Source: an uncultured Methanosarcinales archaeon (GTDB taxonomy: Archaea; Nanobdellota; Nanobdellia; Woesearchaeales; CAYSVS01). Taken from it: DNA of 64,000 bases. The stretch is taken from assembly GCA_964434475.1 (NCBI GenBank), contig CAYSVS010000002.1, positions 7,604-71,603 of the forward strand, in the 5' to 3' direction. Shown here piece by piece: positions 1 to 64,000 of the stretch; the first letter of the stretch is position 1; the number at the start of each line of letters is the position of its first letter. The translations under genes and the position numbers were made by a program. The notes below the pieces were generated by a model. That model saw nothing but the letters and a program-made list of their open reading frames with translations, did not search any database and had not been told where the DNA came from.

Positions 1-28
1 TAATATATTTCTTCAAGCTTAACGCTAT

Positions 29-439
29 ATGGATATTGTTGGGAACTTTGGTTATAGCGTTCATAACATGGTTATTGTATTATACAAAAGTGGAGTCAAA
101 AATATGAACTCAAAACAAGCGTCATGGTATACTGAATTCTGGGCAGAATTTTACGCAATAATAGGTTTTGCGATAGGATTGCTTGTATCAATAAACATTA
201 AAAATTCCGCGATGTTTTTGGTGGTGCTTTTGATATTCGGATTGTTAGCAGGAAGATTATTATACGGCATGAAAAGACATCCTATGTTTCCGTATTATCT
301 TATAGTCATGCTTACATTCATAGGATTCATTATAGGAAACTGGCTTTCTGGAAAAAGGGTAAATATTTTAGTTTCAACATTAACGTATTTTCTTACAGCA
401 ATATTAAGCTATCAGATCCATAAGAAAGGATATGTATGA
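29..439 (+). CDS. hypothetical small integral membrane protein (3-4 predicted TM helices)
   Basis: The 136-aa ORF contains strongly hydrophobic segments (FAIGLLVSI, FLVVLLIFGLLAG, LIVMLTFIGFIIG). Its stop overlaps the next gene's start (ATGA), which suggests an operon. No motifs recognised. Confidence 0.4.
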   Translation: MDIVGNFGYSVHNMVIVLYKSGVKNMNSKQASWYTEFWAEFYAIIGFAIGLLVSINIKNSAMFLVVLLIFGLLAGRLLYGMKRHPMFPYYLIVMLTFIGFIIGNWLSGKRVNILVSTLTYFLTAILSYQIHKKGYV

Positions 440-999
440 TAAAAAAGATAGTTGAATGTATTTGGAAAATTCCAGCGGATTCTAATATATACTATGTTGA
501 GGATATAAACGCAGCGATAGATACAGGCAACAGAAAAAATAGAGAGATGGTAAAGACATTCTTAAGCAAAATTGTTGATTTAGAAAAGATAGAGATAGTG
601 ATATTTACTCATCTTCATTATGACCACATAGGTAACTTTGATCTTTTTCCTAATGCTAAATTCTATGCAAGCAAAGAAGCTATAGGAGATATAGAAAAAG
701 ATAAACATGGAACAATACTAGACAAAGATATGGAGAAAAAGTTCAATATTGAACTGATAGAAATAAGCAACATAAAATTACCAGACAAATACGAGATAAT
801 CCGCACACCAGGACATACTCGCGGCTCAATATGCTTATGGGACAAAGAAAAACAGATTTTGTTTTCAGGAGATACTTTGCTTAATGAAGGCCATGGAAGA
901 ACAGACTTGCCGACAAGCGATAATGAAGAGATTCAAAAAACATTAGTCAAACTGATAAGCTATAATTTTAAAATATTGTGTCCAGGTCATGAATATTAG
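436..999 (+). CDS. metallo-beta-lactamase fold hydrolase
   Basis: The canonical MBL zinc-binding motif THLHYDHIGN (HxHxDH) is present. Downstream His and Asp residues (TPGHTRGS, SGDT, CPGHE) fit the MBL superfamily. Confidence 0.7.
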   Translation: MIKKIVECIWKIPADSNIYYVEDINAAIDTGNRKNREMVKTFLSKIVDLEKIEIVIFTHLHYDHIGNFDLFPNAKFYASKEAIGDIEKDKHGTILDKDMEKKFNIELIEISNIKLPDKYEIIRTPGHTRGSICLWDKEKQILFSGDTLLNEGHGRTDLPTSDNEEIQKTLVKLISYNFKILCPGHEY

Positions 1000-1049
1000 A
1001 ATATTTAAAAATAATAAGTTTTTTAAAAGAAACGCATTCTCATAAAAAT

Positions 1050-1337
1050 ATGGTCCCAGATATGGCAGAAGAACTAGAAATATTGGTAAACAGAAAACTA
1101 CCAGAAACAACACACGTACATGGTACTTTGAAAACCATAATCAGAGGAAACAGGGAATTGTATGAAAAAGATGCGATTACCAAAGAAGAAATAGTAGAAA
1201 CATATCAAAAAGTAAAGATGAGGATTGCGATGTATGTGCTTCCTGGAAAATATAGGAAACATATAAAACAATGGTTTGAAAACAAGCATGAAGAAAACAT
1301 TAGTTCACCTTTATCTATCGCTTATTATAACAGATAA
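1050..1337 (+). CDS. hypothetical protein
   Basis: A 95-aa ORF sits in an otherwise empty intergenic slot. No recognisable motif. Confidence 0.3.
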   Translation: MVPDMAEELEILVNRKLPETTHVHGTLKTIIRGNRELYEKDAITKEEIVETYQKVKMRIAMYVLPGKYRKHIKQWFENKHEENISSPLSIAYYNR

Positions 1338-1449
1338 ACAAATACATTTATATAGTTCTGGTCAAATAGAACATATTAGTATAAATTGATGAGGTAAAAA
1401 AAGAAAAAGCATTAATTGATTTTAATCGACTTTTTCTTGAATTGTTAAA

Positions 1450-2703
1450 ATGAATGAATTTAAAGAATTAGGAATAAATAAAGATATATTGAAAGCGATA
1501 AACGAACAAAATTTTGAAAGCCCGACAGAGATACAAAAAAAAACAATACCTATTGCATTAAAAGGCAAAGATATAATTGCAGGTTCAGCAACAGGAAGTG
1601 GAAAGACATTAGCTTTTGGCGCAGGAATACTGCACAATTGTGAAAAACAAGGAGTCATCCAATCTTTGATATTGACGCCAACCAGAGAATTAGCTGAACA
1701 GATAAGAAAAGAAATAAAGAAATTCTCAAAGTATAAACAATTAAGGATTTGTTCTGTTTATGGAGGGGTTTCAATTAACCCGCAGATGAACCAATTAAGG
1801 ACAGCAGATATTGTTGTCGGAACTCCAGGAAGAATATTGGATCACATTGGAAGAAGGACAATAGATTTAAAAAATGTAAAAGTGCTTGTTCTTGATGAAG
1901 CAGACAGAATGCTTGATATGGGTTTTATCGATGATGTCAAGATGATAATCAAAGAATGCCCTAAGAAAAGACAAACAATGATGTTTTCTGCTACAATACA
2001 CGGAGAATTAAGCAAAATAGCAAAACATTACATGAATGAACCTACAAAGGTCAGCGTAGAATCATATGTAGATCCAAAAAAATTAAAGCAAGTATATTAT
2101 GATGTTGACAAAAAAATAAAGTTTGCATTGCTCGTACATCTACTAAAAAAAGATAAATCCAACATATCTATGGTATTCTGCAATACGCAAAGAAACACAG
2201 ATTTTGTTGCAGACAATCTCGTCATCAACGGAATAGATGCTATAGCTATACATGGCGGATTATCACAGGCAAAAAGAGAGAAGATGCTTGAAAAGTTCCA
2301 TTCTAAGAAAGCGAATGTTTTAGTCTGTACAGATGTTGCTGCAAGAGGTTTAGACATAAAAGAAGTTTCACATGTATATAATTACGACATTCCAAACGAG
2401 AGCAAGCAATACATACACAGGATAGGAAGGACAGCAAGAGCTGGAAAAGAAGGTATGGCTATCAATCTTGTTGGTGAAAGAGATCACGATAATTTCTCAA
2501 GAGTGTTCAGGGATTTTGATATTAAAGTAAAAAAAGAAGAAAAGCCGTTTGTAGAAAGAGTGAAAATTAAAAGAACCCAACAGAGAAGGGACAGCAGAGG
2601 ATTCAATAGAAGACCAAGAAAAACATTCGGAAGAGGTTCATCACAAAGAGGTCCGCCAAGAAGAAATAGAACTTCAGGCAGAAGTAATAACAGAAGAAGA
2701 TAA
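1450..2703 (+). CDS. DEAD-box ATP-dependent RNA helicase with Arg-rich (RGG-like) C-terminal tail
   Basis: The DEAD-box motifs are all present: Q-motif region, motif I AGSATGSGKT, Ia PTRELAEQ, TPGR, motif II VLDEADRMLDMGF, motif III SAT and motif VI HRIGRTARAG. The C-terminus is an RRxxRGF/RGxxxRR low-complexity tail. Confidence 0.92.
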   Translation: MNEFKELGINKDILKAINEQNFESPTEIQKKTIPIALKGKDIIAGSATGSGKTLAFGAGILHNCEKQGVIQSLILTPTRELAEQIRKEIKKFSKYKQLRICSVYGGVSINPQMNQLRTADIVVGTPGRILDHIGRRTIDLKNVKVLVLDEADRMLDMGFIDDVKMIIKECPKKRQTMMFSATIHGELSKIAKHYMNEPTKVSVESYVDPKKLKQVYYDVDKKIKFALLVHLLKKDKSNISMVFCNTQRNTDFVADNLVINGIDAIAIHGGLSQAKREKMLEKFHSKKANVLVCTDVAARGLDIKEVSHVYNYDIPNESKQYIHRIGRTARAGKEGMAINLVGERDHDNFSRVFRDFDIKVKKEEKPFVERVKIKRTQQRRDSRGFNRRPRKTFGRGSSQRGPPRRNRTSGRSNNRRR

Positions 2704-2730
2704 ATATTGATAAAATAAAGCAAAGGAAAA

Positions 2731-3039
2731 TTATTCCAGCTTTACTCTTTCTGTTTCAAGCAGTTTTTTTATATCTTTCTTTATTCTGGACAATCTTTTT
2801 ATGGAATCCTCTAGTTTCAACTTAGCCTCTTCCTTATTCCATGTAGAATGTCCACCAGAAAGCCATATAAGATTTTCATTATATAATCTAAGATTATGCT
2901 GCAGCCTATACATTATGCCATTTGTCTGAAGTATTACGTGTTTATTTGCATGTTCTTTGCATATCTTGAAATATTCTTTTTCATCTCCTTTTTCCAATGC
3001 TTTCAATGCGTCTTTAAGGTATTTATGAAACAAACCCAT
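2731..3039 (-). CDS. hypothetical protein (approx. 102 aa)
   Basis: The ORF start was trimmed to the ATG at 3039, which is preceded by a GGAGGT Shine-Dalgarno-like sequence. The longer track ORF begins at a TTG. No recognisable domain. Confidence 0.4.
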   Translation of the reverse strand: MGLFHKYLKDALKALEKGDEKEYFKICKEHANKHVILQTNGIMYRLQHNLRLYNENLIWLSGGHSTWNKEEAKLKLEDSIKRLSRIKKDIKKLLETERVKLE

Positions 3040-3167
3040 TGCAATCAACCTCCTTGAATAATGCAAGAATAATGTCGACTTATTTAAAAATTTCTGAAAT
3101 AGCACTGGACACACTGGACAGGTGTGCGCGTAAGGTATATAAACATACTATTACAATTTAATCAGAT

Positions 3168-5381
3168 ATGCTAAAAGATTTTAAGCCAAGGCTGTACCAA
3201 GAGACTATTTTTGCTACTGCTGCGAACTATAATACATTAGTTGTACTGCCTACTGGAATGGGAAAAACAAGTGTAGCATTGATGCTTGCTGCACAAAGGC
3301 TTAAACAGTATCCTGATTCAAAGATTCTTATTCTTGCTCCAACAAAGCCATTAGTAGAGCAAATTATGCAGGTGTTCAAAGCAAAGACCAATCTTGATGA
3401 CAGTAAGATAGCTATGTTCACTGGCAGCATCAAACCAGAAAAAAGACAAGAGATGTGGAAAACACACCAGATAATTGCGAGTACTCCGCAAGGATTAGAA
3501 AATGATATAATAAGCAACAGGATAGACTTAAAAGATGTTAGCTTGATGGTTTTTGATGAATGTCATAGAGCAGTAAAAGACTACAGTTATGTATGGGTTG
3601 CAAAACAATACAACAATAAAGCAAGGTATCCAAGGATATTAGGATTAACAGCTTCTCCTGGAAGCGATTTAGAAATAATCAATGAGGTTTGTCAGAATCT
3701 ATTCATAGAAGAGATAGAGATTAGAACAGATAAGGATCCTGATGTAAGGCCATATATACAAGATGTAAAGCTTGACTGGATAAAAGTACAGCTGCCTTCA
3801 GCATTCAAGGATATACAAAAATTGTTGAAGGATTGCATAAGGACAAAAGTTAAAGACATAAAAAATCACGGTATAATAACCAATATATCTTCGCAGTCAT
3901 CAAAAAGAGATCTGCTAGGAATACAGGCGCAGTTAAGAAAAGAGATAAGCCAAGGCAAAAGTATTGAAGCACTATTATCTATCAGCCTGATGGCAGAGAT
4001 AATGAAAGTTCAGCATGGTTTAGAGTTGCTTGAGACACAAGGAATTTCTGCACTAAATACTTACATGGAAAAAATATATCAAGAGTCATTTACAACAAAA
4101 ACAAGAGCAACCAAGAATTTAGCAAGAGATCTAAATTTCAGAAGTGCGTTGATAAAGACAAAAACATTGTTCGAGAAAAATATTGAGCACCCTAAACTTA
4201 ATGAATTAAGAAACATAATAATAAATGAATACAAAAAAAACAAAGGTGTAAAAGTAATAGTATTTAATCAATACAGAGACAGTGCAAAAAGAATTGTTGA
4301 AGAGATGAATTCTATAGATAACATTAAAGCGAAACTGTTCGTAGGACAAGCTAAGAAGAACGGCTCAGGATTAAGCCAAAAAAAGCAGATAGAGATGTTA
4401 GAAGAGTTCAGGAATGATGAATTCAATGTTTTAGTAAGCTCAAGCGTAGGAGAAGAAGGATTGGATATTCCGCAGGTTGACATAGTTATATTTTTTGAGC
4501 CAATCCCTAGCGCTGTAAGAACAATCCAAAGAAGAGGAAGAACAGGAAGATTAGAAAAAGGAAGAGTGCTTATACTTATGGCACAGGGAACAAGAGATGA
4601 AGGGTATAGATGGAGTGCTCATCATAAAGAAAATAGAATGCATAGAAACCTAGAGTTGTTGAGAAATAATTTTAGAAGACAGAAACAGATCAATACTGTG
4701 AAAAAACAGACTAACCTAAATAAGTTTGTGTATGACAATGTAAAAGTATATGTAGATTATAGGGAGAAAGGAAACAAGATAATAAAAGATCTGATAGAAA
4801 AAGGGTGCGATATAAAGCTTGATAAATTAACCCATGGAGATTACATACTAAGCGATAGGTGTGCTGTTGAGTACAAGACAAAAGAGGATTTTGTCAATAG
4901 TTTACTAGACGGAAGGCTTTTTGAACAGATCAAAGAACTAAGAAATAATTTCTCAAGACCACTCATTCTTGTTGAAGGACAAGAAGACATTTATCAAGTA
5001 AAAAATATACATTCAAACGCGATAAGAGGATTGCTTGCTTCTCTAACAGTAGGTTATGGTATTCCTGTGATATTTACTAAAGACAATAAGGACAGCAGTG
5101 CTATGCTTGCGATGATAGCTAAAAGAGAGCAGCAGGAATCTGGAAAAAACTTCACGCCTCATGGAAGCAACAAGCCAAAAACATCAGAGCAGCAGCAAGA
5201 GTATCTAGTCAGTGCATTGCCAGGAATAGGATTAGGGTTGGCAAAGCCGTTATTAGAAGAGTTTAAAACAATAAAGAATATAGTCAATGCTGATGTTGAA
5301 CAATTGAAAAAAGTAGAGAAGATAGGAGAGCTGAAAGCAAAAGCGATAAAGGAACTGATCGAGAAAGAGTATAAGGATTAA
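3168..5381 (+). CDS. hef: Hef-type helicase-nuclease (SF2 DEAH helicase + ERCC4/XPF nuclease + HhH2)
   Basis: The N-terminus has a Walker A (LPTGMGKT), a DECH box, TAS and motif VI QRRGRTGR. The C-terminus has an ERCC4 nuclease signature (GDYILSDRCAVEYKTKED, i.e. the GDx…ERK motif) followed by a helix-hairpin-helix (LPGIGLGLAKPLLEEF). Archaeal Hef has the same architecture. Confidence 0.85.
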   Translation: MLKDFKPRLYQETIFATAANYNTLVVLPTGMGKTSVALMLAAQRLKQYPDSKILILAPTKPLVEQIMQVFKAKTNLDDSKIAMFTGSIKPEKRQEMWKTHQIIASTPQGLENDIISNRIDLKDVSLMVFDECHRAVKDYSYVWVAKQYNNKARYPRILGLTASPGSDLEIINEVCQNLFIEEIEIRTDKDPDVRPYIQDVKLDWIKVQLPSAFKDIQKLLKDCIRTKVKDIKNHGIITNISSQSSKRDLLGIQAQLRKEISQGKSIEALLSISLMAEIMKVQHGLELLETQGISALNTYMEKIYQESFTTKTRATKNLARDLNFRSALIKTKTLFEKNIEHPKLNELRNIIINEYKKNKGVKVIVFNQYRDSAKRIVEEMNSIDNIKAKLFVGQAKKNGSGLSQKKQIEMLEEFRNDEFNVLVSSSVGEEGLDIPQVDIVIFFEPIPSAVRTIQRRGRTGRLEKGRVLILMAQGTRDEGYRWSAHHKENRMHRNLELLRNNFRRQKQINTVKKQTNLNKFVYDNVKVYVDYREKGNKIIKDLIEKGCDIKLDKLTHGDYILSDRCAVEYKTKEDFVNSLLDGRLFEQIKELRNNFSRPLILVEGQEDIYQVKNIHSNAIRGLLASLTVGYGIPVIFTKDNKDSSAMLAMIAKREQQESGKNFTPHGSNKPKTSEQQQEYLVSALPGIGLGLAKPLLEEFKTIKNIVNADVEQLKKVEKIGELKAKAIKELIEKEYKD

Positions 5382-5388
5382 ATCAATC

Positions 5389-6159
5389 TCATCTCATAAA
5401 AGCCATCACCATGAACCTTCCATTTTTGGTTCCTTTTTCTATATGCTGTCTATAAGAAGGATAATGGGGAGATTCATATGTGCAAATATTGGATATTTCC
5501 ATGTTTTCTTCTCTAATGCCCAGTTCTAATAATCTATTAAAGTTAAGATTGACCATATCAAACCCAAAGCCTTGCTTGGATGTTAGTTTGATATTGTTAT
5601 TATCTGTCGATTCAATATCATAACTTCCTATCAAAAAATCCTTAATATAAGCACATTCTTTGAATGAAAGAGTAAGATGATTCAATCTATAATGTTCTCC
5701 ACAGATAGCCGGAGCCATGAACACCTTTAGACCAAAAGTGTAATTGCGTAATTTAGTATTTAGATATTTAGCTGAATTCCTTATGGTTTTTTCGAGAATG
5801 CCTTTTACAGAACCGTTTCTTCCAGAATGAACCAAAGAAAGAAAATTATATTGGGGATTGTGAAGAACATAAACAGGACAATCTCCAGGATCACATTCAA
5901 GTCCTATGTTGTGCAGATTTGTTACCAAAGCATCAACTTCAGGCCTTCTATCATTAATCTGACCAAGCCATCTGTCCTTATTCACATCATCAATAAATAA
6001 GATGCCTGTATCTTGTTTAGGGTTCATGCGTACAAAATTATCTTTTATGCCCTTGGGTTTAAGTATCTTGTTTCTGTTTTTCTCTACAGAATCAAGACAG
6101 TCAAATCTAGGGTCAACCTCGCCTTGTTTCAGTTCTGTAATGATCATTTCAAGTGACAT
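5389..6159 (-). CDS. YfiH/PgeF (DUF152) family protein, purine-nucleoside phosphorylase / laccase-domain fold
   Basis: The sequence carries the family's conserved blocks: ECDPGDCPVYVLHNP (the xADCxPV block), LVHSGRNGSVKGI (the HAGWRG block) and a C-terminal GRFMVMAF. The start was set at the first ATG (MSLEM…) because the track ORF begins at a TTG that overlaps the htpX stop. Confidence 0.55.
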   Translation of the reverse strand: MSLEMIITELKQGEVDPRFDCLDSVEKNRNKILKPKGIKDNFVRMNPKQDTGILFIDDVNKDRWLGQINDRRPEVDALVTNLHNIGLECDPGDCPVYVLHNPQYNFLSLVHSGRNGSVKGILEKTIRNSAKYLNTKLRNYTFGLKVFMAPAICGEHYRLNHLTLSFKECAYIKDFLIGSYDIESTDNNNIKLTSKQGFGFDMVNLNFNRLLELGIREENMEISNICTYESPHYPSYRQHIEKGTKNGRFMVMAFMR

Positions 6160-6212
6160 GGAAAAAAGCGAGAAGTAATTATTTAAAAAAATATATGAAA
6201 AAGAGAATATAA

Positions 6213-7058
6213 TCAAAAACGCATATCCTTAAGCTTATTTATCCTGTTTTCTATAGGAGGATGTGTGCTCATCAGATGGAGCATCCCTCTTGCACTAAAA
6301 GGGTTAACTATAAACAAGGAGCTTGTAGCTTCACTGCCTATCTTCATCGGCATAACTTTGCCTGCTGCATCGAGCTTTTCCAAAGCTTTGGCTAAACCGA
6401 AGGGATTATGCAATATCTTTGCTGCTGACTCATCTGCCAGATATTCTCTGCTTCTTGACAATGCCAATTGCAATAGCGCTGCTATTATTGGAGTGATTAT
6501 GGCTAAAGCAAGCAGTTCAAATCCTCTGCCATTGTCTCTGTCCCTTCCGCCGCCGAATATAGCAGCCCACCTTGCCATAAAAGCTAGATAAGATATTACT
6601 CCTGCAATAGTTGCAGCTATTGTCTGTATAAGAGTATCCCTATTTTTAATATGACTTAACTCATGTGCAATAACGCCTTTAAGCTCATCTTTTCCCAATA
6701 GATTCATTATTCCTGCTGTAACTGCCACAGCACTATTTTTTGGATTTCTGCCTGTTGCAAACGCATTAGGGTTTGAAGAAGGTATAAAATACACCTTGGG
6801 CATAGGAAGCTTTGCAAGATGTACAACTTCTTTCACTAACTTGTAGAGTTCAGGATTATCCTTTTCTTTTATTTCTTTGGCTTTGTACATTGCAAGCACT
6901 ATCTTGTCAGAGAACCAGTATGAGCCAAAATTCATCAGCAATGAAAATATCAATGCTATTGTCATTCCGCTAGGTCCTGCAAAGTAATAGCCTACTCCTA
7001 ATAATAGTCCAGTTAGCAATCCCAACAACAGAACTGATTTTAATTGGTTTTTTATCAT
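6213..7058 (-). CDS. htpX: HtpX-like M48 zinc metalloprotease (membrane)
   Basis: Two N-terminal TM helices are followed by the HExxH motif (HELSHIKNRD) and then two further TM helices. The topology and motif spacing are typical of HtpX. Confidence 0.85.
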   Translation of the reverse strand: MIKNQLKSVLLLGLLTGLLLGVGYYFAGPSGMTIALIFSLLMNFGSYWFSDKIVLAMYKAKEIKEKDNPELYKLVKEVVHLAKLPMPKVYFIPSSNPNAFATGRNPKNSAVAVTAGIMNLLGKDELKGVIAHELSHIKNRDTLIQTIAATIAGVISYLAFMARWAAIFGGGRDRDNGRGFELLALAIITPIIAALLQLALSRSREYLADESAAKILHNPFGLAKALEKLDAAGKVMPMKIGSEATSSLFIVNPFSARGMLHLMSTHPPIENRINKLKDMRF

Positions 7059-7165
7059 TTTAAAGTATATTATAGATAGCCATTTATAAATTTTTCACAT
7101 AAGTGTCTATCCCTTCCACTTGAGTAAGGTTTGTATGCTTGAATATGAACTCTCTTATCTTTGTG

Positions 7166-7435
7166 TTAACTAACACCTAATCTCTGCAGACCAGAGTTTA
7201 GTGTACCAAACAATTTCTTGCCTGTAGTATCAAAGTCAGTCAATATTATTACATCATCGCTTTGCTTTGCAGCATCTTCAACAACAGAGAATATTGGCTT
7301 ATTCAGTATAAGTATATCATTCTTTATGCCTATGTTTTTCAAAGCTATCCTATCATTTATTCCTTCAACGATTATCAATGCTTTAGACTCATTTATCCTG
7401 TCTATCCAATCATTGATCAAAGCAAGCTCATCCAT
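7166..7435 (-). CDS. small stand-alone Toprim-domain protein
   Basis: It has Toprim signatures: a conserved Glu (IIVEGINDRIAL) and a DxD (VIILTDFDTTGKK). The start was set at the ATG (MDELAL…) because the track ORF begins with TTG. The gene is divergent from the primase gene. Confidence 0.6.
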   Translation of the reverse strand: MDELALINDWIDRINESKALIIVEGINDRIALKNIGIKNDILILNKPIFSVVEDAAKQSDDVIILTDFDTTGKKLFGTLNSGLQRLGVS

Positions 7436-7489
7436 ATCTACACTACAATATAACAAAATATATAAAATTGCTGGAATAAGCATAAGATA

Positions 7490-8923
7490 ATGGCAGACTA
7501 TAAAGAAATTGATAAGAATATAGTATTAAAGCATTACTCTAAAAAAGAGGTCCAGGAAGAGATAGTTAGATGCAGCAAGGATAAGGAAGTTGTGGGAAGT
7601 TATGGAGGACATGGTTATGCAAAACGCCCAGATATAATTATGCATCCAAGTGACGTATTAGAACTGGTTAAAAAAGGGATTACAAGCTTCCACATGTCTG
7701 AAGAGATCTGGGAAAATCCTCTTGCGATAGACCCTATGATGAAGAAAAAAGAGATTGAAGAGCTAAAGAAAGGCTGGGATCTTATTTTGGATATTGACTG
7801 CCATTTTCTCGAATACAGCAAGTTTGCAGCCCATCTTCTCGTAGAAGCTTTAAAATATCACAGCATAGAAAGTGTAAGTGTCAAATTTTCAGGCAACCAC
7901 GGGTTCCACATAGGTGTGCCTTTTGAAGCGTTTCCAGAGGAGATAAATGATACAGAAACCAGAAAAATGTTTCCAGAAGCACCAAGGAGAATTGCAGCTT
8001 ACCTAAAAGAGATGATAAAAAATCCGCTCTCAGAAATGATAATGAAGCATGAAAACAACGATTTCTCTGAAATCATGAAAAAAACAGAAAAGACCGCAGA
8101 AGAGATAACAAGATACGAATACAATGAAATGGGCGATAAGATACCTAAACTGGATTCAGAACCTTTTCTCGAGATAGACACAATACTCATCTCATCAAGG
8201 CACCTTCTCAGGCATGTATATAGTTTCAATGAAAAATCTAAATTAGTAAGTATACCTATCAAGACAAACCAAATATTAACTTTTGATAAAAAGTCTGCAA
8301 TACCAGACAATATAAAAGATTTTTCGACCAAGTTTTTGGAAAGAGAGAAAGCAAAAGAAGGAGAGGCAAATAATTTATTTGTACAAGCTTTTGATTTCAA
8401 GCCGCAGATAGAAAATGAATACCAACAACTGGCTGAAAAAAGCAAAAAAGAATATCAGATTCCAGAAGAAGCTATTCCAGAAGAACTATTTCCTCCATGT
8501 ATCAAAAGGATTTTAGAAGGACTGCAGGATGGCAGAAAAAGATCTCTATTCATATTGATTAATTTCTTGACATGTGCAGGATGGAGTTATGAACAAATCG
8601 AACAAAGACTAAAGGAGTGGAACAAATGCAATGAAGAAGAATTAAGGGAAACCATACTTATGGGGCAGCTAAGATACAATAAACAGCAGAAAAAGAAAAT
8701 ACTGCCGCCCAACTGCCTTAATTCATATTATAAAGATCTGCAGATATGTTCACCAGACAACTTATGCAAAATGATTAAAAACCCCATACAATATTCAAGA
8801 AGAAAAACATATTATTCTGAAAAGAAAAACAATAAAAAAAAGAACAAAGCTGAAAAAAAAGAGAAAGACAACAAATCAAATAAATCAGAATCAAATAATA
8901 AAAAAGATAAAAAGCAAGATTAG
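7490..8923 (+). CDS. priSL: fused archaeo-eukaryotic primase: PriS catalytic domain + PriL-like Cys-rich C-terminal domain, Lys-rich tail
   Basis: The N-terminal half has AEP primase motif I (LILDIDCH, hhhDhD) and motif II (FSGNHGFHIGVP, sGxRGxH). The C-terminal half carries the PriL/Pri2-type 'FPPCIKRIL…GxRxxxLFILINFL' motif and clustered cysteines (LTCAGW, NKCNEE, PPNCLNSYYKDLQICSPDNLC), consistent with a 4Fe-4S PriL C-terminal domain. It ends in a K/N-rich low-complexity tail. Confidence 0.7.
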   Translation: MADYKEIDKNIVLKHYSKKEVQEEIVRCSKDKEVVGSYGGHGYAKRPDIIMHPSDVLELVKKGITSFHMSEEIWENPLAIDPMMKKKEIEELKKGWDLILDIDCHFLEYSKFAAHLLVEALKYHSIESVSVKFSGNHGFHIGVPFEAFPEEINDTETRKMFPEAPRRIAAYLKEMIKNPLSEMIMKHENNDFSEIMKKTEKTAEEITRYEYNEMGDKIPKLDSEPFLEIDTILISSRHLLRHVYSFNEKSKLVSIPIKTNQILTFDKKSAIPDNIKDFSTKFLEREKAKEGEANNLFVQAFDFKPQIENEYQQLAEKSKKEYQIPEEAIPEELFPPCIKRILEGLQDGRKRSLFILINFLTCAGWSYEQIEQRLKEWNKCNEEELRETILMGQLRYNKQQKKKILPPNCLNSYYKDLQICSPDNLCKMIKNPIQYSRRKTYYSEKKNNKKKNKAEKKEKDNKSNKSESNNKKDKKQD

Positions 8924-9597
8924 CTTGCTTTAAATGTTTTTATGTAAGTATCTAAAGTACTGCCAGCAGAATCTTGGAAAACAACTTTCAATGTTTTTGT
9001 TTCATCAATGTCATTAAAACTTTCTCCTATTTCCTGTACAGATTCATAAATCTCTCCTTCTTCTATCTTTCTCAAGCTTACTGTTTCCTGGACAGCGTTC
9101 TTTACTATATCACCATCGTTATCATCATATATGTAAATATTATAGGTGATGTACACTCCTGCCAATCCATTCTCTATCTTAAGATTGAAATTTTTCAATT
9201 TTCCCCAATCTGATTCCTCGTTCTTGATTACAGCATCTATATCACTTATTGTGAACTTTCTTCTTCCAGGCAATGCTGTAGGTGTTGATGAATCTTCAGG
9301 TTCTAAATCTGCAGCTGACTCAGAATCAGTCTCTGGTTCAACGACAGGTTCTAAATCTGCAGCAGTTTCGTTCGCTATTGAGTCTTCATCAGAAGATTCA
9401 GCAGTTATTTCCTCTACTGCCTGCTCTTCAGGTGTTTGAACAGTTTCAAGCTCAGTTTGAGTAGCTAATCCTGTCACATTTGATTCAGGCAAATCCACCC
9501 TTTGCCAAAATATAATACCTGATAATACTATGATAATCAGAACAAAAATCAGCCTTTCTAAATGTTTTGGCCTTAATCTTATTACAATCTCATCCAT
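8920..9597 (-). CDS. hypothetical membrane-anchored protein with acidic low-complexity linker
   Basis: An N-terminal TM (LIFVLIIIVLSGIIFW) is followed by an E/D/S/T-rich spacer (EPVVEPETDSESAADLEPEDSS) and a C-terminal globular region. No known motif. Confidence 0.45.
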   Translation of the reverse strand: MDEIVIRLRPKHLERLIFVLIIIVLSGIIFWQRVDLPESNVTGLATQTELETVQTPEEQAVEEITAESSDEDSIANETAADLEPVVEPETDSESAADLEPEDSSTPTALPGRRKFTISDIDAVIKNEESDWGKLKNFNLKIENGLAGVYITYNIYIYDDNDGDIVKNAVQETVSLRKIEEGEIYESVQEIGESFNDIDETKTLKVVFQDSAGSTLDTYIKTFKAS

Positions 9598-9756
9598 CTA
9601 TAAACCCTCCTTTGTTGTTTCTTGTTTGTTTTGATAAATACAATCCATATCTTAAGGCATTATAAACTAATTATTTATAAATGTTATCTGAATTAAAAAA
9701 ACCATAAGATTTATAAATAGTACAAAATTCCTCTGACAAAAAGAGAATGTGAAAGT

Positions 9757-9778
9757 AAGCATTTATGAATAAATGCTT
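9757..9778. promoter_or_regulatory. perfect 10-bp-arm palindrome in the leader/divergent promoter region of the ribosomal-protein operon
   Basis: AAGCATTTAT-GA-ATAAATGCTT lies about 100 nt upstream of the rpl3 ATG and downstream of a TTTATAAATAG TATA-like element at 9710-9720. Confidence 0.4.
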
Positions 9779-9879
9779 AATATAAACAGCCTGAAAAGAA
9801 TCATTTTCAGTACAGTATTAAACTGTTTCTAATGAAAAGATTCAAAAATAGGCTTGTTTCAGAAAAAAGGTAATCCAAT

Positions 9880-10848
9880 ATGCCTACAAGAAAAAACCCA
9901 AAACACGGAAGCATGCAGTTTTGGCCAAGGAAAAGGGTCAAGAAAGAGACAGGTTTGATTAGATCATGGGCTAAAGTCAATGATCCTATAGCTTTAGGCT
10001 TTGCAGGATATAAAGCAGGCATGACACATCTAATAGCGACAGACAATAAGCCAAAGTCACAGACAAAAGGGCAAGATATAAGAGTGCCTGTAACAATTGT
10101 TGAATGTCCGCCATTAAAGGTTATGGGTATAAGATATTATAAAAACACACCTTATGGATTAAAGGTAGTTTATGATAAGATGGCTCAAAACCAAGACAAG
10201 GATCTTTATAGGAAACTAATAAAACCTAAGAAAAAACAGGAAAATAAAGAATTTAATTTTGATGATATTATGCTTATTGTATATGCACAGCCAAAGCTTA
10301 CAGGAATAGGCAAGAAAAAACCAGAAATATTTGAGCTTGCTATAGGCGGAAATAAGGAAGACAAGGTTAAATACGCTGAAGAAGTATTAGGAAAAGATAT
10401 CAAAGTTACTGACGTATTTAAAGAAGGTCAGCAGGTGGACTCACATTCTGTAACAATAGGTAAAGGATTTCAAGGATCTGTCAAGAGATGCGGAGTCTCT
10501 ATCAAGCAGCACAAAGCAGAAAAAGCGAAAAGAGTATCAAGTCCAGCAGGATCATGGAACAGAGAAAACCAGACAATGTGGAGAAACCCAAAAGCAGGCA
10601 AGATGGGCTATAATCTAAGAACGCAGTATAATCTACAGATAATCAAGATAAGCGACGATTTAGAAGGGGGAAACCCTAAACAAGGTATAAAGAGATTTGG
10701 AAAACTCAAGAACACATATGTTTATGTAAAAGGTTCAATACCAGGTGTAAGAAAAAGGATCATAAGATTTAATCGTGCGATAAGATCTAATAAAAAGATA
10801 CCTAAAGACGCACCATCCATAAATTATATTCATCTAGCAGGAATGTAA
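9880..10848 (+). CDS. rpl3: 50S ribosomal protein L3 (uL3)
   Basis: The N-terminus reads MPTRKNPKHGSMQFWPRKR, as is typical of archaeal L3. It is the first gene of the conserved L3-L4-L23-L2 cluster. Confidence 0.92.
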   Translation: MPTRKNPKHGSMQFWPRKRVKKETGLIRSWAKVNDPIALGFAGYKAGMTHLIATDNKPKSQTKGQDIRVPVTIVECPPLKVMGIRYYKNTPYGLKVVYDKMAQNQDKDLYRKLIKPKKKQENKEFNFDDIMLIVYAQPKLTGIGKKKPEIFELAIGGNKEDKVKYAEEVLGKDIKVTDVFKEGQQVDSHSVTIGKGFQGSVKRCGVSIKQHKAEKAKRVSSPAGSWNRENQTMWRNPKAGKMGYNLRTQYNLQIIKISDDLEGGNPKQGIKRFGKLKNTYVYVKGSIPGVRKRIIRFNRAIRSNKKIPKDAPSINYIHLAGM

Positions 10849-10849
10849 A

Positions 10850-11656
10850 ATGAAACTTAAAATATTAAATACAGACAATAAGGAAACAGGAAGCGTTGAG
10901 TTACCTAAACAGTTCAGCGAAGAAATAAGAGAAGATCTTGTCAAAAGAGCTGTTCTTGCCATACAAAGCCATAAAAGGCAGCCTTACGGTTCAAACAAGG
11001 ATGCAGGTAAAAGGCACTCCACAGAAGTCTCAAAAAGAAGAAGAGATTACAGAGGATCTTATGGACATGGAATATCAAGAGTTCCAAGAAAAGTGCTTAG
11101 CAGAAGAGGTACAAGGATGAATTGGGTAGGGGCTGAAGCACCGGGTACAGTAGGCGGAAGAAGAGCACATTATCCTAAAGCTGAAAAAATATGGGATCAA
11201 AAGATAAACGATAAAGAAAGGAAAAAAGCTATAAGATCCGCTCTTGCAGCAGTTATGGCAAAAGACATTGTTGCACAAAGAGGTCATGTACTGCCTGATG
11301 TTTATCCTTTTATTATAGATAATGATTTTGAAAAACTGAAAAAGACCAAAGATATTGTTGGTGCACTAAAAAAAATAGGTCTTGAAAAAGAACTGGAAAG
11401 AGCTACAAAGAAAAAAGTAAGAGCAGGAAAAGGCAAAACAAGAGGAAGAAAATACAGAAGAAAAAGCGGAATACTCTTGGTTGTCAATGATAACTGCGAA
11501 CTTATAAAAGCCGCAAATAATATTCCTGGTACATCAATAATCAAAATCAAAGACATAAATACAGAACTACTGGCTCCAGGAACAGATTTAGGAAGAATAA
11601 GCTTGTTCACAAAAGGAGCAATAGAAAACATCAAAAAAAATAACCTATTCACGTGA
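10850..11656 (+). CDS. rpl4: 50S ribosomal protein L4 (uL4/L1e)
   Basis: Position and sequence are typical of archaeal L4. Confidence 0.9.
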
Positions 11657-11922
11657 TTATCATGGAAGAACATAAAATAATAAAACATCCTTTGTCAACC
11701 GAAAAATCTATACGGTTGATGGAAGCAGAGAATAAATTGATATTCATAGTAGATAACAAAGCAAAAAAGAAAGACATAAAGAAAGCAGCAGAATCTTTGT
11801 TCAATGTGAAGGTAGAAAAAATAAACACTTTTATCGACACAAAAGGCAAAAAAAGAGCTTATGTTAAATTGAACAAGGATAATCCTGCAATAGATGTCGC
11901 AACACAATTAGGACTGATGTAA
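11653..11922 (+). CDS. rpl23: 50S ribosomal protein L23 (uL23)
   Basis: An 89-aa protein with the conserved L23 core in the expected position. Confidence 0.9.
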
Positions 11923-11961
11923 AACCAACTTGGTTGGTGAGAAAAATCAGAGGTTTTAAGC

Positions 11962-12687
11962 ATGGGAAAAAACATAATTACACAAGCAAGAGGAAGAGGA
12001 GGACCTACATATAGAGCGCCTAGTTTCAGATATAAAGGCATGGCTTTACAAAAGTCATTAAAAGATGAGATGGTCGAAGGAAAAGTGCTTGATTTTGTTC
12101 ACTGCGCAGGCCATTCAGCTCCTATGATGGTCGTCAGGTACAAAGACGGAGAAGATGTCATGACTCTTGCACCAGAAGGTATTGCAGTAGGTGACGAGAT
12201 TTGTTGTGGAAATGATGCAAAAATCAAACCAGGAAACACATTATCTTTAGATAATATACCTAATGGAACCTCAATATTCAATATAGAACAGAACCCTGGG
12301 GATGGCGGAAAGTTCGCCAGGACAGGAGGAAGCAGTGCAAGAATAATAGGAAAAACAAAGAATAAGATTATAATAACGCTGCCATCAAAAAAGCAAAAAC
12401 AGTTCCATAAAAAATGCAGAGCAACAGTAGGAGTATTGGCAGGCGGAGGAAGATTAGAAAAACCTCTGCTAAGAGCAGGCACAGCATATTATAAGTATAA
12501 AGCTAAAAATAAACTATGGCCTAAGGTAAGAGGGGCAGCACAAAATGCAGTGGATCACCCATTCGGAAACAAAAGGTCTTCAAGAAAATCAAAATCAAGG
12601 CCTACATCCAAAAATGCACCGCCTGGAAGAAAAGTGGGTGCTGTAGGAGCTAGAAGAACAGGCCAAAGCAAGAGGATTAAGATTTAG
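11962..12687 (+). CDS. rpl2: 50S ribosomal protein L2 (uL2)
   Basis: The N-terminus reads MGKNIITQARGRGGPTYRAPSFRYKG, and the GHxxPMMVV and Gly-rich C-terminus typical of L2 are present. Confidence 0.93.
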   Translation: MGKNIITQARGRGGPTYRAPSFRYKGMALQKSLKDEMVEGKVLDFVHCAGHSAPMMVVRYKDGEDVMTLAPEGIAVGDEICCGNDAKIKPGNTLSLDNIPNGTSIFNIEQNPGDGGKFARTGGSSARIIGKTKNKIIITLPSKKQKQFHKKCRATVGVLAGGGRLEKPLLRAGTAYYKYKAKNKLWPKVRGAAQNAVDHPFGNKRSSRKSKSRPTSKNAPPGRKVGAVGARRTGQSKRIKI

Positions 12688-12700
12688 GTGAAAAAATACA

Positions 12701-13084
12701 ATGGCTAAGAAAGAATTCAGATACAGAGGCTTCAAACTGGAAGAACTCAAGAGTTTAAGCATAAAAGAATTTGCAGATATAGCTGGAAGTAGAGTGAAAA
12801 GAAGCATACAAAGAGGCTTTACAGAAGCACAGAAAAAATTTTTGAAAGCTGTTGAAAAAAATCCTAATAAACTAAAAACACATTGCAGAAATATGATAAT
12901 ACTTCCTAACATGGTAGGTCTTACAATAGGAGTACATACCGGAAAAGAGTTTAAATCTATAATTGTACAGCCTGAAATGATAGGACATTATTTGGGAGAG
13001 TTCGCACTAAGCAGGGGAAGGGTTTCACACTCGTCACCAGGAGTAGGTGCAACAAAATCAAGCGCATCAGTGAGTGTCAAGTAA
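12701..13084 (+). CDS. rps19: 30S ribosomal protein S19 (uS19)
   Basis: The conserved S19 block GKEFKSIIVQPEMIGHYLGEFALSR is present. Confidence 0.92.
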   Translation: MAKKEFRYRGFKLEELKSLSIKEFADIAGSRVKRSIQRGFTEAQKKFLKAVEKNPNKLKTHCRNMIILPNMVGLTIGVHTGKEFKSIIVQPEMIGHYLGEFALSRGRVSHSSPGVGATKSSASVSVK

Positions 13085-13086
13085 AA

Positions 13087-13569
13087 ATGAGTAAATATAA
13101 TTATTCGACAAAAATGGAAAATGAAGAACATATCGCTAAAGTAGTAGGAAGAGATTTAGGGATATCTACAAAACAGGCGATACAGATAGCTAAATTCATA
13201 AGAAACAGAAAACTTGAAACCGCTAAAAATATGCTTAAGGAAGTTATAGATAAAAAAAGAGCAGTTCCTTTTACAAGATTCAATAGGGACATGGGGCACA
13301 AGGCTAAAATAGGGCCCGGAAGATACCCAATCAAGGCTAGTAAAGAGATATTAAGATTATTGTTATCTGTAGAGAACAATGCGCAGGTAAAAGGCCTTGG
13401 CACAGGTGATCTGTATATCACAAGAATAATACCTCAAAAAGGAGCTATAGAACACAGGCACGGAAGAAGATATGGAAGGACTATGAAAAGGACACATATG
13501 GAGATAATAGTAGAAGAAAAGATTGAAAAAAAACAAGAGAAAAAAGATAATAAGGAGACTAAAAAATGA
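13087..13569 (+). CDS. rpl22: 50S ribosomal protein L22 (uL22)
   Basis: Archaeal L22 sequence in the expected position between S19 and S3. Confidence 0.88.
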   Translation: MSKYNYSTKMENEEHIAKVVGRDLGISTKQAIQIAKFIRNRKLETAKNMLKEVIDKKRAVPFTRFNRDMGHKAKIGPGRYPIKASKEILRLLLSVENNAQVKGLGTGDLYITRIIPQKGAIEHRHGRRYGRTMKRTHMEIIVEEKIEKKQEKKDNKETKK

Positions 13570-14282
13570 TCGAAAGACACTTTGTTGCACAAAAACTGAA
13601 AGAGTTTCAGATTCAGGAATACATAAGGAATAATCTTGGCAAAGTAGGCCATTCACATACAAAGCTCCAGAGGACACCTCTTGGTGAAAAGATCATAGTC
13701 TATGCTTCAAGACCTGGTTTAATAGTAGGAAGAAAAGGAGCCAACATAAAAAAACTAACAATCACACTTAAGAAAAGGTTTGGTTTAGAAAATCCTCAGA
13801 TAGAGATCAATGAAGTTGAAAACATAAATCTTGATCCGCAGATAGTTGCAGAAAGAATTGTCAATTCCCTTGAGAGATTCGGATCAAAAAGATTCAAAGG
13901 ATTTGGTCATAAGGCAATATCAGATGTCATGAATTCCGGAGCAATGGGAGTAGAGATATTAATATCAGGAAAAATACCAAGCTCAAGGTCAAAAACATGG
14001 AGATTTTACAAAGGATATCTTAAAAAATGCGGAGATATATCTGATTCACAAGTAAATGTCGCTTATACGCAAGCATTGCTTAAAACAGGAATAGTAGGCA
14101 TAAAAGTGATGATAATGCTTCCAGACACAGAACTTCCTGACAAAGTAGAGATAAAAAAAGAAATTGAAGAAACAGAAGAAAAAAAAGAAGATAAAGAAAA
14201 GAAAAAAAGCAAGAAAAAGCCAGTTAAAAAAAACAAGAAAGATACTAATAAAAAAGCTAAAAAAAATACCAAGAAGGAATAA
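13566..14282 (+). CDS. rps3: 30S ribosomal protein S3 (uS3) with Lys/Glu-rich C-terminal extension
   Basis: A KH-domain region (IIVYASRPGLIVGRKGANIKKL) is followed by a roughly 45-aa K/E-rich tail. Confidence 0.9.
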   Translation: MIERHFVAQKLKEFQIQEYIRNNLGKVGHSHTKLQRTPLGEKIIVYASRPGLIVGRKGANIKKLTITLKKRFGLENPQIEINEVENINLDPQIVAERIVNSLERFGSKRFKGFGHKAISDVMNSGAMGVEILISGKIPSSRSKTWRFYKGYLKKCGDISDSQVNVAYTQALLKTGIVGIKVMIMLPDTELPDKVEIKKEIEETEEKKEDKEKKKSKKKPVKKNKKDTNKKAKKNTKKE

Positions 14283-14285
14283 AAA

Positions 14286-14498
14286 ATGCCAGTAGTAAAA
14301 GCAAAAGAACTGAAAAACATAAAGAAAGAAGAGCTAGATAAGAAACTTAAAGAGTTAAGGACAGAATTGATGAAAGAGAATGCTCAAATAGCTACAGGTA
14401 CAATTCCCAAAAATCCGGGCAATGTAAGAAATATCAAAAAAAACATTGCAAGGATTTTAACCGTAATTAATCAAAAACCGAAAGAGGTCAAAAAGTAA
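14286..14498 (+). CDS. rpl29: 50S ribosomal protein L29 (uL29)
   Basis: A 70-aa helical protein beginning MPVVKAKELKNIKKEELDKKLKELRTELMK, typical of L29. Confidence 0.85.
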   Translation: MPVVKAKELKNIKKEELDKKLKELRTELMKENAQIATGTIPKNPGNVRNIKKNIARILTVINQKPKEVKK

Positions 14499-14810
14499 AT
14501 GGGAGACGTTTGTAATCAATGCGGATTACCAAAAGAACTTTGCGTCTGTGAATCAATCGCAAAGGAAAGTCAAGAGATTGTTGTTTCAACAATCAAGAAA
14601 AAATTCAACAAACAATATACACAGATTACAGGAATAGATGAGAAAGAAATCAACATCAAAGACCTTGCAAAAAAGTTGAAACACAAGTTTGCCTGCGGCG
14701 GAACTGCAAAAAAAGGCAAGATAGAACTGCAAGGGGATCACAAACAAAAAGCAAAGCAATTCCTTGTCGAGATGGGCTTTGCGCCTGAAACGATAAAGAT
14801 TAAATCATGA
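14499..14810 (+). CDS. sui1: translation initiation factor SUI1 (aSUI1/eIF1 homolog)
   Basis: An N-terminal CxxC…CxC zinc knuckle precedes the SUI1 core (KQYTQITGID…KFACGGTAKKGKIELQGDHKQ). This is the conserved archaeal position after L29. Confidence 0.85.
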   Translation: MGDVCNQCGLPKELCVCESIAKESQEIVVSTIKKKFNKQYTQITGIDEKEINIKDLAKKLKHKFACGGTAKKGKIELQGDHKQKAKQFLVEMGFAPETIKIKS

Positions 14811-15037
14811 TAATAAGGAAAGAGTTCATCGGCAAAAAAGCAGAAGTCGTAGATGCCAAAAACAAAAGCAACATAGGAATAAAAGGAAAGATAAAAAACG
14901 AGACAAAAAACACGATAAGGATAAACGACAAGACACTGCTTAAAAAAAATATAACAATAAAAATCGATAACGTCCTGATCAACTGCGAAAAAATGGCCAA
15001 AAGGCCTGAAGAAAGAATAAAAATAAGGAGAAAATAA
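14807..15037 (+). CDS. rnp1: RNase P protein component 1 (Rpp29/Pop4 homolog)
   Basis: A short Sm-like basic protein sits in the conserved archaeal slot between SUI1 and S17. The repeated GKKAEVVDAKNKSNIGIKGKI pattern fits p29. Confidence 0.7.
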   Translation: MIIRKEFIGKKAEVVDAKNKSNIGIKGKIKNETKNTIRINDKTLLKKNITIKIDNVLINCEKMAKRPEERIKIRRK

Positions 15038-15039
15038 GA

Positions 15040-15465
15040 ATGAAAAACATCGGTATCAATGTAAAGGCACCAAAGGAAAAATGTGAAGATGTAAATTGTC
15101 CATTCCACGGCAATTTAAGAATTAAAGAGACGTTAATTACGGGAACAATCATATCTTCAAGGATGCAGAAAAGTGCAACTGTAGAGATACCAAGAACAAA
15201 ATATATTCCTAAATACGAAAGATACGAAAAGAAAATGACAAGAATAAAAGTACATAATCCTCAATGTATAAACGCAAAAGAAGGAGATGTAGTTAAGATT
15301 GCTCTTTGTAAGCCTTTAAGCAAGACAAAAACATTCGTGATAGTAGAAAAAACAGGCGGTCATAATATTATCTCTGAAAGAGAAGAAATATATGAAGGAA
15401 AAGAATCAAAAAAGAAGCATAAGGAAACACCTAAACCAGCAAAACAAGAAGAAAAGAGTGAATAA
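15040..15465 (+). CDS. rps17: 30S ribosomal protein S17 (uS17)
   Basis: An OB-fold S17 core (GTIISSRMQKSATVEIPRTKYIPKYERYEKKMTRIKVHNP) with a short K/E-rich tail. Confidence 0.9.
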   Translation: MKNIGINVKAPKEKCEDVNCPFHGNLRIKETLITGTIISSRMQKSATVEIPRTKYIPKYERYEKKMTRIKVHNPQCINAKEGDVVKIALCKPLSKTKTFVIVEKTGGHNIISEREEIYEGKESKKKHKETPKPAKQEEKSE

Positions 15466-15467
15466 AA

Positions 15468-15869
15468 ATGAAAGCAGTTAAAGCAAAGATTGTCAAAAGT
15501 TTACCTCTTGGCGCAGAAGTACCAACATGCGATAATAGTGGTGCTAAGATATTGAAATTGATAGCCGTAAAAGGGCACAAGACAGTCAAAAGAAGGATAG
15601 CTTCAGCAGGTATAGGCGATATGGTCATGGCTTCTGTTATCAAAGGAAAGCCAGATATGAGAAAACAAGTGGTGTTTGCTGTAATAGTGAGGCAAAAGAA
15701 AGAATATAGAAGACCAGACGGAAAAAGAATCAAATTCATGGATAATGCAGCAGTAGTGCTTAAGGATGAAAAAGGAAATCCGAAAGGCACGATATTCAAA
15801 GGCGCTATAGCCAAAGAAGCATGTGAAAGATATCCTGGGATATCGAAAGTAGCAAGCATAATAGTATAA
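15468..15869 (+). CDS. rpl14: 50S ribosomal protein L14 (uL14)
   Basis: The CDNSGAK motif and the overall L14 sequence are present. Confidence 0.92.
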   Translation: MKAVKAKIVKSLPLGAEVPTCDNSGAKILKLIAVKGHKTVKRRIASAGIGDMVMASVIKGKPDMRKQVVFAVIVRQKKEYRRPDGKRIKFMDNAAVVLKDEKGNPKGTIFKGAIAKEACERYPGISKVASIIV

Positions 15870-15879
15870 GGAGAAAAAA

Positions 15880-16272
15880 ATGAAAACCAAATTTTCAAGA
15901 TCATGGAAAAGAAGCGTACAGCCAAGAAAACAAAGAAAGTATAGAATGAACGCTCCTATTCATCTGGCAAAAAAATTTGTATCATCGCATCTCTCAAAAG
16001 AACTGATGAAAAAATACAATAAAAGAAACATCACCCTGATAAAGGGCGACAAGGTAAAGATAACAAGAGGATCTTTCAAAGGAAAGACAGGAACTGTCGA
16101 AGATATAGACAGAAAAAAATTCAAAGCTTATATAACAGGTATAGAAGTAATGAAAAAAGACGGATCAAAAACAAGATATCCTGTAGATACATCAAATTTA
16201 TTAATAACTGAACTTAAACTTGATGACAAAAAAAGACTAAAAAAATTATCGACAGAGGTTAAAAATGGTTAA
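15880..16272 (+). CDS. rpl24: 50S ribosomal protein L24 (uL24, KOW domain)
   Basis: KOW motif KGDKVKITRGSFKGKTGTV. Confidence 0.9.
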   Translation: MKTKFSRSWKRSVQPRKQRKYRMNAPIHLAKKFVSSHLSKELMKKYNKRNITLIKGDKVKITRGSFKGKTGTVEDIDRKKFKAYITGIEVMKKDGSKTRYPVDTSNLLITELKLDDKKRLKKLSTEVKNG

Positions 16273-16954
16273 AAATCATCTTAAAAGACTAAATGCTCCA
16301 AGAAGCTGGCCAATAGACAGAAAAAAGACAGTCTGGATAATGAGACCCAATCCAGGAGCCCATAAAATGGAATATGGAGTGCCTTTGACTATCGTACTTA
16401 GAGAAATGATAAAACACGGCAAGACTCTAAGAGAAGTAAAGCAAATAATGCATAATAAAGAAATATTAGTCGATGGAAAAATGAGAAAAGACAGAGCCCA
16501 CACTGTAGGGTTGATGGATGTGATAAGCATACCTGAACTTAAAGAAAATTACAGAATACTTTTTACTAAAAAAGGCAAGCTTAATGCGATAAACATAGAA
16601 GAAAAAGAAGCAAAAGTTAAGCTTTGCAAGATATCAGGCAAATCCAATGTCAAAGGCAAAACTCAACTTAATACTCAAGACGGCAGAAACATACTAGCAG
16701 AAAAGGATGAATATAAAGTTGGAGACAGCCTGGTTATAAAAATACCTGAACAAAAGATTGATCAGCATCTGAAATTCGAAAAAGGAGCTATGATATATCT
16801 TATAGGTGGAAAACATATCGGAGAGACAGGCCATATCGAAAATATAGAAAGGAATAAGATCATATTCAAGACAAAAGACAACAATGTATACGAAACTTTG
16901 AAGAAATTCGCGTTTGTCATAGGCAAAGACAAACCTATCATAAAAGTAGAATGA
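16265..16954 (+). CDS. rps4e: 30S ribosomal protein S4e (eS4)
   Basis: The N-terminus MVKNHLKRLNAPRSWPIDRKK is characteristic of S4e. Confidence 0.9.
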   Translation: MVKNHLKRLNAPRSWPIDRKKTVWIMRPNPGAHKMEYGVPLTIVLREMIKHGKTLREVKQIMHNKEILVDGKMRKDRAHTVGLMDVISIPELKENYRILFTKKGKLNAINIEEKEAKVKLCKISGKSNVKGKTQLNTQDGRNILAEKDEYKVGDSLVIKIPEQKIDQHLKFEKGAMIYLIGGKHIGETGHIENIERNKIIFKTKDNNVYETLKKFAFVIGKDKPIIKVE

Positions 16955-17472
16955 AAATGAACCCTATGAAACAGATAAGGATAGAGAAGCTTACGCTTAA
17001 TATAGGCGCAGGAAAAGATGCCAAAAAATTAGAGAACGGAATAAAACTCCTGAAGAAGATTACAGGTATAGAACCGATCAAAACAACGACTACAAAAAGG
17101 ATACCTGCATGGAACCTTAGGCCTGGACTTCCTATAGGATGTAAAATAACTTTAAGGAAAGAATATGCTGAAAAGCTGCTGCCTAAGTTGATCGAAGCAA
17201 AGGATTTTAAACTTAAAGAGGAACAATTTGACAATAACGGCAACCTATCTTTTGGAATACACGAGTATATAGACATAAAGGATGTAAAATATGAACCAGA
17301 CATAGGCATCATGGGATTTGAGATTAGCGTTACTTTAAAAAGGCCAGGATATAGGATAAAGAAGAGAAAATATCTCAAGAAAAAGATAGGAAACAAACAT
17401 AAGATAACCAAACAGGAAGCTATAGAGTTCATGAAATCAAAATTCAAAGTAAAACTAGGCGAAGAGGAATAA
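16951..17472 (+). CDS. rpl5: 50S ribosomal protein L5 (uL5)
   Basis: The L5 core is present ([13 protein letters not shown]… [19 protein letters not shown]). Confidence 0.9.
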
Positions 17473-17473
17473 A

Positions 17474-17704
17474 ATGACATATAGCAATTTTAAGAAAGAA
17501 ATCAAGCAACTGAAGGTCAAGCCTGCAAAGCTAAAAAAATACATAAAACATAATGCACCTAAAAAAAGAAGCTGCGGGACAGCTACAAGAAGATGCAAGA
17601 GATGCGGCAGGATAAGAGGACACATAAGAAAATATGGATTAGGGCTGTGCAGGCAGTGTTTCAGGGATATTGCCACAAGAATAGGATTCAAAAAATACGG
17701 ATGA
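17474..17704 (+). CDS. rps14: 30S ribosomal protein S14 (uS14, zinc-binding type)
   Basis: A CxxC…CxxC zinc ribbon is present ([13 protein letters not shown]…CRQCFRD). Confidence 0.9.
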
Positions 17705-17713
17705 GGTAAAAAA

Positions 17714-18103
17714 ATGCTTAATGACCCATTATCAAACGCATTATCAAAAATATTTAATGCTGAAAAAGCAGGAAAGAAGGTTTGTATAATCAAACCTTCA
17801 TCAAAAGTAATAAAGAATGTCCTTGATTTGATGAATATAAACGGATATATAGGTACTTACGAAGAAGTAGAGGATATAAAAGGAAATTACCTTAAGCTTA
17901 ACCTATTAGGAAATATCAACAGATGCGGTGCAATTAAGCCGAGGTATGCAGTATCAAAAGACAATTTCGAGAAGTTTGAGAAAAGATACCTGCCTGCAAA
18001 GGGCTTCGGAATGATCCTAATCTCGACTAACCAAGGACTGCTAACACACGAGGATGCTCAAAACAAAAAGATAGGAGGAAAGCTTATCGCTTATTGTTAT
18101 TAA
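17714..18103 (+). CDS. rps8: 30S ribosomal protein S8 (uS8)
   Basis: MLNDPLSNALSKIFNAEKAGKK is a typical S8 N-terminus. Confidence 0.9.
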   Translation: MLNDPLSNALSKIFNAEKAGKKVCIIKPSSKVIKNVLDLMNINGYIGTYEEVEDIKGNYLKLNLLGNINRCGAIKPRYAVSKDNFEKFEKRYLPAKGFGMILISTNQGLLTHEDAQNKKIGGKLIAYCY

Positions 18104-18104
18104 A

Positions 18105-18656
18105 ATGGCTGAAATCAAAGAAATAATCAAGGAAGTAGAAATGCCTGAAGGAGTTCAAGCCATTTTTGAAACTTATGCTTTGTCAGTAAAAGGACCCAAG
18201 GGAGATGTCAAAAAAAGACTGGCAAGCAAAAGAGTAGATATTAATATAGATGAGAATAAAATCACGATAAAAGGTAAAGATACTAGTAAAAAGGATAAAA
18301 AGATGGTGCATACTTTTGCAGCACACATAAAGAATATGGTGAAAGGGGCTGCAGAAGGTTTTGTATACAAGCTAAAAGTGTGCTCAGGACATTTTCCTAT
18401 GAACGTAAGCTTAAGCGGAGATACGTTAAGCGTAAAAAATCTTTTCGGAGAGAAAACGCCCAGAGTTTTGAAAATAAAAGAAGGTGCTAACGTTAAGGTA
18501 GAAGGAGACGTTATAACTGTAGAAAGCGCAGATAAGGAATCTGCTGGACAAGTAGCAGCAGACATAGAACAGCTTACCAGAAGGATAGGCTTTGATAGAA
18601 GAATATTTCAAGACGGCATATATATAACTGAAAAAGCAGGAAAAGATATAAAATGA
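18105..18656 (+). CDS. rpl6: 50S ribosomal protein L6 (uL6)
   Basis: A duplicated-domain L6 sequence in the expected position. Confidence 0.88.
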   Translation: MAEIKEIIKEVEMPEGVQAIFETYALSVKGPKGDVKKRLASKRVDINIDENKITIKGKDTSKKDKKMVHTFAAHIKNMVKGAAEGFVYKLKVCSGHFPMNVSLSGDTLSVKNLFGEKTPRVLKIKEGANVKVEGDVITVESADKESAGQVAADIEQLTRRIGFDRRIFQDGIYITEKAGKDIK

Positions 18657-19240
18657 AAGAACAAAAAGAACTTTTAGAGGTAAGAAAAAAACTGAAAGCT
18701 AAGAAACCCAAGTTCCTCAGGCAGGATGCTCATAAGAAAGGAAGAGTATCCAATAACTGGAGAAAACCTAAAGGCCTTCAATCAAAGATGAGGCTTAATA
18801 AAAAAGGATATAGAAAAAGCGTAACTACAGGATGGAAAAGTCCTGCTGCTGTCAGAGGTATGGATAAATCAGGATTGATTCCTATTATAATAAATAACAT
18901 AAAGGATATGCTTAAACTTGATAAGAACATCCACGGAATAATAATCGCAAAAAAAGTAGGTATAAAAAAAAGGGAAGATATTGTGCTTAAAGCTAAAGAA
19001 GCGGGCATGAAAATACTAAACATTGATGATCCTGAAAACTATCTTAAAAATATTAAAGAAAATATGAAACAAAGAAAGGACAAAAAGAAGAAAATAGAAA
19101 AAGATAAGCAAAAGAAAAAGGAAGAACATAAAAAAGATAAGGAAGAAGAAGAGAAAAAGGAAAAAGAAGAATTAAATGAAGAAGACACAAAGAAAAAAGA
19201 AAAACAAGAAAAAGATAAACTATTAACTAAAAAACATTAA
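18653..19240 (+). CDS. rpl32e: 50S ribosomal protein L32e (eL32) with long Lys/Glu-rich C-terminal extension
   Basis: The L32e core (KPKFLRQDAHKKGRVSNNWRKPKGLQSKMR) is followed by a roughly 75-aa K/E low-complexity tail. Confidence 0.88.
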   Translation: MKEQKELLEVRKKLKAKKPKFLRQDAHKKGRVSNNWRKPKGLQSKMRLNKKGYRKSVTTGWKSPAAVRGMDKSGLIPIIINNIKDMLKLDKNIHGIIIAKKVGIKKREDIVLKAKEAGMKILNIDDPENYLKNIKENMKQRKDKKKKIEKDKQKKKEEHKKDKEEEEKKEKEELNEEDTKKKEKQEKDKLLTKKH

Positions 19241-19241
19241 A

Positions 19242-19691
19242 ATGAGATTCACGATTCAAAGAAGGTTGGCTGCTGATGTTATAGGATGCGGTCTGAAAAG
19301 AGTATGGTTTGATGAAGAAAGGCTTGACGAAATAAAGGAAGCCATCACCAAAGCAGATATAAAAAGATTAGTTTCAGACGGAGCAATAAGAGAAAAACCA
19401 AAAAGAAACACTTCAAAAGCAAGAGCCAGAAAGATAAAAGAACAGAAAAAGAAAGGAAGAAGGAAAGGACACGGAAGCAGAAAAGGAAAGAAAACAGCAA
19501 GAACAGGAAAAAAGGAAGTATGGGTAGCAAAGATAAGAGTCCAAAGAAATTTCTTAAAGAATTTGAGAGATAAAGAACTTATAGACAAGAACACATACAG
19601 AGAACTTTTCATGAAATCAAAAGGCGGCTTTTTCAGAAGCAAAAGGCACATGAAATTATATTTAGAAGATAATGAGTTAATCAAAAAATGA
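19242..19691 (+). CDS. rpl19e: 50S ribosomal protein L19e (eL19)
   Basis: MRFTIQRRLAADVIGCGLKRVWFDEERL is the characteristic eL19 N-terminus. Confidence 0.9.
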   Translation: MRFTIQRRLAADVIGCGLKRVWFDEERLDEIKEAITKADIKRLVSDGAIREKPKRNTSKARARKIKEQKKKGRRKGHGSRKGKKTARTGKKEVWVAKIRVQRNFLKNLRDKELIDKNTYRELFMKSKGGFFRSKRHMKLYLEDNELIKK

Positions 19692-20242
19692 AAAAGACAA
19701 AAAGACATACAATTGGATATAGAAGAAAAAGGGAAGGAAAAACAAACTACAAAAAAAGGCTTAACATGCTAAAGTCTGGAAAAATTAGGTTTGTAGTAAG
19801 AAAAAGCCTTAACAATCTTACAGTACAATTAGTAGAATTCAGTCCAAAAGGAGATAAAGTGCTTGCAAGCAGCCACAGTAGAGAGCTTGAAAAATACGGA
19901 TGGAAAGCAATCAGATCAAATCTTCCTACAGCATATCTTACGGGTCTGTTAACAGGAAGAAAAGCAGTAAAAAAAGATATAAAAGAAGCTATTCTCGATG
20001 CAGGATTCTATAGTTCGATAAAAGGATCAAAGATATATACTGCAGTAAAAGGAGCACTGGATGCAGGATTAAAAATAAATGTAGACGAAAAGATACTACC
20101 AGACGAAAAAAGGATTTCAGGAAAACATATTGCAGATTATAAAGGAAATGAAAAAGATAATCAGTTCAAAAAATATGAGATTGATGTTTCAAGTATACCT
20201 AAACTGTTTGAAGATGTCAAAGCTAAGATCTTAAAGGTGTAA
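19688..20242 (+). CDS. rpl18: 50S ribosomal protein L18 (uL18)
   Basis: The L18/L5e signature is present (RRKREGKTNYKKRLNMLKSGKIRFVVRKS). Confidence 0.9.
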   Translation: MKKTKRHTIGYRRKREGKTNYKKRLNMLKSGKIRFVVRKSLNNLTVQLVEFSPKGDKVLASSHSRELEKYGWKAIRSNLPTAYLTGLLTGRKAVKKDIKEAILDAGFYSSIKGSKIYTAVKGALDAGLKINVDEKILPDEKRISGKHIADYKGNEKDNQFKKYEIDVSSIPKLFEDVKAKILKV

Positions 20243-20244
20243 AA

Positions 20245-21147
20245 ATGGTCGAAGAAGAAAATAAAGAAAAAACAGAAATAAAGGAAGAGAAGAAAGAAGA
20301 TTTAGATAAAAAAACAACCCAAAAAGAGAATAACAAAGATAATAGCACTAAAGCAAAAGACAAGAAAGGCACAGAAGAAGTCATGGAAAAAGGCACAGAA
20401 TCTCCTGAAGAAAGAAAAAGATTAGAAAGAAAAAAAGGGAATTTTGACAAAACAGGATGGAATCCAAAAACTTCATTGGGCAAAAAAATAAAAAATGGAG
20501 ATATAAAAGATATAGAAGTATTGCTTGACAAAGGCTATAAGATATTGGAACCAGAAATAGTAGATACCCTCATTCCTGAATTAGAAACAGAATTGTTGTT
20601 GATAGGCCAATCAAAAGGTAAATTTGGCGGCGGTCAAAGAAGAGTGTTTAAACAAACACAGAAAAAAACAAGAGAAGGAAACAAACCTAAATTCGCAACC
20701 TATGGTTTAGTAGGAAATAAGAACGGAATAGTAGGTATAGGTTATGGAAAAAGCAAAGAGACTGTACCTGCAAGAGAGAAAGCGATAAGATCCGCTAAAC
20801 TCAATATAATCAAGATAAGAAGAGGCTGCGGTTCATGGGAATGCGGATGCAGAGAACCTCATACTATCCCTTTTATGGTCAAAGGTAAATGTGGATCAGT
20901 GAAGATAGAACTTTTTCCAGCACCAAAAGGTACAGGATTGGTCGCTGAAAAAGAATGTCAAAAAATATTAGAGATGGCAGGAGTAAAAGATATATGGTCA
21001 AAAAGCTTCGGGAAAACAACAAGCAAGATAAATATGGTAAATGCTTGTATCGAAGCGCTAAAAAAATTGATGAGTTCAAAGATAAGGCCGGAACAAATAG
21101 AAAAGATAGGCATTATCGAAGGAGCTTTAAAGCAAAAGGTTGAATAA
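20245..21147 (+). CDS. rps5: 30S ribosomal protein S5 (uS5) with Lys/Glu-rich N-terminal extension
   Basis: A roughly 70-aa K/E-rich N-terminal extension precedes the S5 dsRBD-like and C-terminal domains (GRRVFKQTQKKTREGN…GIVGIGYGKSKE). Confidence 0.9.
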   Translation: MVEEENKEKTEIKEEKKEDLDKKTTQKENNKDNSTKAKDKKGTEEVMEKGTESPEERKRLERKKGNFDKTGWNPKTSLGKKIKNGDIKDIEVLLDKGYKILEPEIVDTLIPELETELLLIGQSKGKFGGGQRRVFKQTQKKTREGNKPKFATYGLVGNKNGIVGIGYGKSKETVPAREKAIRSAKLNIIKIRRGCGSWECGCREPHTIPFMVKGKCGSVKIELFPAPKGTGLVAEKECQKILEMAGVKDIWSKSFGKTTSKINMVNACIEALKKLMSSKIRPEQIEKIGIIEGALKQKVE

Positions 21148-21580
21148 GATGTCAGATAAGATGCTTGCAGCTATAAGGATAAGAGGAATGGTAGGAGTTG
21201 ATGTAAATATCAACAAGACACTGGAAATGCTTAGATTAAACAGAAAAAACGTATGTGTTGTAATGAAAGATACTCCTAGCATAAGAGGAATGCTTAATAA
21301 AGTAAAAGATTATATCACTTGGGGAGAAATAGATGAAGAGACATATAAATCATTAGTAGAAAAAAGAGGAGAAGAATACAAAGGCCTTTTGGAATCAAAA
21401 AACATAAAATATTCTGATAAATATAAAGAAGTGGACGGTAAAAAAATAAAACCATATTTCAGACTCTCACCACCTAAGGGAGGCTTTGAAAGAAAAGGTA
21501 TCAAAACCTCTTATATAAGAGGAGGAGCCTTGGGTTATAGAAAAGAAAAAATGAAAGAACTTATAATGAGAATGATATAA
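21140..21580 (+). CDS. rpl30: 50S ribosomal protein L30 (uL30)
   Basis: The L30 ferredoxin-like core is present (MLAAIRIRGMVGVDVNINKTLEMLRLNRKN). Confidence 0.88.
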   Translation: MNKMSDKMLAAIRIRGMVGVDVNINKTLEMLRLNRKNVCVVMKDTPSIRGMLNKVKDYITWGEIDEETYKSLVEKRGEEYKGLLESKNIKYSDKYKEVDGKKIKPYFRLSPPKGGFERKGIKTSYIRGGALGYRKEKMKELIMRMI

Positions 21581-21581
21581 A

Positions 21582-22085
21582 ATGACTGTCAATAAAAGAA
21601 GTAAAAACAGCAGGCAAAGAGGAAGCTGCACGCACGGATGGGGTTCTATGAAAAAACACAGAGGTGCAGGAAGCAGAGGCGGAAAAGGCAGAGCTGGAAG
21701 CGGGAAACGAGCAGATACAAAAAAAACTACCTTATGGAAAAATAAAGAAAAACCAGGTAAAACAGGCTTCACTTCTATATGCGGAAAAAAAGTTAATACT
21801 ATAACTATTTCAGATCTTGAACAACATCACAAAAAGTATGAGGAAAAAAATGGAATACTAGATGTTAATCTTAATAAATTAGGATATGATAAACTACTAA
21901 GCAACGGAATAGTAAAGCATAAGTTCAGTATCAAAATTGATCGATATTCTAAAAAAGCTAAAGAAAAGATAGAAAATGCAGGCGGAGAGATTATAGAAAG
22001 TACGCAAGAAAAAAAAACTTGCAAAACTAATAAATCTCAACCAAAAGAAGAATCTGTTGAAAAATCTGAAGTTAAGGAAAAATAA
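21582..22085 (+). CDS. rpl15: 50S ribosomal protein L15 (uL15)
   Basis: The Gly/Arg-rich L15 N-terminus (RQRGSCTHGWGSMKKHRGAGSRGGKGRAGSGKR) precedes secY. Confidence 0.9.
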   Translation: MTVNKRSKNSRQRGSCTHGWGSMKKHRGAGSRGGKGRAGSGKRADTKKTTLWKNKEKPGKTGFTSICGKKVNTITISDLEQHHKKYEEKNGILDVNLNKLGYDKLLSNGIVKHKFSIKIDRYSKKAKEKIENAGGEIIESTQEKKTCKTNKSQPKEESVEKSEVKEK

Positions 22086-22141
22086 ACAATTCTAACCGAT
22101 ACATTTTTAAATGAATAGATAAATCTTTTTCACGAGGTGTT

Positions 22142-23542
22142 ATGATGTCGTTTTGGGACGGAGTGATGGCTAATCTACCTGAAGTATCAGGACCTAAACA
22201 GAAAAGATTATCGTTCAAAGAAAAAATAAAATGGACAGGGATTATTCTTGTATTATATTTTATATTAGGTTTAATACCATTATTCGGTCTTGGAGAAAAT
22301 GCATTATCAAGATTCCAATATTTGTCGATAATCTTAGGTGCTAAATTTGGAAGTATAATATCTTTGGGTATAGGGCCAATAGTAACAGCTTCTATCGTAT
22401 TGCAATTGCTGAACGGTTCAGGAATAATAAAGATGGACCTTACATCCCAAAATGGCAAGAAAAAATTTCAAGGATGGCAAAAGATACTAGCTATATTTTT
22501 CATAATTTTTGAGGCTGCAATATACGTGTTTATGGGAGGATTAGCACCTGCGGCAGGTATTGCAGGATATTCAACATTTCAATTATTACTGATATTCCAA
22601 TTGATTCTTGGTGGATTATTGATAATGTTTATGGACGAGGTTATAAGCAAGTGGGGCTTCGGGTCAGGATTAAGCTTGTTCATCGCAGCAGGAGTAAGCC
22701 AGACTATATTTGTAAGATTATTAAGCCCTTTTACTAACGCGAACGTTTTAGGATGGCCTTTCGGAGAAGGCGCACCTGTCGGTAAACTGCTTGAGCTTTT
22801 CTATGCTTTGTCTATAGGCGATCCTACTACAGCAGGATTGGCATTTGCTACTATAACAGCAACAGCTTTGGTTTTTGCAGTATGCGTATATGCACAATCT
22901 ATGAAAATTGAGATCCCTTTGAGTTTTGGAAGGATCAGAGGACACGGAATAAGATGGCCTTTAAATTTCTTATATACTTCAAATATTCCAGTTATATTAG
23001 TTGCAGCTTTAATGGCAAACGTACAATTATGGGCAAGGCTGCTTCAAAACTGGGGATATCCTATATTAGGAACATTTACAGGACAAACACCTGCAACAGG
23101 ATTTGTCTCATGGGTTTACGCACCCTCTGTAGTACACAAATTCTTTACAGGAAGCCTTGTATTCAGTGATATGCTTCATGCACTCAGCTATATGTTCTTT
23201 ATGGTGGTAGGAGCAGTAATATTCTCTATTTTCTGGGTGCAAACAAGCGGAATGGATTCAAAAAGCCAAGCTAAACAGATAATGTCTTCAGGTCTACAGA
23301 TTCCTGGATTCAGAAAAGATCAAAGGGTATTAGAAAGATTGTTGGATAGATACATATGGCCTTTGACTGTAATGGGAGGTATTACTGTAGGGGTTTTGGC
23401 AGCAGTAGCAGACATAAGCGAAGCACTAGGTACAGGAACAGGTATTTTGTTAACAGTCATGATAGTATACAAACTATATGAAGAAATTGCTAAACAACAC
23501 ATGATGGATATGCACCCTATGATGAGGAAGATGATGGAATAA
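22142..23542 (+). CDS. secY: preprotein translocase subunit SecY (Sec61alpha)
   Basis: A 466-aa protein with about 10 TM helices in the conserved position after L15. The sequence is SecY-like throughout. Confidence 0.93.
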   Translation: MMSFWDGVMANLPEVSGPKQKRLSFKEKIKWTGIILVLYFILGLIPLFGLGENALSRFQYLSIILGAKFGSIISLGIGPIVTASIVLQLLNGSGIIKMDLTSQNGKKKFQGWQKILAIFFIIFEAAIYVFMGGLAPAAGIAGYSTFQLLLIFQLILGGLLIMFMDEVISKWGFGSGLSLFIAAGVSQTIFVRLLSPFTNANVLGWPFGEGAPVGKLLELFYALSIGDPTTAGLAFATITATALVFAVCVYAQSMKIEIPLSFGRIRGHGIRWPLNFLYTSNIPVILVAALMANVQLWARLLQNWGYPILGTFTGQTPATGFVSWVYAPSVVHKFFTGSLVFSDMLHALSYMFFMVVGAVIFSIFWVQTSGMDSKSQAKQIMSSGLQIPGFRKDQRVLERLLDRYIWPLTVMGGITVGVLAAVADISEALGTGTGILLTVMIVYKLYEEIAKQHMMDMHPMMRKMME

Positions 23543-23543
23543 A

Positions 23544-24284
23544 ATGGTGCTGTTAGATCCTATCCTAAATCCTTTGTTGGAATTAAACCCGTTAGTTGCA
23601 CTAATAATCATTTCTGGAATAATTGCCTTGTTTATGACAATCATATACAAGTGGATGACTGATCAAGAATTGATGAAAGTTCTAAAAGCAGATATGAAAA
23701 AATTTCAGAAAGAGATGAAAGAATTACGAGAACATCCTGACAAGATGATAGAAGCACAGAAAAAAGCGATGGAAACCAATATGAAATATATGAAACAAAG
23801 CTTTAAACCTACTTTGGTTACATTGCTGCCAGTATTGTTGATATTCGGATGGCTTAATGCGCATCTAGCTTTTATGCCTATTGTTCCAGCACAAGAATTC
23901 GGCACTTATGTAGAGTTTCAAGAAGGAGCATCAGGAAGTATAGAGATAATACCTCCAGAAGGATTCAAATTATTATCTGGAAAGGTTGTTGATATAAAGA
24001 ATTCAAGAGCGTTCTGGAAGCTTAAAGGTCCTACGGGAAGGCATATGATAGAATACAATTATAATAACATAACATATAACAAGAATGTATTAATCACCAA
24101 TACTCAAAATTATGAAGAGCCAGTAAAAGAAATAGATAAAAACAATATCAAAACAATCAACATAGATAATAAGCCAATGAAACCTTTGAATATCTTTGGA
24201 TGGGAAATAGGATGGCTTGGCACTTACATCATATTCTCTATAATATTCAGTATGACATTGAGAAAAATTTTGAAACTACATTGA
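23544..24284 (+). CDS. DUF106 family membrane protein (archaeal Oxa1/YidC/EMC3-like insertase homolog) with an extra-membrane insertion
   Basis: TM1 is followed by a basic coiled-coil (MKKFQKEMKELREHPDKMIEAQKKAMETNMKYMKQ), then TM2 and a C-terminal TM3. This is the conserved position downstream of secY. A roughly 110-aa hydrophilic insert lies between TM2 and TM3. Confidence 0.65.
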   Translation: MVLLDPILNPLLELNPLVALIIISGIIALFMTIIYKWMTDQELMKVLKADMKKFQKEMKELREHPDKMIEAQKKAMETNMKYMKQSFKPTLVTLLPVLLIFGWLNAHLAFMPIVPAQEFGTYVEFQEGASGSIEIIPPEGFKLLSGKVVDIKNSRAFWKLKGPTGRHMIEYNYNNITYNKNVLITNTQNYEEPVKEIDKNNIKTINIDNKPMKPLNIFGWEIGWLGTYIIFSIIFSMTLRKILKLH

Positions 24285-24370
24285 AAGTATATCTAATATT
24301 ACAGTAACCTTTATAAATAAGTCCTTTTTCTCTTGAACTGTACCGATTGGGTAATTCACGAGGTTAAAAA

Positions 24371-24634
24371 ATGGTAGAAGGAAAGAAAAAATCAAGATCA
24401 TTGAAGCGTATTAAAAGAAAAACACCAGGGAAAAAAACTGTTACCCATTATAGAAGAAAAACTCCGAATGTTGCAAAATGTGCAAAATGCGGAAATGAGC
24501 TTAAGGGAATACCTAGACTAAGATCTGCAAAATTAAAAAACACCACAAAAAGTCAAAAAAGTGTTGCAAGACCTTACGGAGGAAACCTTTGCTCCAAGTG
24601 TATGAGAACAGTAATTAAAGAAAAACACCAATAA
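24371..24634 (+). CDS. rpl34e: 50S ribosomal protein L34e (eL34)
   Basis: A CxxC…CxxC zinc ribbon and a basic sequence typical of L34e (HYRRKTPNVAKCAKCGNEL…CSKCMR). Confidence 0.88.
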   Translation: MVEGKKKSRSLKRIKRKTPGKKTVTHYRRKTPNVAKCAKCGNELKGIPRLRSAKLKNTTKSQKSVARPYGGNLCSKCMRTVIKEKHQ

Positions 24635-24742
24635 ACAATAAGAAATAGCCGCTTTAAACTTATAAGTTCATACGGCAACGATGAGCTGTTGTTTTAAGAG
24701 ACTATAGCAAGGCTATTTCTATATCTTAGGAGGATAATAAAA

Positions 24743-25165
24743 ATGATGAAAATAGGAAGATTATGTGTCAAGATAGCAGGCAGGGATGCTGACAAAAAAT
24801 GCGTTATTGTAGATGTTCTAGGAGATAATATGGTTATGATTGACGGCCAAACAAGAAGAAGAAAGTGTAATGTAAAGCATCTTGAGCCTTTGGAAACAAA
24901 GATAGATATAAAGAAAGGTGCAGACCACAACGCAATTGTTGAAGAATTCAAAATTTTGAAAATTCCTGTTTTGGAAAGAAAATCAAAAGAAAGAAAAGAA
25001 AAACCTAAGAAACAAAGAAAGTCAACCATGAAAGAGAAAAAACCTAAGAAAGAGAAAAAGAAAACAGCTAAAGCAGAGATAAAAAAAGAAAAAAAAGAAG
25101 AGAATACAGAGAAAAAAACTGATAAAAAGGATGAAAAAACAGATAAGAAAGATAAAAAGCAATAA
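24743..25165 (+). CDS. rpl14e: 50S ribosomal protein L14e (eL14) with Lys/Glu-rich C-terminal extension
   Basis: A KOW-like N-terminus (MMKIGRLCVKIAGRDADKKCVIVDVL) is followed by a roughly 70-aa K/E-rich tail. A GGAGGA Shine-Dalgarno sequence lies upstream. Confidence 0.85.
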   Translation: MMKIGRLCVKIAGRDADKKCVIVDVLGDNMVMIDGQTRRRKCNVKHLEPLETKIDIKKGADHNAIVEEFKILKIPVLERKSKERKEKPKKQRKSTMKEKKPKKEKKKTAKAEIKKEKKEENTEKKTDKKDEKTDKKDKKQ

Positions 25166-25199
25166 GCTTTTATTTATTCTTTTTCTAAATTAATTAAAT

Positions 25200-25976
25200 A
25201 TGGCGATAAGATTTGATACGCATATGCACACTGAACATTCTCCCTGTAGCATACTTACTATAGAGACTTTGGTCAGAACTGCATATGAAAAAGGTTTGCA
25301 AGAGATTGTTATTACAGACCACAATACATCAGAAGGAGCATTAGATGCAAAACTTTTTTCTCAAGCAGCAGATATAGATATTAAAGTTCACTTAGGGATA
25401 GAATTAAATACAGAATTTGGAGAATTAAATGTTAGTTTTCTTTCATATAAAGAATGCCAAAAGTTTGAGGGTATAAATAAAAAAAAAGAAAAGTTTGAGT
25501 TCAAAAAAATATATGAAACAATAAAAAAGATAAAAGATAACAAAACTGAAATGCTCATATGCCTAAACCACCCATATTCTTTATCTAAATGGAGCAAAAG
25601 AAGAGGTTTTAATTTTAAAGGAATCATAGAAACAGGGATGTTTAAAAATATGGAAGACCTTATGGAATTCTTTGACTATACAGAGATAAACACAAGCAAC
25701 ATATGTAAAGAAGATACAGATAAAGCCATAGGACTTGCTGAAAGATTCAAGATACCTTTAGTATGTGCAACAGATACTCACTTTAAGGAACAGATAGGAG
25801 AACACTATAGCATAGGATTCGAAAAGAGCACTAGAGAATCAATCATAACAAATAATATAGATAACAGTTGTGTACACAAAAAAATAAACTACAGTAAAAA
25901 TAAAAAATATAGAACAATAAGTGGAATTTTAAAAAAAGGAGCTAAACTTTTTATGCCTTATTTTTCTTATCAATAA
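25200..25976 (+). CDS. PHP-domain metal-dependent phosphoesterase
   Basis: The PHP motif I (DTHMHTEHSPCS) and motif II (VITDHNT) are present, along with later His and Asp residues. Confidence 0.75.
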   Translation: MAIRFDTHMHTEHSPCSILTIETLVRTAYEKGLQEIVITDHNTSEGALDAKLFSQAADIDIKVHLGIELNTEFGELNVSFLSYKECQKFEGINKKKEKFEFKKIYETIKKIKDNKTEMLICLNHPYSLSKWSKRRGFNFKGIIETGMFKNMEDLMEFFDYTEINTSNICKEDTDKAIGLAERFKIPLVCATDTHFKEQIGEHYSIGFEKSTRESIITNNIDNSCVHKKINYSKNKKYRTISGILKKGAKLFMPYFSYQ

Positions 25977-27612
25977 TATCAAAGATTTCAGTTAAATTAA
26001 GCTCAAGCGCAGCAACAGGATAATCTAACTCCCAATTTGCAAGTACTTGAGGATGAATCTCTCCCAGATATGCAACTTTTACACCCTGCACTACAGCTCT
26101 TCCAACCCTTCCGTCTATAAAAGAGGGATGCTCCACTTCTTCTATCTCGAATTCAAGATCCAAAGCAGACATAAGAACGTCTAAAATCTGTCTTATCTTG
26201 GTATAGTCCATCACTATATCGGTTAAAGCGACAGCTACCCTGGTAAATTCTTCAATGTTTGTTTCAAACTTATTGTTTTCCTTAAATGCTGTTCCTATTG
26301 TGAAAATATTTTGAGGATATTCGTTGTGTTTATTCTCAGATAATATTTGTATGGTGTTAGGGATAAGCCATGAACGTAAGACATTATAGTCTGCATTCAA
26401 CGCATTAGCCAACTTCACACAAGGTATCTCTATATTCATCTTTTGGTTAAGATTATCTATGTTTGTTATATTGAATGTATCGCATTCAAGCAAACCTAAT
26501 CCCGCCAATATTTCTGATACTTTTCTTTTAAATACTTCAAACTTGTTCTCTTCGCCTATTGTTGAAACATTAGGAATATCTGGAACAAAATTTTCATAAC
26601 CATACGCTATTGCAATATCTTCAACAAAATCAACCTGATGCATTATATCTGCCCTGTATGCAGGCACCAGCACTTTAGATTTTTCATAACCGAAACCCAT
26701 CTTTTCAAGAAGATTTTTCAAATCTTTCTTGTTAAGGTTAAGACCTAAAAGGCCGTTAACAAAATCTAAGTCTATATTCCATTTTTTTGGTTCTAGATTA
26801 GGAGTAACTATTTTCTTAGCATACATAACATCCACTGAGTATATATCTCCGCCCATATCACATAATGAAGTTACAATAATATTCAAGCAAATTTCCAAAA
26901 TATCAATATCAAAACCAGAACATTCTATGAATACTTCTTTAGTCTCTTCACTTACTTTTCCTGTTTTATGGCTGTTGATTATAGGAGGCATGGATAATAT
27001 CTCTTTGTTTGCGTCCAAAAAAATAGGAAACTTGTCTTTCCCTTCCAAGAGGTGAGCATATTCCCTGCCTGCAGGATGCTGACTAAGTATCTGAAGGCCA
27101 GTAATCTCTTTTGGCATCTCTAAAGGCTGAAAGATAATATCTTTAGGTTTTTTTGCAGTATATGTAATAGGAAATTTTATAGATTCCATAGGATATATGC
27201 CTATAGCGCCTTTTTTTCTTTTCCTGCATAAGGTTACGTGAAGCTTTTCCTGTATCTGTATTATCTCTCGTATCTTCTCGTCGTTTAATCTTAGATTCTT
27301 TACAACAGCACAAACAGTGTAAGGTCTTACTGATTTTACAGAATCGTCAACTTTAACCTTGTAATCTTGTTTTTTTACCTTATATTTTCTTAATCCTTTT
27401 TTTATCCCTATAAACGAACTGAATGCGCGTGCAAAACCTTGTTCGCTTAGCATGTCTGGACGGTTTGGAAAAACCTCTACAACAATCTCATTGTCTTCAA
27501 TCTTCTCTAAATCTGTTCCAAGCATGCTTATCCTGTCTTTTAGTTTATCGACAGACAGTTTCTTTCCGACAAGTTTTTCAAAAACCTTTTTGTTTAAATT
27601 TACTGTAGGCAT
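25951..27612 (-). CDS. pheT: phenylalanine--tRNA ligase beta subunit (archaeal type)
   Basis: The archaeal PheT N-terminal B1/B5 region reads MPTVNLNKKVFEKLVGKKLSVDKLKDRISMLGTDLE…FPNRPDM, and the C-terminal catalytic-like domain is present. Confidence 0.88.
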   Translation of the reverse strand: MPTVNLNKKVFEKLVGKKLSVDKLKDRISMLGTDLEKIEDNEIVVEVFPNRPDMLSEQGFARAFSSFIGIKKGLRKYKVKKQDYKVKVDDSVKSVRPYTVCAVVKNLRLNDEKIREIIQIQEKLHVTLCRKRKKGAIGIYPMESIKFPITYTAKKPKDIIFQPLEMPKEITGLQILSQHPAGREYAHLLEGKDKFPIFLDANKEILSMPPIINSHKTGKVSEETKEVFIECSGFDIDILEICLNIIVTSLCDMGGDIYSVDVMYAKKIVTPNLEPKKWNIDLDFVNGLLGLNLNKKDLKNLLEKMGFGYEKSKVLVPAYRADIMHQVDFVEDIAIAYGYENFVPDIPNVSTIGEENKFEVFKRKVSEILAGLGLLECDTFNITNIDNLNQKMNIEIPCVKLANALNADYNVLRSWLIPNTIQILSENKHNEYPQNIFTIGTAFKENNKFETNIEEFTRVAVALTDIVMDYTKIRQILDVLMSALDLEFEIEEVEHPSFIDGRVGRAVVQGVKVAYLGEIHPQVLANWELDYPVAALELNLTEIFDIIDKKNKA

Positions 27613-27852
27613 CTAAATTGCTCCTCCTGCGATATGAATAATATGCTTTAAAATAGCTCCAGGTCCTAAATATTTTTGACCACTAGAGTCTATTGAAAAT
27701 AAGGTTCCAAAAAATATTGATTCTATAAATACGATCATCGATACTTTTGATACAAACCAATTTGATTGAGCGTAGTTAACATATTTAGAAATCTTTTCGA
27801 AAAAATCCTTAGGCTCAAACATTATTTTTTTGTATTTTTCATAAGATTTCAT
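27613..27852 (-). CDS. small hypothetical membrane protein inserted between pheS and pheT
   Basis: A 79-aa ORF whose ATG start at 27852 lies 5 nt after the pheS stop and whose own stop abuts the pheT start. It has one hydrophobic segment (VSMIVFIESIFFGTLF). Confidence 0.4.
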   Translation of the reverse strand: MKSYEKYKKIMFEPKDFFEKISKYVNYAQSNWFVSKVSMIVFIESIFFGTLFSIDSSGQKYLGPGAILKHIIHIAGGAI

Positions 27853-27857
27853 TTTAT

Positions 27858-29393
27858 CTACCTCAACCAATATTTTATCTCTCTTAGTTGTTTGATATCG
27901 TTCTTATATAAATCACGTATGTCCGTTATATTATAGTATTCTAAAATTATCCTGTCAAAACCTGGACCCCATGCGAGAATAGGAATGAATTTTCCGAATA
28001 AAGGCTCCACCATCTCAGGCCTAAATATGCCTGCTCCGCCAAGCTCTATCCATTTTTTACGTATAGGATGATATACGTCAATCTCAACACTTGGTTCTGT
28101 ATAAGGAAAATGGGCAGGCCTGAATCTGGCATCAGGAAAACCCATCTGTTTGAAAAATTGTTTCAAGTAACCTAAAAGATGACGAAAATTAGCGTCAGGA
28201 TCTATGACTATGCCTTCTGTCTGATTGAACTCAAATAGATGACTCCAATCCATGGTCTCGTTCCTAAAGCATCTTCCAAGAGCAAAATATTTTTTAGGAA
28301 CATCGCTTTCCTTTAGTTCTGCTATGGTCTTTGCGCTTAATACAGTGGTATGTGTCCTTAATACGTTTTTCTTCGCATCTCCTTTCTGCCAATCATATCT
28401 CCAGCCTATGCTGCCGTTTGTACCTTTTTCATGGGCCTGCTTTACTTTATTAACTAATTTTTTATCTGGCAATCTGCCTTTTCCAGGAGTGCCAATATAG
28501 AAAGTATCCTGCAATTCTCTAACAGGATGATCCTGCGCAGTATATAATGCGTCAAAATTCCAAAAACTTGTGTTGACCATAGTGCCAGTCATCTCTTTGA
28601 AACCCATATTAAGCCATATCTTCTTTGCATAGTCTGTTGCAATCTTCACAAAGTGTCTTTTTCCTGATTTTATCTTTGGAACATTTATCTTAACATCATA
28701 TCTTCTGAACTTTTTGGTCTTCCATTCATCTGACCTTATAATCTTAGGAGTCAGTTTTTCTATGTATTCGACATCAAGATTGTGGCTTAGTACTGCTTTT
28801 CCTAATTCAGTGATGTTTATAAATTTAGTTTTTCTTATGTTTTTTCGAATTATATCTTTTCTTTTTCTGAGACTGTCGAAAGCGAACTTCTCTTCAGGTT
28901 TAAGTTCATTTAGATTGACCGGATGCTGCTTAATCTTATCGAGGAATATCTGTTCCAGTCCAGGATTATCTTTAAATTTTTTTCCGTTTGAAGTTATCTT
29001 TATCTCAAGCTCGTCATTTTTCCTTATGTCTATCGCAGATTTCTTTTTTAAAGTGCCTATACATATATTGAGTTCATCTTTTTCAAGGCCTGCTTCTTTA
29101 AGTATTTTTGAAACAGGTTTGAAATCTTTTTCCAAAACATTAAGAAATTTTATCTCAGGTAAACCGTTTTCTGCATACTTTTTTCCATTTTCACCCAGTT
29201 CAACAATCTCATCCACATCTTCTTTTATAATCACAAGATTTTTGTTCTGAAGCCATTGCAATGCGCGCATAACCTCTATATCCTTTAAACCTGATTCAGA
29301 AACTAATGAAGAAAACTCTTTTGCTTCCCTTATCAAAGGCAGTACTTTTCTTTCAAGATTGTTCAATGTTGAAGATAACTCCTTAGCATCCAT
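27858..29393 (-). CDS. pheS: phenylalanine--tRNA ligase alpha subunit (archaeal type)
   Basis: An N-terminal winged-helix region precedes a class II aaRS catalytic core with motif 2/3-like blocks (FRPAHFPYTEPSVEIDVY, GFGPGFDRI). Confidence 0.88.
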   Translation of the reverse strand: MDAKELSSTLNNLERKVLPLIREAKEFSSLVSESGLKDIEVMRALQWLQNKNLVIIKEDVDEIVELGENGKKYAENGLPEIKFLNVLEKDFKPVSKILKEAGLEKDELNICIGTLKKKSAIDIRKNDELEIKITSNGKKFKDNPGLEQIFLDKIKQHPVNLNELKPEEKFAFDSLRKRKDIIRKNIRKTKFINITELGKAVLSHNLDVEYIEKLTPKIIRSDEWKTKKFRRYDVKINVPKIKSGKRHFVKIATDYAKKIWLNMGFKEMTGTMVNTSFWNFDALYTAQDHPVRELQDTFYIGTPGKGRLPDKKLVNKVKQAHEKGTNGSIGWRYDWQKGDAKKNVLRTHTTVLSAKTIAELKESDVPKKYFALGRCFRNETMDWSHLFEFNQTEGIVIDPDANFRHLLGYLKQFFKQMGFPDARFRPAHFPYTEPSVEIDVYHPIRKKWIELGGAGIFRPEMVEPLFGKFIPILAWGPGFDRIILEYYNITDIRDLYKNDIKQLREIKYWLR

Positions 29394-29575
29394 AAGATAA
29401 AAACAATAGAGAATTTATATTTAAAATCTTCGTTTTTAAAAGGTTAAGAAGTAAGATAAAAAAGATTATTGAAAAAAACAACAATCCAAACCAATAAAAA
29501 TTCCTAAAATATGACTAACTTACTGCAAAAAGCTACAAGGCATAAAACCCTGTTCGTAATTAAAAAAAAATAAAA

Positions 29576-30391
29576 TCATGTAAATTTGTTTGCAGGTTTC
29601 ATATCTTTCCACGCCATGTGGAACATACTATCTAAAGCGTTGGCAAAGAAAGGAGTTTTTATCCATATACCCACATCGTATGTAGGGTGCACTTTCTTAT
29701 CGTCTGCAACCATAAACACGACATCTTTACCGTCAACTACAGCGAATCTTGCATTAACCTTATCAGTGTGTTTAACTTCAGCAAACTTAGCAATCTCTTT
29801 AACAGCGTTCTTTGATTCTTTATTGATAGGTGCTGCAACTTTTATCTTTACTCCTTTTTTCTTAAGTTTCTCGAAAACTTGCTTAAAACCTTCAGATTTT
29901 CTTATAAGCCCTTGGGTTGTAGTCATTAAAATAACTGATTTTTGCGCATTCCTTAAAGTTAATTCTATATGGTTGTATAAATTATGCCTTCCTTTTATAC
30001 TGCCTGCAAGATCGCTAGGCTCTATCAACTCGATACCCTTATCATGAAGGTTATTTAATTCCACGATAAGATCTGTGGTTTTAAGGTTTTCAAGTCTTTC
30101 TATCCTTTCATCAGCATCAAATTTCATGTTTTTCTTTACTCTCTCTACAACCTCGGATGGAGGAACAGCAAGATAGTTGATAGGTTTTCCTAATTTCATT
30201 ACAACAAATCCTTTTTTCTCTAAACTTTCAAGAACATCATAACTTCTGCTTCTCGGAACATTTGCAATGTCACTCAGTTCACCCGCAGTACTTACGCCTC
30301 TGGAAAGTAATGCGGTCCATATCTTAACCTCATAAAGATTTAAACCAAAATATCTTCTTAGTTTACTCAAAAACTCATCTTTCACTATCAT
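29576..30391 (-). CDS. TrmB-family transcriptional regulator
   Basis: The N-terminal winged HTH (LYEVKIWTALLSRGVSTAGELSDIANVPRSRSYDVLESLEKKGFV) is typical of TrmB, and a C-terminal TrmB-like domain follows. The start was set at the ATG at 30391, which is preceded by a GAGGGGTG Shine-Dalgarno sequence. Confidence 0.75.
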   Translation of the reverse strand: MIVKDEFLSKLRRYFGLNLYEVKIWTALLSRGVSTAGELSDIANVPRSRSYDVLESLEKKGFVVMKLGKPINYLAVPPSEVVERVKKNMKFDADERIERLENLKTTDLIVELNNLHDKGIELIEPSDLAGSIKGRHNLYNHIELTLRNAQKSVILMTTTQGLIRKSEGFKQVFEKLKKKGVKIKVAAPINKESKNAVKEIAKFAEVKHTDKVNARFAVVDGKDVVFMVADDKKVHPTYDVGIWIKTPFFANALDSMFHMAWKDMKPANKFT

Positions 30392-30590
30392 TTTCCAATA
30401 GCACCCCTCGTTTTTTAATGTGGTCAAGAACTACCTCTCTTATGATTTTGTTGCTTTTGTTATTGAGCAATAGTTGAAACCACACATCAATGACTAATCA
30501 AAAAACAAACTAATATTTAAACTTTGTGATATTAAAAAAACAAAACCTATTAAAATAGAGAAACATTTAGTTATTAATTGATTAAAGAAA

Positions 30591-31571
30591 ATGGTTATTG
30601 AAAAAATAATAGAAAAAAGCAAATCCTTGAACAAAAAGATAGTTTTGCCTGAATCAACCGAACCAAGGATCCTTAAGGCTGCAGATATTGCGACCAGAAA
30701 AAAGATAGCTAAAATAGTGTTGATAGGAAGCGAAAAGGAAATTAAAAAAGCAGCAGATAAGCACAACATAAAATTGAAAGGCATGGAGATAATAGATAAC
30801 GAAAAATATGAAAAAAACGAAGAACTTGCAGAGAGTCTTTATGAAACAAGAAAACACAAAGGCATGACCATGTCTAAAGCTAAGAAACTTCTAAAAAATA
30901 AAATATATTTTGCGACCATGCTTGTCAAAAACAATATTGTTGATGGATCATTAAGTGGAGCAGTGCATCCAACTGCTGATACGATAAGACCTGCATTCCA
31001 GATAATAGGGACAAAAGAAGATGTAAATGTGGCGTCTGGCGTTTTTCTTATGATAACTAAAGAAAAAGGCAAAGAAAAGATTTTTCTTTTCGGAGATAGT
31101 GCTGTTAATCCTAACCCTAGCAGCAGCCAATTGGCAGAAATAGCCATTTGTTCAGCTAAAACATATCAAAAATTAATAGGTAGAAAACCTAGAGTCGCTA
31201 TGCTTTCTTTCTCAACACATGGAAGTGCAAAACACGATATGGTGGATAAAGTAAAGAAAGCTACAGATATTGTTAAGAAAAAAAATACTGAACTCATCAT
31301 AGACGGAGATGTACAAGTTGATGCTGCTATAGTTCCAGAGGCTGCTAGGATAAAATGTCCCAAATCAAGATTGAAAGGAAAAGCAAATGTATTGATATTT
31401 CCTGACCTTAATGCAGGTAACATAGGGTATAAAATAGTAGAAAGATTAGCACATGCAAAAGCAGTAGGCCCTATACTTCAGGGTTTGAAGATGCCTGTAA
31501 ATGATCTTAGCAGAGGATGCAATGTTAAAGACATAGTCAATATGATAGCGATTACAAGCGTTATGGAATAG
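30591..31571 (+). CDS. pta: phosphate acetyltransferase (short-form Pta, PTA_PTB domain)
   Basis: Conserved Pta blocks are present (SGAVHPTADTIRPAFQIIGT, SDSAVNPNPS, FPDLNAGNIGYKIVERL). Confidence 0.85.
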   Translation: MVIEKIIEKSKSLNKKIVLPESTEPRILKAADIATRKKIAKIVLIGSEKEIKKAADKHNIKLKGMEIIDNEKYEKNEELAESLYETRKHKGMTMSKAKKLLKNKIYFATMLVKNNIVDGSLSGAVHPTADTIRPAFQIIGTKEDVNVASGVFLMITKEKGKEKIFLFGDSAVNPNPSSSQLAEIAICSAKTYQKLIGRKPRVAMLSFSTHGSAKHDMVDKVKKATDIVKKKNTELIIDGDVQVDAAIVPEAARIKCPKSRLKGKANVLIFPDLNAGNIGYKIVERLAHAKAVGPILQGLKMPVNDLSRGCNVKDIVNMIAITSVME

Positions 31572-32660
31572 GTGATAATAGTGCATGTTTTAGTGCTTAA
31601 TGTTGGAAGTTCGTCGGTAAAATATTCAGTCTATAAAGACAAGACACCATTGTTCGGAAAAAATTTTGAAAACATAAACAGTGTCGAAGATAGAGATGAA
31701 GTGATCAAAACAATTTTCAATACTCTGGAAGACAAAAACATAAAGATAGATGCTATAGGCAACAGGGTTGTTCACGGAAAGAATTTTACAGAAAGCTGCC
31801 AGTTGAACAAGGACAAGATAGAGATACTTGATAATTGCAAGGATCTTGCTCCACTTCATAATATTCCAGAACTCCAAGCAATAATGCTTTGCAAAAAGTA
31901 TTTTAAAGGGGTTAAGCAATATGGTGTTTTTGATACCTCTTTCTACACAAGGATGCCAGAATATGCAAAGATGTACGGAATTCCATATAAATATTATGAA
32001 AAAGGAATAAAAAGATATGGTTTTCACGGCACAAGCCACAGGTTTGTAAGCAGAAAACTGAAAGGAAAAATTATAACATGCCACCTGGGCAATGGAGCAA
32101 GCATAACTGCCATAAAAGATAAAAAAGCCATAGATACGACAATGGGGTTCACACCATTGGAAGGATTGATAATGGGAACAAGATGCGGAAATATAGATGC
32201 ATCTGTAATAAAATATATCTCAGAAAAATACAACATGAGCTTAGAAAATATATTTGATATGCTCAACAAGAAATCAGGACTTTTGGGTATTAGTGGAATA
32301 AGCAATGATATGAGAAAACTGCTTAAAAGCAAATCAAGAAGAGGCAAATTGGCGACAGAAGTTTTCTGCTATAATGCAAAGAAATACATAGGATCTTATG
32401 CAGCTGTATTGAACGGAGTAGATACCCTAGTTTTCACTGCAGGCATTGGAGAAGGCTCATGGAAGATACGAGAAAAGATATGCAAAAATATGGATTATCT
32501 AGGGATAAAGCTCGATAAAGAAAAAAACAAGAATAATGAAGCCATTATTTCAGGTGATGACAGCAAAGTAAGGGTGATGGTAATCCCTACAGATGAAGAA
32601 CTTATGATCGTCGAGGATGTTCTGAAGCTGCATAAAAGTAAGAAAACACTAAAAATATGA
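31572..32660 (+). CDS. ackA: acetate kinase
   Basis: A GTG start immediately follows the pta stop. The N-terminus LVLNVGSSSVKYSVY is the acetate-kinase phosphate-1 motif. GFHGTSH and later blocks (TCHLGNGASITAI, GTRCGNIDA) match AckA. Confidence 0.85.
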   Translation: MIIVHVLVLNVGSSSVKYSVYKDKTPLFGKNFENINSVEDRDEVIKTIFNTLEDKNIKIDAIGNRVVHGKNFTESCQLNKDKIEILDNCKDLAPLHNIPELQAIMLCKKYFKGVKQYGVFDTSFYTRMPEYAKMYGIPYKYYEKGIKRYGFHGTSHRFVSRKLKGKIITCHLGNGASITAIKDKKAIDTTMGFTPLEGLIMGTRCGNIDASVIKYISEKYNMSLENIFDMLNKKSGLLGISGISNDMRKLLKSKSRRGKLATEVFCYNAKKYIGSYAAVLNGVDTLVFTAGIGEGSWKIREKICKNMDYLGIKLDKEKNKNNEAIISGDDSKVRVMVIPTDEELMIVEDVLKLHKSKKTLKI

Positions 32661-32663
32661 TAG

Positions 32664-33722
32664 CTACTTTATCTTAAACCTCAATATACCTGCTATGCCG
32701 CCTAATCCATCAAGGATCTTTCCACCTTCGTGATTTGAACCTATAAGATGGACTTCACCTTTTGAACTATCTGCAAGTTTCATAGCTTTCTCTAACTTGC
32801 CATAGGTGTTGTTTAACCTTGCTTCTTTTATCTTGTTGTCGCTTACAAGCAGGATAGAAACAGCTCCAAGTTCTGCTGCATTCAAAGTTTCTTTAATACC
32901 GTAGACAGCAAGCCCGTCTTTTGATATCTCTTGCATGAGTTTTTCTACAAAAATTGTCTCTTTAGTAACCATATCCTGTTTAAGTACATTGCTCACTTCA
33001 GGACGTTTCATAACCTCATTTATTGCATTGGAAGTAACACTTGAACAGGTCGCAAAAGTTATTTTTTTCTTTAACACAGAATCTTTCATAGATTTTAAAA
33101 AATCTTCTTTAAAGAAAGCAGGACTTGCTGTAATTATGTGATCTGGCTTGTATCTCTCGACATAGTCCAAAAGCATCTTTTCCAGCTCAGAATAAAAAGA
33201 TCCCTTTACATTCACATTCTCATCCTTCTTTGCCACATTTCCGGAAATCTCTGCAAGAACCCTATAATTGTCACGCTCTGAAACAGCGAATATCGCATTT
33301 TCTCTATCTAGAACCAAAATAAGTATCTTTGTCTTAATTGCATGAATAGCCTCTTTTAGTTTATTCTTCTGATAAGTCAGCCAATTATTTTTTTTTAAAG
33401 TAAAAGGATATTTAGAAGGTTCAAGATTAAAAGTATGATAAGATCCAAGAGGTACATCATCAGGGCCTTGAGCAACTTTTCCACTTACCCTAATACAAGA
33501 CTCTGTCAATTCTATTTTTTCAACATTTATCTCAATAAACACAAGTTTTCTTGTCACTTTTCCTGACCTGTCGCCTTCATTACCTAATTTTATCTTCCTT
33601 TCAGTCTTACCACTAACAAAATCCCCTTGTTCGATTATCTGGCTCAAATACCATAAATCATCAAGAGAGTCTATCTTAAGTTTCACTATCCCTTTCTTGA
33701 AATCGCTGAATGTTTTTTTCAT
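32664..33722 (-). CDS. pelA: Pelota / Dom34 (aRF1-like ribosome rescue factor)
   Basis: A 352-aa three-domain protein with a Pelota-like N-terminal Sm-fold region, central domain and C-terminal eRF1 domain 3-like region (HLIGSNHEGGKILDGLGGIAGILRF). Confidence 0.8.
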   Translation of the reverse strand: MKKTFSDFKKGIVKLKIDSLDDLWYLSQIIEQGDFVSGKTERKIKLGNEGDRSGKVTRKLVFIEINVEKIELTESCIRVSGKVAQGPDDVPLGSYHTFNLEPSKYPFTLKKNNWLTYQKNKLKEAIHAIKTKILILVLDRENAIFAVSERDNYRVLAEISGNVAKKDENVNVKGSFYSELEKMLLDYVERYKPDHIITASPAFFKEDFLKSMKDSVLKKKITFATCSSVTSNAINEVMKRPEVSNVLKQDMVTKETIFVEKLMQEISKDGLAVYGIKETLNAAELGAVSILLVSDNKIKEARLNNTYGKLEKAMKLADSSKGEVHLIGSNHEGGKILDGLGGIAGILRFKIK

Positions 33723-33836
33723 ATTATCAAAATTCCCTTAATTTATTTTTTTGATAAAACCCATACAAAATAGAAATATATTTATATATAAAGGTATTTA
33801 TTTTTAAGTAATAAAGTATATATTAAAAAAGGTGAT

Positions 33837-35039
33837 ATGATGTATAAAAAAAAGAGAGCTCAGGAAACAGGCAGTGGAGCCGCTATCTTGGTTATAATAA
33901 TTACTATTTCAATAATATTATACATAATGTTCATTCCTCCTTCTGAAAGACAAAAATTGCTTGATGATGTAGAAACAACAAAAAACGGGAAAATAATAAA
34001 CGGCGATTATGAAGTTACAACACTGCTTTCGGAAAAGCCAGGAAAATTAACATACTTGAAAGAAAAAGAGATAGAGCATAATATTCCTTCGTTCAACATA
34101 TACACAAAAACAGAAGGGATAGTGCTGAAAGAAAAAAATACATTATACATTGAAAGAGAATTGTTCAATGAAGAAAAAGCCAACCTGAGTTTTGTTATAA
34201 AGGACATAGAAAACGCGAACAATCTTTTATTGAGTTTTCAGTCTGCAAAAAATTCAGGTTTCCTTGTCATAAAACTTAACGGAATAGAAATATTCAACAA
34301 AGAGATTACAGAAAACATAGTGAATCCTATAAAGATACCCAAAGAACACATCGAAAACGAGAACGTGCTTGAGTTCAGCACATCATCTATAGGAATAGCT
34401 TTCTGGTCAAAACACGAATATCTACTCGAAAATATAAAAATTACAGGAGATATAACAGATGTTAGCGCAAGAACAGCAAAAACCAATTTCATAGTTGATG
34501 AATTTGAAAAAGACAACCTTAAAAAGGTAAAATTAAGATATTACCCTGACTGTACTCCTACTGAAGTAGGCACATTAAGGATTAGACTTAATGACTGCAA
34601 GGTTTTTACAGGAGTTCCTGACTGCAATCAAGCAAGCATACATGAGATGCTTCCTTATTGTATGAGTGAAGGAGAGAATGTGTTGGAATTTGAAACAGAA
34701 AAAGGCCATTATCTTATTGATGGAATAAGAGTAAGAAGTGAGCTTAAAGAAGCAAGGGATTTCATATATGACTTTCACCTGAATTCATCCACCTATGAGG
34801 ATATAAAAACAGAAGAGTCTTATGTGAATTTAACTATGAAGTTCGCTGATCCTAACATAGAGAAAGAAGCAAGCATAATAATCAACGGACATGAAACAGT
34901 GCTTGATACTGACAAACTGGAGTTTGGAAGAAACATTAGATTATTCATCAATAAAGGCACAAACATAATCAAGATACTTCCAAAAGAGGATTTTTATGTT
35001 TCAGAACTAAACGTTGAACTATTTGAAAAAGAGGATTAA
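33837..35039 (+). CDS. hypothetical N-terminally anchored extracellular protein
   Basis: An N-terminal TM or signal anchor (AAILVIIITISIILYIMFIPP) precedes a roughly 360-aa hydrophilic domain. No known motif. It is the first gene of a five-gene surface-protein cluster. Confidence 0.45.
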   Translation: MMYKKKRAQETGSGAAILVIIITISIILYIMFIPPSERQKLLDDVETTKNGKIINGDYEVTTLLSEKPGKLTYLKEKEIEHNIPSFNIYTKTEGIVLKEKNTLYIERELFNEEKANLSFVIKDIENANNLLLSFQSAKNSGFLVIKLNGIEIFNKEITENIVNPIKIPKEHIENENVLEFSTSSIGIAFWSKHEYLLENIKITGDITDVSARTAKTNFIVDEFEKDNLKKVKLRYYPDCTPTEVGTLRIRLNDCKVFTGVPDCNQASIHEMLPYCMSEGENVLEFETEKGHYLIDGIRVRSELKEARDFIYDFHLNSSTYEDIKTEESYVNLTMKFADPNIEKEASIIINGHETVLDTDKLEFGRNIRLFINKGTNIIKILPKEDFYVSELNVELFEKED

Positions 35040-35061
35040 TTTTTTTCTTTTAAAACCAAAA

Positions 35062-36813
35062 ATGGCGCTTACACCTGAACAACAAGCAAGAAAAAAAGAG
35101 CTGCTCAGAAGAAAAGAAGAAAGAGAATCAGCAAAACCTTTGTCAACACTGGTAAAAGCTGAAAAAAAACAAGCGCAAGAAAGAATGGCTGCAGAAAAAA
35201 AAGAGACAGAAGAAAGTTTGGCAGGAAATAAAATAGAAACTGCTGCAAAAATAGGTTTAGGCGGTTTAGCAGGCAGAGCAGTCGGAAAGACCATTAGTAA
35301 AATAATGCCTAAAACAAAAGAGAAGACAGAAGAAGAGATAAACAAAGAATCAGAAAAACTCAAAAAAATAGTTTACTGCGGATGGTTCATCTATGCTATA
35401 CCTTTGATAGTAAATGCCATAGGTTTTGAACTTAACAGATCTTTATTGTTTTTTCTTAATCTAGGTTTGATCATGTATGCGCTGATACCTTTGAATGTAT
35501 ATGCGTTTGTTGCAGGAGTTTTAAGCTTTTGGCATACTGAAATATTTGCAGCTTTTGGATTAGCTACCAACAGGTTCTTGCTGCCTATATACTGGCCTTG
35601 GTGGGTGTTGTTTGCATTGTTCTATAAATGGAAGCAAGAGCAGACTAAACTGGTTGCATTATCAAGATTAGCTTTAGTTTATTTCATCGTTTTCGGACTT
35701 GTAATGATGGGTTTGACACAGACCATAGCACAAGTAGGACAAACAGAAGAAGTTGAAGAGATCAAACAAGAACAACAAGAAAGCGCATGGGAAGAATTCG
35801 CAAGGATTGCTAAGTGTACAATAAATCCAGGAGAAGAAGGATATGAATCATGTATGAATCCTCAAGAAGAAAGAGAAGAAGAACAGTTCAAAGGCGCTAC
35901 ATCTAAAAAAATAAACCAGAACAAGATAGAAATAAAAGCACCTAAACAATTGACGCAATTCGGACAGATAGAACTGAAAGATGCCGCAGGCAAAGTGCAG
36001 GCGAGTATGGAATATGAAGTAAATGAAAACATCAATGCAGGATTAAGCTGTTATTTTGAAAGAAAAGGAGAGCCAAGAATAAAGGGCATAATAGATAAGA
36101 CAGAGATAATTCTATTTAAAGATGAAGATAAAGCGACACTATTCTGTCAGCCTTCTAAACCTCTGGAAAACAAAGTATACAATGTACATTTTGTGGTAAA
36201 TGTTGATGATATGACTACAGAATCCATACTAAGAAGAATATTTATAGGGAGCATGACAGACAATAAAATAAAACAGGAACTGATAGATAGGTATATACTC
36301 AACACTTATCCTGATGCTGAAAAAGCAGGATCTTATGTAAGTGTAGCTCCTGAAAATGATTTCGTTGTACCGAGCATACTAATGGGAAATACAGACATAG
36401 AAAGCGGAACAATAAGCAACAGAAAACAGAAAAATGGCATGATTGAAATGGATTCTACATATGTCGTAGTTAACAATATAGATGGAAAAATAACAAAGAT
36501 AAAAGAGATAGAGATGACTTTGGCAGAAGGAATAAAGCCTGTTGAAGGAGAATGCACTAAATTCAGATATGACGAAGAAAGCAACAAGCTTTATCTTAAG
36601 GAAGAGAATATTGCAGGTGATTTTTCAGGCGTAGGAAAGAATGACATTGCCTTGTTCACAACATGTAAATTATATATCGATGAAACAGAAGGACAATACC
36701 TCATAGAACCAGAAGGCGATTATGAAGTTAAAGATTTCTTAGGAAGAGTAAGATATTCTTATAAGTATGACGAGACATTCAAAATAAAAGTCAATGTTCC
36801 GGTGGTATCATGA
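35062..36813 (+). CDS. hypothetical polytopic membrane protein with large C-terminal extracytoplasmic domain
   Basis: The start was set at the ATG at 35062 (MALTPEQQ) because the track ORF overlaps the upstream gene. A K/E-rich N-terminus is followed by about 4 TM helices (aa ~115-230) and a roughly 370-aa C-terminal domain. Confidence 0.45.
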   Translation: MALTPEQQARKKELLRRKEERESAKPLSTLVKAEKKQAQERMAAEKKETEESLAGNKIETAAKIGLGGLAGRAVGKTISKIMPKTKEKTEEEINKESEKLKKIVYCGWFIYAIPLIVNAIGFELNRSLLFFLNLGLIMYALIPLNVYAFVAGVLSFWHTEIFAAFGLATNRFLLPIYWPWWVLFALFYKWKQEQTKLVALSRLALVYFIVFGLVMMGLTQTIAQVGQTEEVEEIKQEQQESAWEEFARIAKCTINPGEEGYESCMNPQEEREEEQFKGATSKKINQNKIEIKAPKQLTQFGQIELKDAAGKVQASMEYEVNENINAGLSCYFERKGEPRIKGIIDKTEIILFKDEDKATLFCQPSKPLENKVYNVHFVVNVDDMTTESILRRIFIGSMTDNKIKQELIDRYILNTYPDAEKAGSYVSVAPENDFVVPSILMGNTDIESGTISNRKQKNGMIEMDSTYVVVNNIDGKITKIKEIEMTLAEGIKPVEGECTKFRYDEESNKLYLKEENIAGDFSGVGKNDIALFTTCKLYIDETEGQYLIEPEGDYEVKDFLGRVRYSYKYDETFKIKVNVPVVS

Positions 36814-37688
36814 AAAAAACAAGGATTATTCTTGCATTGGCACTTATAACTATTCTGGTTACAGGATGTGATATGTTAGTCAAAAAAAACCCTACAAAAG
36901 ACATATCCTCTCCCATAGATTATAATAAAGGAACAAAAGCTTTGGAAGTTGAAATATTAGAAAATATGCCGCCTGAAGAAATATATGAATACGAAGATTT
37001 TACCATAGGAGTGGCTATCAGAAATACAGGAAGATATGATGTAGAAGAAGCAGAAATATCCTTGGCAGGATTAGTAGATATGTATTTTGATGTTGAAAAG
37101 GAAGATTATAAAGAAAAGATAAACCTGAAAGGAAGAAGCCAAGATAATCCAGAAGGAGAGCTTAAATTCATCCAAATAAACGCGAAAAATAAAGGAATAC
37201 CTTTAGGTATGGAAGAATATGATGCATCTTTCGATATAGGCTTGTTCTACAGCTACGAAACAATAGCTAGCGCAGAAGTTTGCGTAAATCCTAATGCTTT
37301 GAAAAACATAAAATTAAGTGAAGATCTATGCGAAATGAAAGATGTAAGGTTAAGCAGCCAGGGAGCGCCAATAGCAGTAAAGAAGGTAGAACAATATATA
37401 AGTTCAGTAGGAAGTAAACTGAGAGCTAATTATGAAATATACCTAGATAATGTAGGAGATGGCAAGCTAACTTTTGATAAGATAAAGCTTGAAGAAGCCA
37501 TGCTGTCAACAAATGAACTTACATGCAAAAATTATATTATAGAAGATTTTAACGAACAAAAGGAACCAAAATTCGTATGCTATAGAGACATATCAAATGA
37601 AGAAGGAACAGATAGTACAATACTTAGCGTAAAATTATCTTATGACTATAAGACAGTACATCAAGGAGAGATAACTATAAAAAAATAG
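36810..37688 (+). CDS. predicted secreted lipoprotein-like protein, paralog 1 of 3
   Basis: It has a signal peptide with a lipobox-like Cys (ILVTGCDM). Motifs shared with the two following genes are ENMPPEE, YSYETIASAEVCVNP and QGAPIAVKKV. Confidence 0.55.
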   Translation: MKKTRIILALALITILVTGCDMLVKKNPTKDISSPIDYNKGTKALEVEILENMPPEEIYEYEDFTIGVAIRNTGRYDVEEAEISLAGLVDMYFDVEKEDYKEKINLKGRSQDNPEGELKFIQINAKNKGIPLGMEEYDASFDIGLFYSYETIASAEVCVNPNALKNIKLSEDLCEMKDVRLSSQGAPIAVKKVEQYISSVGSKLRANYEIYLDNVGDGKLTFDKIKLEEAMLSTNELTCKNYIIEDFNEQKEPKFVCYRDISNEEGTDSTILSVKLSYDYKTVHQGEITIKK

Positions 37689-37834
37689 CAGAGAAATAAT
37701 AATATTAATATGCTTAAAAAATAAAAAATCCCAACGCAGCAAAATCAAGTTTTTTACCGAAAAGCTTATATATTGTATAAAATGAATAATTAAGTGACAA
37801 TAATTATAATTGATTATAAAAAGAGAGCGTTAAG

Positions 37835-38758
37835 ATGACAAAAAAAAGAGTTATGGTAATAGTATTGATGCTTCTGCTAGTTTTTTCTACTGGCTGCGTA
37901 AAGAAAAAATCTACTGAAACATTCGGGCCAGGTGTGATGAGCAACAAGATATATACTGGAACAAATGGCATAAATATGAAATTCATGGAAAATATGCCTC
38001 CTGTAAGAACTTATGATAAATCAGGTTTGAATATTCTTGTAGAGCTTAACAACAAAGGTGCTTTTGAAACAAGCGGAGACATATACATTACAGGTTTTGA
38101 TAAAAACCTCATACCTCTTAAGCCACTGCACCATAGTTTCACTAACCTTGAGCCTAAATCAAATTTTAACGAACAGGGAGGATTTGAAAAGCTTTCTTTT
38201 GAAGCACAATCTTTTAGGCTGCCCGAAGGAACGGATTCGTTCCCTGTGAAAATGCTCGTATCTATGTGCTATCCATATGAAACAAAAGCAAATCCAGTAG
38301 TGTGTATAGACCCTAAGTTGTATGATGTTGATGTTTCAGAAAAAGCATGTGAAGCTAGAGATATTAGTTTAGGCGGAGGGCAAGGTGCTCCTGTAGCAGT
38401 TACAAGAGTTAGTGCAGACACAATAGAGGACAAAGTACATTTCAAGATAGATATTGCTAATGTGGGCGGAGGAGAAGTTATCAGAAGAAGTTCTGTTTCC
38501 TCAACAAAGTGCCCTTTTGACCTTGAATATGCAGACTTGAACAAGGTAAGGTATGATATTGATATGACAAGCGGAAGTTTAGAAAAATGCAATCCAAGCA
38601 ATAATGAAGTTCCATTAACAAACGGCAGAGGATCCATATATTGTACGTTTAGAGTAAACGCAGACAACTCTTATCAAACCCCTATCAAGATTAAATTAGA
38701 TTATGGTTATGTTGACTCAATATCAAAAAATGTTGAAATAGTCAGAATTCCGAATTAA
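37835..38758 (+). CDS. predicted secreted lipoprotein-like protein, paralog 2 of 3
   Basis: Signal peptide plus Cys (VFSTGCVKK). Shared motifs are ENMPPVRTY, CYPYETKANPVVCIDP and QGAPVAVTRV. Confidence 0.55.
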   Translation: MTKKRVMVIVLMLLLVFSTGCVKKKSTETFGPGVMSNKIYTGTNGINMKFMENMPPVRTYDKSGLNILVELNNKGAFETSGDIYITGFDKNLIPLKPLHHSFTNLEPKSNFNEQGGFEKLSFEAQSFRLPEGTDSFPVKMLVSMCYPYETKANPVVCIDPKLYDVDVSEKACEARDISLGGGQGAPVAVTRVSADTIEDKVHFKIDIANVGGGEVIRRSSVSSTKCPFDLEYADLNKVRYDIDMTSGSLEKCNPSNNEVPLTNGRGSIYCTFRVNADNSYQTPIKIKLDYGYVDSISKNVEIVRIPN

Positions 38759-38771
38759 AAGGTGATAAAAA

Positions 38772-39728
38772 ATGATGAAAAAAATATTTGCGATCATTAC
38801 ATTGGTCTTATTTATGTTTTGCGCTGTAGGATGCGAAGAACAAACAAATGAAAAGACATCTACAGGAGCAACAACAAAAGCGTTCATAGGCGGAAATAAG
38901 GGTTTAGACCTTAAGTTCGTTGAAGGTGCACCGCCTGAAGAAGTATATGATGCGGATTATCCTTTCAATATAAACCTAAGATTGGAAAATGTTGGAGAAC
39001 ACGATATTCCTGCAAACGAAGCAGAAATCAAGATAGTTGGAATAGATCCTGCTGATTTCGGTAATCCTGAAGTTGAGAAAAGCAATACAGTAGAACTTAG
39101 AGGCGCTAATCTGGATCCTCAAGGAAACGAAATTTCAGGAAGCATAGAAAATATTGACTTTGAGAATCTACAAGCTTCAACTGTTACAGGAAGCGTGCCT
39201 TACACAATAAGAGGAGAAGTATGCTATCCATACGGAACAACTGCTGTTTCACAGATATGTGTCCTTGAAGATATACTGGGAACTACAAGAAAATCAGGAG
39301 AAGAAGCATTCTGTGAAGTTACAGGGGATAAAGGAGTAGAAAATTCAGGAGCACCTGTGAAAATTGAAAATGTCAACCAAAGAGCTACTGGAAAAGATAA
39401 AATCTCTTTCAGTTTTGATATAGCACATACTGGAAATGGATTGATATTCAAGAAAGATAGTGATTGCAGTCAAGGACTAGAGAATAAGAACAAGGTTAAT
39501 GTAAAAGTAACAAGCGGAATTACCGGTGGAGAGTTATCATGTAGCGGGTTAAGCGCAGGAACTGAAGGAGAGCTAGCTTTATATGGCGAAGGCGGAAAAG
39601 AGAGAAGAACAGTAGTATGTACACAATCATTGCCTACAAAAACAGATTCAGAGAAACAGATAAAGATTGAGCTAGATTATGAGTATAAACAGCACATAGA
39701 TACACAGATAATAGTAAAAAACACATAA
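38772..39728 (+). CDS. predicted secreted lipoprotein-like protein, paralog 3 of 3
   Basis: Signal peptide plus Cys (CAVGCEEQ). Shared motifs are EGAPPEEVY, CYPYGTTAVSQICVLED and SGAPVKIENV. Confidence 0.55.
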   Translation: MMKKIFAIITLVLFMFCAVGCEEQTNEKTSTGATTKAFIGGNKGLDLKFVEGAPPEEVYDADYPFNINLRLENVGEHDIPANEAEIKIVGIDPADFGNPEVEKSNTVELRGANLDPQGNEISGSIENIDFENLQASTVTGSVPYTIRGEVCYPYGTTAVSQICVLEDILGTTRKSGEEAFCEVTGDKGVENSGAPVKIENVNQRATGKDKISFSFDIAHTGNGLIFKKDSDCSQGLENKNKVNVKVTSGITGGELSCSGLSAGTEGELALYGEGGKERRTVVCTQSLPTKTDSEKQIKIELDYEYKQHIDTQIIVKNT

Positions 39729-39744
39729 GAATAAATATTTTTTT

Positions 39745-41061
39745 TTACTTATTTCTTAATTCCGCAATATACTGCTTAAGTTTAGCTATCTCTTTTTTAC
39801 AATCTTTCTGTTGGACATACATAAGCAGAGGATAATAAGAATCCTTTTCCTGTACAGTTTTCCTTAATTTTTCTACCTCTACATTCATAGGAGTGAAAAT
39901 CTTTTCAAATTTCTGATTATCCTTAAGCAACTGCCTGTTGTTTTCCTTTAGAGTATGCATCTCCTTTTTCAATAGTTCCTGCTGCTCTTTTAAAGAATCA
40001 AGTTTTTTCTTGTAAACAAGTTCTTTTTTCTCATGGTCTTTAAGAACATCAACCTGTTTCTCAAGATTATGTATGTTTTTATTTAGATCAGATATATTTT
40101 CAAGTTTTTGTTTTATACTGTCTTTTGACGAATCAAGATATCTATAAAGATCGCCAATAAGTTTATCTTTTTTCTTAAGTTCTGATTTCAATGAAGATAC
40201 ATCCTTGGAAAGCTCTTTAACCTGAGACATATAAAAATCAGCTTTATCATAAGCTACATTTGATTTTTTTACTATCTTGTTATAATCATAAGTAAGCTTT
40301 TTGTTGGCTTTCTCTGCTTCTGACAAAGAAGGTTTGACTTCTGCTAATTTGCTTTTGAGTTCTTTTAGCTCTTTTTCCTTGTTATCTAAAATCTTTTTCT
40401 GTCTTTCTTTATCATTAGACAAATCATCAACTGATTTATGAAGATCGCTTATAACCTTGTTTTTCTGTATGAGATCATCTTTCTTTTGCTTAATCTCATT
40501 GTCTTTTTTCTTGATTTTTTTATTAAGAAGATCTATCTTTTCAAGGTAACCCATCCTTTTTTTGACATCTATACTTATACTTTTGTCCTCTTTAAATTTG
40601 TGCTGTTGAGTTTTACTCTTTTTCGATTCTACAGAACTCTTCTTTGTTTTAGGAATATTAAACCTTATTTGAGGTTTTGCCTTCTTAACAGGATTTTTAA
40701 TCTTTTTATCTTTCTTCTGTTTGGATTGTTTTTCCATGGATTTTCCTTTTTTTCCAAATAATTTGGATAAGAAACCTTTTTCAGATTTTTCAGAATATTT
40801 TTTTGTAAGAGACTTAATTTCTTTTGGCGGCAAAGGTATATCCATTTCTGTGTTTTTTTTGTTTTTATTTTTTTTAGATGATTTTTTTTGTTTTGTCTTT
40901 TTTGATTGTTTAGGTTTAGATTTTGATTTTTGCTTTTTAAATTTACTTCTAGACCTGGAAACTTTTTTTTTTGAACTAGTTGAAGATTTCTTTAGGGATC
41001 TGATTCTTGATTTAGATTTGCTTTTAGATTTCGCTGAACGAGATGTTTTTTTCTTTGCCAT
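39745..41061 (-). CDS. hypothetical protein: Lys/Ser-rich basic N-terminal tail + long coiled-coil
   Basis: The start was set at the ATG at 41061 (MAKKKTSR), preceded by an AAGAGGTC Shine-Dalgarno sequence. About 130 aa of K/S-rich sequence (SKSKSKSRIRSLKK…) precede about 300 aa of heptad-like coiled-coil. Confidence 0.5.
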   Translation of the reverse strand: MAKKKTSRSAKSKSKSKSRIRSLKKSSTSSKKKVSRSRSKFKKQKSKSKPKQSKKTKQKKSSKKNKNKKNTEMDIPLPPKEIKSLTKKYSEKSEKGFLSKLFGKKGKSMEKQSKQKKDKKIKNPVKKAKPQIRFNIPKTKKSSVESKKSKTQQHKFKEDKSISIDVKKRMGYLEKIDLLNKKIKKKDNEIKQKKDDLIQKNKVISDLHKSVDDLSNDKERQKKILDNKEKELKELKSKLAEVKPSLSEAEKANKKLTYDYNKIVKKSNVAYDKADFYMSQVKELSKDVSSLKSELKKKDKLIGDLYRYLDSSKDSIKQKLENISDLNKNIHNLEKQVDVLKDHEKKELVYKKKLDSLKEQQELLKKEMHTLKENNRQLLKDNQKFEKIFTPMNVEVEKLRKTVQEKDSYYPLLMYVQQKDCKKEIAKLKQYIAELRNK

Positions 41062-41153
41062 ATTTAAGACCTCTTTTTTATAATATATAGTATCCACTAT
41101 TTATTAATCTTTTGATAATTTTAGAATGATAAACAAGTTTTTTGATAATTGCA

Positions 41154-42110
41154 TCAATTCTTTGCTAAAGTAAATTGTGCCAGTAAAGCTTCCAGCTGAA
41201 CATAGTCGTCTGATCCTTCTACTAATCTAAACTCAATCTCGCCGCATTTATCTATAAGGATTATCTTTTGTTTTGAATCTATGTCTAATTCCCATACTTC
41301 TTTCTGTATCTGTTTTATGACATCTAATCCCGATAATCCGTAATTTAGCATCACTTTTAGAAGTTTTTTCTTTGCTTCTATAAAATTATTTTCTATAGCA
41401 AGCTGAAGAACTTCCTTAACCTCTTTTGGCCGCGCTACAGAAGATAAAGAATAAATATTCTCAGCGGTAATGGTAGGATTGATAGCTGCGCAGCTTTGCA
41501 TAACGTTCTCCACTCTTCTACAATCACCTTCGCTTACATCAACAAGCGCTTTTTTCGCTTCTGCATCAACTGTTAATTGTTCTTTTTCTGAAATGTAATC
41601 TATAAGTTCATTTATGTCTTCCTGCGGAAGCGGTTTAAAACGGAATATAGCACATCTGCTTTGTATAGGATCTATAATCTTGCTGCTGTAATTGCAGCTT
41701 AGTATAAATCTGCATGTCAAGGTATAGTTTTCCATGGTTCTTCTTAGAGCTTGCTGTGCGTCTTTTGTCAAAGCATCGCATTCATCTAGAAATATTATTT
41801 TGAATGGAACGTTGCCGATGGCTCGTGTCCTTGCAAAATCCTTTACTTTTACTCTTACTACATCTATTCCTCTTTCATCTGATGCGTTTAATTCCAAGAA
41901 GTTCTGTCTCCAACCTTCTCCAAACAACTGTTTTGCTATCACTAGTGCTGTTGTTGATTTCCCTACGCCAGCAGGCCCTGATAATAACAAGTGAGGCATA
42001 TTACCCTGTTTAACAAATGCTTTGATTCTCGGAATAGTCTCTTTCTGACCTTTGATCTCATCGAATGTTTTTGGCCTATATTTCTCTATCCATATCTTAT
42101 GTTCATACAT
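41154..42110 (-). CDS. rfcS: replication factor C small subunit (clamp loader AAA+ ATPase)
   Basis: The start was set at ATG 42110 (MYEHKIWIEKYRP). RFC box II/III are present, with Walker A (SGPAGVGKST), Walker B and DEAD-like (IIFLDECDALT), SRC (QSRC) and sensor motifs. The track ORF's upstream extension reads through AT-rich intergenic DNA. Confidence 0.88.
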   Translation of the reverse strand: MYEHKIWIEKYRPKTFDEIKGQKETIPRIKAFVKQGNMPHLLLSGPAGVGKSTTALVIAKQLFGEGWRQNFLELNASDERGIDVVRVKVKDFARTRAIGNVPFKIIFLDECDALTKDAQQALRRTMENYTLTCRFILSCNYSSKIIDPIQSRCAIFRFKPLPQEDINELIDYISEKEQLTVDAEAKKALVDVSEGDCRRVENVMQSCAAINPTITAENIYSLSSVARPKEVKEVLQLAIENNFIEAKKKLLKVMLNYGLSGLDVIKQIQKEVWELDIDSKQKIILIDKCGEIEFRLVEGSDDYVQLEALLAQFTLAKN

Positions 42111-42660
42111 AATCAAGAAGAAAAAGGAATCGTTTATATAGTTTATGATAATAGAGAAAATAGTATTACTCTTGATTTTTAGCAGTTTAATATTTACTAA
42201 ACGTCTCCTTTTGCTCTGGAACTTGAAATAATTCAATATTTTGGATTTGTCAACGCATTTATATTTCTGCAAATTTTCTTGAGATGTTTAAATATCATCA
42301 AAATTATCTAAGAAATCAACAAACCATATGGATTGTATATGACCTTTGAAAACTTTCTTTTTTGTAATTTTTCAGAATACCCATATTTGTTATAGGATGC
42401 TTCTTTATTATCCTTATTTTCACAACACCTATCTTTTCTTCTATCTCTCTAGATACTGCATCAATTTCTTCTTCATCTTCATCTTCATCAACACCGCCTT
42501 GGACAAAATACTAAATATATTTTTCCTGTTATTTAGAGTTGACAATCAGAATATCTATCATCTTTTTAAATTATAACCTAAACTGGTTTTCTGTATTTTT
42601 TAAAAAGCATTTCAAAAATAAAAATCAAAATTAATAAATTGAATAAATCAAAAAAGAAAT

Positions 42661-42921
42661 CTAAATAATATCTTCTTCAGATATTACCATGTAGTCACCG
42701 ATAGCTATAACTGCGCTGAATGGGATAAGTATGTTTCCAGCCTTGTCTTTCTCTAACTCTAGCTTATCAGTATATGAAGTAGGATTAGTCAATACCATAT
42801 GTATCAATTCACCAGATCTAGTCTCGAAAATAATGTCTCCGACATCACCAAACTTTTTTCCTGTTTTGCTTACAACTGTTTTACCGATCAATTGTTTTGA
42901 AAATTTTTTTTCTTCACTCAT
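42661..42921 (-). CDS. PRC-barrel domain protein
   Basis: The start was set at the ATG at 42921 (MSEEKKF), preceded by a GAGAGGGGA Shine-Dalgarno sequence. The PRC-barrel signature LIGKTVVSKTGKKFGDVGDIIFETRSGEL is present. Confidence 0.65.
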   Translation of the reverse strand: MSEEKKFSKQLIGKTVVSKTGKKFGDVGDIIFETRSGELIHMVLTNPTSYTDKLELEKDKAGNILIPFSAVIAIGDYMVISEEDII

Positions 42922-43397
42922 GAAATATCCCCTCTCTAAAAACATTATAAATAATATATTATGTTTTGATAGGCTAGTATTTAAATTTTGCTATTTATTT
43001 CATAAAAAGTGTTACGCAGGAGTGAAGAACTTTTCCTGTGTAATCTATATTATAAAAGCATTTAAATAGTATTATATAACTTGTTTTGAAAATAAATAAC
43101 ATAGATATATGACAAAAACAAATGCAATATAAGAAAAAAAGATTTCAGAAACAGTGTCATGGTTCGCAATTGCTGACTGATCGATTGTGATTGTATTTGC
43201 CATATACAAATTATTTAAAGGATTATAAACTTAATGTATTAAACATAGTATTAAATTGGGTTATGTTGATCTCAACAGACCCATTGTTATTATATGAACT
43301 TGCTTAAGACAAGATATAATTAGTAACCTATAATATATACTTCATAACAGCAACTACATATAATTAAAGAATTTTAAATGAAATCAAGGTGAATTGA

Positions 43398-44420
43398 ATG
43401 GATAAATATAAAAAAATCACAAGAAATCTTAAAGAGGTAGTAGGAGAAGATAAACTCAAGCAAATATTAACAGAAAGACATCTAAAAATATATTGGGGTA
43501 CTGCGCCAACAGGAAAACCGCATTTGGGTTATTTTGTTCCTATGCTTAAGATCGCAGATTTTCTGGAAGCAGGCTGCCAAGTTACAATACTTTTTGCAAA
43601 CATACATGCTTATTTAGACAATATGAAAAGCACTTGGGAATTGTTAGATAAAAGAACAAAATATTATGAAATTATGATCAAGGAAATGTTGAAATCTTTA
43701 GGCGTGCCTTTGGACAAGCTAAAATTCGTAAAAGGAACAGATTTCCAATTAAGCAAGGAATACACCTTAGATGTTTACAAAATAAGTGCATTAGCTTCAA
43801 CAAGAGATACTAAAAAAGCAGGTGCAGAAGTTGTCAAACAATTAGAAACACCAAAAATGTCTGGATTGTTATATCCTATCCTACAAGCATTGGATGAACA
43901 ATATCTGGATGTTGATGTTCAATTCGGAGGAGTAGATCAAAGAAAAATATTTATGTTTGCCAGAGAATTCTTACCTAAGATAGGATATGAAAAAAGATGT
44001 CATCTTATGAATGAGCTTATTCCAGGATTAGGAGAAAACGGAAAGATGTCCTCTTCTGAACCAAACTCGAAGATAGATTTTGATGATACTGATAAGAAGA
44101 TAAAGAAAAAGATTAACAAAGCGTTTAGTGTAGACGGAAAAGTGGAAGGTAATGGTTTACTCGCCATTTTAAGAGCAATAATTTTTTATAGACTAGAAAA
44201 AGAAAACAAAGAATTCGTGATAGACAGACCAGAAAAATATGGAGGGAAGATAAGCTTCAAGACATATGAAGAAGTCGAAAAGGCTTTTGCTGAAAAAAAG
44301 CTTGCTTCTGTTGACCTTAAGCAAGGAGTTGCTGAAGAAGTCATCCAAATTATTAGCCCATTAAGGGAAACTCTGGAAAAAAACAAGGAGTTGTATGAAG
44401 AAGCTTATCCAAGCAAATAA
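43398..44420 (+). CDS. tyrS: tyrosine--tRNA ligase (archaeal/eukaryal type)
   Basis: A class I HIGH-like motif (TGKPHLGYF) and KMSKS (KMSSS) with spacing typical of archaeal TyrRS. Confidence 0.88.
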   Translation: MDKYKKITRNLKEVVGEDKLKQILTERHLKIYWGTAPTGKPHLGYFVPMLKIADFLEAGCQVTILFANIHAYLDNMKSTWELLDKRTKYYEIMIKEMLKSLGVPLDKLKFVKGTDFQLSKEYTLDVYKISALASTRDTKKAGAEVVKQLETPKMSGLLYPILQALDEQYLDVDVQFGGVDQRKIFMFAREFLPKIGYEKRCHLMNELIPGLGENGKMSSSEPNSKIDFDDTDKKIKKKINKAFSVDGKVEGNGLLAILRAIIFYRLEKENKEFVIDRPEKYGGKISFKTYEEVEKAFAEKKLASVDLKQGVAEEVIQIISPLRETLEKNKELYEEAYPSK

Positions 44421-44436
44421 AAACATTTATTAAGCA

Positions 44437-45819
44437 TTGTTTTTTATATTTTATCATATGTTCGATAAGATATATAATATTCTAAAAAAAGAACAGAACA
44501 TTAAGTTCTGGGAGTATAGAGAAGACAATATTTCAGTTAATTCTCTAAGTGCTTGGAACGGAGATATCAAAAAGATAGAGTCTGGAGTAAAGCAAGGGAA
44601 TTCTTTTAGGGTGCTTTTTGGCAACGGATGGGGTTTTGTATATTCTGATAAAAAAGACATAGAAAAGTCTGTGAAAAATGCGATAAGAATCGCGAAAGCT
44701 ATGGGCAAACACAACAAGGAAAAAAAAGAAGTCTATATTGCAAAGCAGATAAAGAAAAAAGTCAAGAGTAAGTTCAAGATAAACAATGAAGATATTGAAC
44801 TAAAAGAAAAAAAAGATCTTGTAATTAATAATTCCATAGTGAAGAACAAAAATATCAAGAATTGTATGGTCTCTTATAATGACATAGATAAAATAAAAAG
44901 TTATGTTAATTCTGAAGGAAGTGAAATACAACAAAAATTAAGGTATACTATGACAGGCATAAACGTAACATCAAGAAAAAATAACAGGATGGAAAACTTT
45001 TTTGAAAGACACGGAGAATTAGCAGGATATGAGGTAACTCAAGACCTGAATAGGATGTTGAATAATTCAATAAAAAAATCTATAGATATGCTTGATTCAA
45101 AAATACCTAAATCAGGCAATATGCCAGTTATATGTGATGGAGCTTTGACTGATGTTTTTATACATGAAGCCCTAGGCCATGCTGCAGAAGCAGATCATCT
45201 TTTGCAGAACAGCAGCTGCCTTAAAGGATTGGGTGGAAAAAGTATTGCACCAGAAACAGTCAACATATATGATGATGCAACAATGCCTGGATTGTGGGGA
45301 AGTTATTTCTATGATGATGAAGGTATAAAAGCGCAGAAAACAAGCCTCATAGAGAAAGGACGACTAACAGGTTTTATGCATTCAAGAGAGACAGCCGCAA
45401 AATATGAATCAACACCAACAGGAAACGCAAGAGCTCAATCAGCAAGTTATATTCCTATAGTAAGGATGAGCAACACATATATAAAAAAAGGAAAAGATAA
45501 GTTTGAAGATATGGTAAAAAGCATAAAGAAAGGCGTTTATTTAAAGGGCAGTATAGGAGGACAAGTAGACCCAACAACAGGTAATTTTACTTTTTCAGCT
45601 CAAGAAGGTTTTGAGATAAATAAAGGAAAGATAGAAAAAAGGCTAAAAGGAGTTTCTTTGTCAGGAAATACATTAAAGATATTGCAGAATATAGGCATGA
45701 TATCAAATAAATACGAGAAAAGTTTTGCAGGACATTGCGGAAAAGCAGGACAGTATGTTCCGGTTTATGGACCTTGTCCGAACATATTGATAAAAAAAGC
45801 AACAGTAGGTGGAAACTAG
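44437..45819 (+). CDS. tldD: TldD-family metalloprotease subunit
   Basis: The HExxxH-type motif (HEALGHAAEADH) and a Gly-rich C-terminal β-domain are present. The start could alternatively be the ATG at 44458 (MFDKIYN). Confidence 0.8.
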   Translation: MFFIFYHMFDKIYNILKKEQNIKFWEYREDNISVNSLSAWNGDIKKIESGVKQGNSFRVLFGNGWGFVYSDKKDIEKSVKNAIRIAKAMGKHNKEKKEVYIAKQIKKKVKSKFKINNEDIELKEKKDLVINNSIVKNKNIKNCMVSYNDIDKIKSYVNSEGSEIQQKLRYTMTGINVTSRKNNRMENFFERHGELAGYEVTQDLNRMLNNSIKKSIDMLDSKIPKSGNMPVICDGALTDVFIHEALGHAAEADHLLQNSSCLKGLGGKSIAPETVNIYDDATMPGLWGSYFYDDEGIKAQKTSLIEKGRLTGFMHSRETAAKYESTPTGNARAQSASYIPIVRMSNTYIKKGKDKFEDMVKSIKKGVYLKGSIGGQVDPTTGNFTFSAQEGFEINKGKIEKRLKGVSLSGNTLKILQNIGMISNKYEKSFAGHCGKAGQYVPVYGPCPNILIKKATVGGN

Positions 45820-47070
45820 ATGTTTGATGAAGCCAGAAAGATGCTGAAATTTGCAGAAAATAAATGCGACTATGTTCAGATAAATATAGATACAAATGAC
45901 GAAAAAAGCATAAGTTTGATGAACAACAATATAGATCTGTTTCAAAACAAAAAAACAACACAATATTCTATAAAAGTATGGATTAAAGGAAAAGAAGGAA
46001 GCTCTTACAGCAACAATTTTGACATGGATACAGTAAAGAAAGCGATAAAGATAGCGAAACTTAACTCAAAAAAAGAATATTTCTATGGTTTGCCAAAAAA
46101 ACAAGATTATAAACAGCCGGATATTTTTGACAAAAGGATAGAAGCGTTGTCAGAAGAGAAACTTATAGATATGTCAAAGAAAATATTAGATGAAACTTCA
46201 GATAACAAGGTAAAATTAAGTTCAGGAGATATAGATACTAGCATTTCAGAAGGATATATATTGAATTCTAACGGAATCGAAGCAGTAGAAAAAGCATCAG
46301 ATATGTCTATCAACATAGGTACAGTAGCAAAATCAGGAAAAAATATAAGCAGCTGGTATGATTATAAGCAAGGCAACAGAATATTTGATGTTCGCGAGAT
46401 AGGAAAAAAAGCAAAAGAAAAGACATTGTTATATCTTGATGCAAAAAAGATTGCGAAAAAACCAAAAGTTGTTGTGTTGAACACAAGAGTATTGGCGCAA
46501 TTGCTTAACTATAGTTTTTTACCTAACCTGAACGGAAAGAACGTTGAAAAGCACAAATCACTATTCTGCGGAAAGATAAATGAAAAAGTTTTAGACAAAA
46601 ATATGTCAATCTATGATAACGGCACACTTAACAAAGGACTGCAGTCAGCTGCTTTTGATTCAGAGGGAACAGCAAGCAAAAACACATGCCTTGTTAAGGA
46701 CGGAGTGATAAAAAATTTTATCTATGATTTTAATACAGCAAAGAACAACAATACAGCATCGACAGGCAATGCAAGCAACGGAGATATAGACTTCACCAAC
46801 GTGGTGATCAAAGCTCCTAAAAAAGATATTAAAGATGCTTTGTTTATTGAAAGCATAATGGGAGCACATACAAGTAACAGCTTAACAACCGATTTCTCAG
46901 TTAAAGTCGAGCACGGAATGATAGATAACAAGCCAGTAAAGGATTTTATGATATCAGGAAAGATGATAGATGTGCTTAACAATATAATTAGCATGGGTAA
47001 AAAGGTTGAACAAAAAGGATTTCTTGTTTCTGGAAGTTTGGCTACAAATCGCATCAATATTATCAAATAA
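45820..47070 (+). CDS. pmbA: PmbA/TldE-family protein (TldD partner)
   Basis: A TldD/PmbA-family fold without the HExxxH motif lies immediately downstream of tldD, which is the typical paired arrangement. Confidence 0.75.
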   Translation: MFDEARKMLKFAENKCDYVQINIDTNDEKSISLMNNNIDLFQNKKTTQYSIKVWIKGKEGSSYSNNFDMDTVKKAIKIAKLNSKKEYFYGLPKKQDYKQPDIFDKRIEALSEEKLIDMSKKILDETSDNKVKLSSGDIDTSISEGYILNSNGIEAVEKASDMSINIGTVAKSGKNISSWYDYKQGNRIFDVREIGKKAKEKTLLYLDAKKIAKKPKVVVLNTRVLAQLLNYSFLPNLNGKNVEKHKSLFCGKINEKVLDKNMSIYDNGTLNKGLQSAAFDSEGTASKNTCLVKDGVIKNFIYDFNTAKNNNTASTGNASNGDIDFTNVVIKAPKKDIKDALFIESIMGAHTSNSLTTDFSVKVEHGMIDNKPVKDFMISGKMIDVLNNIISMGKKVEQKGFLVSGSLATNRINIIK

Positions 47071-47089
47071 GCAAGTTTATTTCTTACAT

Positions 47090-47213
47090 ATTAAGTATTA
47101 TATAATACAGATTAAGTATAAATAAATACAAATTAAGTACAATTATTTATATTAAACAAATATTTCTTATAAATTAAGTATTTTTTCTTACAAAATAGAA
47201 AAGTTTATAAATA
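47090..47213 (+). promoter_or_regulatory. phased array of four ATTAAGTA boxes (21-nt spacing) plus TATA box for the HTH/giant-gene operon
   Basis: ATTAAGTA occurs at 47090, 47111, 47132 and 47173, giving spacings of 21, 21 and 41 nt. TTTATAAATA lies at 47204-47213, about 30 nt upstream of the ATG at 47241, which implies a leaderless transcript. Confidence 0.5.
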
Positions 47214-47240
47214 GTTTTTATAAAATATTATACCAGTTAT

Positions 47241-47741
47241 ATGAAAAAGAGGTTAAGCGATAAAATAAATAAAAATAACATAGATCTTGATAGTTTAAAT
47301 TCTGAAAATATAATAAAATTGCTTCTTGAGAAGATTTCTGAAACAAAAAAAAGTAGAGGGTTGATAGAAAAAAGAAAAAATATCCCTTTGTCTGTATTCA
47401 AAAATAAAAAATTAGGCATCCTTGAAGCCATAGTTAAATATCTAAAAGAAGAATGCAAGTACAAATACAGCAAGATAGCAAAAATACTTAACAGAGACGA
47501 TAGGACAATATGGACGACATACAATAATGCGAAGAAAAGAAGCAAAAAACCATTGTATATAAAAGAAAGCGATTTTGATATCCCTGTTGAAATATTTTCT
47601 AAGAAAAAATACAGCGCATTAGAAAGCATGTCTGTTTACTTAAGAGACAAGTTTGAACTAGGATATACAGATATCGGAAAAATGCTTGGAAGAAATCCTA
47701 AAACAATCTGGACAACATACAAAAGAGCAAAGAAAAAATGA
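47241..47741 (+). CDS. small basic protein with tandem duplicated HTH (sigma-70 region-4/LuxR-like) modules
   Basis: Two internal repeats carry similar cores: IAKILNRDDRTIWTTYNNAKKRSKK and IGKMLGRNPKTIWTTYKRAKKK. The stop codon overlaps the start of the giant gene (ATGA at 47738-47741). Confidence 0.6.
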   Translation: MKKRLSDKINKNNIDLDSLNSENIIKLLLEKISETKKSRGLIEKRKNIPLSVFKNKKLGILEAIVKYLKEECKYKYSKIAKILNRDDRTIWTTYNNAKKRSKKPLYIKESDFDIPVEIFSKKKYSALESMSVYLRDKFELGYTDIGKMLGRNPKTIWTTYKRAKKK

Positions 47742-50700
47742 ATGAAAAGCTGATGGAAGGACTGAGCATAATTGTTTTGCTAGTTGTCAGTTTAGTATTA
47801 GGATTAAGCGTCAATTATGAAGATAACATAACAGGATTCAGTATTGCAAACTTTGAAAACACATATATGGCGAATGATTCGATAAACATCAATACAGATT
47901 TTAAATTTAATTGCTTTGACATGAACAATACAAAGATATTGGTTGAATTCAACAACAATACAGAGATATACCATATTGAAGAGTTAGAGCACAGTGCAGT
48001 TTATGATAAAACATATGTATTGAACATAAAGGTTAAGTTGGATAATCCTGAACAGATAGGAGAGTATCTGCTAAAGATAAAAGCTACTAGCGACAATGAA
48101 ACGCACAATCTTGAAAAGAAGATACTCATAATGAATAAGACCAATCTTATAGAGATAGAAAAAGAAGCAAGCAATTCTACAGATATCGAAACTAATGAAA
48201 CAAATGTTGTAGAAATAAATGAAACAGAAAAGAAAACAGATATTGAAAATGTCATAAACGAAACACAAATATCAAATCAAACAGAAGCACATAATGATTT
48301 GGCAACAGATGATACAATGCATCAGGATAATAATGAAACAGGAAATATTACAATAAGGATTAACCAAAGCCAAACAAACACAGAAGGAAATGAGCATATG
48401 GATGATGCGTTTAATGAAACAAACATCACAAAGAATATTAAACAAACGCAAAAATATGAAACATTCACATTACAGAGCAAGGAAGGTAAAGACATAGGGG
48501 TTTTTGAGATAAGTGCAAAAGATTCGAAGTATAACTTAAAGATATATGAAGTCGCGAAAAATTCAACAATTCAAGCAGAAGCTACAATAAAGGGGATGAA
48601 AGACATACCTATAGTAAAGACGAAAATAGGCAGAATAAATGAAAAGCACATAAAAACAAAAGTGTTTGCTATAGAGCATATAAAGATACAGGAAGCTGAA
48701 ATAATTCTTCCTAAGACAGGATATGTAGATACAATCTATAGATGCAACAATTTTGATATCGATATCTTCGAATGTGAGGAGGAATGGCAAAAGACAAATA
48801 TAGAGTTCGAAGATCTTGAAAATAGAATAAAATTTACTGTTGATCATTTCAGCGCTTATGCTGGCGGAATAGGTTATGATTCAAGACTGTACATATACGA
48901 TGATACTGACTTTGAGATAAAACAGGTTGAAGAGAATATTTTGTTCTATGCCAACTATACCAACTCAAGTAACCAGACAATATTAGATTCTAATTGCACA
49001 ATAGAATTCAACATTACAGGCAACTGGGAAGGATTATCTAATATGCATTATAATGAGTCTTTGGAATTATGGTTTTTTAACAGAAGCTTTAACGCGTCAG
49101 GAGAAAATCAGTTCAATGTAAGCTGCACTTCCAGTTATGATAATTTAAGTGCGATAGATAGCATCACTATCTACAATGACCATTCAGGACCATATTGGAC
49201 AGAGAATAAGACAAACTTCGAAGGAGTTTCGACATATGAAAAAGATAAAGAGTATATGTTCAATGTTACGTGGAATGATGCAAATGATATAAATGAAGTA
49301 ATTATAGAACATGATTTCAACAGCAGCGTGCACAACTATTCTGTAAATAACATAGGAAATGAATACTATTACACATATACAGGATTAAAGACAGGAACAT
49401 ATAATTGGAAAGAGTATGCATATGACATATTAGGTAATCTTAACTCAACTGATGAATGGCAGTTTGAAATAGTAAAAGCCGAACCTGTGTTGAATTTAAC
49501 TTTGAACAGAATACAAGGAAATGTTTTGGTTAATGAAAATCAAAACTTAAACATTAATGCTTATTGTCAAGAGCCGCATAATGAATATGTGGAATTGTAT
49601 CTTAATGATAGTTTGATAAACAAAGGAACAGGAATATTAAGCAACACAACATCATTTGCAAACGCAGGATTGCATAATTCAACAATAAGGTATCTTGGCA
49701 ATGAAAATTATACTTCAGCAAATATAACATATAATATAAGTGTGAATTCTCAGCCATACATTGATCCGGCAGTACCTAATGTTTCAATATACAGAGATTA
49801 TGGAGATTATGAAATCAATCTTACACATTATGAAAATGATCTTGAAGATTCAGCAGAAAATCTCAGTTGGAGCATAGGGTACATAAACAACAGCTTATTA
49901 CAATACATATTTAATGAGGATGTATTGACGCTGACAACTGTTTCAGCAGCTCATGGAGTAGATAAGCTGGAATTAATATTGACAGACAGCAATGGATTAA
50001 ATGATACGCAGAATATAACTGTATTTATACCTTCAATAGAGCTGCATTCAGAGATAGGAGAATTGTTCATAATAGTTAATAATACGAATTCAACCAGTAT
50101 AATATTGAATGTTACTGATTATTATGCTGATGTTAATTTAACTGTAAACAACAGCAAATGCTCATTAGACAATTATAGTCTAGTAAATTTCATAGGAAAA
50201 AAAGACATAAACTTATCATGTAACTTCAACTACAGCCAAAACATAAGCGAGTATGTATTGATAGATACAAACAAAAGCAACAACCTGACAATAAAGATAA
50301 CTCCTGTTGAACCAAGGTTTAATCTTGAACAGATAAGCGGATACAATATAGTTTCAGGAGGAAGCTTTGATAATTCAATTATGTTGAATGTTTCCTATGT
50401 TTTTGCATTAGATGTAAACAATACAATAGATTGTCCAAATAATTGGGGATGTAATGTTAGTCCAGAGCATTATGCTAAACTAGAGATAGGAAATTATGGA
50501 ATCAATTATTCAATCATAGTGCCCGATGATGAATCTGCAGGAAATTATAGGATAAATTACAGCACATATGACCAATACGGAAGAAAAGAAGATAATTTAT
50601 TTTATGTCAATGTTTCGCAAACACCATTCATCTTTGTTGAAAAGAATAATTTAAGCGCTTATGTTGATATCTGCGAAGATATAGAATATAATATCTATTT

Positions 50701-53700
50701 TGAGAACAATGATCTTGTTAACCTAGACAACATAACAATAATAGATTATCTACCTAGTGATCTTGAGTTTAATTCGTGGAGTACGGAAAACAACAGAACT
50801 ATTGTCGATATGTACAATACAAACTCAAGGATAGTATGGAACAAGAGCAGCATGGAGATAGGAGAAAATATAAGCATAAGCTTGAACTTAACAGCCAACT
50901 GCAGTGCTTATGGTTATAATATCAACAAGGCAAACATAACATATTATTGGAATACTACATCAGGAGCAAGAAGGAATAAAACAACAGAAATCGAAGCACA
51001 CAGAGTTTATGTCAATAAACCAAAGATTGAGCTAGAGATTGTTCCAGATCAAACATTGAAAAATCTCAATCAAACAATAACATGGACATTGAGAATAAGA
51101 AACACAGGAAATGCAACAGCTTACAACATAAACATAAGCTATCTTACAGAGCAAGGTTTTGAATATATAAGTTTCTCGGATATGAGCAACATAAGCAACA
51201 GTAAACCAGGATATGGAGTTGACAATAATCATTCTATACTGTGGATTGCAAACATAACTAAAGGAGATGAATGGACAGCAGAAGTATATGCAAATCCTAA
51301 GTACTGCGATGAAAATTTATTGGATTCTAACTTAAGCGTAAAAGATATCTGCGGATGTGATGAGTTTGATAAACATCTTGAAAGCAATATTAGTTTAAGA
51401 AAAATAATAATTAACAAGACAACAAAGAAAACCGAGTTAGGAATTGGTGAACTTAACACATACACAATCGAAGCACTGGTTTGCGGCGAATATAAAAATT
51501 TGACAATAACAGATAGTTTTCCCAATCTTTTGAATTTTACTAAGAATGATAGTTATGTTGATGATAATGATATAAACATAACAACAATAAAAACAGACAG
51601 AAACTTCAGATGGACACTAAAAAATCACACAGGAAACATGAAGAGCCTTGAAAAATATGTTCACATTAGACTAAACATAAGCCAATACCCTAATAATCTA
51701 TCAAATGACAATGACGAGATAACCAACAATGCAACACTATTGTACTACAATTCTTCAGAGGATGAATCTGATAAATTCTATGAAACAGGAACAAGCGCAG
51801 GAGAAACAAGCATAAGCCAATCTACTATTACAGTATATGAGCCAGATGTACAAATAAGTGTTGAGACTTTGAAAGATACATGGAACATAAGCGATGAACT
51901 GCATGTGAATATTACATTAGTAAATATAGGAAACAATGATGCTTATAATCTGACTATCAACAGCTCGTATGTTGATGGTTTGGAACTGATAAATTCGAGC
52001 TATGAGATGGATTATAATGATACGGAGTTGTTTAGTTGGAAGATAGGCAAACTTGAACAAGCGCAGCAGTTCAGCATAATAGTGAATTATCTAGTCAATG
52101 AAACTTACAAAGATGCAAGAAGAGTGTTAGCTGATGATTATTTAGGAATAGATGCAGATATTGAATACTACAGTTATTACCTCGATAATGAACATAATGC
52201 TGTTCCAAGAGAATATTATGATCAAGACAATAAGCAGATAAAAATAGACAGAGCATATCTTAATTTTGATACTGACAAAATAGTTGCAGCGATAGGAGAA
52301 AAGATAACATATGACATAACAGCAGACTTCAGCAAAGTATATGCTAATGATGCACATATAATAAATAAGATTCCTTTTGGAACAGAATTTATCAGATATA
52401 CTAACTCAAGCTATATGGATCTGACTGTTGATATGAACAGATTGATATTCAATCTTACTAACATTACGGAAAGGAAAAAGATAAATCTAAGCATAGAAGT
52501 TTATGTTAATTCTTCTGCATACGACGGACAAAACTTGATAAATTATGTTAACTTAACATATCAAAACAGCACAGATGATGAGTTTGTCATTCAACATAGT
52601 TCTACTGTAACAGTAAGAGAACCATTCATAGACATAATAAAAGAATTGATGAGCAGCCAAGAAATAAAGATAGGAGATGTTGTTGAATACAATATTACAA
52701 TAATCAATAATGGACTATATGATGGATATAATGTTACTATGCAAGAGAACATATCTGACGGACTGATACTTAATTCATCTTCTCCTGCTTATGATTCTAA
52801 AAACGGAAACATATTAGTATGGCATTACAGCAAATTCCAAAAACAGACAACCAAGAACATATTGCTTAATCTTACAGTCAACAGGACATACAAAAGTGGC
52901 GAGTATGTTAGTGCAAATGATGTTTTCAATAATCATGTTGATATAAATTATTATGGCTTCAATTCAACAATAGCAGAAGAGTATAATGCAACAGTAAATG
53001 CGTATTATAATGAAACATATTCTGATAACAAGGTAGAACTGATAAAACCTCGAATATATGTATTTAGAGACAAGACAAACGCAACAATAGGAGAAAATGT
53101 CAGCTATAATATAGTATTGAATTTCACAGAAACAGCAGGCAATTATGTTGAGCTTAATAACACGCTTGATCAAGGGTTTGTGCTGATAAATGCAACGAAT
53201 AATCCTAGCTATAACGGAAGAAATCTGCTGTGGAGTTTTGGCAATATATCCTTACAAAGAATAGAGATAAACTACTCAGTATATATCAATGATACTTCTA
53301 TAAACGAAAAAGGAAGGAATGTTGAACAAAAGTTTGACTTGAAATATGAAAGCCATAATCTTACTAAACATTATCTAAACAATAAAACATACATTGAGAT
53401 AAAAGAGCCTAATGTTACAATATTTAAACAGCTTATGAGCGATCCTAATTCAGGGATAGGAGAAGTTATAGAATACAATATAACCATAGTCAATCGAGGA
53501 AATTCGGATGCGTTCAATGTTACAATAAAAGATAGGATTCCTAATGGAACATATTACAATACATCTAATCCTGGCTTTGTTAAGGAAGAAAATAAATATC
53601 TGCTTTGGAACTATTCAAGACTAGATGCAGGAGATTATAGGACAATCTTATTGAATTTCACTATAAACAACAGCTATGATGACAGAAGCATTGTCAATTC

Positions 53701-56700
53701 AGGAGACATATTCGGCAACAGCGTAAATATGACATACTATAGCTACAATTATACTCTTGCAAATCCTTACAAAGGAAAAACAAGAAAGTATTACATAGGA
53801 ACCAACAGCGATGCTTTTGTCATAATATCGCCTGAATTCGGAAAAATTACTTCGCCATTGAAGACTATTGCAGGAATAGGAGAGAATATCAACTATGTCA
53901 TAAATGTAAATTATACTGCAGGTGCTAACAATGTTACAGTCAATGACCTATTGCCCGATAATATTGTTCTTGTAAATTATAGCTTTGAAGATAATGCGAC
54001 AACAGATAACAAAACAATACAATGGAACTTTGGAAGAGTTGGAGAGATAAGGCAGGATAATATCAACATAAGAACTTATGTGAATGATTCTAGCTCAGTA
54101 TATGATGGAATAGAGATAGAAAAGAATTATGCTAACCTTACATATATAGGAGAAAACAATACAGTGTACAATCTTTCGTCTTTAAGCAATACAGTTACAG
54201 TGAGAGAACCTAATGTAAACTTGAGCATAGTGTTGATAGGAAACAAGCATCTGAAAATAAAGGATAATGTTGAGTATAAAATATCAATAGAGAATATAGG
54301 GAACTATGCTGCATATAATGTTACTTTACATGACAAGATTCCAGACGGATTATTTTACAATAGTTCAAACATAGGATATAAGGCATTTGAAGATAATATA
54401 TTAGAGTACAATTATCCAAAAATATCTGCAGGAACAGTTAAAAATATTTTGCTGAACTTAACCATAAATGGAACATATGCAGACGGAAATTTAGTGAGTT
54501 CAAACGACAGCATATATGACTCTATCAATACAACATACTATAGCTTTAACCAGACAAAAGCAAAAGAATACGGAGGCATAGTGAGAGAATATTTTAACTC
54601 AAGCTATTCTGAAAACATAAGCTTGATTGCACCTACAATAGAGAAATATGTTAATTCAAGTTTTGGTTATGAAGGAGATATTATCAAATATGTCATAGAA
54701 GTTAACGCAAGCAATGGGTTAAGAAATTTTACTGTTGAAGATAATCTGCCAGAAGGTTTGACTTATGTAAATGATACCAGGCACATTTATTCTAGTTTGG
54801 ATGGAAACAATATAACATGGGAATTTGGAGATGTTCCTAATCAGTTTACATATATCAACATCACTGTAAACATAAGCTCAAGTCCAGATCAAGGAGATGG
54901 AGTATATATAGACAATAATACTGCAACGATATATTACATGAACTCTAACAAGAAAGTATTCAGTCTAAATTCAACAAGCAGCAGGACAGAGATGAATGTG
55001 CCTCCTGAACAGATCAATCTGACATCTCCAGTAGATGAGCATAATACAACTAATAGACAGCCAAGCTTTGACTGGGGTGATTCAAATGATTTAGACATAG
55101 TAGATTCAATAAAGTACTATCTTGAAATATCAAATTCAAGCTGTTTTGAATATTTGTATGCTGATCAGAATACGACACTATCAGAATATACATTGACAGG
55201 AGTGCAGAGTTTAAGTGATGGACAATATTATTGGAGAGTCAAGATATGCGATGATTCTTTAAAGCTAAACAACTGCAGTTATTCTTATGAAAACTTCACA
55301 TTTAGAGTTGATAATGGAGCTCCTGAAATAACAATACATGAGCCTGATGAAGATGAAGTTGTAGCTTGGTTAGTTTACTTTATAGCTAACGCCACAGATA
55401 ATCTGACACATACAGATAAAGTATGGTACACAATAAGCAACAATACATTGATGCAGCAAGGTTTCCTAAACATGTCAAACAGTTGGGAAGCAGTATGGAA
55501 TACTGCAAATATTGTAAGTAATTCAACTGACATAAACCATTTCAATTTTACAGTTTATGCTAATGACACATTGGACAATACAGCAAATAAGACAATTGCA
55601 TTTGTTGTTGATAACAGAAACCCAGGATTACAAATAATATCTCCAGATAAGACCTACCATAATGCAAATATTGGTTTGGATATAAGGCTGAGCAATGAAC
55701 ATCTTAACAAAAGCTGGTTTGAGATAAATTATAGCAGCAGAGCATTGCTGATTTCAAATAATACAGAGATAGGGAAACCTAGGTTCAATTGGACACAACA
55801 AATAGATCTTAGCATAGAGGATAATTACACATTAACTGTTTATGCAGAGGATGAAGTAGGGAATAACATAACTAAGCAAACATGGTTTGTGTATGATACA
55901 AGTGCACCAAACCATCAATTATTTAGAAGTCCTATTCCTGCCTATACTACAGATAATATAACATTATCTGTAATAGTCAATGACAATTATAATATTGATA
56001 CTGTTTACATAACACATAATGCATCTGGAACATATGAAAATCATAGTGTGCAGATCAGCGGAAACAATTATTCAAGAATAATATACCATAATGAAACAAG
56101 CAACCAAGAAAACATAGGATGGTATACTTGGATAAACGACAGCGCCAAGAATGTTAACATATCAAGCATCGAGGCTATAAAAATAGAGAACAGAGTACCT
56201 GTATTCAGTCCTTTGTTAAGCAATAAGATAGCGCAGGAGGATCAAGAGTTTAGATACAATATAAATGCAACAGATTATGATTATGAAGACAGCATAAACT
56301 ATACGACCAATGCAACAGAGTTTATGATAAATAAAAATACAGGATTAATTAATTGGACTCCGACAAATGAGGATGTGGGAGTATTGGTCGTCAATGTTAC
56401 AATATGCGATAATAGCACTGCAGCTGCATATTGTAATTCAAGTGTGTTTAACATTACTGTGAATAATACCAACGATGCGCCTTATGCAGTAAGTTTGGGA
56501 CTGCCTGAAAACAATTCAATTACAAATGATCCTAATCCTTATTTCAACTGGAGCGTTGCAAATGACGTTGATGCAGGAGATAGTTTAACCTATTATTTGA
56601 TTTTAGACAATAACAGTGATTTTAGTTCTGTTGAGTTGATACAAAACACAACAAATAATTTGTATGGATTGACAAATTCACAGAACCTATCAAACGATCA

Positions 56701-59700
56701 ATGGTATTGGCGTGTAAGAACTTGTGACGACAGCTATTCTACGAATAATTGCACATATTCTGCAGAAAACTTTACTTTTACAATAGATGAAAGTACAAGC
56801 ATAGTTACACTGACTGAGCCCATAGATGGCCATAATGCCACCAAAAATAATATGACATTTATCTGCAATGTTACAGATAATTATGGACTAAAGAACATAA
56901 CTTTATTTGCAAATATCACTGGATGGAACAAGTTTGGATCAACTAATATATCTGGTAAGAAAAATTCTTCTGTATTTGTTGTTACAAACATATCAGATGG
57001 ATCATATGTATGGAACTGCCTTGCTTATGATATGGCGGGCAACTATAATTGGGCGCTGAGCAACAATACATTTAGGATAGATACTAATGCGCCTAATATA
57101 ACATACTATTATCCTTCAAATGGCGCAAGTTTAGGATATACAACAACAAAAGTTGAAGCAGAGATAAGGACTGATGAATTGTCTGTATGCTGGTATAATT
57201 TTACAAATAAAAGTTTTGTATATTCACAAGGAAATAATTTCAATGACAGCTATAGATACAATCACAGCCTAAATATTAGCATTAGCCAAGGACAAAGCTA
57301 CAGCATCTATTATCTATGCAATGATAGTTACGGCAACCTAAACAATGAGTCTTATGTGCATAGTTTCTCTGTACAGACGCAGCCAGATGATCCAAGCGGA
57401 GGAGGGGAAGAAGAACCGCCTGCTGAACCAGAATGCACAGCAAGCTGGGAGTGCACAGCTTGGAGTCCTGCAATATGTCCTCCAAGCGGAATACAGACAA
57501 GATCTTGTACATGTTCATGTCCAGGAGGAACTGGGTGTACAGGAGATTATAGTACATCAAGAACTTGCGTATACACGCCAACATGCGATGATGGAATAAA
57601 GAATCAGGATGAAACAGATGTAGATTGCGGAGGAAGCTGTCTGGGATGCAGCACAGGAAAGCAGTGCAGCCAGCAGACAGATTGTTTATCAGGGTTATGC
57701 GTAAGTAATGTATGCAGAGAAGTAGGATGCTTCAACAATATCAAAGATGGAGATGAAACAGATATAGATTGCGGTGGAAGCTGCAGTAAATGCGCGGTGA
57801 ATAAAGCATGTTCAAGCAAAAGCGACTGTTTGTCAAATTTATGTATCAATAATATATGTAAAAATCCTTCTTGCACAGACAGCTTAAAAAACCAGGATGA
57901 AACTGATATAGATTGTGGAGGAAATATTTGTTCAGGATGTGCAGTAGACAAGAACTGCAATGCTAATTCAGACTGCCAAAGCAATTATTGCATAGGAGGA
58001 AAATGCAAGATAGCTTCGTGTTCAGATGGTTTGATGAATCAGGATGAGACAGATGTAGACTGCGGAGGAAGCATATGCGGAAAGTGCAGCATAGGCAAAG
58101 AATGCCTGATAGATCCTGATTGTATCAATAACAACTGCGTTTTAGGACAATGTGTTGAAGTAAGCTGTGATGATGGAATACAAAATGGAGATGAAACAGA
58201 TGTAGATTGCGGAGGAGTATGTGGAAAGTGCAGAATAGGAAGTAGCTGTGCTTTGGATAGCGATTGCGAGAATAATAATTGCTTATCAAACGTATGTGCT
58301 GCAGAGAATTGCGATGACAATATAAAGAACGGAGATGAAACAGATGTAGATTGCGGAGGAAGCTGTCCTAGATGCGATACAGGAAAATCTTGTTCTGTTA
58401 ATTCTGATTGCTCCAGCAACAGCTGCATAGACAACATATGCGGAGCTCCAAACTGTGAAGATAATTCCAAGAATCAGGATGAGACAGATGTAGACTGTGG
58501 AGGAAGCTGCTATGCTTGCGAGGATGGCAAGCAATGTTCTGTAAATTCAGATTGTGCTAGCTTGTTCTGTAAAGAAAATGTTTGCAGACAAGCTTCATGC
58601 ACAGACACTATAATTAACCAGGACGAAACAGATGTAGATTGCGGAGGACCTTGTCAAGGTTGTACTGCAGGAAAGAATTGTATGGTTGATAGCGACTGTA
58701 TAAGCAAATATTGCGTCGCAGGAATGTGCGAAACAGCAAGCTGCACTGACGGTGTGCTCAACGGAGATGAAGAAGGCATAGACTGCGGAGGAAGCTGTCC
58801 AGCGTGTGCTAGCTGTGATGATGGGATCAAGAACGGAGATGAAAAAGGAATAGATTGCGGAGGAAGCTGCCCAGCGTGCTTCTTGGAATGTAGCGATGGA
58901 ACACAGGCAGGAAAATGCTCTGTTGAAAAGCCAAAATATTGTACATTGGATGAGGCTTTGGTGTTTGATTGCGAAAATTGCGGATGTCCTAATACAGGAG
59001 ATGTTTGTCAAGCTGATGGAAAATGCAGAGGAATAGGTAGCTGTTCAGACAGAATACAGAACCAAGGCGAAACAGGAGTGGATTGCGGCGGACCTTGTAA
59101 AGCGTGTGAAGCTACTTGTTTTGATGGATTAAAAAATCAAGGCGAAACAGGAGTAGATTGCGGAGGACCTTGCGAACCTTGCGCTAAAGAGCCTTTGCTT
59201 GAAAAACCAGGGCAATTTGAATTTGATGAAATACAAAGCTATGAATTTATGTTATATGAAAATGATATGCAAGAGTTTGAGATAGACAATATTAAACATA
59301 CAGTGCATGTATCAAAAGTTTATCTGGATAGTGCTGATCTAATAATAAGTTCTGACCCTATAAAGGTTAATGTTAAACTTGGAAAAGAAAGTTATGTAGA
59401 TATTGACGGAGATAATATTTATGATATTAGATTATTAATAAAAGATATAGCAGACAAAGGAATAAGCCTAAAGATAACTGTGCTTGAAGAAAGGATAACT
59501 GCTGCACAAAGAATAAGGCAGTTGTTGGGTCTTGAGGAGAGAGAAAGTTCCATTATACCTCAGGACATAAACATAGATAATATGCCTTGTCTCAAGGATC
59601 CTAAATCCAGCCAAAACAAGATTTCTGTTTTTGGTTCTGATTTTAAGTTTGATACACCTATAGGTTATGATGTCCTGATTGATGGTTTCAATATAATGTG

Positions 59701-62700
59701 CAATAATGGCGCAACAAATTTGACACTGACAATACCTAAGAATTACGCAGATATTTTCGCCTTGGATAAAAACGGAAATAGGATAAAATTGGCAAGCACT
59801 GGCTTGAAATGCGGAGAAGAGTTTGAGGAATTTGCAAAAGATGAAATGTTTGTAAGGGAGTATGAAGATTTTGAAGTTGCAGGAAATATTGATGAAAACA
59901 ATAAAAATATCAATCATGAATATTATGATTTTGAATTCATTACAGATGATAAATTTAAGGTTGTTTTGAAAAAACCAAAAGATCCAGTTTTAGAGCCTAA
60001 AAATAATCTTTTGAAGATAAGCGGAAAAGCCATTGCATTGCATATAGATAAAAAAATAGTATCTGGAAATCTAAAGATAGCCTTGCCTTTGGTAAAAGAT
60101 GAAAAGATAGAAGAAGGAAGCTATAATGTTTATGTTATGGTTCCTGGTCAGCAATGGAAGTTGTTGGAAAGTGATGAATATGAAAAGATAATAAGTTCTA
60201 GATTAAATAACCTTAGCAGTTACATAAACAGAAATAATGAGATTGTTTTGGCTGTAATAGGTAAGATATGCGCTAACTGTAAGTACAGCACACTAAAAAA
60301 AGCGTATGATCCTGGCAATACAAGAGATGCATTGCTGATGATACATGGATTAGGAAGCTCGCCAAAAACATTTGAGAATGTGCTTAAGGATATAAGGATG
60401 ACTAACCAGCCATGGCAGGCTTGGACTTACGGATATCCTACAGAAAAGAGCGTTAGTAAAAATGCGATTGAGCTTGCACACCATCTTGAAGCAAATGCAG
60501 ATGAATTTGATTATATGTATATTGCAGCGCACAGCATGGGCGGACTAGTAGTAAGAGAAGCGTTGTATTATAGCTATCTTGTAAATAAGGAAAAACCAGG
60601 AACATTCAAGTATTTGGATAAGATCAAGAAAGTAATACTTATTAGTGTTCCGAATAAAGGGAGCCCTGGCGCAGAGTTCTTATTAGGATTATCTCAATAC
60701 CTGACAAACGACAAATCAGACACAGCAATAGTGAATCTGGATAGCAAAGGCGTGCAAGATCTTATCAATGGTACAGAGACACCTATGGTGTCTGGAATAA
60801 AGTATTATGTTATTGCTGGAACAAAAAGCTATGAATTCGGAAAAAGCATATTAAGGGTTGAGTTGTTTGAACAAAACGTAACAAACGACGGACTTGTTTC
60901 TGTAGATAGTGCACAAAAAGTAGGGGGGGCTGTACTTGATGATGAGTGTGAAAACTATTGGGAAATATATGAGACACATACAGAAATATTAGATAATCCT
61001 ATATCACGAAGATTAGTAGAAAAGATAGTAGCTGAAGAGATAGCTAAAGGAATAAAAAACACTGCAATATTAGGAAATATAGTCTATTATGATCTGCCTA
61101 TCAAATGCGGAGAGGATTATGTTGTTCTTGGCAAGAAAGTTAATCCAAATAAACAGTATGATCCAACAGGATGCTTATGCGGAAATGGATACTGCGGCGA
61201 AGGAGAGGATAAAGAGAATTGCGCAATAGACTGCGATACTTTATTGAATAAAGAGAATATATGTAAAAGTTCGCCATTTGCAATATTATTGCTTATTGTT
61301 GTTATGCTGATAATAGGAGCCCCTTATGTTTATGAAAAATATATCAGACGCTTGAGATTTGCAACAGTTTTGAAAAACAGGATGGTATGCTGCTTTGTGT
61401 GGACAGCATATATTATTGCTGCTGTCAATCTTATGCTGTTCTTGTATTATAAGCAGTTTTGTATCAGCTATTATAGTGTGGGGCTGGGTAAGAATATGCT
61501 AATAGCTTTAGGCATGTTGATTGTTGTATTGTTAATATATGATTGGTTCATATATAAGTTTAGGAAAGAAGAGAAGAAGCTTGAGAAAGAGTTCAAGTTT
61601 ATGAGTAATATTGCAAGATTGTTTAGACTCCATGTTAAGTTGATGTTATGGATAGTTTGGATATTGATAGTTATAGGTTATGCTGCAGGAATGATGGTTG
61701 TGTTTAACATCAGTGAAGAGTTATTTGCAAATCTGTTGTTCAATGTTATATTGGTGATATTGACGTTTGTAGCTGTAAATACCTTGAACTTCTTTGTTTA
61801 CGAAGAAAGGAAGATAGTTACAGGATTGGAGAAGAAAGAGAAAGAGATAGAGAAATTGGAAAGATTTGAAGAAAAAGAGATCAAGAAAGAGAAGAAGAAG
61901 ATATGGGAATTGGAGTTTAAGGAATTGTTTAAGTCCAAAAAAGAAGTCAAGAGATTGAAATCTTTAGAAAAAGCAAGGAAAGCCAGGTTTAAAAAACTGA
62001 AGAAAAAAGAAAGGAGAGAGAAGATAAGAATATTCAAGATAAGGGTTAGGAAGGTCAAGGACAGGCTTTTGCATAAATTAGGTTTAAAATATACTATAAA
62101 GGAAAAGGAAAGGCTGTTTAAGAAAGAAAGATTAAAGAATTTAGAAAAAGCTAGAAGGGTTAAGAAAAGGAAAGCGAAAATAAAAAATATGAACAAATAC
62201 CTCAACAAACTAAAAAACAAGATTAAAAGGTATTTCAAGAAAGAATTGAAAGAGGTTAATGAAGATTACAAAGAATGGTATGAAAAAGAACTGCGTAAAA
62301 TTGAAAGAGAGAAAATCAGAAGGATGGTAAGAGCAAAGAAATGGTATAAATTCTTAAGAAAGATTGGATTGTACCATACCAAAAAAGATAAGCAGATGTT
62401 GTTAGATAAGAAGAGATTGAAAAGTTTAGAAAAAGCAAGAAGAGTTAAGAAATTTAATTCTATAATTAAAAAATTGCATAAAAGAAAGCTAAAACCTCTA
62501 GAGAAAGCAAGAAAAGCCAGGAAGAGGAAAGCAGAGCTTAATAGGATTAAAAGAAAAATCAATAAGTTGAAACAAAAAATAATCAAAAGTTTTGGAAAAA
62601 TAAAGATAAAGCCAAGCTGGAAAACAAAAGAAAGGCTGGCTAAATTAGGATTATACAGCAAAAGAAAGATTATTGAACATAATGAAAGAGTGGAAAGAGC

Positions 62701-62803
62701 AAAGATTGTGAAACTCATGAAGAAAGATAAGAAAAAAAGGAAAAGAGAAGCTGATAAAGAATATGATGATCTAAAGTATGGAGAGCAGACAGATTGGGAG
62801 TAA
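47738..62803 (+). CDS. giant (5,021 aa) multidomain cell-surface protein with embedded lipase-like hydrolase domain and C-terminal 5-TM anchor
   Basis: A single uninterrupted 15,066-nt ORF. An N-terminal hydrophobic signal or anchor (LSIIVLLVVSLVLGLSV) is followed by an Asn-rich region dense in N-x-S/T sequons. Next come DUF11-like β-sandwich repeats, FN3-like and cadherin-like domains, 8 full and about 5 half Cys-rich repeats, an α/β-hydrolase domain (IHGLGSS, AHSMGG), five C-terminal TM helices and a K/R-rich repeat tail. Confidence 0.85.
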   Translation: MNEKLMEGLSIIVLLVVSLVLGLSVNYEDNITGFSIANFENTYMANDSININTDFKFNCFDMNNTKILVEFNNNTEIYHIEELEHSAVYDKTYVLNIKVKLDNPEQIGEYLLKIKATSDNETHNLEKKILIMNKTNLIEIEKEASNSTDIETNETNVVEINETEKKTDIENVINETQISNQTEAHNDLATDDTMHQDNNETGNITIRINQSQTNTEGNEHMDDAFNETNITKNIKQTQKYETFTLQSKEGKDIGVFEISAKDSKYNLKIYEVAKNSTIQAEATIKGMKDIPIVKTKIGRINEKHIKTKVFAIEHIKIQEAEIILPKTGYVDTIYRCNNFDIDIFECEEEWQKTNIEFEDLENRIKFTVDHFSAYAGGIGYDSRLYIYDDTDFEIKQVEENILFYANYTNSSNQTILDSNCTIEFNITGNWEGLSNMHYNESLELWFFNRSFNASGENQFNVSCTSSYDNLSAIDSITIYNDHSGPYWTENKTNFEGVSTYEKDKEYMFNVTWNDANDINEVIIEHDFNSSVHNYSVNNIGNEYYYTYTGLKTGTYNWKEYAYDILGNLNSTDEWQFEIVKAEPVLNLTLNRIQGNVLVNENQNLNINAYCQEPHNEYVELYLNDSLINKGTGILSNTTSFANAGLHNSTIRYLGNENYTSANITYNISVNSQPYIDPAVPNVSIYRDYGDYEINLTHYENDLEDSAENLSWSIGYINNSLLQYIFNEDVLTLTTVSAAHGVDKLELILTDSNGLNDTQNITVFIPSIELHSEIGELFIIVNNTNSTSIILNVTDYYADVNLTVNNSKCSLDNYSLVNFIGKKDINLSCNFNYSQNISEYVLIDTNKSNNLTIKITPVEPRFNLEQISGYNIVSGGSFDNSIMLNVSYVFALDVNNTIDCPNNWGCNVSPEHYAKLEIGNYGINYSIIVPDDESAGNYRINYSTYDQYGRKEDNLFYVNVSQTPFIFVEKNNLSAYVDICEDIEYNIYFENNDLVNLDNITIIDYLPSDLEFNSWSTENNRTIVDMYNTNSRIVWNKSSMEIGENISISLNLTANCSAYGYNINKANITYYWNTTSGARRNKTTEIEAHRVYVNKPKIELEIVPDQTLKNLNQTITWTLRIRNTGNATAYNINISYLTEQGFEYISFSDMSNISNSKPGYGVDNNHSILWIANITKGDEWTAEVYANPKYCDENLLDSNLSVKDICGCDEFDKHLESNISLRKIIINKTTKKTELGIGELNTYTIEALVCGEYKNLTITDSFPNLLNFTKNDSYVDDNDINITTIKTDRNFRWTLKNHTGNMKSLEKYVHIRLNISQYPNNLSNDNDEITNNATLLYYNSSEDESDKFYETGTSAGETSISQSTITVYEPDVQISVETLKDTWNISDELHVNITLVNIGNNDAYNLTINSSYVDGLELINSSYEMDYNDTELFSWKIGKLEQAQQFSIIVNYLVNETYKDARRVLADDYLGIDADIEYYSYYLDNEHNAVPREYYDQDNKQIKIDRAYLNFDTDKIVAAIGEKITYDITADFSKVYANDAHIINKIPFGTEFIRYTNSSYMDLTVDMNRLIFNLTNITERKKINLSIEVYVNSSAYDGQNLINYVNLTYQNSTDDEFVIQHSSTVTVREPFIDIIKELMSSQEIKIGDVVEYNITIINNGLYDGYNVTMQENISDGLILNSSSPAYDSKNGNILVWHYSKFQKQTTKNILLNLTVNRTYKSGEYVSANDVFNNHVDINYYGFNSTIAEEYNATVNAYYNETYSDNKVELIKPRIYVFRDKTNATIGENVSYNIVLNFTETAGNYVELNNTLDQGFVLINATNNPSYNGRNLLWSFGNISLQRIEINYSVYINDTSINEKGRNVEQKFDLKYESHNLTKHYLNNKTYIEIKEPNVTIFKQLMSDPNSGIGEVIEYNITIVNRGNSDAFNVTIKDRIPNGTYYNTSNPGFVKEENKYLLWNYSRLDAGDYRTILLNFTINNSYDDRSIVNSGDIFGNSVNMTYYSYNYTLANPYKGKTRKYYIGTNSDAFVIISPEFGKITSPLKTIAGIGENINYVINVNYTAGANNVTVNDLLPDNIVLVNYSFEDNATTDNKTIQWNFGRVGEIRQDNINIRTYVNDSSSVYDGIEIEKNYANLTYIGENNTVYNLSSLSNTVTVREPNVNLSIVLIGNKHLKIKDNVEYKISIENIGNYAAYNVTLHDKIPDGLFYNSSNIGYKAFEDNILEYNYPKISAGTVKNILLNLTINGTYADGNLVSSNDSIYDSINTTYYSFNQTKAKEYGGIVREYFNSSYSENISLIAPTIEKYVNSSFGYEGDIIKYVIEVNASNGLRNFTVEDNLPEGLTYVNDTRHIYSSLDGNNITWEFGDVPNQFTYINITVNISSSPDQGDGVYIDNNTATIYYMNSNKKVFSLNSTSSRTEMNVPPEQINLTSPVDEHNTTNRQPSFDWGDSNDLDIVDSIKYYLEISNSSCFEYLYADQNTTLSEYTLTGVQSLSDGQYYWRVKICDDSLKLNNCSYSYENFTFRVDNGAPEITIHEPDEDEVVAWLVYFIANATDNLTHTDKVWYTISNNTLMQQGFLNMSNSWEAVWNTANIVSNSTDINHFNFTVYANDTLDNTANKTIAFVVDNRNPGLQIISPDKTYHNANIGLDIRLSNEHLNKSWFEINYSSRALLISNNTEIGKPRFNWTQQIDLSIEDNYTLTVYAEDEVGNNITKQTWFVYDTSAPNHQLFRSPIPAYTTDNITLSVIVNDNYNIDTVYITHNASGTYENHSVQISGNNYSRIIYHNETSNQENIGWYTWINDSAKNVNISSIEAIKIENRVPVFSPLLSNKIAQEDQEFRYNINATDYDYEDSINYTTNATEFMINKNTGLINWTPTNEDVGVLVVNVTICDNSTAAAYCNSSVFNITVNNTNDAPYAVSLGLPENNSITNDPNPYFNWSVANDVDAGDSLTYYLILDNNSDFSSVELIQNTTNNLYGLTNSQNLSNDQWYWRVRTCDDSYSTNNCTYSAENFTFTIDESTSIVTLTEPIDGHNATKNNMTFICNVTDNYGLKNITLFANITGWNKFGSTNISGKKNSSVFVVTNISDGSYVWNCLAYDMAGNYNWALSNNTFRIDTNAPNITYYYPSNGASLGYTTTKVEAEIRTDELSVCWYNFTNKSFVYSQGNNFNDSYRYNHSLNISISQGQSYSIYYLCNDSYGNLNNESYVHSFSVQTQPDDPSGGGEEEPPAEPECTASWECTAWSPAICPPSGIQTRSCTCSCPGGTGCTGDYSTSRTCVYTPTCDDGIKNQDETDVDCGGSCLGCSTGKQCSQQTDCLSGLCVSNVCREVGCFNNIKDGDETDIDCGGSCSKCAVNKACSSKSDCLSNLCINNICKNPSCTDSLKNQDETDIDCGGNICSGCAVDKNCNANSDCQSNYCIGGKCKIASCSDGLMNQDETDVDCGGSICGKCSIGKECLIDPDCINNNCVLGQCVEVSCDDGIQNGDETDVDCGGVCGKCRIGSSCALDSDCENNNCLSNVCAAENCDDNIKNGDETDVDCGGSCPRCDTGKSCSVNSDCSSNSCIDNICGAPNCEDNSKNQDETDVDCGGSCYACEDGKQCSVNSDCASLFCKENVCRQASCTDTIINQDETDVDCGGPCQGCTAGKNCMVDSDCISKYCVAGMCETASCTDGVLNGDEEGIDCGGSCPACASCDDGIKNGDEKGIDCGGSCPACFLECSDGTQAGKCSVEKPKYCTLDEALVFDCENCGCPNTGDVCQADGKCRGIGSCSDRIQNQGETGVDCGGPCKACEATCFDGLKNQGETGVDCGGPCEPCAKEPLLEKPGQFEFDEIQSYEFMLYENDMQEFEIDNIKHTVHVSKVYLDSADLIISSDPIKVNVKLGKESYVDIDGDNIYDIRLLIKDIADKGISLKITVLEERITAAQRIRQLLGLEERESSIIPQDINIDNMPCLKDPKSSQNKISVFGSDFKFDTPIGYDVLIDGFNIMCNNGATNLTLTIPKNYADIFALDKNGNRIKLASTGLKCGEEFEEFAKDEMFVREYEDFEVAGNIDENNKNINHEYYDFEFITDDKFKVVLKKPKDPVLEPKNNLLKISGKAIALHIDKKIVSGNLKIALPLVKDEKIEEGSYNVYVMVPGQQWKLLESDEYEKIISSRLNNLSSYINRNNEIVLAVIGKICANCKYSTLKKAYDPGNTRDALLMIHGLGSSPKTFENVLKDIRMTNQPWQAWTYGYPTEKSVSKNAIELAHHLEANADEFDYMYIAAHSMGGLVVREALYYSYLVNKEKPGTFKYLDKIKKVILISVPNKGSPGAEFLLGLSQYLTNDKSDTAIVNLDSKGVQDLINGTETPMVSGIKYYVIAGTKSYEFGKSILRVELFEQNVTNDGLVSVDSAQKVGGAVLDDECENYWEIYETHTEILDNPISRRLVEKIVAEEIAKGIKNTAILGNIVYYDLPIKCGEDYVVLGKKVNPNKQYDPTGCLCGNGYCGEGEDKENCAIDCDTLLNKENICKSSPFAILLLIVVMLIIGAPYVYEKYIRRLRFATVLKNRMVCCFVWTAYIIAAVNLMLFLYYKQFCISYYSVGLGKNMLIALGMLIVVLLIYDWFIYKFRKEEKKLEKEFKFMSNIARLFRLHVKLMLWIVWILIVIGYAAGMMVVFNISEELFANLLFNVILVILTFVAVNTLNFFVYEERKIVTGLEKKEKEIEKLERFEEKEIKKEKKKIWELEFKELFKSKKEVKRLKSLEKARKARFKKLKKKERREKIRIFKIRVRKVKDRLLHKLGLKYTIKEKERLFKKERLKNLEKARRVKKRKAKIKNMNKYLNKLKNKIKRYFKKELKEVNEDYKEWYEKELRKIEREKIRRMVRAKKWYKFLRKIGLYHTKKDKQMLLDKKRLKSLEKARRVKKFNSIIKKLHKRKLKPLEKARKARKRKAELNRIKRKINKLKQKIIKSFGKIKIKPSWKTKERLAKLGLYSKRKIIEHNERVERAKIVKLMKKDKKKRKREADKEYDDLKYGEQTDWE
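57580..59200 (+). repeat. in-frame tandem array of ~48-aa (144-nt) cysteine-rich repeats within the giant gene
   Basis: The repeat consensus is C-x-D-x-I/L-K-N-G/Q-D-E-T-D-V/I-D-C-G-G-S-C-x-x-C-x-x-G-K-x-C-x-x-x-S-D-C-x-S-N-x-C-x-x-x-x-C, with 8 Cys per full unit. There are eight full units and about five 24-aa half units. The periodicity is visible at the DNA level. Confidence 0.85.
60300..61000 (+). other. lipase-class α/β-hydrolase domain inside the giant protein (aa ~4190-4420)
   Basis: It has an oxyanion-hole HG box (LLMIHGLGSS) and a nucleophile elbow AHSMGG (GxSxG). A downstream candidate catalytic Asp (TNDGLVSVDS) and His (YETHTEIL) follow. The order and spacing resemble Bacillus LipA-type (Lipase_2/PGAP1-like) enzymes. 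Confidence 0.75.
61250..62803 (+). other. C-terminal 5-TM membrane anchor and cytoplasmic K/R/E-rich repeat tail of the giant protein
   Basis: Five hydrophobic helices are present: FAILLLIVVMLIIGAPYVY, MVCCFVWTAYIIAAVNLMLFLYY, MLIALGMLIVVLLIYDWFIY, LMLWIVWILIVIGYAAGMMVVF and LLFNVILVILTFVAVNTLNFFVY. A roughly 330-aa tail follows, with reiterated KLGL-Y…RLK-S/N-LEKARRVKK units. Confidence 0.7.
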
Positions 62804-62857
62804 AAGAAAATATTTATATAATAAATAATTTATTAATAATGAATAAAGGGGTTAACT

Positions 62858-64000
62858 GTGAAAAAATTGGTGAGTTTAGGGATTGCATTATTGTTTCTGT
62901 GTAGTTTAGCTTACGCAGATGAAGTATGGCATAGTTCTCAATATATAAGATTAAATGGAGATCCTTCTCATAACTTATCTACTTGGAGAGATTCAGGAGA
63001 TTATACTAAGATAAATGCAGCTTATCTGTGGAGTTTGGGAAATGTTCCATCAGGAGCAGGAACATTGCCAGCAGTAAATATTCCTAATCTAGATGCTGAT
63101 AAAATAACTACAGGATCAATAGATAATTCTGTATTCAGCGCATATTCAGATTTAACTGCAGAAGGATATCTTGATAATGATGCTAATGGTGATCTGCTTA
63201 CAAGAACACAATCAGATTCTAGATTCGTAAATGAAGGGCAAGCAGATTCGATAACTTCTGGAATGGTTAATTTCAATTACGCTGCTTCAGGTTCAGAAGG
63301 AGGGGCTGCTACAGGATTAGCTTGCTCAGGAACTTGTGTATCTTCAGGAGAGGTTGATTTTAATTATGCAGCTGGCGCAACCAAAGGCGGCGCTGCTACT
63401 TCGGGCGATTCGGCAACAGCATTCTTTTCAACCGGAACATTAGAGGATGAGAGGATAGCATCAACGATCGCAAGAGATTCTGAAGTCACAGCAGCAATCG
63501 CAACTAAAGATGAGTGCTCAGAAATAAGTGGATGCGTTGTTGGCGCGATAACTGACGATACATCAGTTCCAAAAAATCATATGGCAAATTCAGGAACATT
63601 AGGATTTGATTGGGCTGATAGTGAGGTTGTTAATGATTTGACAATTACAAGTTCAGGCAGTGTTGATGCTGGTGCGATTAAGTCTGGCACTGTGGCTGAT
63701 GCGAGGATAGCATCAACGATTGCAAGAGATTCTGAAGTCACAGCAGCAATCGCAACTAAAGACCAATGTTCAGAAATAAGCGGATGCGTTGTTGGCGCGA
63801 TAACAGATGATACATCAGTTCCAAAAAATCATATGACAAATTCAGGAACATTAGGATTTGATTGGGCTGATAGTGAGGTTGCTGATGCTTTGACAATTAC
63901 AAGTTCAGGCAGTGTTGATGCTGGTGCGATTAAGTCTGGCACTATGGCTGATGATAGATTATCTTTTACTTTACAAGATGCTGTAAATGATGGCGGTTGT
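62858..64000 (+). CDS. secreted repeat protein (GTG start; 3' partial, continues beyond window)
   Basis: The frame opens after a TGA at 62840. GTG at 62858 is preceded by an AAAGGGG Shine-Dalgarno sequence 6 nt upstream. A signal peptide is present (VKKLVSLGIALLFLCSLAYA). The product is Gly/Ser/Ala/Thr-rich and contains near-identical 84-aa (252-nt) tandem repeats. It is absent from the ORF track because it lacks an ATG start. Confidence 0.6.
   Translation, partial: MKKLVSLGIALLFLCSLAYADEVWHSSQYIRLNGDPSHNLSTWRDSGDYTKINAAYLWSLGNVPSGAGTLPAVNIPNLDADKITTGSIDNSVFSAYSDLTAEGYLDNDANGDLLTRTQSDSRFVNEGQADSITSGMVNFNYAASGSEGGAATGLACSGTCVSSGEVDFNYAAGATKGGAATSGDSATAFFSTGTLEDERIASTIARDSEVTAAIATKDECSEISGCVVGAITDDTSVPKNHMANSGTLGFDWADSEVVNDLTITSSGSVDAGAIKSGTVADARIASTIARDSEVTAAIATKDQCSEISGCVVGAITDDTSVPKNHMTNSGTLGFDWADSEVADALTITSSGSVDAGAIKSGTMADDRLSFTLQDAVNDGGC
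63452..64000 (+). repeat. 252-nt near-identical tandem repeat (>=2.2 copies, runs off window)
   Basis: The unit starting at 63452 (gaggatagcatcaacgatcgcaagagattctgaagtcac…) recurs at 63704 with only a handful of substitutions. The encoded unit is ARIASTIARDSEVTAAIATKD(E/Q)CSEISGCVVGAITDDTSVPKNHM.NSGTLGFDWADSEV…SGSVDAGAIKSGT.AD. Confidence 0.85.

What the first reader, a model, noticed from the sequence alone, without database searches (positions are those of the whole stretch)
60300..61000. Bacillus LipA-like lipase/esterase domain with intact catalytic motifs embedded in the extracellular part of the giant protein
The segment carries motifs in the order and spacing of small class-2 triacylglycerol lipases: HG oxyanion motif IHGLGSS, nucleophile elbow A-H-S-M-G-G, then Asp (NDGLVSVDS) and His (ETHTEIL) candidates about 115 and 140 residues later. 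As far as I recall, AHSMGG is the Bacillus subtilis LipA elbow itself. An active lipid hydrolase displayed on a giant adhesin suggests enzymatic action on a partner cell's membrane lipids or on environmental lipids. This would be an unusual mechanism for an archaeal symbiont.
Basis: partly seen in the sequence, partly recalled or inferred. Interest (0 to 1): 0.8.

Follow-up and report, generated by a model that had tools for sequence, protein, structure and literature searches.

The report
Serine hydrolase at giant adhesin's base
A 5,021-residue surface protein of a Woesearchaeota-type (DPANN) archaeon carries an intact esterase/lipase-type serine hydrolase domain just outside its membrane anchor, and the same hydrolase-plus-anchor unit recurs in well over a hundred related giant proteins, so it is a conserved lineage-specific module of still unknown substrate and not a one-off Bacillus-like lipase.

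Summary

The "LipA-like" label is only loosely right. The elbow is identical, but homology to B. subtilis LipA covers the N-terminal half only (hhalign 84%). Triad spacing is +118/+148 against +56/+79 in LipA. Pfam Lipase_2 matches 6 of 35 relatives, while DUF676 and DUF7379 each match 32 of 35.

The domain is not a free decoration. It is the centre of a roughly 600-aa unit: a beta-sandwich, the hydrolase, a Cys motif and transmembrane helices. This unit is found in 184 protein clusters, all beneath variable adhesin ectodomains. Nearly all labelled genomes are Woesearchaeota or Nanoarchaeia. The first membrane helix starts about 45 residues after the end of the conserved hydrolase block (about 75 after the catalytic core), so the enzyme probably acts at the archaeon's own surface or a tight contact zone.

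The substrate is unknown. I rate it a new variant of a known kind, of moderate interest.

The parts
47738..62803 (+). Giant ORF, 5,021 aa. Order: N-terminal signal/anchor (aa 5-23), adhesin-type ectodomain, conserved base module, 5 TM helices, basic cytoplasmic tail.
   Evidence: ORF list and translation. Pfam finds DUF11 in 8 stretches, DUF7507 and He_PIG. An identical 5,021-aa protein is in the public collection (P0008).
59543..60244 (+). Conserved all-beta domain (aa ~3936-4169) directly N-terminal to the hydrolase. It has a GAIN_B/ZU5-like beta-sandwich fold and lacks the canonical H-x-S/T cleavage motif.
60305..61057 (+). Alpha/beta-hydrolase catalytic domain (aa ~4190-4440).
60344..60349 (+). 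His4203-Gly4204 oxyanion-hole motif (IHGLGSS).
   Evidence: It follows strand 33-38 of the model. His is kept in 95% and Gly in 98% of 117 relatives.
60524..60544 (+). Nucleophile elbow A-A-H-S-M-G-G, with Ser4266 as the predicted nucleophile.
   Evidence: Ser is model residue 102, between strand 95-101 and helix 103-121. Ser is kept in 113 of 117, His4265 in 112 of 117 and Gly4268 in 117 of 117.
60884..60892 (+). N-D-G, with Asp4384 as the predicted catalytic acid.
   Evidence: Asp is kept in 117 of 117 relatives. It is also invariant in the small stand-alone homologues.
60974..60982 (+). T-H-T, with His4414 as the predicted catalytic base.
   Evidence: His is kept in 116 of 117. It lies after strand 243-246 and before the C-terminal helix 257-272 of the model.
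61058..61252 (+). Linker plus Cys motif C-x-C-G-N-G-x-C-x3-E-x4-C-[PA]-x-D-C (aa ~4441-4505).
   Evidence: Cys4457, 4479, 4481, 4486, 4495 and 4499 are 96-98% conserved. No Pfam match.
61277..61777 (+). Five predicted TM helices (aa 4514-4680).
   Evidence: Hydropathy scan. Lys+Arg counts in the four inter-helix loops are 6/2/10/0, with 2 in the stretch before the first helix. This places the hydrolase outside and the tail inside.
61805..62800 (+). Cytoplasmic tail (aa 4690-5021). It is 41% Lys+Arg and has four L-x-x-LEKAR-[KR] repeats.
   Evidence: Composition and repeats. The tail is not conserved among relatives.

Best explanation
The segment encodes a catalytically competent serine carboxylic-ester hydrolase of the esterase/lipase type, with an alpha/beta-hydrolase fold. 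It uses Ser4266 on an A-H-S-M-G-G elbow, Asp4384, His4414 and an HG oxyanion hole.

It belongs to a Woesearchaeota/Nanoarchaeia-specific subfamily of the DUF676 / PGAP1-like / DUF7379 group of alpha/beta-hydrolases. It is not a member of the Bacillus LipA family.

It is the middle of a conserved membrane-proximal base module of about 600 aa: a GAIN/ZU5-like beta-sandwich, the hydrolase, a Cys motif and TM helices. This module carries interchangeable adhesin ectodomains (DUF11, Big_9, cadherin-like, beta-helix, LamG, LVIVD) in many large surface proteins.

The enzyme is held about 75 residues from the lipid bilayer. It therefore most likely deacylates ester-linked substrates within a few nanometres of the archaeon's own surface. 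These could be lipids or acylated envelope components of the archaeon itself, or of a partner cell once the adhesin has drawn the two envelopes into tight contact.

Shown here: the fold, the triad and its conservation, the topology, the module architecture and the taxonomic range. Inferred: that the enzyme is active, that the bond cleaved is a carboxylic ester, and where it acts. Unknown: the substrate.
For: - Catalytic residues lie at the canonical secondary-structure positions. They are kept in 113 of 117 representatives at 50% identity, with Asp in 117 of 117.
- Family: 184 representative clusters at E<1e-30. Among the 150 best listed, almost all that extend past the domain have a first TM helix starting 34-90 residues after the end of the conserved hydrolase block.
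- The conserved block spans aa ~3930-4530.
- Ectodomains vary between relatives.
- Pfam affinities over 35 members: DUF7379 32, DUF676 32, PGAP1 22, Lipase_2 6.
- Topology follows the positive-inside pattern.
- Taxonomy: of 21 GTDB loci, 14 are labelled Woesearchaeota, Nanoarchaeia or Nanoarchaeota. Six co-assembly MAGs are labelled 'Methanosarcinales' and one 'Peribacteria'. The window's TyrRS is 75-80% identical to Woesearchaeota/Nanoarchaeia proteins.
Against: - There is no biochemical evidence.
- The window's own sequence reaches only the DUF676 gathering score exactly (20.3 bits) and stays below that of DUF7379, so family placement is loose.
- Four of 117 relatives have Ser replaced by Gly yet keep the module, so the module can persist without catalysis.
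- If the partner is an archaeon with ether lipids, a carboxylesterase would have no core-lipid substrate.
Confidence: 0.6

Rival explanations
1. One reading: a Bacillus LipA-like triacylglycerol lipase or phospholipase is displayed on the adhesin to attack the membrane lipids of a partner cell. The purpose would be permeabilisation or lipid scavenging by a lipid-auxotrophic symbiont.
For: - The elbow AHSMGG is identical to that of LipA, and the HG-type oxyanion motif is similar.
- The N-terminal half is homologous to LipA (hhalign 84%, E 7e-6).
- The top structural neighbours are true lipases.
- One relative weakly matches the T6SS Tle3 phospholipase model.
- Castelle et al. 2021 (PMC8204110) argue that some Woesearchaeota and Pacearchaeota may be episymbionts of bacteria, whose lipids are ester-linked.
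Against: - The domain sits at the base of the protein, about 75 residues from its own membrane and under about 3,900 residues of ectodomain. This position is fixed across the family.
- LipA-family membership fails: Lipase_2 matches 6 of 35 relatives and does not match the window sequence. LipA chains score E about 0.85 with the family profile. Triad spacing is +118/+148 against +56/+79.
- The host is unknown.
- No paper in the library links DPANN, lipase and surface proteins.
Confidence: 0.2
2. The hydrolase is a processing enzyme working with the adjacent GAIN/ZU5-like domain. It would cleave or release the giant ectodomain (peptidase or esterase action in cis). Alternatively it would be unmasked when force strips the ectodomain, by analogy with adhesion-GPCR GAIN and microbial MAIN domains.
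For: - The order beta-sandwich, hydrolase, TM is invariant across the family.
- MAIN domains were recently reported in bacteria and archaea between ectodomain and anchor (bioRxiv 10.64898/2026.05.12.724683).
- The last strand reads F-A-V-M-G, reminiscent of the GAIN tethered peptide (the GAIN comparison is from my own knowledge).
- BlEst2, the nearest structure, is deposited in propeptide and mature forms. The depositors' entry title attributes inhibition to its C-terminal domains (cited in PMC10816834).
Against: - No sequence-level match to GAIN, ZU5 or any other family.
- The H-x-S/T catalytic motif of GAIN/MAIN is not conserved.
- In reported MAIN proteins the enzymes lie N-terminal to the MAIN domain, not between it and the anchor.
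- The hydrolase's structural neighbours are esterases and lipases, not peptidases.
Confidence: 0.08
3. The domain is mainly structural: a rigid spacer or pseudoenzyme that forms the foot of the adhesin, and catalysis is irrelevant.
For: Four of 117 relatives have the nucleophile Ser replaced by Gly, one of them also with His replaced by Gln, yet keep the whole module. The module is conserved as a block together with non-catalytic parts.
Against: Ser is kept in 113 of 117, Asp in 117 of 117, His in 116 of 117 and the HG motif in 95-98% of representatives that are only 32-50% identical overall. Such retention is not expected without selection on catalysis.
Confidence: 0.07

Closest known systems
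BlEst2, Bacillus licheniformis lipase/esterase (PDB 6WPX propeptide form, 6WPY mature form)
   Different: Identity is only 18-20%. BlEst2 is a soluble bacterial enzyme whose extra domains are C-terminal. Here the beta-sandwich is N-terminal, and the enzyme is fused to a Cys motif and TM helices inside a 5,021-aa archaeal protein.
Bacillus subtilis LipA (family I.4 lipase; Pfam Lipase_2, PF01674; PDB 1I6W)
   Different: The C-terminal half does not align. The spacing is Ser+118 and Ser+148 against +56 and +79, because of a cap insertion of about 60 residues. Lipase_2 does not match the window sequence and matches only 6 of 35 relatives. LipA is a lid-less, secreted 181-aa enzyme.
DUF676 (PF05057) / PGAP1-like (PF07819) / DUF7379 (PF24096) alpha/beta-hydrolases, including small membrane-anchored homologues P0002-P0007
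   Same: These are the best Pfam affinities: DUF7379 and DUF676 each match 32 of 35 relatives, and PGAP1 matches 22 of 35. They share the motifs HG, [AT]HSMGG, P-N-x-G-S, [NG]-D-G-x-V-[ST]-V and T/S-H. Like PGAP1-type enzymes (from my own knowledge), the domain sits next to a membrane anchor on the non-cytoplasmic side.
   Different: The window sequence only just reaches the DUF676 cut-off and misses the DUF7379 and PGAP1 cut-offs. The stand-alone homologues are 23-38% identical, 214-354 aa long, and lack the beta-sandwich, the Cys motif and the giant ectodomain.
MAIN/GAIN-domain surface proteins (Brogan and Rudner, bioRxiv 10.64898/2026.05.12.724683) and adhesion GPCRs
   Same: The overall logic is shared: a signal peptide, a long adhesive ectodomain, a juxtamembrane GAIN_B/ZU5-like beta-sandwich and an anchor (here multi-pass TM plus a cytoplasmic tail).

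Membership tests
Alpha/beta-hydrolase fold serine hydrolases | Central parallel beta-sheet flanked by helices (alpha/beta-hydrolase fold) | tested here: met
   [not shown]
Alpha/beta-hydrolase fold serine hydrolases | Nucleophile on a sharp elbow (small-x-Ser-x-small) after strand beta5; acid after beta7; His after beta8 | tested here: met
   Ser4266 lies between strand 95-101 and helix 103-121. Asp4384 and His4414 are in loops after later strands. Conservation is 97%, 100% and 99%.
Alpha/beta-hydrolase fold serine hydrolases | Ser-His-Asp side chains within hydrogen-bonding distance | not testable with these tools
   The tools do not return model coordinates. Only secondary structure and pLDDT are available.
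Alpha/beta-hydrolase fold serine hydrolases | Hydrolytic activity | not testable with these tools
   This needs an enzyme assay.
Bacillus LipA / Pfam Lipase_2 (family I.4 lipases) | Significant match to the Lipase_2 profile or to LipA itself | tested here: not met
   The window domain has no Lipase_2 hit at E<=1. Six of 35 relatives match. phmmer finds no LipA chain, and the family profile gives E about 0.85 to LipA chains 3d2c and 3qmm.
Bacillus LipA / Pfam Lipase_2 (family I.4 lipases) | A-x-S-x-G elbow (AHSMG) | tested here: met
   AAHSMGG at aa 4263-4269. AHSMGG is at Ser77 of 1i6w_A.
Bacillus LipA / Pfam Lipase_2 (family I.4 lipases) | Minimal lid-less domain of about 180 aa with Asp and His about 56 and 79 residues after Ser | tested here: not met
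   Here the spacing is +118 and +148. hhalign aligns only the first 99 columns.
Pfam DUF676 (putative serine esterase) | Score at or above the gathering cut-off (20.3 bits) | tested here: inconclusive
   The window domain scores 20.3 bits, exactly the cut-off, over 68 residues around the elbow. 32 of 35 relatives match at E<=0.01.
Pfam DUF7379 | Score at or above the gathering cut-off (33 bits) | tested here: not met
   The window domain scores 23.2 bits. 32 of 35 relatives match at E<=0.01. Of the twelve full-length relatives scanned individually, one (P0017, 35.1 bits) passes the cut-off.
PGAP1-like (PF07819) | Score at or above the gathering cut-off (24.3 bits) | tested here: not met
   The window domain scores 11.6 bits. 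22 of 35 relatives match weakly.
GAIN / MAIN autoproteolytic domains (for the adjacent upstream domain) | GAIN_B-type beta-sandwich fold | tested here: inconclusive
   [not shown]
GAIN / MAIN autoproteolytic domains (for the adjacent upstream domain) | Conserved H-x-S/T cleavage motif in the turn before the last strand | tested here: not met
   In the alignment of 127 junctions, the turn reads [DE]-x-N-N-[EK]-[AV]-[TV]-[FL]-A-x-[MI]-G with no conserved His.

The most novel reading that the evidence does not exclude
The roughly 600-aa base module may be an archaeal contact- or force-sensing device and not merely an anchored enzyme. Its parts are a GAIN/ZU5-like beta-sandwich without the canonical cleavage motif, an intact serine hydrolase, a Cys motif, multi-pass TM helices and a basic cytoplasmic tail. 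In the closer relatives the giant gene overlaps the end of a small upstream gene for a sigma-70-region-4-like HTH protein, an arrangement that suggests translational coupling.

Under this reading, binding by the variable adhesin tip would expose or activate the membrane-proximal hydrolase, or lead to release of the ectodomain. That event would be relayed through the TM and tail region to the HTH partner. It would functionally parallel adhesion GPCRs and the bacterial MAIN and SEAL systems, but with a hydrolase in place of autoproteolysis.
Probability: 0.1. Interest if true: 0.85.

Novelty: new variant of a known kind. Interest (0 to 1): 0.5.

Why it matters
Woesearchaeota-type DPANN archaea are uncultured. 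They are presumed to be symbionts with reduced metabolism, and how they touch and exploit partner cells is unknown.

This work gives three concrete handles on that question:

1. **An experimental target.** One catalytically intact esterase/lipase-type enzyme is built into the foot of many of their largest surface proteins. That offers a defined domain to express, an S4266A control, and activity-based probes that could label these cells in situ.
2. **A sequence marker.** The conserved module identifies this class of giant adhesins in metagenomes. Those proteins otherwise have no function prediction beyond generic repeats.
3. **A revised picture.** The idea of a "lipase on a stalk reaching the host membrane" becomes "an enzyme at the archaeal surface or contact zone". 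That changes which substrates to test: lipids of the archaeon itself or of a tightly apposed partner, and acylated envelope glycans or proteins.

Tried and rejected
- **Direct LipA membership.** phmmer of the domain against the PDB found no lipase A (best hit 7x2p, E 0.82). The family profile reaches LipA only at E about 0.85. I rejected membership and kept a remote superfamily relation.
- **NCBIfam.** The scan gave nothing relevant.
- **Homologue search.** The word-indexed search found only 7 homologues. The exhaustive representative search was needed to reveal the family.
- **GTDB scan.** The scan with the 35-sequence alignment failed for lack of a conserved stretch. I repeated it with 4 close sequences. 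That sampling is therefore narrow, and copy numbers per genome are lower bounds.
- **Source contig.** The exact-contig look-up for the window's protein returned nothing, so I did not retrieve the source record. I inferred the lineage from TyrRS homologues.
- **Second copy.** tblastn found no second copy of the domain in the window.
- **RNA genes.** No tRNA or Rfam hits in the window.
- **Upstream beta-sandwich.** No Pfam or PDB sequence match at E<=1 to 10. I tested and rejected canonical GAIN/MAIN autoproteolysis for lack of the H-x-S/T motif.
- **Literature.** Searches for DPANN plus PGAP1, lipase plus host membrane, and lipase plus surface proteins returned no papers. The library is incomplete, so this is not proof of novelty.
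- **Triad geometry.** I could not measure it, because model coordinates are not exposed.
Full report
**1. The observation**

The window contains one uninterrupted ORF, 47738-62803 on the + strand, of 5,021 aa.

| Motif | Residues | Window nt |
|---|---|---|
| IHGLGSS | aa 4202-4208 | 60341-60361 |
| AAHSMGG (Ser4266) | aa 4263-4269 | 60524-60544 |
| NDGLVSVDS (Asp4384) | aa 4383-4391 | 60884-60910 |
| ETHTEIL (His4414) | aa 4412-4418 | 60971-60991 |

. Asp lies 118 residues and His 148 residues after Ser.

**2. Is it a real alpha/beta-hydrolase?**

On its own the sequence is only weakly recognised. Pfam gives DUF7379 at 23 bits (cut-off 33), DUF676 at 20.3 bits (exactly the cut-off), and traces of DUF900 and PGAP1. 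There is no Lipase_2 hit. NCBIfam gives nothing useful, and phmmer against PDB sequences finds nothing significant.

An exhaustive HMMER scan of 1.84 billion representative proteins changed the picture. It returned 449 hits at E<=1e-3, and 184 at E<=1e-30.

I built a 35-sequence alignment of the domain (A2). An AlphaFold2 model from it has mean pLDDT 83.4 and pTM 0.83, with the alternating strand and helix pattern of an alpha/beta-hydrolase.
- Foldseek ranks BlEst2 first (E 5e-10), followed mostly by family I lipases from Proteus, Pseudomonas, Acinetobacter, Burkholderia and Geobacillus.
- The family profile hits BlEst2 in PDB sequences at E 1.3e-9. The HG, elbow, P-x-x-G-S and N-D-G segments are all aligned.

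In the model, Ser4266 (model residue 102) sits between strand 95-101 and helix 103-121, which is the nucleophile elbow. His-Gly 4203-4204 follows strand 33-38. His4414 lies between strand 243-246 and the C-terminal helix. I could not measure triad distances, because coordinates are not returned.

**3. Conservation**

I aligned 117 near-full-length representatives, each from a different 50%-identity cluster and 32-50% identical to the query. Conservation at the key positions is as follows:

| Position | Kept in |
|---|---|
| Ser4266 | 113 of 117 |
| Asp4384 | 117 of 117 |
| His4414 | 116 of 117 |
| His4203 | 111 of 117 |
| Gly4204 | 115 of 117 |
| Gly4268 | 117 of 117 |

Four members have Ser replaced by Gly, and one of them also has His replaced by Gln. 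This pattern argues for selection on catalysis in most members, with occasional pseudoenzymes.

**4. Relation to Bacillus LipA**

I confirmed that the sequence I recalled for B. subtilis LipA is identical to 1i6w_A. It does contain AHSMGG, with Ser77, Asp133 and His156. Profile-to-sequence hhalign of A2 against LipA gives 84% probability, E 7e-6 and 25% identity. That alignment covers only 99 columns, from the HG motif to the strand after the elbow.

The C-terminal half does not align. About 60 extra residues, a cap with two helices and a low-confidence loop, separate strand beta6 from the Asp. Lipase_2 matches 6 of 35 relatives, whereas DUF7379 and DUF676 each match 32 and PGAP1 matches 22.

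So the domain is a remote superfamily relative of LipA with a coincidentally identical elbow. It is not a class-2 lipase. Its nearest characterised relative is BlEst2. Its nearest sequence families are the poorly characterised DUF676, PGAP1-like and DUF7379 hydrolases. These include small membrane-anchored proteins that share the motifs HG, [AT]HSMGG, PNxGS, [NG]DGxV[ST]V and [ST]H.

**5. Context inside the protein**

The N-terminus has a hydrophobic signal or anchor (aa 5-23). Five hydrophobic helices follow the domain at aa 4514-4680. The 13 residues before the first helix carry 2 Lys+Arg, the four loops between helices carry 6, 2, 10 and 0, and the 331-aa tail is 41% Lys+Arg. By the positive-inside rule, the hydrolase is outside the cell and the tail is inside.

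Nine cysteines in and after the domain are 93-98% conserved, which is consistent with an extracellular, disulfide-bonded unit. The rest of the ectodomain holds adhesin-type repeats: DUF11 in 8 stretches, DUF7507 and He_PIG. It also holds twelve Cys-rich repeats, mostly about 48 aa apart.

**6. The domain is part of a conserved base module**

In this protein and in the other representatives whose anchor is on record, the conserved hydrolase block ends 34-90 residues (mostly 38-53) before the first C-terminal TM helix. Total protein length ranges from about 500 to 7,646 aa.

I mapped the similarity of the whole giant protein onto the 155 relatives. A conserved block runs from about aa 3930 to 4530. 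Everything N-terminal of it and the cytoplasmic tail are essentially unshared.

Relatives carry different ectodomains: Big_9 and cadherin-like, LVIVD, right-handed beta-helix or NosD, and LamG. The hydrolase is therefore the core of a reusable foot on which varied adhesive tips are mounted. Some genomes carry two or more such genes, and one locus has two of them in tandem.

**7. Organism**

A GTDB species-representative scan found 21 loci. Fourteen are labelled Candidatus Woesearchaeota, Nanoarchaeia or Nanoarchaeota. Six co-assembly MAGs are labelled 'Methanosarcinales', and one of these is a 774-kb chromosome. One is labelled 'Peribacteria'. The closest named homologue is from a Woesearchaeota MAG. 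The window's tyrosyl-tRNA synthetase is 75-80% identical to Woesearchaeota and Nanoarchaeia proteins. The 'archaeal symbiont' premise is thus reasonable for lineage. The symbiotic lifestyle is inferred from the literature (PMC8204110).

**8. Mechanism**

What is shown is an intact, conserved, extracellular, membrane-proximal serine-hydrolase domain of esterase/lipase type. I infer that it hydrolyses carboxylic esters. The basis is its nearest structural and profile relatives, its HG-type oxyanion motif and its small-x-Ser-x-small elbow.

The catalytic core ends near aa 4440 and the first TM helix starts at aa 4514. The active site must therefore lie within a few nanometres of the archaeon's own membrane, beneath roughly 3,900 residues of ectodomain. 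This geometry disfavours action on a partner membrane at a distance. It favours substrates at the cell's own surface, or in a tight contact zone formed after the adhesin has bound.

Castelle et al. proposed that some Woesearchaeota and Pacearchaeota may attach to bacteria (PMC8204110). If so, ester-linked bacterial lipids or acylated wall polymers would be available substrates. If the partner is an archaeon, core ether lipids would not be. The substrate remains open.

**9. The neighbouring domain**

The conserved roughly 235 residues upstream of the hydrolase have no Pfam or PDB sequence match. An AF2 model (pLDDT 80-97 for aa 4039-4171, lower before that) is all-beta.

A 2026 preprint reports that GAIN-like 'MAIN' domains occur in bacteria and archaea between ectodomain and anchor, and that they self-cleave at an H-x-S/T motif (10.64898/2026.05.12.724683). 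In an alignment of 127 junctions from this family, that motif is absent. The turn reads [DE]-x-N-N-[EK]-[AV]-[TV] before a hydrophobic last strand [FL]-A-x-[MI]-G, followed by C-x-x-C. The fold resemblance is a lead. Canonical membership fails.

**10. Verdict**

I found no paper in the searchable library describing this module. NCBI labels a fragment simply 'esterase/lipase family protein'. I classify it as a new variant of a known kind, with moderate interest.

Noticed in passing
[not shown]
   Followed up: partly
window 47241-47741 (+), overlapping the giant ORF start by 4 nt: A 166-aa protein has two tandem HTH units matching Sigma70_r4_2 and HTH_23. A homologous small gene (39% identity, E 4e-29) overlaps the start of the related giant gene in L026, and a Sigma70_r4_2-like gene does the same in the P0036 locus. 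No such gene is present in L023-L025. This may be a partner-gene association.
   Followed up: partly
window 57545-59182 (aa ~3270-3815): The motif DCGG occurs twelve times in Cys-rich repeats of the pattern C-x-D-G-x-x-N-x-D-E-T-D-V-D-C-G-G-x-C-x-x-C, mostly about 48 aa apart (three intervals of 24, 25 and 76 aa). The region holds roughly 95 cysteines in about 550 residues. No Pfam match at E<=0.01.
   Followed up: no
window 47738-57490 versus 57490-62803: N-x-S/T sequons are very dense (12-21 per 250 aa) through aa ~3250. They then drop to 0-2 per 250 aa for the rest of the protein, including the base module. Heavy N-glycosylation, if it occurs, would be confined to the distal ectodomain.
   Followed up: no
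window 61805-62800 (aa 4690-5021): The cytoplasmic tail is 41% Lys+Arg and 15% Asp+Glu, with four copies of L-[KN]-[SNP]-LEKAR-[KR]. It is not conserved in relatives, whose tails vary from 0 to about 930 aa.
   Followed up: no
window 61172-61234 (aa 4479-4499): The juxtamembrane motif C-x-C-G-N-G-x-C-x3-E-x4-C-[PA]-x-D-C is 96-98% conserved across the family and has no Pfam model.
   Followed up: no
L023 (JBGPOY010000001.1) 2501-20348: Two family members (5,115 aa and 2,937 aa), each with its own hydrolase module, lie head-to-tail with a 4-nt overlap. In L025 a stand-alone 262-aa Abhydrolase_1 gene directly follows the 7,646-aa member.
   Followed up: no
window 44437-47070: A pair of TldD/PmbA-family metallopeptidase genes lies just upstream of the HTH and giant-gene pair. 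No tRNA or Rfam RNA was found anywhere in the 64 kb. Six of the ten upstream ORFs scanned (33837-41097) have no Pfam match.
   Followed up: no
L001, L007, L015-L018, L021 (GTDB records): Several MAGs carrying this DPANN-type module are labelled 'uncultured Methanosarcinales archaeon', one of them a 774-kb chromosome. One other MAG is labelled 'Candidatus Peribacteria bacterium'. These are probably mislabelled records or mis-binned contigs.
   Followed up: no

Follow-up and report, generated by a model that had tools for sequence, protein, structure and literature searches.

Introduction

DPANN archaea spend their lives attached to other cells, a contact for which their giant surface proteins are the prime candidates. 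Almost nothing is known about the role of such proteins inside the symbiont. The question is raised here by the end of one giant gene in the window (i.e., the whole stretch of 64,000 nt analysed): region 61250-62803, which corresponds to the final 518 codons plus the stop of ORF 47738-62803 (+), codes for several membrane helices followed by a long, lysine-rich tail. Is this tail filler, or is it a domain that works on the inner side of the membrane and, in the latter case, what might it bind?

Anatomy of the giant protein

The following elements precede the membrane helices:

47738..62803, + strand: giant ORF of 5,021 aa (N-terminal signal/anchor, adhesin-like ectodomain, esterase module, Cys knot, five transmembrane (TM) helices, basic tail)
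47750..47806, + strand: N-terminal hydrophobic segment (aa 5-23; Kyte-Doolittle peak 2.55), a signal peptide or signal anchor
60332..60673, + strand: alpha/beta-hydrolase (esterase/lipase-like) core (aa 4199-4312), with a weak Pfam match to DUF7379/DUF676
61172..61234, + strand: Cys knot CLCGNGYCGEGEDKENCAIDC (aa 4479-4499), the last extracellular element, with invariant Cys columns throughout the family

The ectodomain shows Pfam matches to DUF11 (nine times), He_PIG, an Ig-like domain of the Big_3 type and DUF7379/DUF676. It contains 136 Cys residues, has a net charge of -299 and carries 225 N-x-S/T sequons versus 82 +/- 8 expected. The nucleophile motif of the esterase module, AHSMGG, is located at aa ~4264 (the family form is (A/G)HS(M/L)GG). 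The protein is a surface adhesin/esterase very rich in N-glycosylation motifs, from a low-GC archaeon of the DPANN group (Woesearchaeota/Nanoarchaeia type).

The esterase module has 16 protein homologues (33-45% identity over ~500 aa, E-values down to 1e-115). The window protein shares the two hallmarks of this family: (i) a hydrolase module homologous over ~500 aa; and (ii) a knot of the form CxCGNGxCGxGE...CxxDC that leads directly into a TM helix. Family members are annotated, at most, as esterase/lipase family proteins (Pfam DUF676/DUF7379/PGAP1-like). Most of them have ~800-3,000 aa and one TM helix, while the window protein has 5,021 aa and five.

Membrane module and topology

A Kyte-Doolittle scan (19-aa window, threshold 1.6) detects one N-terminal hydrophobic segment in the giant protein, none for ~4,490 residues and then exactly five, which span nt 61277-61777 with peak scores of 2.1-2.6:

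61277..61333, + strand: TM1, out to in (aa 4514-4532), the counterpart of the single TM helix of most family members
61385..61441, + strand: TM2, in to out (aa 4550-4568), part of a 3-TM core common to the related loci L002-L004, L006 and L007
61496..61552, + strand: TM3, out to in (aa 4587-4605), belonging to the same core
61646..61702, + strand: TM4, in to out (aa 4637-4655), in the window protein only; its relatives have no comparably hydrophobic segment
61721..61777, + strand: TM5, out to in (aa 4662-4680), in the window protein only

A preliminary description of this DNA had proposed a five-helix membrane module followed by a tail of ~330 aa rich in K, R and E, and this anatomy is confirmed: five TM helices and a tail of 333 aa were found. 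It had also assigned the tail to the cytoplasm by the positive-inside rule, an orientation with which several features agree: (i) the number of helices after the external bulk is odd; (ii) the loops, in the predicted order in, out, in and out, carry 6, 2, 10 and 0 K/R residues; (iii) the only sequon of the module falls in a predicted outside loop; and (iv) the tail has no sequons, no Cys and a net charge of +87. The tail is placed in the cytoplasm because loop charges, sequons and Cys counts agree.

Only three of the five helices are conserved in the clade of proteins that share this tail (see below), all of whose members show hydropathy peaks at +30-36, +63-72 and +95-109 after the knot. TM5 aligns with weakly hydrophobic helices of the relatives, and the AF2 model runs it on into the cytoplasm as one helix. 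An origin of the five-helix module by duplication of a TM hairpin (similarity among TM1, TM3 and TM5; DNA family D3) is not claimed: short pieces gave z 2-4 and the A versus B comparison z 1.2.

Repeat structure of the tail

The tail is composed of the following elements:

61802..62800, + strand: cytoplasmic tail (aa 4689-5021; 333 aa; K+R 41%, net +87), predicted to be all-helical
61833..61899, + strand: juxtamembrane E/K-balanced stretch, the sole microsatellite-like DNA in the tail (6- and 12-nt units)
61949..61993, + strand: basic patch KRLKSLEKARKARFK, LEKAR copy 1, of the 'LEKARKAR' type (DNA family D2)
62060..62344, + strand: repeat unit 1 (aa 4775-4869), compared with unit 2 by Smith-Waterman alignment; DNA repeat D1, spacing 285 nt
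62069..62095, + strand: corner motif 1, LHKLGLKYT (aa 4778-4786), at an AF2 helix break
62126..62170, + strand: basic patch ERLKNLEKARRVKKR, LEKAR copy 2, 22 residues past corner 1, with an ungapped match to KRLAALARARAVRRD of L006
62345..62626, + strand: repeat unit 2 (aa 4870-4963)
62354..62380, + strand: corner motif 2, LRKIGLYHT (aa 4873-4881), at an AF2 helix break
62411..62455, + strand: basic patch KRLKSLEKARRVKKF, LEKAR copy 3
62483..62527, + strand: basic patch RKLKPLEKARKARKR, LEKAR copy 4, of the 'LEKARKAR' type
62627..62800, + strand: degenerate repeat unit 3 (aa 4964-5021), motif only, with the acidic C-terminal end EADKEYDDLKYGEQTDWE
62636..62662, + strand: corner motif 3, LAKLGLYSK (aa 4967-4975), at an AF2 helix break

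In terms of composition, K accounts for 29.7% of the tail, R for 11.4%, E for 12.3%, D+E for 15% and hydrophobic residues for about a quarter. LEKAR occurs four times (aa 4743, 4802, 4897 and 4921), against ~0.005 occurrences per 333 aa expected from the tail's own composition, and K[LI]GL[KY] three times (aa 4780, 4875 and 4969); outside the tail, both are absent from the six frames of the window. The Smith-Waterman score of unit 1 against unit 2 is 131, versus 63 +/- 8 in composition-preserving shuffles (z 8.2, 0/500). The duplication can also be seen in the DNA, as two 107-nt copies that lie 285 nt apart and are 71% identical, together with a further family of four 34-nt copies; no tandem DNA repeat was found in the tail outside 61833-61899. 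Unit 3, whose whole-unit alignment is non-significant, and LEKAR copy 1 are recognised by motif alone. The window protein contains two full patches of the form RLxxLx(K/R)ARxV(K/R)(K/R), and its corners are spaced 95 and 94 aa apart. Hence, with regard to the three or more repeats of roughly 40 aa previously reported for this tail, the quoted strings are all present and the duplication is real, but the period is ~95 aa.

Between the two core copies, synonymous sites are saturated (pS 0.71-0.91) and pN is 0.13-0.25; across the internal copies of RLKxLEKARRVKK, dN/dS is ~0.07. The tail is made of ~95-aa units and represents an all-helical repeat domain of ancient origin that has duplicated internally. 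Each unit consists of a long basic amphipathic helix whose start is a conserved helix-break corner (L-H-x-h-G-L-Y-K/R-T) with an S/T-x-x-E/D pattern behind it; a basic patch, R-L-x-x-L-x-K/R-A-R-x-V-K/R-K/R, comes ~22 residues after the corner.

The single-sequence AF2 model of the tail is all-helical (mean pLDDT 65.9; 70-85 in the helical blocks), with helix breaks that coincide exactly with the three corner motifs; its pTM of 0.22 is too low to define how the helices pack, which counts against the explanation preferred below. Gly and Pro add up to only 8 of the 333 residues, and the mean helical hydrophobic moment is 0.359 versus 0.262 +/- 0.024 in shuffles. The coiled coil that had been suggested from the helical periodicity was not upheld. 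According to a periodicity script of our own (used instead of COILS or Marcoil), a 3.5-residue periodicity is not significant in the tail (the highest z, 2-3, is reached at 3.4, 3.9 and 7.8; near 3.5 it is at most ~2.6), and the number of 28-residue windows with at least 6/8 hydrophobic a/d positions (43, versus 27 +/- 14 in shuffled sequences) is not above shuffles. A single alpha-helix of the ER/K type was rejected in view of the excess of K+R (41%) over D+E (15%) and the scarcity of i/i+4 opposite-charge pairs (31 versus 40.5 +/- 5 in shuffles).

Relatives of the tail

Direct searches with the TM module and tail were negative: (i) a word-index search gave no homologue; (ii) an exhaustive phmmer search of 1.84 billion representatives returned only the protein itself; (iii) motif profile A1 and PDB sequence searches gave no match; (iv) the C-terminal 872 aa found nothing among genome contigs and metagenome contigs; and (v) the C-terminal 541 aa (aa 4481-5021) matched no Pfam family at E<=0.1 and no NCBIfam family. 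No known nucleic-acid-binding domain was detected in the tail, which counts against the preferred explanation. Five metagenome-contig matches to a back-translated 87-nt corner-plus-patch pattern were discarded as chance matches in high-GC, non-homologous frames. The 90% cluster of the giant protein has one member, so there are no near-identical variants to compare, and a literature search on a described Woesearchaeal family or on lysine-rich archaeal cytoplasmic tails found nothing specific.

The failure of the tail searches is due, at least partly, to the HMMER null2 composition correction, which strips ~100 bits. When only the relatives are used to build a profile, the tail scores -45.0 bits with null2 (bias 101.1) and 56.1 bits without it; with null2 off, the giant ORF ranks first in the window (E 1.3e-8). 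The negative searches are, therefore, not proof of absence. More generally, 'no homologue' for a K/R-rich region may be a filter artefact, and a neighbouring conserved domain can recover the relatives. In this case, they were reached by tblastn via the adjacent esterase module, which led to 41 Woesearchaeota/Nanoarchaeia loci.

Three giant relatives (L004, L006 and L007) share the 3-TM core and a basic tail with two to three copies of LHxhGLY(K/R)T. In 275,000 ORF residues (46 loci plus the window), the strict form of the corner motif was found 10 times, always in the tails of these three proteins and the window protein, and mostly at a spacing of 94-110 aa; the motif was defined after inspection of the sequences, which counts against the preferred explanation. 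An ungapped match of 33 aa links LHKLGLKYTIKEKERLFKKERLKNLEKARRVKK with LHAIGLRKTKRDMTREIYQKRLAALARARAVRR of L006. Whole-tail Smith-Waterman alignments against shuffles gave z 4.1 for L007 and z 3.4 for L006 (0/300), with collinear motifs; L004 alone was non-significant (z 1.2), and a 'control' tail, that of L010, reached z 3.1. The four proteins group as one clade when the esterase module is analysed by neighbour joining. The corner motif is absent from the sister paralogues L002 and L003.

Locus GC for the four proteins of the clade is 0.336, 0.375, 0.53 and 0.576. As genomic GC rises, K is swapped for R and the positive charge is retained (net +40 to +80 in the relatives' tails). Between L004 and L006, 441 aa of tail align with one gap at a dN/dS of ~0.39, which makes the tail the fastest-evolving part of the protein (0.11-0.26 elsewhere; 0.11 in the esterase module). 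Within a single clade of giant proteins, the tail domain has passed down vertically under purifying selection. The reading of the tail as a functional module is thus supported: its motifs are conserved in L004, L006 and L007, and selection on them is purifying. Taken jointly, this account of anatomy, topology, homology and selection is very probably correct. One clade of giant DPANN surface proteins, then, has a conserved, selected cytoplasmic repeat domain that is invisible to routine HMMER-type annotation.

The tails of most other family members are of other types or only 6-25 aa long and, in consequence, the esterase-knot-TM module can do without this domain. The longest tails are all found in large members (at least 1,848 aa), some large members being short-tailed: L018, L032 and L036 are very large and have tails of just 22-25 aa. 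The tails of other types consist of RecX-like 'GW' units of 46 aa or 'YxxLxxxYxxL' units of ~64 aa; thus, in other members the cytoplasmic position is taken by arrays of three-helix modules of the RecX type, and the L039 tail, used as a positive control, matches Pfam RecX_HTH1 with E 1e-19. The window tail has no Pfam RecX_HTH1/2 hit, and hhalign gave a probability of 0.2% for A3 versus A5. A common ancestry of the RecX-like, YxxLxxxYxxL and LHxhGLY tail classes was rejected (hhalign probabilities 0.1-0.5%). Cytoplasmic repeat arrays of three or more kinds are interchanged within the family, which is often accompanied by a small helix-turn-helix (HTH) gene.

The adjacent HTH gene

In the window, this gene lies immediately upstream:

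47241..47741, + strand: double-HTH gene (166 aa) with two tandem sigma-70-region-4/LuxR-like HTH units

Its product matches Pfam Sigma70_r4_2 (E 6e-9) and HTH_23 and, like the tail, is strongly basic. The stop of the HTH gene overlaps the start of the giant gene (ATGA) and, hence, both genes are probably translationally coupled. Apart from the window, 10 of the 41 related loci have an HTH homologue on the same strand that adjoins or overlaps the family gene; it may lie upstream or downstream of it, and in most cases the two overlap by 4 nt. The pairing is seen with every tail class, short tails included, and so does not point to the polybasic tail in particular.

Possible roles of the tail

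A membrane-tethered polycationic tail would keep the C-terminus at the cytoplasmic face, display two to three corner motifs at fixed spacing and bind a polyanionic partner, for which nucleic acid or nucleoprotein would be the likeliest choice. The tail would thereby couple an external host-contact protein to the cell interior, and the double-HTH protein would be the obvious candidate for a functional partner. The preliminary description had suggested an intracellular docking platform, with binding of nucleic acid or cytoskeleton as options. That the tail is a docking or anchoring platform for a polyanion is a proposition for which we see an even chance; nucleic acid as that polyanion is put forward tentatively.

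The circumstantial points for a nucleic acid or nucleoprotein partner are the charge of the tail, the RecX-type arrays in the tails of other members and the HTH neighbour. Amphipathic basic helices near W, Y or F would suit an anionic membrane face equally well. The preferred explanation is further weakened by the faster evolution of the tail compared with the remaining protein, by the many family members with different or very short tails, by the sister paralogues L002 and L003, by the HTH linkage regardless of tail class and by the whole-tail alignment scores of L004 and L010.

The opposite view, that the tail is a non-functional, lineage-specific low-complexity expansion arising from the A-rich codons of a genome with 33% GC, was raised in advance for the event that orthologues lacked the tail. 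Most family members do indeed lack it, it evolves fastest, the TM module and tail have no database match, K-rich stretches are common among the other ORFs of the window and there is a small microsatellite-like stretch at 61833-61899. Against this, the negative searches are accounted for by the composition correction; the motif and unit architecture are kept at 53-58% GC, with R replacing K; the peptide is retained between internal copies whose synonymous sites are saturated; the L004 and L006 tails align with one gap in 441 aa; and no tandem DNA repeat extends beyond the stretch mentioned. Since one clade keeps the tail across 34-58% GC, it is not an artefact of A-rich codon bias. This view is largely refuted, and its chances are very slim: the tail is a selected, clade-specific domain and not codon-bias filler. 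A spacer or oligomerisation scaffold, in which a coiled coil or ER/K rod clusters the giant proteins or spaces something off the membrane, would fit the all-helical prediction with very few Gly/Pro, some short heptad-like stretches (MNKYLNKLKNKIKRYF, IKRKINKLKQKIIKSF) and the E/K balance of the initial ~45 tail residues. It is nonetheless improbable, given the lack of significant 3.5-residue periodicity, the scarce i/i+4 pairs and a net charge of +87, which strongly disfavours self-association unless a counter-polyanion is present.

An unlikely role would be that of an in-plane membrane keel, with basic amphipathic helices lying on the anionic inner leaflet and resisting, together with the five TM helices, the extraction of a 4,500-residue ectodomain put under load by cell-cell attachment. 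In the window protein, L007 and L004, the hydrophobic moment exceeds that of shuffled sequences (peaks of 0.7, e.g. NRIKRKINKLKQKIIKSF), an aromatic-plus-basic stretch lies ahead of each corner (AKKWYKFLRK, KPSWKTKERL; VWLRWMIRD in L004/L006), the window protein has gained two extra TM helices and the longest tails belong to large proteins. However, 333-616 aa far exceeds what membrane association needs, only about one-quarter of the tail is hydrophobic, L018, L032 and L036 are very large yet short-tailed, and, in the position of these amphipathic helices, other clades carry arrays of RecX-like domains. That the corner motifs are helix caps with a purely structural purpose, as a keel would imply, is likewise unlikely. 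It is also improbable that the tail transfers a signal by sequestering or regulating the co-translated HTH protein in an anti-sigma-like manner, so that host engagement alters transcription. The ATGA overlap of a Sigma70_r4_2-like gene with the start of the giant gene and the recurrence of this pairing in related loci speak for it, but the pairing tracks the esterase-knot-TM module and not the polybasic tail, no Pfam anti-sigma domain appears at E<=0.1, tail and HTH protein are both strongly basic, and the HTH protein may merely autoregulate the operon. In addition, archaeal RNA polymerase works without sigma factors.

Returning to the docking platform, its boldest version would make the giant protein and its HTH partner an 'outside-in' device, in which the tail holds DNA/RNA, the HTH regulator or both where the cells touch. 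We consider this rather improbable. If true, host attachment would connect directly with the nucleoid or gene expression of a DPANN symbiont, and the RecX-like, YxxLxxxYxxL and LHxhGLY(K/R)T arrays would be the alternative read-outs, on the cytoplasmic side, of a single system. In any case, the tail, its motif and the HTH partner provide testable handles on whether host contact and cell interior are coupled.

Comparison with known systems

A close parallel is found in the SPEARE-type giant surface proteins of Nanohaloarchaeota, e.g. SVXNc_0300 and BNXNv_0298 (PMC10266531). Both they and the window protein belong to DPANN archaea and have a Sec-type N-terminus, an enormous adhesin-like ectodomain with Ig-like repeats and a C-terminal TM region; in both, the bulk is outside and a module, which in SPEARE includes a helical/coiled-coil end, is inside (PMC10266531). 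But while the cytoplasmic part of SPEARE is a VirB4/TraG-like ATPase (PMC10266531), the C-terminal 541 aa of the window protein match no Pfam family, and hence no ATPase, at E<=0.1. The window protein also differs from SPEARE in its membrane-proximal esterase and Cys knot, its five TM helices and its polybasic tail of LHxhGLY(K/R)T repeats.

The C-terminal sorting signals LPXTG (Gram-positive) and PGF-CTERM (archaeal) resemble the window protein in that a C-terminal hydrophobic helix is followed by positive charge that stops translocation and leaves the C-terminus inside. They comprise one helix with 3-10 terminal basic residues, and sortase or archaeosortase cleaves them; the window protein instead has five helices and a 333-residue tail, with no LPXTG/PGF motif and no NCBIfam match. 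ECF sigma/anti-sigma pairs and ToxR-like regulators are comparable in the probable coupling of a small sigma-70-region-4-like HTH gene to the gene of a membrane protein whose large part is extracytoplasmic and which also has a cytoplasmic segment. Unlike the ECF pairs, the present one belongs to an archaeon and thus to an organism devoid of sigma factors, has no detected anti-sigma domain and shows a variable gene order and a linkage that is not tail-specific.

Polybasic binders of polyanions include (i) the C-terminal domain of histone H1; (ii) the basic regions of bZIP proteins; and (iii) the effector domain of MARCKS. By analogy, the tail may be likened to them in its very high K/R density, in the conservation of charge over residue identity and in its helical propensity. 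There is no sequence relationship with any of them and, unlike them, the tail is membrane-tethered, is much longer than the bZIP or MARCKS segments and is built of defined repeats whose corners conserve the non-basic residues L, H, G, L, Y and T.

The giant protein and its surroundings

The C-terminal tail of the giant protein in the window (aa 4689-5021, 333 residues) is a cytoplasmic, helical, polycationic repeat domain behind a 3(+2)-TM anchor. One clade of giant Woesearchaeal surface esterase/adhesins has conserved it, and it is under selection there. The following features of the window are relevant here:

47241-47741, + strand: HTH gene (166 aa) upstream of the giant gene, with two sigma-70-region-4/LuxR-like HTH units
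47738-62803, + strand: giant gene, a single ORF of 5,021 aa, of which 61250-62803 is the 3' end
57611-59251, + strand: twelve Cys-rich modules (aa 3292-~3838) with a '(D/E)xD(V/I)DCGG' core and, mostly, a 48-49-aa period
61277-61777, + strand: five strong TM segments by Kyte-Doolittle (aa 4514-4532, 4550-4568, 4587-4605, 4637-4655 and 4662-4680)
62858-64000, + strand: next gene, cut by the window end; product with a signal-like segment at the N-terminus

We infer that the source is a DPANN archaeon, since genes for an archaeal-type RFC small subunit, for a class Ib aminoacyl-tRNA synthetase and for PmbA/TldD proteases are among the neighbours, GC is ~33%, and all the homologues found are labelled Woesearchaeota, Nanoarchaeota or Nanoarchaeia.

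The ectodomain (47807-61276) comprises: (i) DUF11 repeats (x9), He_PIG and other Ig-like domains; (ii) the DxDCGG Cys-rich modules, which come after the Ig-like region and before the esterase module; and (iii) the esterase module itself, a membrane-proximal alpha/beta-hydrolase (DUF7379/DUF676-like) with the nucleophile AHSMGG, followed by a Cys knot that is conserved in the family. It contains 136 Cys, has a net charge of -299 and carries 225 N-x-S/T sequons versus 82 +/- 8 in shuffles, a ~2.7-fold enrichment which implies that it would be very densely N-glycosylated. Long minus-strand ORFs at 57.3-59.0 kb overlap the Cys-rich repeat region and are probably not genes. The next gene contains a 252-nt tandem repeat at 63446-63954 (2.0 copies, 94% identical). 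Its product has no Pfam match and is probably a further surface protein, in which part of the sequence was duplicated recently.

Membrane anchor and topology

In the Kyte-Doolittle scan, an N-terminal hydrophobic segment (aa 5-23) is followed by none for ~4,490 residues, up to the five TM segments. As the bulk of the protein is outside and the number of TM segments is odd, the tail is placed inside. The K/R content of the predicted loops (6 and 10 inside, 2 and 0 outside), the sole sequon of the TM module (NIS), which falls in a predicted outside loop, and the difference between the ectodomain (225 sequons, 136 Cys, net charge -299) and the tail, with zero sequons, zero Cys and a net charge of +87, all agree with the cytoplasmic location put forward in the preliminary description.

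Three TM helices stand at equivalent post-knot distances in the window protein and in five archaeal loci retrieved via the esterase module (L002, L003, L004, L006 and L007). A strongly hydrophobic counterpart of TM4 and TM5 is absent from these five loci and, in consequence, what had been described as a five-helix module is better read as a 3-TM core that is conserved and a hairpin specific to this lineage. With three helices or with five, the number is odd and the tail stays inside. TM1, TM3 and TM5 (61276-61312, 61501-61537 and 61723-61759; all out-to-in) have 62-70% DNA similarity at ~225-nt spacing, and (V/I)Y(E/K)xx(R/K) comes after each of them. There are hints, with weak statistical support (z 1-4), that the extra helices may stem from TM-hairpin duplication.

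Composition and repeats of the tail

The tail contains 29.7% K, 11.4% R and 12.3% E, versus 7.3% K+R and 14% D+E elsewhere in the protein. Stretches of 60 aa with 35-50% K+R also occur in several further ORFs of the window (~10000-25000 and 39745-41097); Lys-rich extensions are thus frequent in this genome, and composition by itself does not demonstrate function.

Every peptide string quoted in the preliminary description is present in the giant ORF, and the reiterated units it reported are real, but their period is ~95 aa, not ~40 aa. LEKAR occurs four times in the tail (~0.005 expected from the tail's own composition) and K(L/I)GL(K/Y) three times, and no further copy of either turns up in any of the window's six frames. 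The best pair of units (aa 4770-4864 vs 4865-4958) aligns with a Smith-Waterman score of 131 versus 63 +/- 8 in shuffles (z 8.2, 0/500). Only their motifs identify the third unit and the first copy of LEKAR. The DNA shows the repeats as a pair of 107-nt copies with 71% identity and a spacing of 285 nt and, over the LEKAR patches, as a 34-nt family in four copies; microsatellite-like DNA is confined to nt 61833-61899.

The tails of several family members (L007, L029, L020, L037 and P0013) close with a short acidic or heptad-like stretch, such as 'LNSELDNLDKRIEDLEK' and 'ELRDELDDLNKELDALRRKL'; the window protein ends (62747-62800) in 'EADKEYDDLKYGEQTDWE'. Seen by eye only, this ending may be a shared C-terminal element.

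Relatives sharing the tail

Neither the TM module nor the tail has a match among the Pfam and NCBIfam models. Queried together, the two returned nothing in a word-indexed search of 5.8 billion proteins and only the protein itself in an exhaustive phmmer search over 1.84 billion representatives; a database search with a motif profile of the tail found no relatives either. Relatives were therefore sought using the neighbouring esterase module as anchor. This query gave 16 proteins (33-45% identity), whose alignment led to 41 Woesearchaeota/Nanoarchaeia loci. Once the ORFs are read to the stop, the post-knot region of the family has one to several TM helices and a mostly basic cytoplasmic tail of 6 to >830 aa. 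The corner motif of the window protein, LHxhGLY(K/R)T, recurs in the tails at three loci, all of them giant ORFs with the 5' end cut by the locus or contig.

Corner motifs in the tails
Window protein: LHKLGLKYT, LRKIGLYHT, LAKLGLYSK
L004: LHAVGLRKS, LHALGLYRT
L006: LHAIGLRKT, LHEAGLYRT
L007: LHSLGLYKY, LHFLGLYKT, MHSLGLYKT

A strict corner pattern, defined post hoc with the sequences already seen, gives 10 matches in 275,000 residues (ORFs of at least 100 aa from the loci and the window), and all 10 fall within the four tails listed above, at a spacing of mostly 94-110 aa. A gapless match between LHKLGLKYTIKEKERLFKKERLKNLEKARRVKK of the window protein and LHAIGLRKTKRDMTREIYQKRLAALARARAVRR of L006 has 12 identities and 7 K/R, L/I or E/D exchanges over 33 positions. 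In whole-tail Smith-Waterman comparisons, L007 (z 4.1) and L006 (z 3.4) score above every composition-preserving shuffle, with collinear motifs; L004 alone is not significant (z 1.2), and of five control tails taken from the family, four give near-zero scores.

The earlier negative searches are at least partly due to the null2 composition correction: a profile from the relatives' units alone misses the window tail under HMMER defaults, where null2 subtracts ~101 bits, and with null2 off the giant ORF is the window's top match (E 1.3e-8), its best domains on units 1 and 2. Lys/Arg-rich domains of this kind are thus systematically missed by phmmer/hmmsearch annotation.

Neighbour joining on the esterase module groups the window protein with L004, L006, L007, L002 and L003 in one clade, from which the four proteins with motif-bearing tails branch off early (tree without support values). 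Two Woesearchaeota MAGs, JACQNA01 and DATDVW01, have two paralogous giant clade genes each (L002/L003 vs L004/L006), one with the LHxhGLY(K/R)T tail and the other with a different tail whose last element is a single GW-like unit ('...EIAAELLPLNWSRR...').

Selection on the tail

Between the two internal copies of the window tail, synonymous sites are saturated (pS 0.71-0.91) and pN is 0.13-0.25; the RLKxLEKARRVKK core has a dN/dS of ~0.07 (few sites). The orthologous tails of L004 and L006 align over 441 residues with one gap and a dN/dS of ~0.39. The corresponding values are lower for the esterase module (0.11), the N-terminal ectodomain (0.21) and the TM core (0.26), so that constraint within the protein is weakest in the tail. 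The four genomes with the tail span 33.6-57.6% GC, and R replaces K so that the positive charge is kept. The reading of the tail as low-complexity filler driven by A-rich codon bias, which had been named as a possible refutation, is rejected by this selection, by the K-to-R exchange across the GC span and by the limited extent of the microsatellite.

Other tail classes and the HTH neighbour

Three mutually exclusive repeat classes can be differentiated among the cytoplasmic tails of the family: (i) a 46-aa 'GW' unit ('L..KG.s..eI+..L.kKGW') matching Pfam RecX_HTH1 (E 1e-19 in L039, with ten copies), found in L039, L005, L014 and proteins P0002-P0006 and P0009; (ii) a ~64-aa 'YxxLxxxYxxL' unit ('YxxL(R/K)xxYxxL...G...LY'), with up to 16 copies (L010), found in L008, L010, L012, L017 and L042; and (iii) the LHxhGLY(K/R)T type. 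None of them occurs in any ectodomain of the family, and profile-profile comparison gives no evidence of kinship among them.

HTH homologues, with one or two HTH units and the signature string '...NRDDRTIWTxYxRAKKK', directly adjoin the family gene and share its strand at 10 of the 41 loci, independently of the tail type:

Upstream of the family gene: L013 355-888, L015 3378-3890, L020 980-1519, L031 2021-2536
Downstream of the family gene: L004 9058-9285, L006 9231-9470, L008 9132-9554, L012 10095-10514, L019 7471-8007, L040 8320-8769

In the window, the HTH stop overlaps the ATG of the giant gene by 4 nt; the same 4-nt overlap is found in L004, L006, L008, L012, L020 and L040.

Predicted structure

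The single-sequence AlphaFold2 model is all-helical (mean pLDDT 65.9, helical blocks 70-85, pTM 0.22): it has five TM helices, of which TM5 runs on into the cytoplasm, and long tail helices that break exactly at the three corner motifs. The corner motif resembles a helix C-cap (h-x-x-h-G-h) with an N-cap box (S/T-x-x-E/D) after it. The helical hydrophobic moment of the window tail is 0.359 versus 0.262 +/- 0.024 in shuffles, and similar in L007 and L004. The coiled coil suggested in the preliminary description is not supported, because heptad periodicity in the window tail is not significant and a/d occupancy is not above shuffles. Neither is an ER/K single-alpha-helix, because i/i+4 opposite-charge pairs are rarer than in shuffles.

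Possible role and known systems

The tail would serve as a platform tethered to the membrane, binding a polyanion and presenting the repeated corner motif. Nucleic acid or nucleoprotein is the favoured partner on indirect grounds: the charge is kept as K or R, the RecX-type modules of sister proteins occupy the same position as the tail, and the HTH neighbour is conserved. A serious alternative is an anionic membrane face. A RecX-type array as the identity of the window tail itself was tested and failed, as did a PGF-CTERM/LPXTG-type signal. The putative intracellular platform gains strength from the conservation of the tail.

Among described systems, the giant SPEARE-type proteins of Nanohaloarchaeota come closest; they consist of a signal peptide, an Ig-like ectodomain, a TM region, a cytosolic VirB4-like ATPase and a coiled-coil end (PMC10266531). 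The window protein has the same layout, but its cytoplasmic module is unlike the ATPase module of the SPEARE-type proteins and has not been previously described. The window protein is rated as belonging with the giant DPANN surface proteins that have a cytoplasmic module.

What the first reader, a model, noticed from the sequence alone, without database searches (positions are those of the whole stretch)
62858..64000. GTG-initiated secreted protein with near-identical 252-nt tandem repeats immediately downstream of the giant gene (not in ORF track)
An open frame runs from 62858 to the window end, which is exactly 381 codons. It has a signal peptide, an AAAGGGG ribosome-binding site and no ATG, so it is missing from the supplied ORF list. 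Its 84-aa unit is repeated with more than 95% nucleotide identity: copy 1 at 63452, copy 2 at 63704, and an earlier degenerate copy around 63250-63440 (GMVNFNYAASGSEGGAATGLACSGTCVSSGEVDFNYAAGATKGG). The unit reads ARIASTIARDSEVTAAIATKD(E/Q)CSEISGCVVGAITDDTSVPKNHM.NSGTLGFDWADSEV… Repeats this close are recombination-prone and may vary in copy number, as in phase- or size-variable surface fibres. The Gly/Ser/Ala/Thr-rich β-strand-like composition resembles fibre or tail-fibre proteins. Together with the giant gene it may form a surface-structure locus.
Basis: seen in the sequence. Interest (0 to 1): 0.55.

Follow-up and report, generated by a model that had tools for sequence, protein, structure and literature searches.

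The report
Secreted tail-fibre-like protein of an archaeon
The open frame is the first 381 codons of a real 591-residue exported fibre protein in a small-genome archaeon; it is assembled from short modules also found in bacterial surface fibres and virus tail fibres, and its 252-base repeat is an old in-frame duplication of one shaft unit, not a variable switch.

Summary
The observation largely holds. An open frame runs from the GTG at 62858 to the window end. It has a signal-peptide-like N-terminus and an exact-period 252-nt tandem duplication at 63446-63949. Identity is 94.4%, not above 95%. The claimed third degenerate copy is a separate 2 x 29-aa repeat.

The full protein is in public data (P0001, 591 aa), so no stop or frameshift lies just beyond the window.

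It is a mosaic of short modules joined at a recurring connector, [ST]G[ST]-x-x-D-x-R-[IL]. At least 472 protein clusters share modules with it. Annotated relatives are mostly phage tail fibres or fibres ending in the Peptidase_S74 chaperone domain. Two sub-modules of the 84-aa unit occur in structural genes of uncultured tailed viruses.

The protein itself matches no curated family or solved structure, and its last ~130 aa have no relative anywhere. Upstream genes are archaeal housekeeping genes plus a giant membrane-anchored surface protein.

Best reading: a Sec-exported, tail-fibre-like surface fibre with an orphan binding tip. A sister allele swaps everything after residue 233. Phase or size variation is not supported: there are only two copies, dS is 0.13 and dN/dS is 0.29. 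Both structure predictions failed, and function remains inferred.

The parts
62813..62821 (+). TTTATATAA, a candidate archaeal TATA box in the 54-nt gap after the giant gene. It would place a transcription start about 12-15 nt before the GTG.
   Evidence: Read from the sequence. This is inference only. The sigma-70 scan is not informative for an archaeon.
62846..62852 (+). AAAGGGG, a Shine-Dalgarno-like site 5 nt upstream of the GTG
   Evidence: Comparable G-rich motifs precede 20 of 53 long ORFs in the window.
62858..64000 (+). Partial coding sequence: aa 1-381 of a 591-aa protein (P0001). The gene would end about 633 nt beyond the window.
   Evidence: tblastn 99.7-100% over 381 aa.
62858..62920 (+). 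Sec-type signal peptide, aa 1-21, with a predicted AYA|DE cleavage site
   Evidence: Sequence, hydrophobicity and a confident AlphaFold helix. Not run through SignalP.
62921..63091 (+). N-terminal region, aa 22-78. It is rare: shared only with P0002, P0183 and a few others.
   Evidence: Coverage map.
63092..63250 (+). Module M2, aa 79-131: DKITTGSIDNSVFSAYSDLTAEGYLD..LLTRTQSDSRFVNEGQ. This is the most widely shared module.
   Evidence: About 85 of 191 relatives cover it. Alignment A3 has 73% mean column identity. No solved-structure relative. Only 1 weak IMG/VR locus.
63251..63445 (+). Module M3, aa 132-196: 2 x 29-aa repeat (SG-x-V-x-FNYAA..GGAAT) plus GDSATAFFSTGTLE.
   Evidence: Self-comparison. 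Shared with P0003 and P0066.
63446..63697 (+). 84-aa unit, copy 1 (aa 197-280). It is a composite of three sub-modules: (a) DERIASTIARDSEVTAAIATKD, (b) ECSEISGCVVGAIT, (c) DDTSVPKNHMANSGTLGFDWADSEV..LTITSSGSVDAGAIKSGTVA.
   Evidence: Each sub-module occurs separately in other proteins.
63698..63949 (+). 84-aa unit, copy 2 (aa 281-364). It differs from copy 1 at 14 of 252 nt: 7 synonymous and 7 non-synonymous steps, giving 6 amino-acid differences.
63950..64000 (+). Start of module M5 (DDRLSFTLQDAVNDGGC...). It continues beyond the window into M5, M6 (ETDPQV..NGKWCRGTGSQVTCDQDAP) and the orphan tip (aa 459-591).
47738..62803 (+). Neighbouring giant gene (5021 aa). It has an N-terminal signal anchor, DUF11 x 9, Ig-like domains, Cys-rich repeats, a C-terminal multi-TM block and a basic tail of about 340 aa. 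Context only; a link to the fibre gene is not shown.

Best explanation
The ORF encodes the N-terminal two-thirds of a 591-aa extracellular fibre protein of a low-GC, probably DPANN (Woesearchaeota-like) archaeon. The mature protein is about 59 kDa with pI about 4.1.

Shown:
- It has a Sec-type signal peptide and no membrane anchor.
- It is a chain of short sequence modules whose borders carry the connector [ST]G[ST]-x-x-D-x-R-[IL], at aa 85, 192, 276 and 360.
- The 252-nt tandem repeat is an in-frame duplication of one composite 84-aa unit bounded by two such connectors.
- A comparison with P0003 suggests the duplicated block sits between two segments that are contiguous in P0003.
- Both copies are under purifying selection.
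- The modules belong to a pool shared across bacteria, archaea and viruses, including bona fide tail-fibre genes.
- The last ~130 aa are unique.
- A 96%-identical allele replaces everything after residue 233.

Inferred:
- The protein forms an elongated, probably trimeric shaft like phage tail fibres, with a distal binding domain.
- It acts as an adhesin or recognition fibre on the cell surface. For an episymbiotic archaeon this would plausibly be recognition of the host cell.
- Recombination at the conserved connectors lengthens the shaft and exchanges tips.
For: Gene and export:
- Gene reality and start.
- Signal peptide.

The repeat:
- Repeat and its selection.
- Internal architecture and connectors.
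- P0003 has GDSATAFFSTGTIEDARLSFTLQDAV contiguous, so the 2 x 84-aa block looks like an insertion at the connector.

The module network:
- 472 clusters at E<=1e-3, all module-level matches.
- Relatives carry Peptidase_S74 (x3 of 90), with single hits to Gp34_trimer, PTR and Gp58, plus many PHROG tail-fibre families.

Viral occurrences:
- The sub-module SGTVADARIASTIARDSEV is in 38 IMG/VR contigs.
- In L020 and L026 the carrier ORFs hit PHROG tail-fibre and minor-tail families. The L020 ORF lies a few genes downstream of a major head protein gene. The L026 ORF repeats the same connector many times.
- The SGTLGFDWADSEV sub-module is in a 1154-aa ORF between head-closure and neck genes.

Tip and allele:
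- The tip has no relative in 1.84e9 or 5.8e9 proteins.
- Allele swap after residue 233.

Cellular rather than viral context:
- Hef, primase, SecY, PheRS and TldD lie upstream.
- GC3 is 20.5%, even lower than in the giant gene and SecY (~30%) and with no sign of import from a GC-richer genome; the higher overall GC comes from amino-acid composition.
- Relative P0007 lies between Cdc6 and SerRS.
- About 70% of full-length relatives have N-terminal hydrophobic segments.
Against: - P0001 itself matches no Pfam, NCBIfam or PHROG model and no PDB sequence. Profiles of its modules find no solved structure.
- It has no match in 50,697 cultured phage genomes and no close relative in IMG/VR.
- The most conserved module, M2, is almost absent from viral contigs.
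- The link to tail fibres is therefore partly transitive.
- Both AlphaFold runs were low confidence (pLDDT 47.6 and 56.2). The fibrous or trimeric fold is not shown.
- Nothing tests binding or surface location.
- Downstream genes are unseen.
- The organism assignment rests on archaeal marker genes and on relatives in Woesearchaeota assemblies, not on a phylogeny.
Confidence: 0.6

Rival explanations
1. It is a virion or mobile-element protein: a tail fibre or receptor-binding protein of an integrated archaeal virus or element that begins at or beyond the window end.
For: - Sub-modules occur in viral structural genes.
- Relatives P0022, P0047 and P0045 lie on ~23-27-kb contigs next to Laminin_G_3 proteins; the P0022 and P0047 contigs also carry integrase and resolvase genes.
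- The gene is the last one visible, so its downstream neighbours are unknown.
Against: - It has a Sec signal peptide.
- All upstream neighbours are housekeeping genes or a cell-surface protein.
- No other gene in the window resembles those elements.
- GC3 is as AT-biased as the host genes, or more.
- Relative P0007 lies in a housekeeping context.
- No integrase or att-like repeat was seen near the gene.
Confidence: 0.15
2. It is a size- or phase-variable surface protein whose repeat number changes frequently by slippage or unequal recombination.
For: The tandem 252-nt copies share identical runs of 55, 45 and 41 nt, which is enough for occasional homologous recombination.
Against: - There are only two copies, and a 252-nt unit cannot shift the frame.
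- 5.6% divergence with dS 0.127 means the copies have not been homogenised for a long time. dN/dS of 0.29 shows both are maintained.
- There is no simple-sequence tract in or before the gene.
- The only close allele differs by module replacement.
Confidence: 0.08
3. It is a structural envelope protein (S-layer-associated or matrix protein) or a secreted enzyme or toxin carrier, not an adhesin.
For: - It is exported, acidic and rich in Ser, Thr, Gly and Ala.
- It lies next to a giant envelope protein.
- Some module-sharing relatives carry enzymatic beta-helix or pectinesterase-like ends.
Against: - No S-layer, enzymatic or toxin domain was found.
- It has only one N-x-S/T sequon, unusual for an archaeal envelope protein.
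- It has no anchor.
- The variable orphan tip and swapped allele fit a recognition role better.
Confidence: 0.12
4. The duplication is an assembly artefact.
For: Repeats longer than the read length can be mis-assembled, and the sequence comes from a metagenome.
Against: - The copies differ at 14 positions spread over the unit.
- They stay in frame with conservative changes.
- The same sequence is in the public protein record.
- Collapse would remove a copy, not create diverged ones.
Confidence: 0.03

Closest known systems
Tail fibres and minor tail proteins of tailed viruses that carry the K-I-T-S-G-T-x-x-x-x-R-I-P type connector repeat. Examples: IMG/VR ORFs L026:4951-6192 and L020:5656-7113, matching PHROG 7565, 38058, 892 and 21412.
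   Same: - Same connector motif at module borders.
- The identical 15-20-aa sub-module SGTVADARIASTIARDSEV.
- Modular shaft with a variable C-terminal end and mosaic evolution.
   Different: - The window protein has a signal peptide.
- It lies among chromosomal housekeeping genes of an archaeon.
- It matches no tail-fibre profile itself.
- It lacks the LDGxH..Y and NGGTG motifs that drive the PHROG hits of its relatives.
Secreted bacterial 'tail fiber domain-containing' proteins ending in the Peptidase_S74 intramolecular chaperone (for example P0005, P0006, P0014)
   Same: - Signal peptide.
- The M2 module at 60-70% identity.
- The LTISSSGSVDGGAIKSGTVADARIASTI segment.
- Clustering with other large surface proteins.
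   Different: There is no Peptidase_S74 domain. The tip is an orphan ~130-aa domain. The host is in a different domain of life.
Archaeal-type fibre proteins on ~23-27-kb contigs, some carrying integrase genes (P0022, P0047, P0045)
   Same: - Signal peptide.
- The ITDDTSVPKNHL-NSGTLGF-W sub-module at about 65% identity.
- Paired with a very large surface-type protein.
   Different: - Those genes are followed by Laminin_G_3 proteins, and the P0022 and P0047 contigs carry integrase and resolvase genes.
- No other gene is shared with the window.
- GC is 36-56% against 34% here.
R-type pyocin or tailocin fibre 'knob' proteins (P0049, named 'pyocin knob domain-containing' by NCBI)
   Same: Shares the SGTVADARI(D/A)S.IARDSEV sub-module.
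   Different: There is no knob-domain similarity. The match covers only about 30 residues, repeated.

Membership tests
Phage tail fibre (curated PHROG / Pfam tail-fibre families) | Significant match of the protein itself to a tail-fibre profile | tested here: not met
   No Pfam, PHROG or NCBIfam hit for P0001 or for the 381-aa fragment. No tblastn hit in 50,697 phage genomes.
Phage tail fibre (curated PHROG / Pfam tail-fibre families) | Gene lies in a virion structural module | tested here: not met
   Upstream genes are a giant cell-surface protein, an HTH protein, TldD/PmbA and an aminoacyl-tRNA synthetase. Downstream is outside the window and could not be retrieved.
Phage tail fibre (curated PHROG / Pfam tail-fibre families) | Shares sequence modules with proteins that are demonstrably tail fibres | tested here: met
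   The SGTVADARIASTIARDSEV sub-module is in 38 IMG/VR contigs. Carrier ORFs in L020 and L026 hit PHROG tail-fibre and minor-tail families; the L020 ORF lies a few genes downstream of a major head protein gene. The second sub-module is in L050, between neck genes.
Phage tail fibre (curated PHROG / Pfam tail-fibre families) | Elongated trimeric fold | not testable with these tools
   Only monomer AlphaFold2 was available, and both models were low confidence.
Peptidase_S74-terminated fibres and spikes | C-terminal intramolecular chaperone domain (PF13884) | tested here: not met
   Absent from P0001 and present in relatives P0005, P0006 and P0014.
Sec-exported protein | N-terminal n-h-c signal peptide with a small-x-small cleavage site | tested here: met
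   MKK + 16 hydrophobic residues + AYA|DE. Kyte-Doolittle maximum 2.8. Heuristic only, no SignalP run.
Repeat-number (size/phase) variable surface protein | Array of several near-identical units or a simple-sequence tract | tested here: not met
   Two copies, 94.4% identical, dS 0.127. There are no short tandem repeats within the coding sequence; one weak AT-rich 15-nt repeat lies in the upstream gap at 62808-62839.
Repeat-number (size/phase) variable surface protein | Copy-number differences between alleles or reads | tested here: inconclusive
   The only close allele, P0002, diverges inside the first unit by replacement. No reads or other alleles were found.
Target of a diversity-generating retroelement | Repeat pair differing at adenines of one copy | tested here: not met
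   The 14 mismatches involve all bases in both directions. Both copies are in frame inside the gene.
Archaeal S-layer protein | Match to S-layer families, many N-glycosylation sequons, and an anchor | tested here: not met
   No family hit. One sequon. No C-terminal transmembrane or sorting signal in P0001.

The most novel reading that the evidence does not exclude
A DPANN-type archaeon uses a virus-style, cassette-swappable receptor-binding fibre to recognise the cells it lives on. The fibre is exported by Sec, is built from a module pool shared with viruses and bacteria, and is tipped by a strain-specific orphan domain. The tip exchange between P0001 and P0002 would then mark a change of partner specificity.
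Probability: 0.25. Interest if true: 0.7.

Novelty: new variant of a known kind. Interest (0 to 1): 0.4.

Why it matters
How DPANN archaea recognise and attach to their hosts is still described as unknown (abstract of PMC11329633). A chromosomal, exported, tail-fibre-like protein with an exchangeable and unique tip is a concrete, testable candidate for that role.

The case also shows that a large pool of fibre modules has no curated model and no solved structure. At least 472 protein clusters share these modules, and about 70% of full-length relatives have signal-peptide-like N-termini. The modules circulate between bacteria, archaea and viruses.

If the protein is just one more uncharacterised surface protein, the practical value is smaller. 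The GTG start, the repeat structure and the full length are now settled, and the variability idea can be dropped unless reads say otherwise.

Tried and rejected
Searches and predictions that led nowhere:
- AlphaFold2 on full-length P0001 with a 52-sequence alignment gave pLDDT 47.6. On module M2 with 37 sequences it gave 56.2. Both were too poor for fold search, so none was run.
- PDB sequence and profile searches with P0001, M2, M6 and the two sub-modules found nothing credible.
- tblastn of P0001 against cultured phages found no match.
- Phage hits of relatives P0006 and P0029 fall on other modules than those shared with the target.
- No close relatives were found in IMG/VR or JGI metagenomes.
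- Retrieving the rest of the source contig, or the P0002 contig, failed because they are not on record. Only short Logan contigs of SRR7048224 carry neighbouring genes.
- A search for homologues of the tip found only the M6 module.

Hypotheses rejected:
- The diversity-generating retroelement idea for the repeat pair was rejected from the mismatch spectrum.
- Conserved synteny of giant gene plus fibre gene could not be tested. The search with the giant protein returned only repeat-level matches.

Other:
- No Rfam families or tRNAs are in the window.
- Literature searches found no description of such proteins in DPANN.

Full report
**1. The observation**

The frame from 62858 to 64000 is open for 381 codons. 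The nearest upstream in-frame stop is at 62840. The first possible start after it is the GTG at 62858, and the other in-frame candidates after it (up to 63100, as far as scanned) are TTG or GTG, with no ATG. AAAGGGG lies 5 nt upstream. Other genes of the window carry GGAGG, AGGTG or GAGGT at similar spacing.

The N-terminus MKKLVSLGIALLFLCSLAYA|DE has the n-h-c layout of a Sec signal peptide. AlphaFold models it as a confident helix.

Tandem Repeats Finder reports 63446-63954 with period 252, 2.0 copies, 94% matches and no indels. This is the only large tandem repeat in the 64 kb. The two copies differ at 14 of 252 positions, which is 94.4% identity and slightly below the 'more than 95%' claimed.

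The 'earlier degenerate copy' is not a copy of this unit. Self-comparison shows a separate 2 x 29-aa repeat (SG-x-V-x-FNYAA..GGAAT) at aa 132-189. Only the ~15 residues before copy 1 weakly resemble the tail of the unit.

**2. The full gene**

A public protein, P0001 (591 aa, from a 72,335-bp NCBI contig), is identical over the 381 residues and uses the same start. There are exactly two copies of the unit.

**3. The organism and context**

The window encodes Hef, the archaeal primase large subunit, SecY with a Sec61-type plug, both PheRS subunits and TldD/PmbA. GC is about 33%. Relatives of the fibre and of the giant protein occur in Woesearchaeota assemblies. I therefore treat the source as a DPANN-like archaeon. 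This is an inference, not a phylogeny.

The gene follows, after 54 nt, a 5021-aa gene. That product has an N-terminal signal anchor, nine DUF11 repeats, Ig-like domains, a C-terminal multi-TM block and a basic tail of about 340 aa.

The fibre ORF has 40% GC but only 20.5% GC3, against about 30% in the giant gene and SecY. Its composition reflects its Gly/Ala/Ser/Thr-rich protein, not foreign origin.

**4. Anatomy**

P0001 consists of these parts:

| Residues | Part |
|---|---|
| 1-21 | Signal peptide |
| 22-78 | Rare N-terminal region |
| 79-131 | M2 |
| 132-196 | M3 (2 x 29 aa) |
| 197-364 | M4 (2 x 84 aa) |
| 365-425 | M5 |
| 426-458 | M6 |
| 459-591 | Tip |

- **Connector.** A connector, [ST]G[ST]-x-x-D-x-R-[IL], occurs at aa 85, 192, 276 and 360. 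It marks the start of M2 and the three borders of the duplicated unit.
- **Insertion.** In P0003 the segments that flank the duplication in P0001 are contiguous (GDSATAFFSTGTIEDARLSFTLQDAV). The 2 x 84-aa block therefore looks like an insertion at a connector.
- **Composite unit.** The 84-aa unit is itself composite. Its three parts occur separately in other proteins.
- **Cysteines.** Most modules from M3 onward carry a closely spaced cysteine pair.
- **Selection.** Between the copies, dS is 0.127, dN is 0.037 and dN/dS is 0.29. The longest identical runs are 55, 45 and 41 nt. This is an old duplication with both copies maintained.

**5. Relatives**

An exhaustive HMMER search of 1.84 billion representatives finds 472 clusters at E<=1e-3, but every match is module-level. 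Coverage peaks on M2 (about 85 of 191 proteins). It is zero for aa 511 onward and under 3 of 191 proteins beyond aa 480. A dedicated search with the C-terminal 165 aa again finds only M6. The tip is therefore an orphan.

P0001 matches no Pfam, NCBIfam or PHROG model and no PDB sequence.

Among 90 relatives, few carry any Pfam domain. The most frequent is Peptidase_S74 (x3), followed by Shufflon_N and Gly_rich_2 (x2 each), with single hits to Gp34_trimer, PTR, Gp58 and a baseplate hub domain. The PHROG hits are largely tail-fibre families. Those hits fall on other modules than the ones shared with P0001, so this link is transitive.

Direct links also exist:
- The sub-module SGTVADARIASTIARDSEV is found in 38 IMG/VR contigs.
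- In L020 the carrier ORF lies a few genes downstream of a major head protein gene and hits a tail-fibre PHROG.
- In L026 the carrier ORF hits many tail and minor-tail PHROGs. It is a long array of K-I-T-S-G-T-x-x-x-x-R-I-P connectors ending in the shared sub-module.
- The sub-module SGTLGFDWADSEV occurs in a 1154-aa ORF between head-closure and neck genes.
- By contrast, M2 is almost absent from viral contigs.

About 70% of full-length relatives begin with a hydrophobic, signal-peptide-like segment. Relative P0007 sits between Cdc6 and SerRS in a Woesearchaeota-like contig. P0005 lies in a bacterial cluster of large secreted proteins. The pool is therefore used by both cells and viruses.

**6. 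Allelic mosaicism**

P0002 is 96% identical over residues 1-233 and has no differences at all between residues 28 and 194. It is then unrelated from residue 234 on. The break falls at the border between sub-modules b and c of the first unit. The new part uses yet other pool modules. This is the pattern of tip and shaft exchange known from receptor-binding proteins. It is the only population-level evidence available.

**7. Interpretation**

The best-supported reading is a Sec-exported, tail-fibre-like modular fibre with an orphan distal domain. The 252-nt repeat is a shaft-lengthening duplication generated at connector sequences.

A binding or recognition role is inferred from architecture, tip uniqueness and allele swapping. 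It fits an episymbiotic lifestyle, for which host recognition is still described as unknown (PMC11329633).

Rivals:
- **Virion or mobile-element protein.** Possible because the downstream flank is unseen. It is disfavoured by the signal peptide, the upstream context and the codon bias.
- **Size or phase variation.** Not supported.
- **Structural or enzymatic envelope protein.** No positive evidence.
- **Assembly artefact.** Very unlikely.

**8. Limits**

- Both structure predictions were unusable, so the fibrous or trimeric fold is not shown.
- The rest of the contig and the reads could not be obtained.
- The pairing with the giant gene rests on adjacency alone.

**9. Verdict**

This is a real gene with a real repeat. 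The protein class is ordinary in architecture but lies outside all curated families, and it is unusual in being a chromosomal, exported version in a DPANN-like archaeon. Interest is moderate.

Noticed in passing
window 57515-59197 (giant protein aa 3260-3820): There is a tandem array of ~47-aa cysteine-rich repeats (C-x-D-G-x-x-N-x-D-E-T-D-V-D-C-G-G-x-C...). It gives 35-48% identity to more than 2000 proteins from Myxococcota, Woesearchaeota, Bradymonadia, bdelloid rotifers and green algae, and most of those hits have no Pfam model. The window's own giant protein is not in the 5.8-billion-protein collection.
   Followed up: partly
window 61300-62803: The giant protein ends with several transmembrane helices followed by a Lys/Arg/Glu-rich tail of about 340 aa. 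This is an unusually long, basic, presumably cytoplasmic extension for a surface protein.
   Followed up: no
window 47241-47741: A 166-aa HTH / sigma-70 region-4-like protein overlaps the start of the giant gene by 4 nt, suggesting translational coupling of a regulator with the giant surface gene.
   Followed up: no
L004-L007 and L048: Contigs of about 23-27 kb hold dozens of tiny ORFs, a 900-1200-aa ORF and a conserved pair of a fibre-like protein followed by a Laminin_G_3 protein of 825-1074 aa. L004-L007 also carry a resolvase, and L005 and L006 a tyrosine integrase. Ten ORFs of L005 gave no meaningful PHROG hit (one weak unknown-function match). These may be unknown integrative elements or viruses.
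   Followed up: partly
L020:5656-7113: An IMG/VR ORF that hits a PHROG tail-fibre family and lies a few genes downstream of a major head protein gene starts with a signal-peptide-like hydrophobic segment (MLQRPRVNPKPFLIISIVLLSMLLISSVYC...). That is odd for a virion tail fibre.
   Followed up: no
P0001 vs P0002 (window 62858-63556): Residues 28-194 are 100% identical. Five differences fall in the first 27 residues and five in residues 195-224, before total divergence at 234. This is fine-scale mosaicism suggesting recent exchange of the central shaft segment.
   Followed up: partly
L001 3187-4804 vs L002 8802-10064: The Woesearchaeota homologue in L001 is split into three overlapping ORFs, where the syntenic L002 has one 420-aa ORF (P0007). 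This is either a pseudogene or assembly frameshifts. L002 is labelled Methanosarcinales but is syntenic with the Woesearchaeota contig.
   Followed up: no
P0001 aa 156-484 (window 63323 onward): Cysteines come in closely spaced pairs, roughly one pair per module from M3 onward (C156/C160, C220/C226, C304/C310, C381/C384, C410/C413, C442/C451). They may be disulfide staples or metal sites of the shaft.
   Followed up: no
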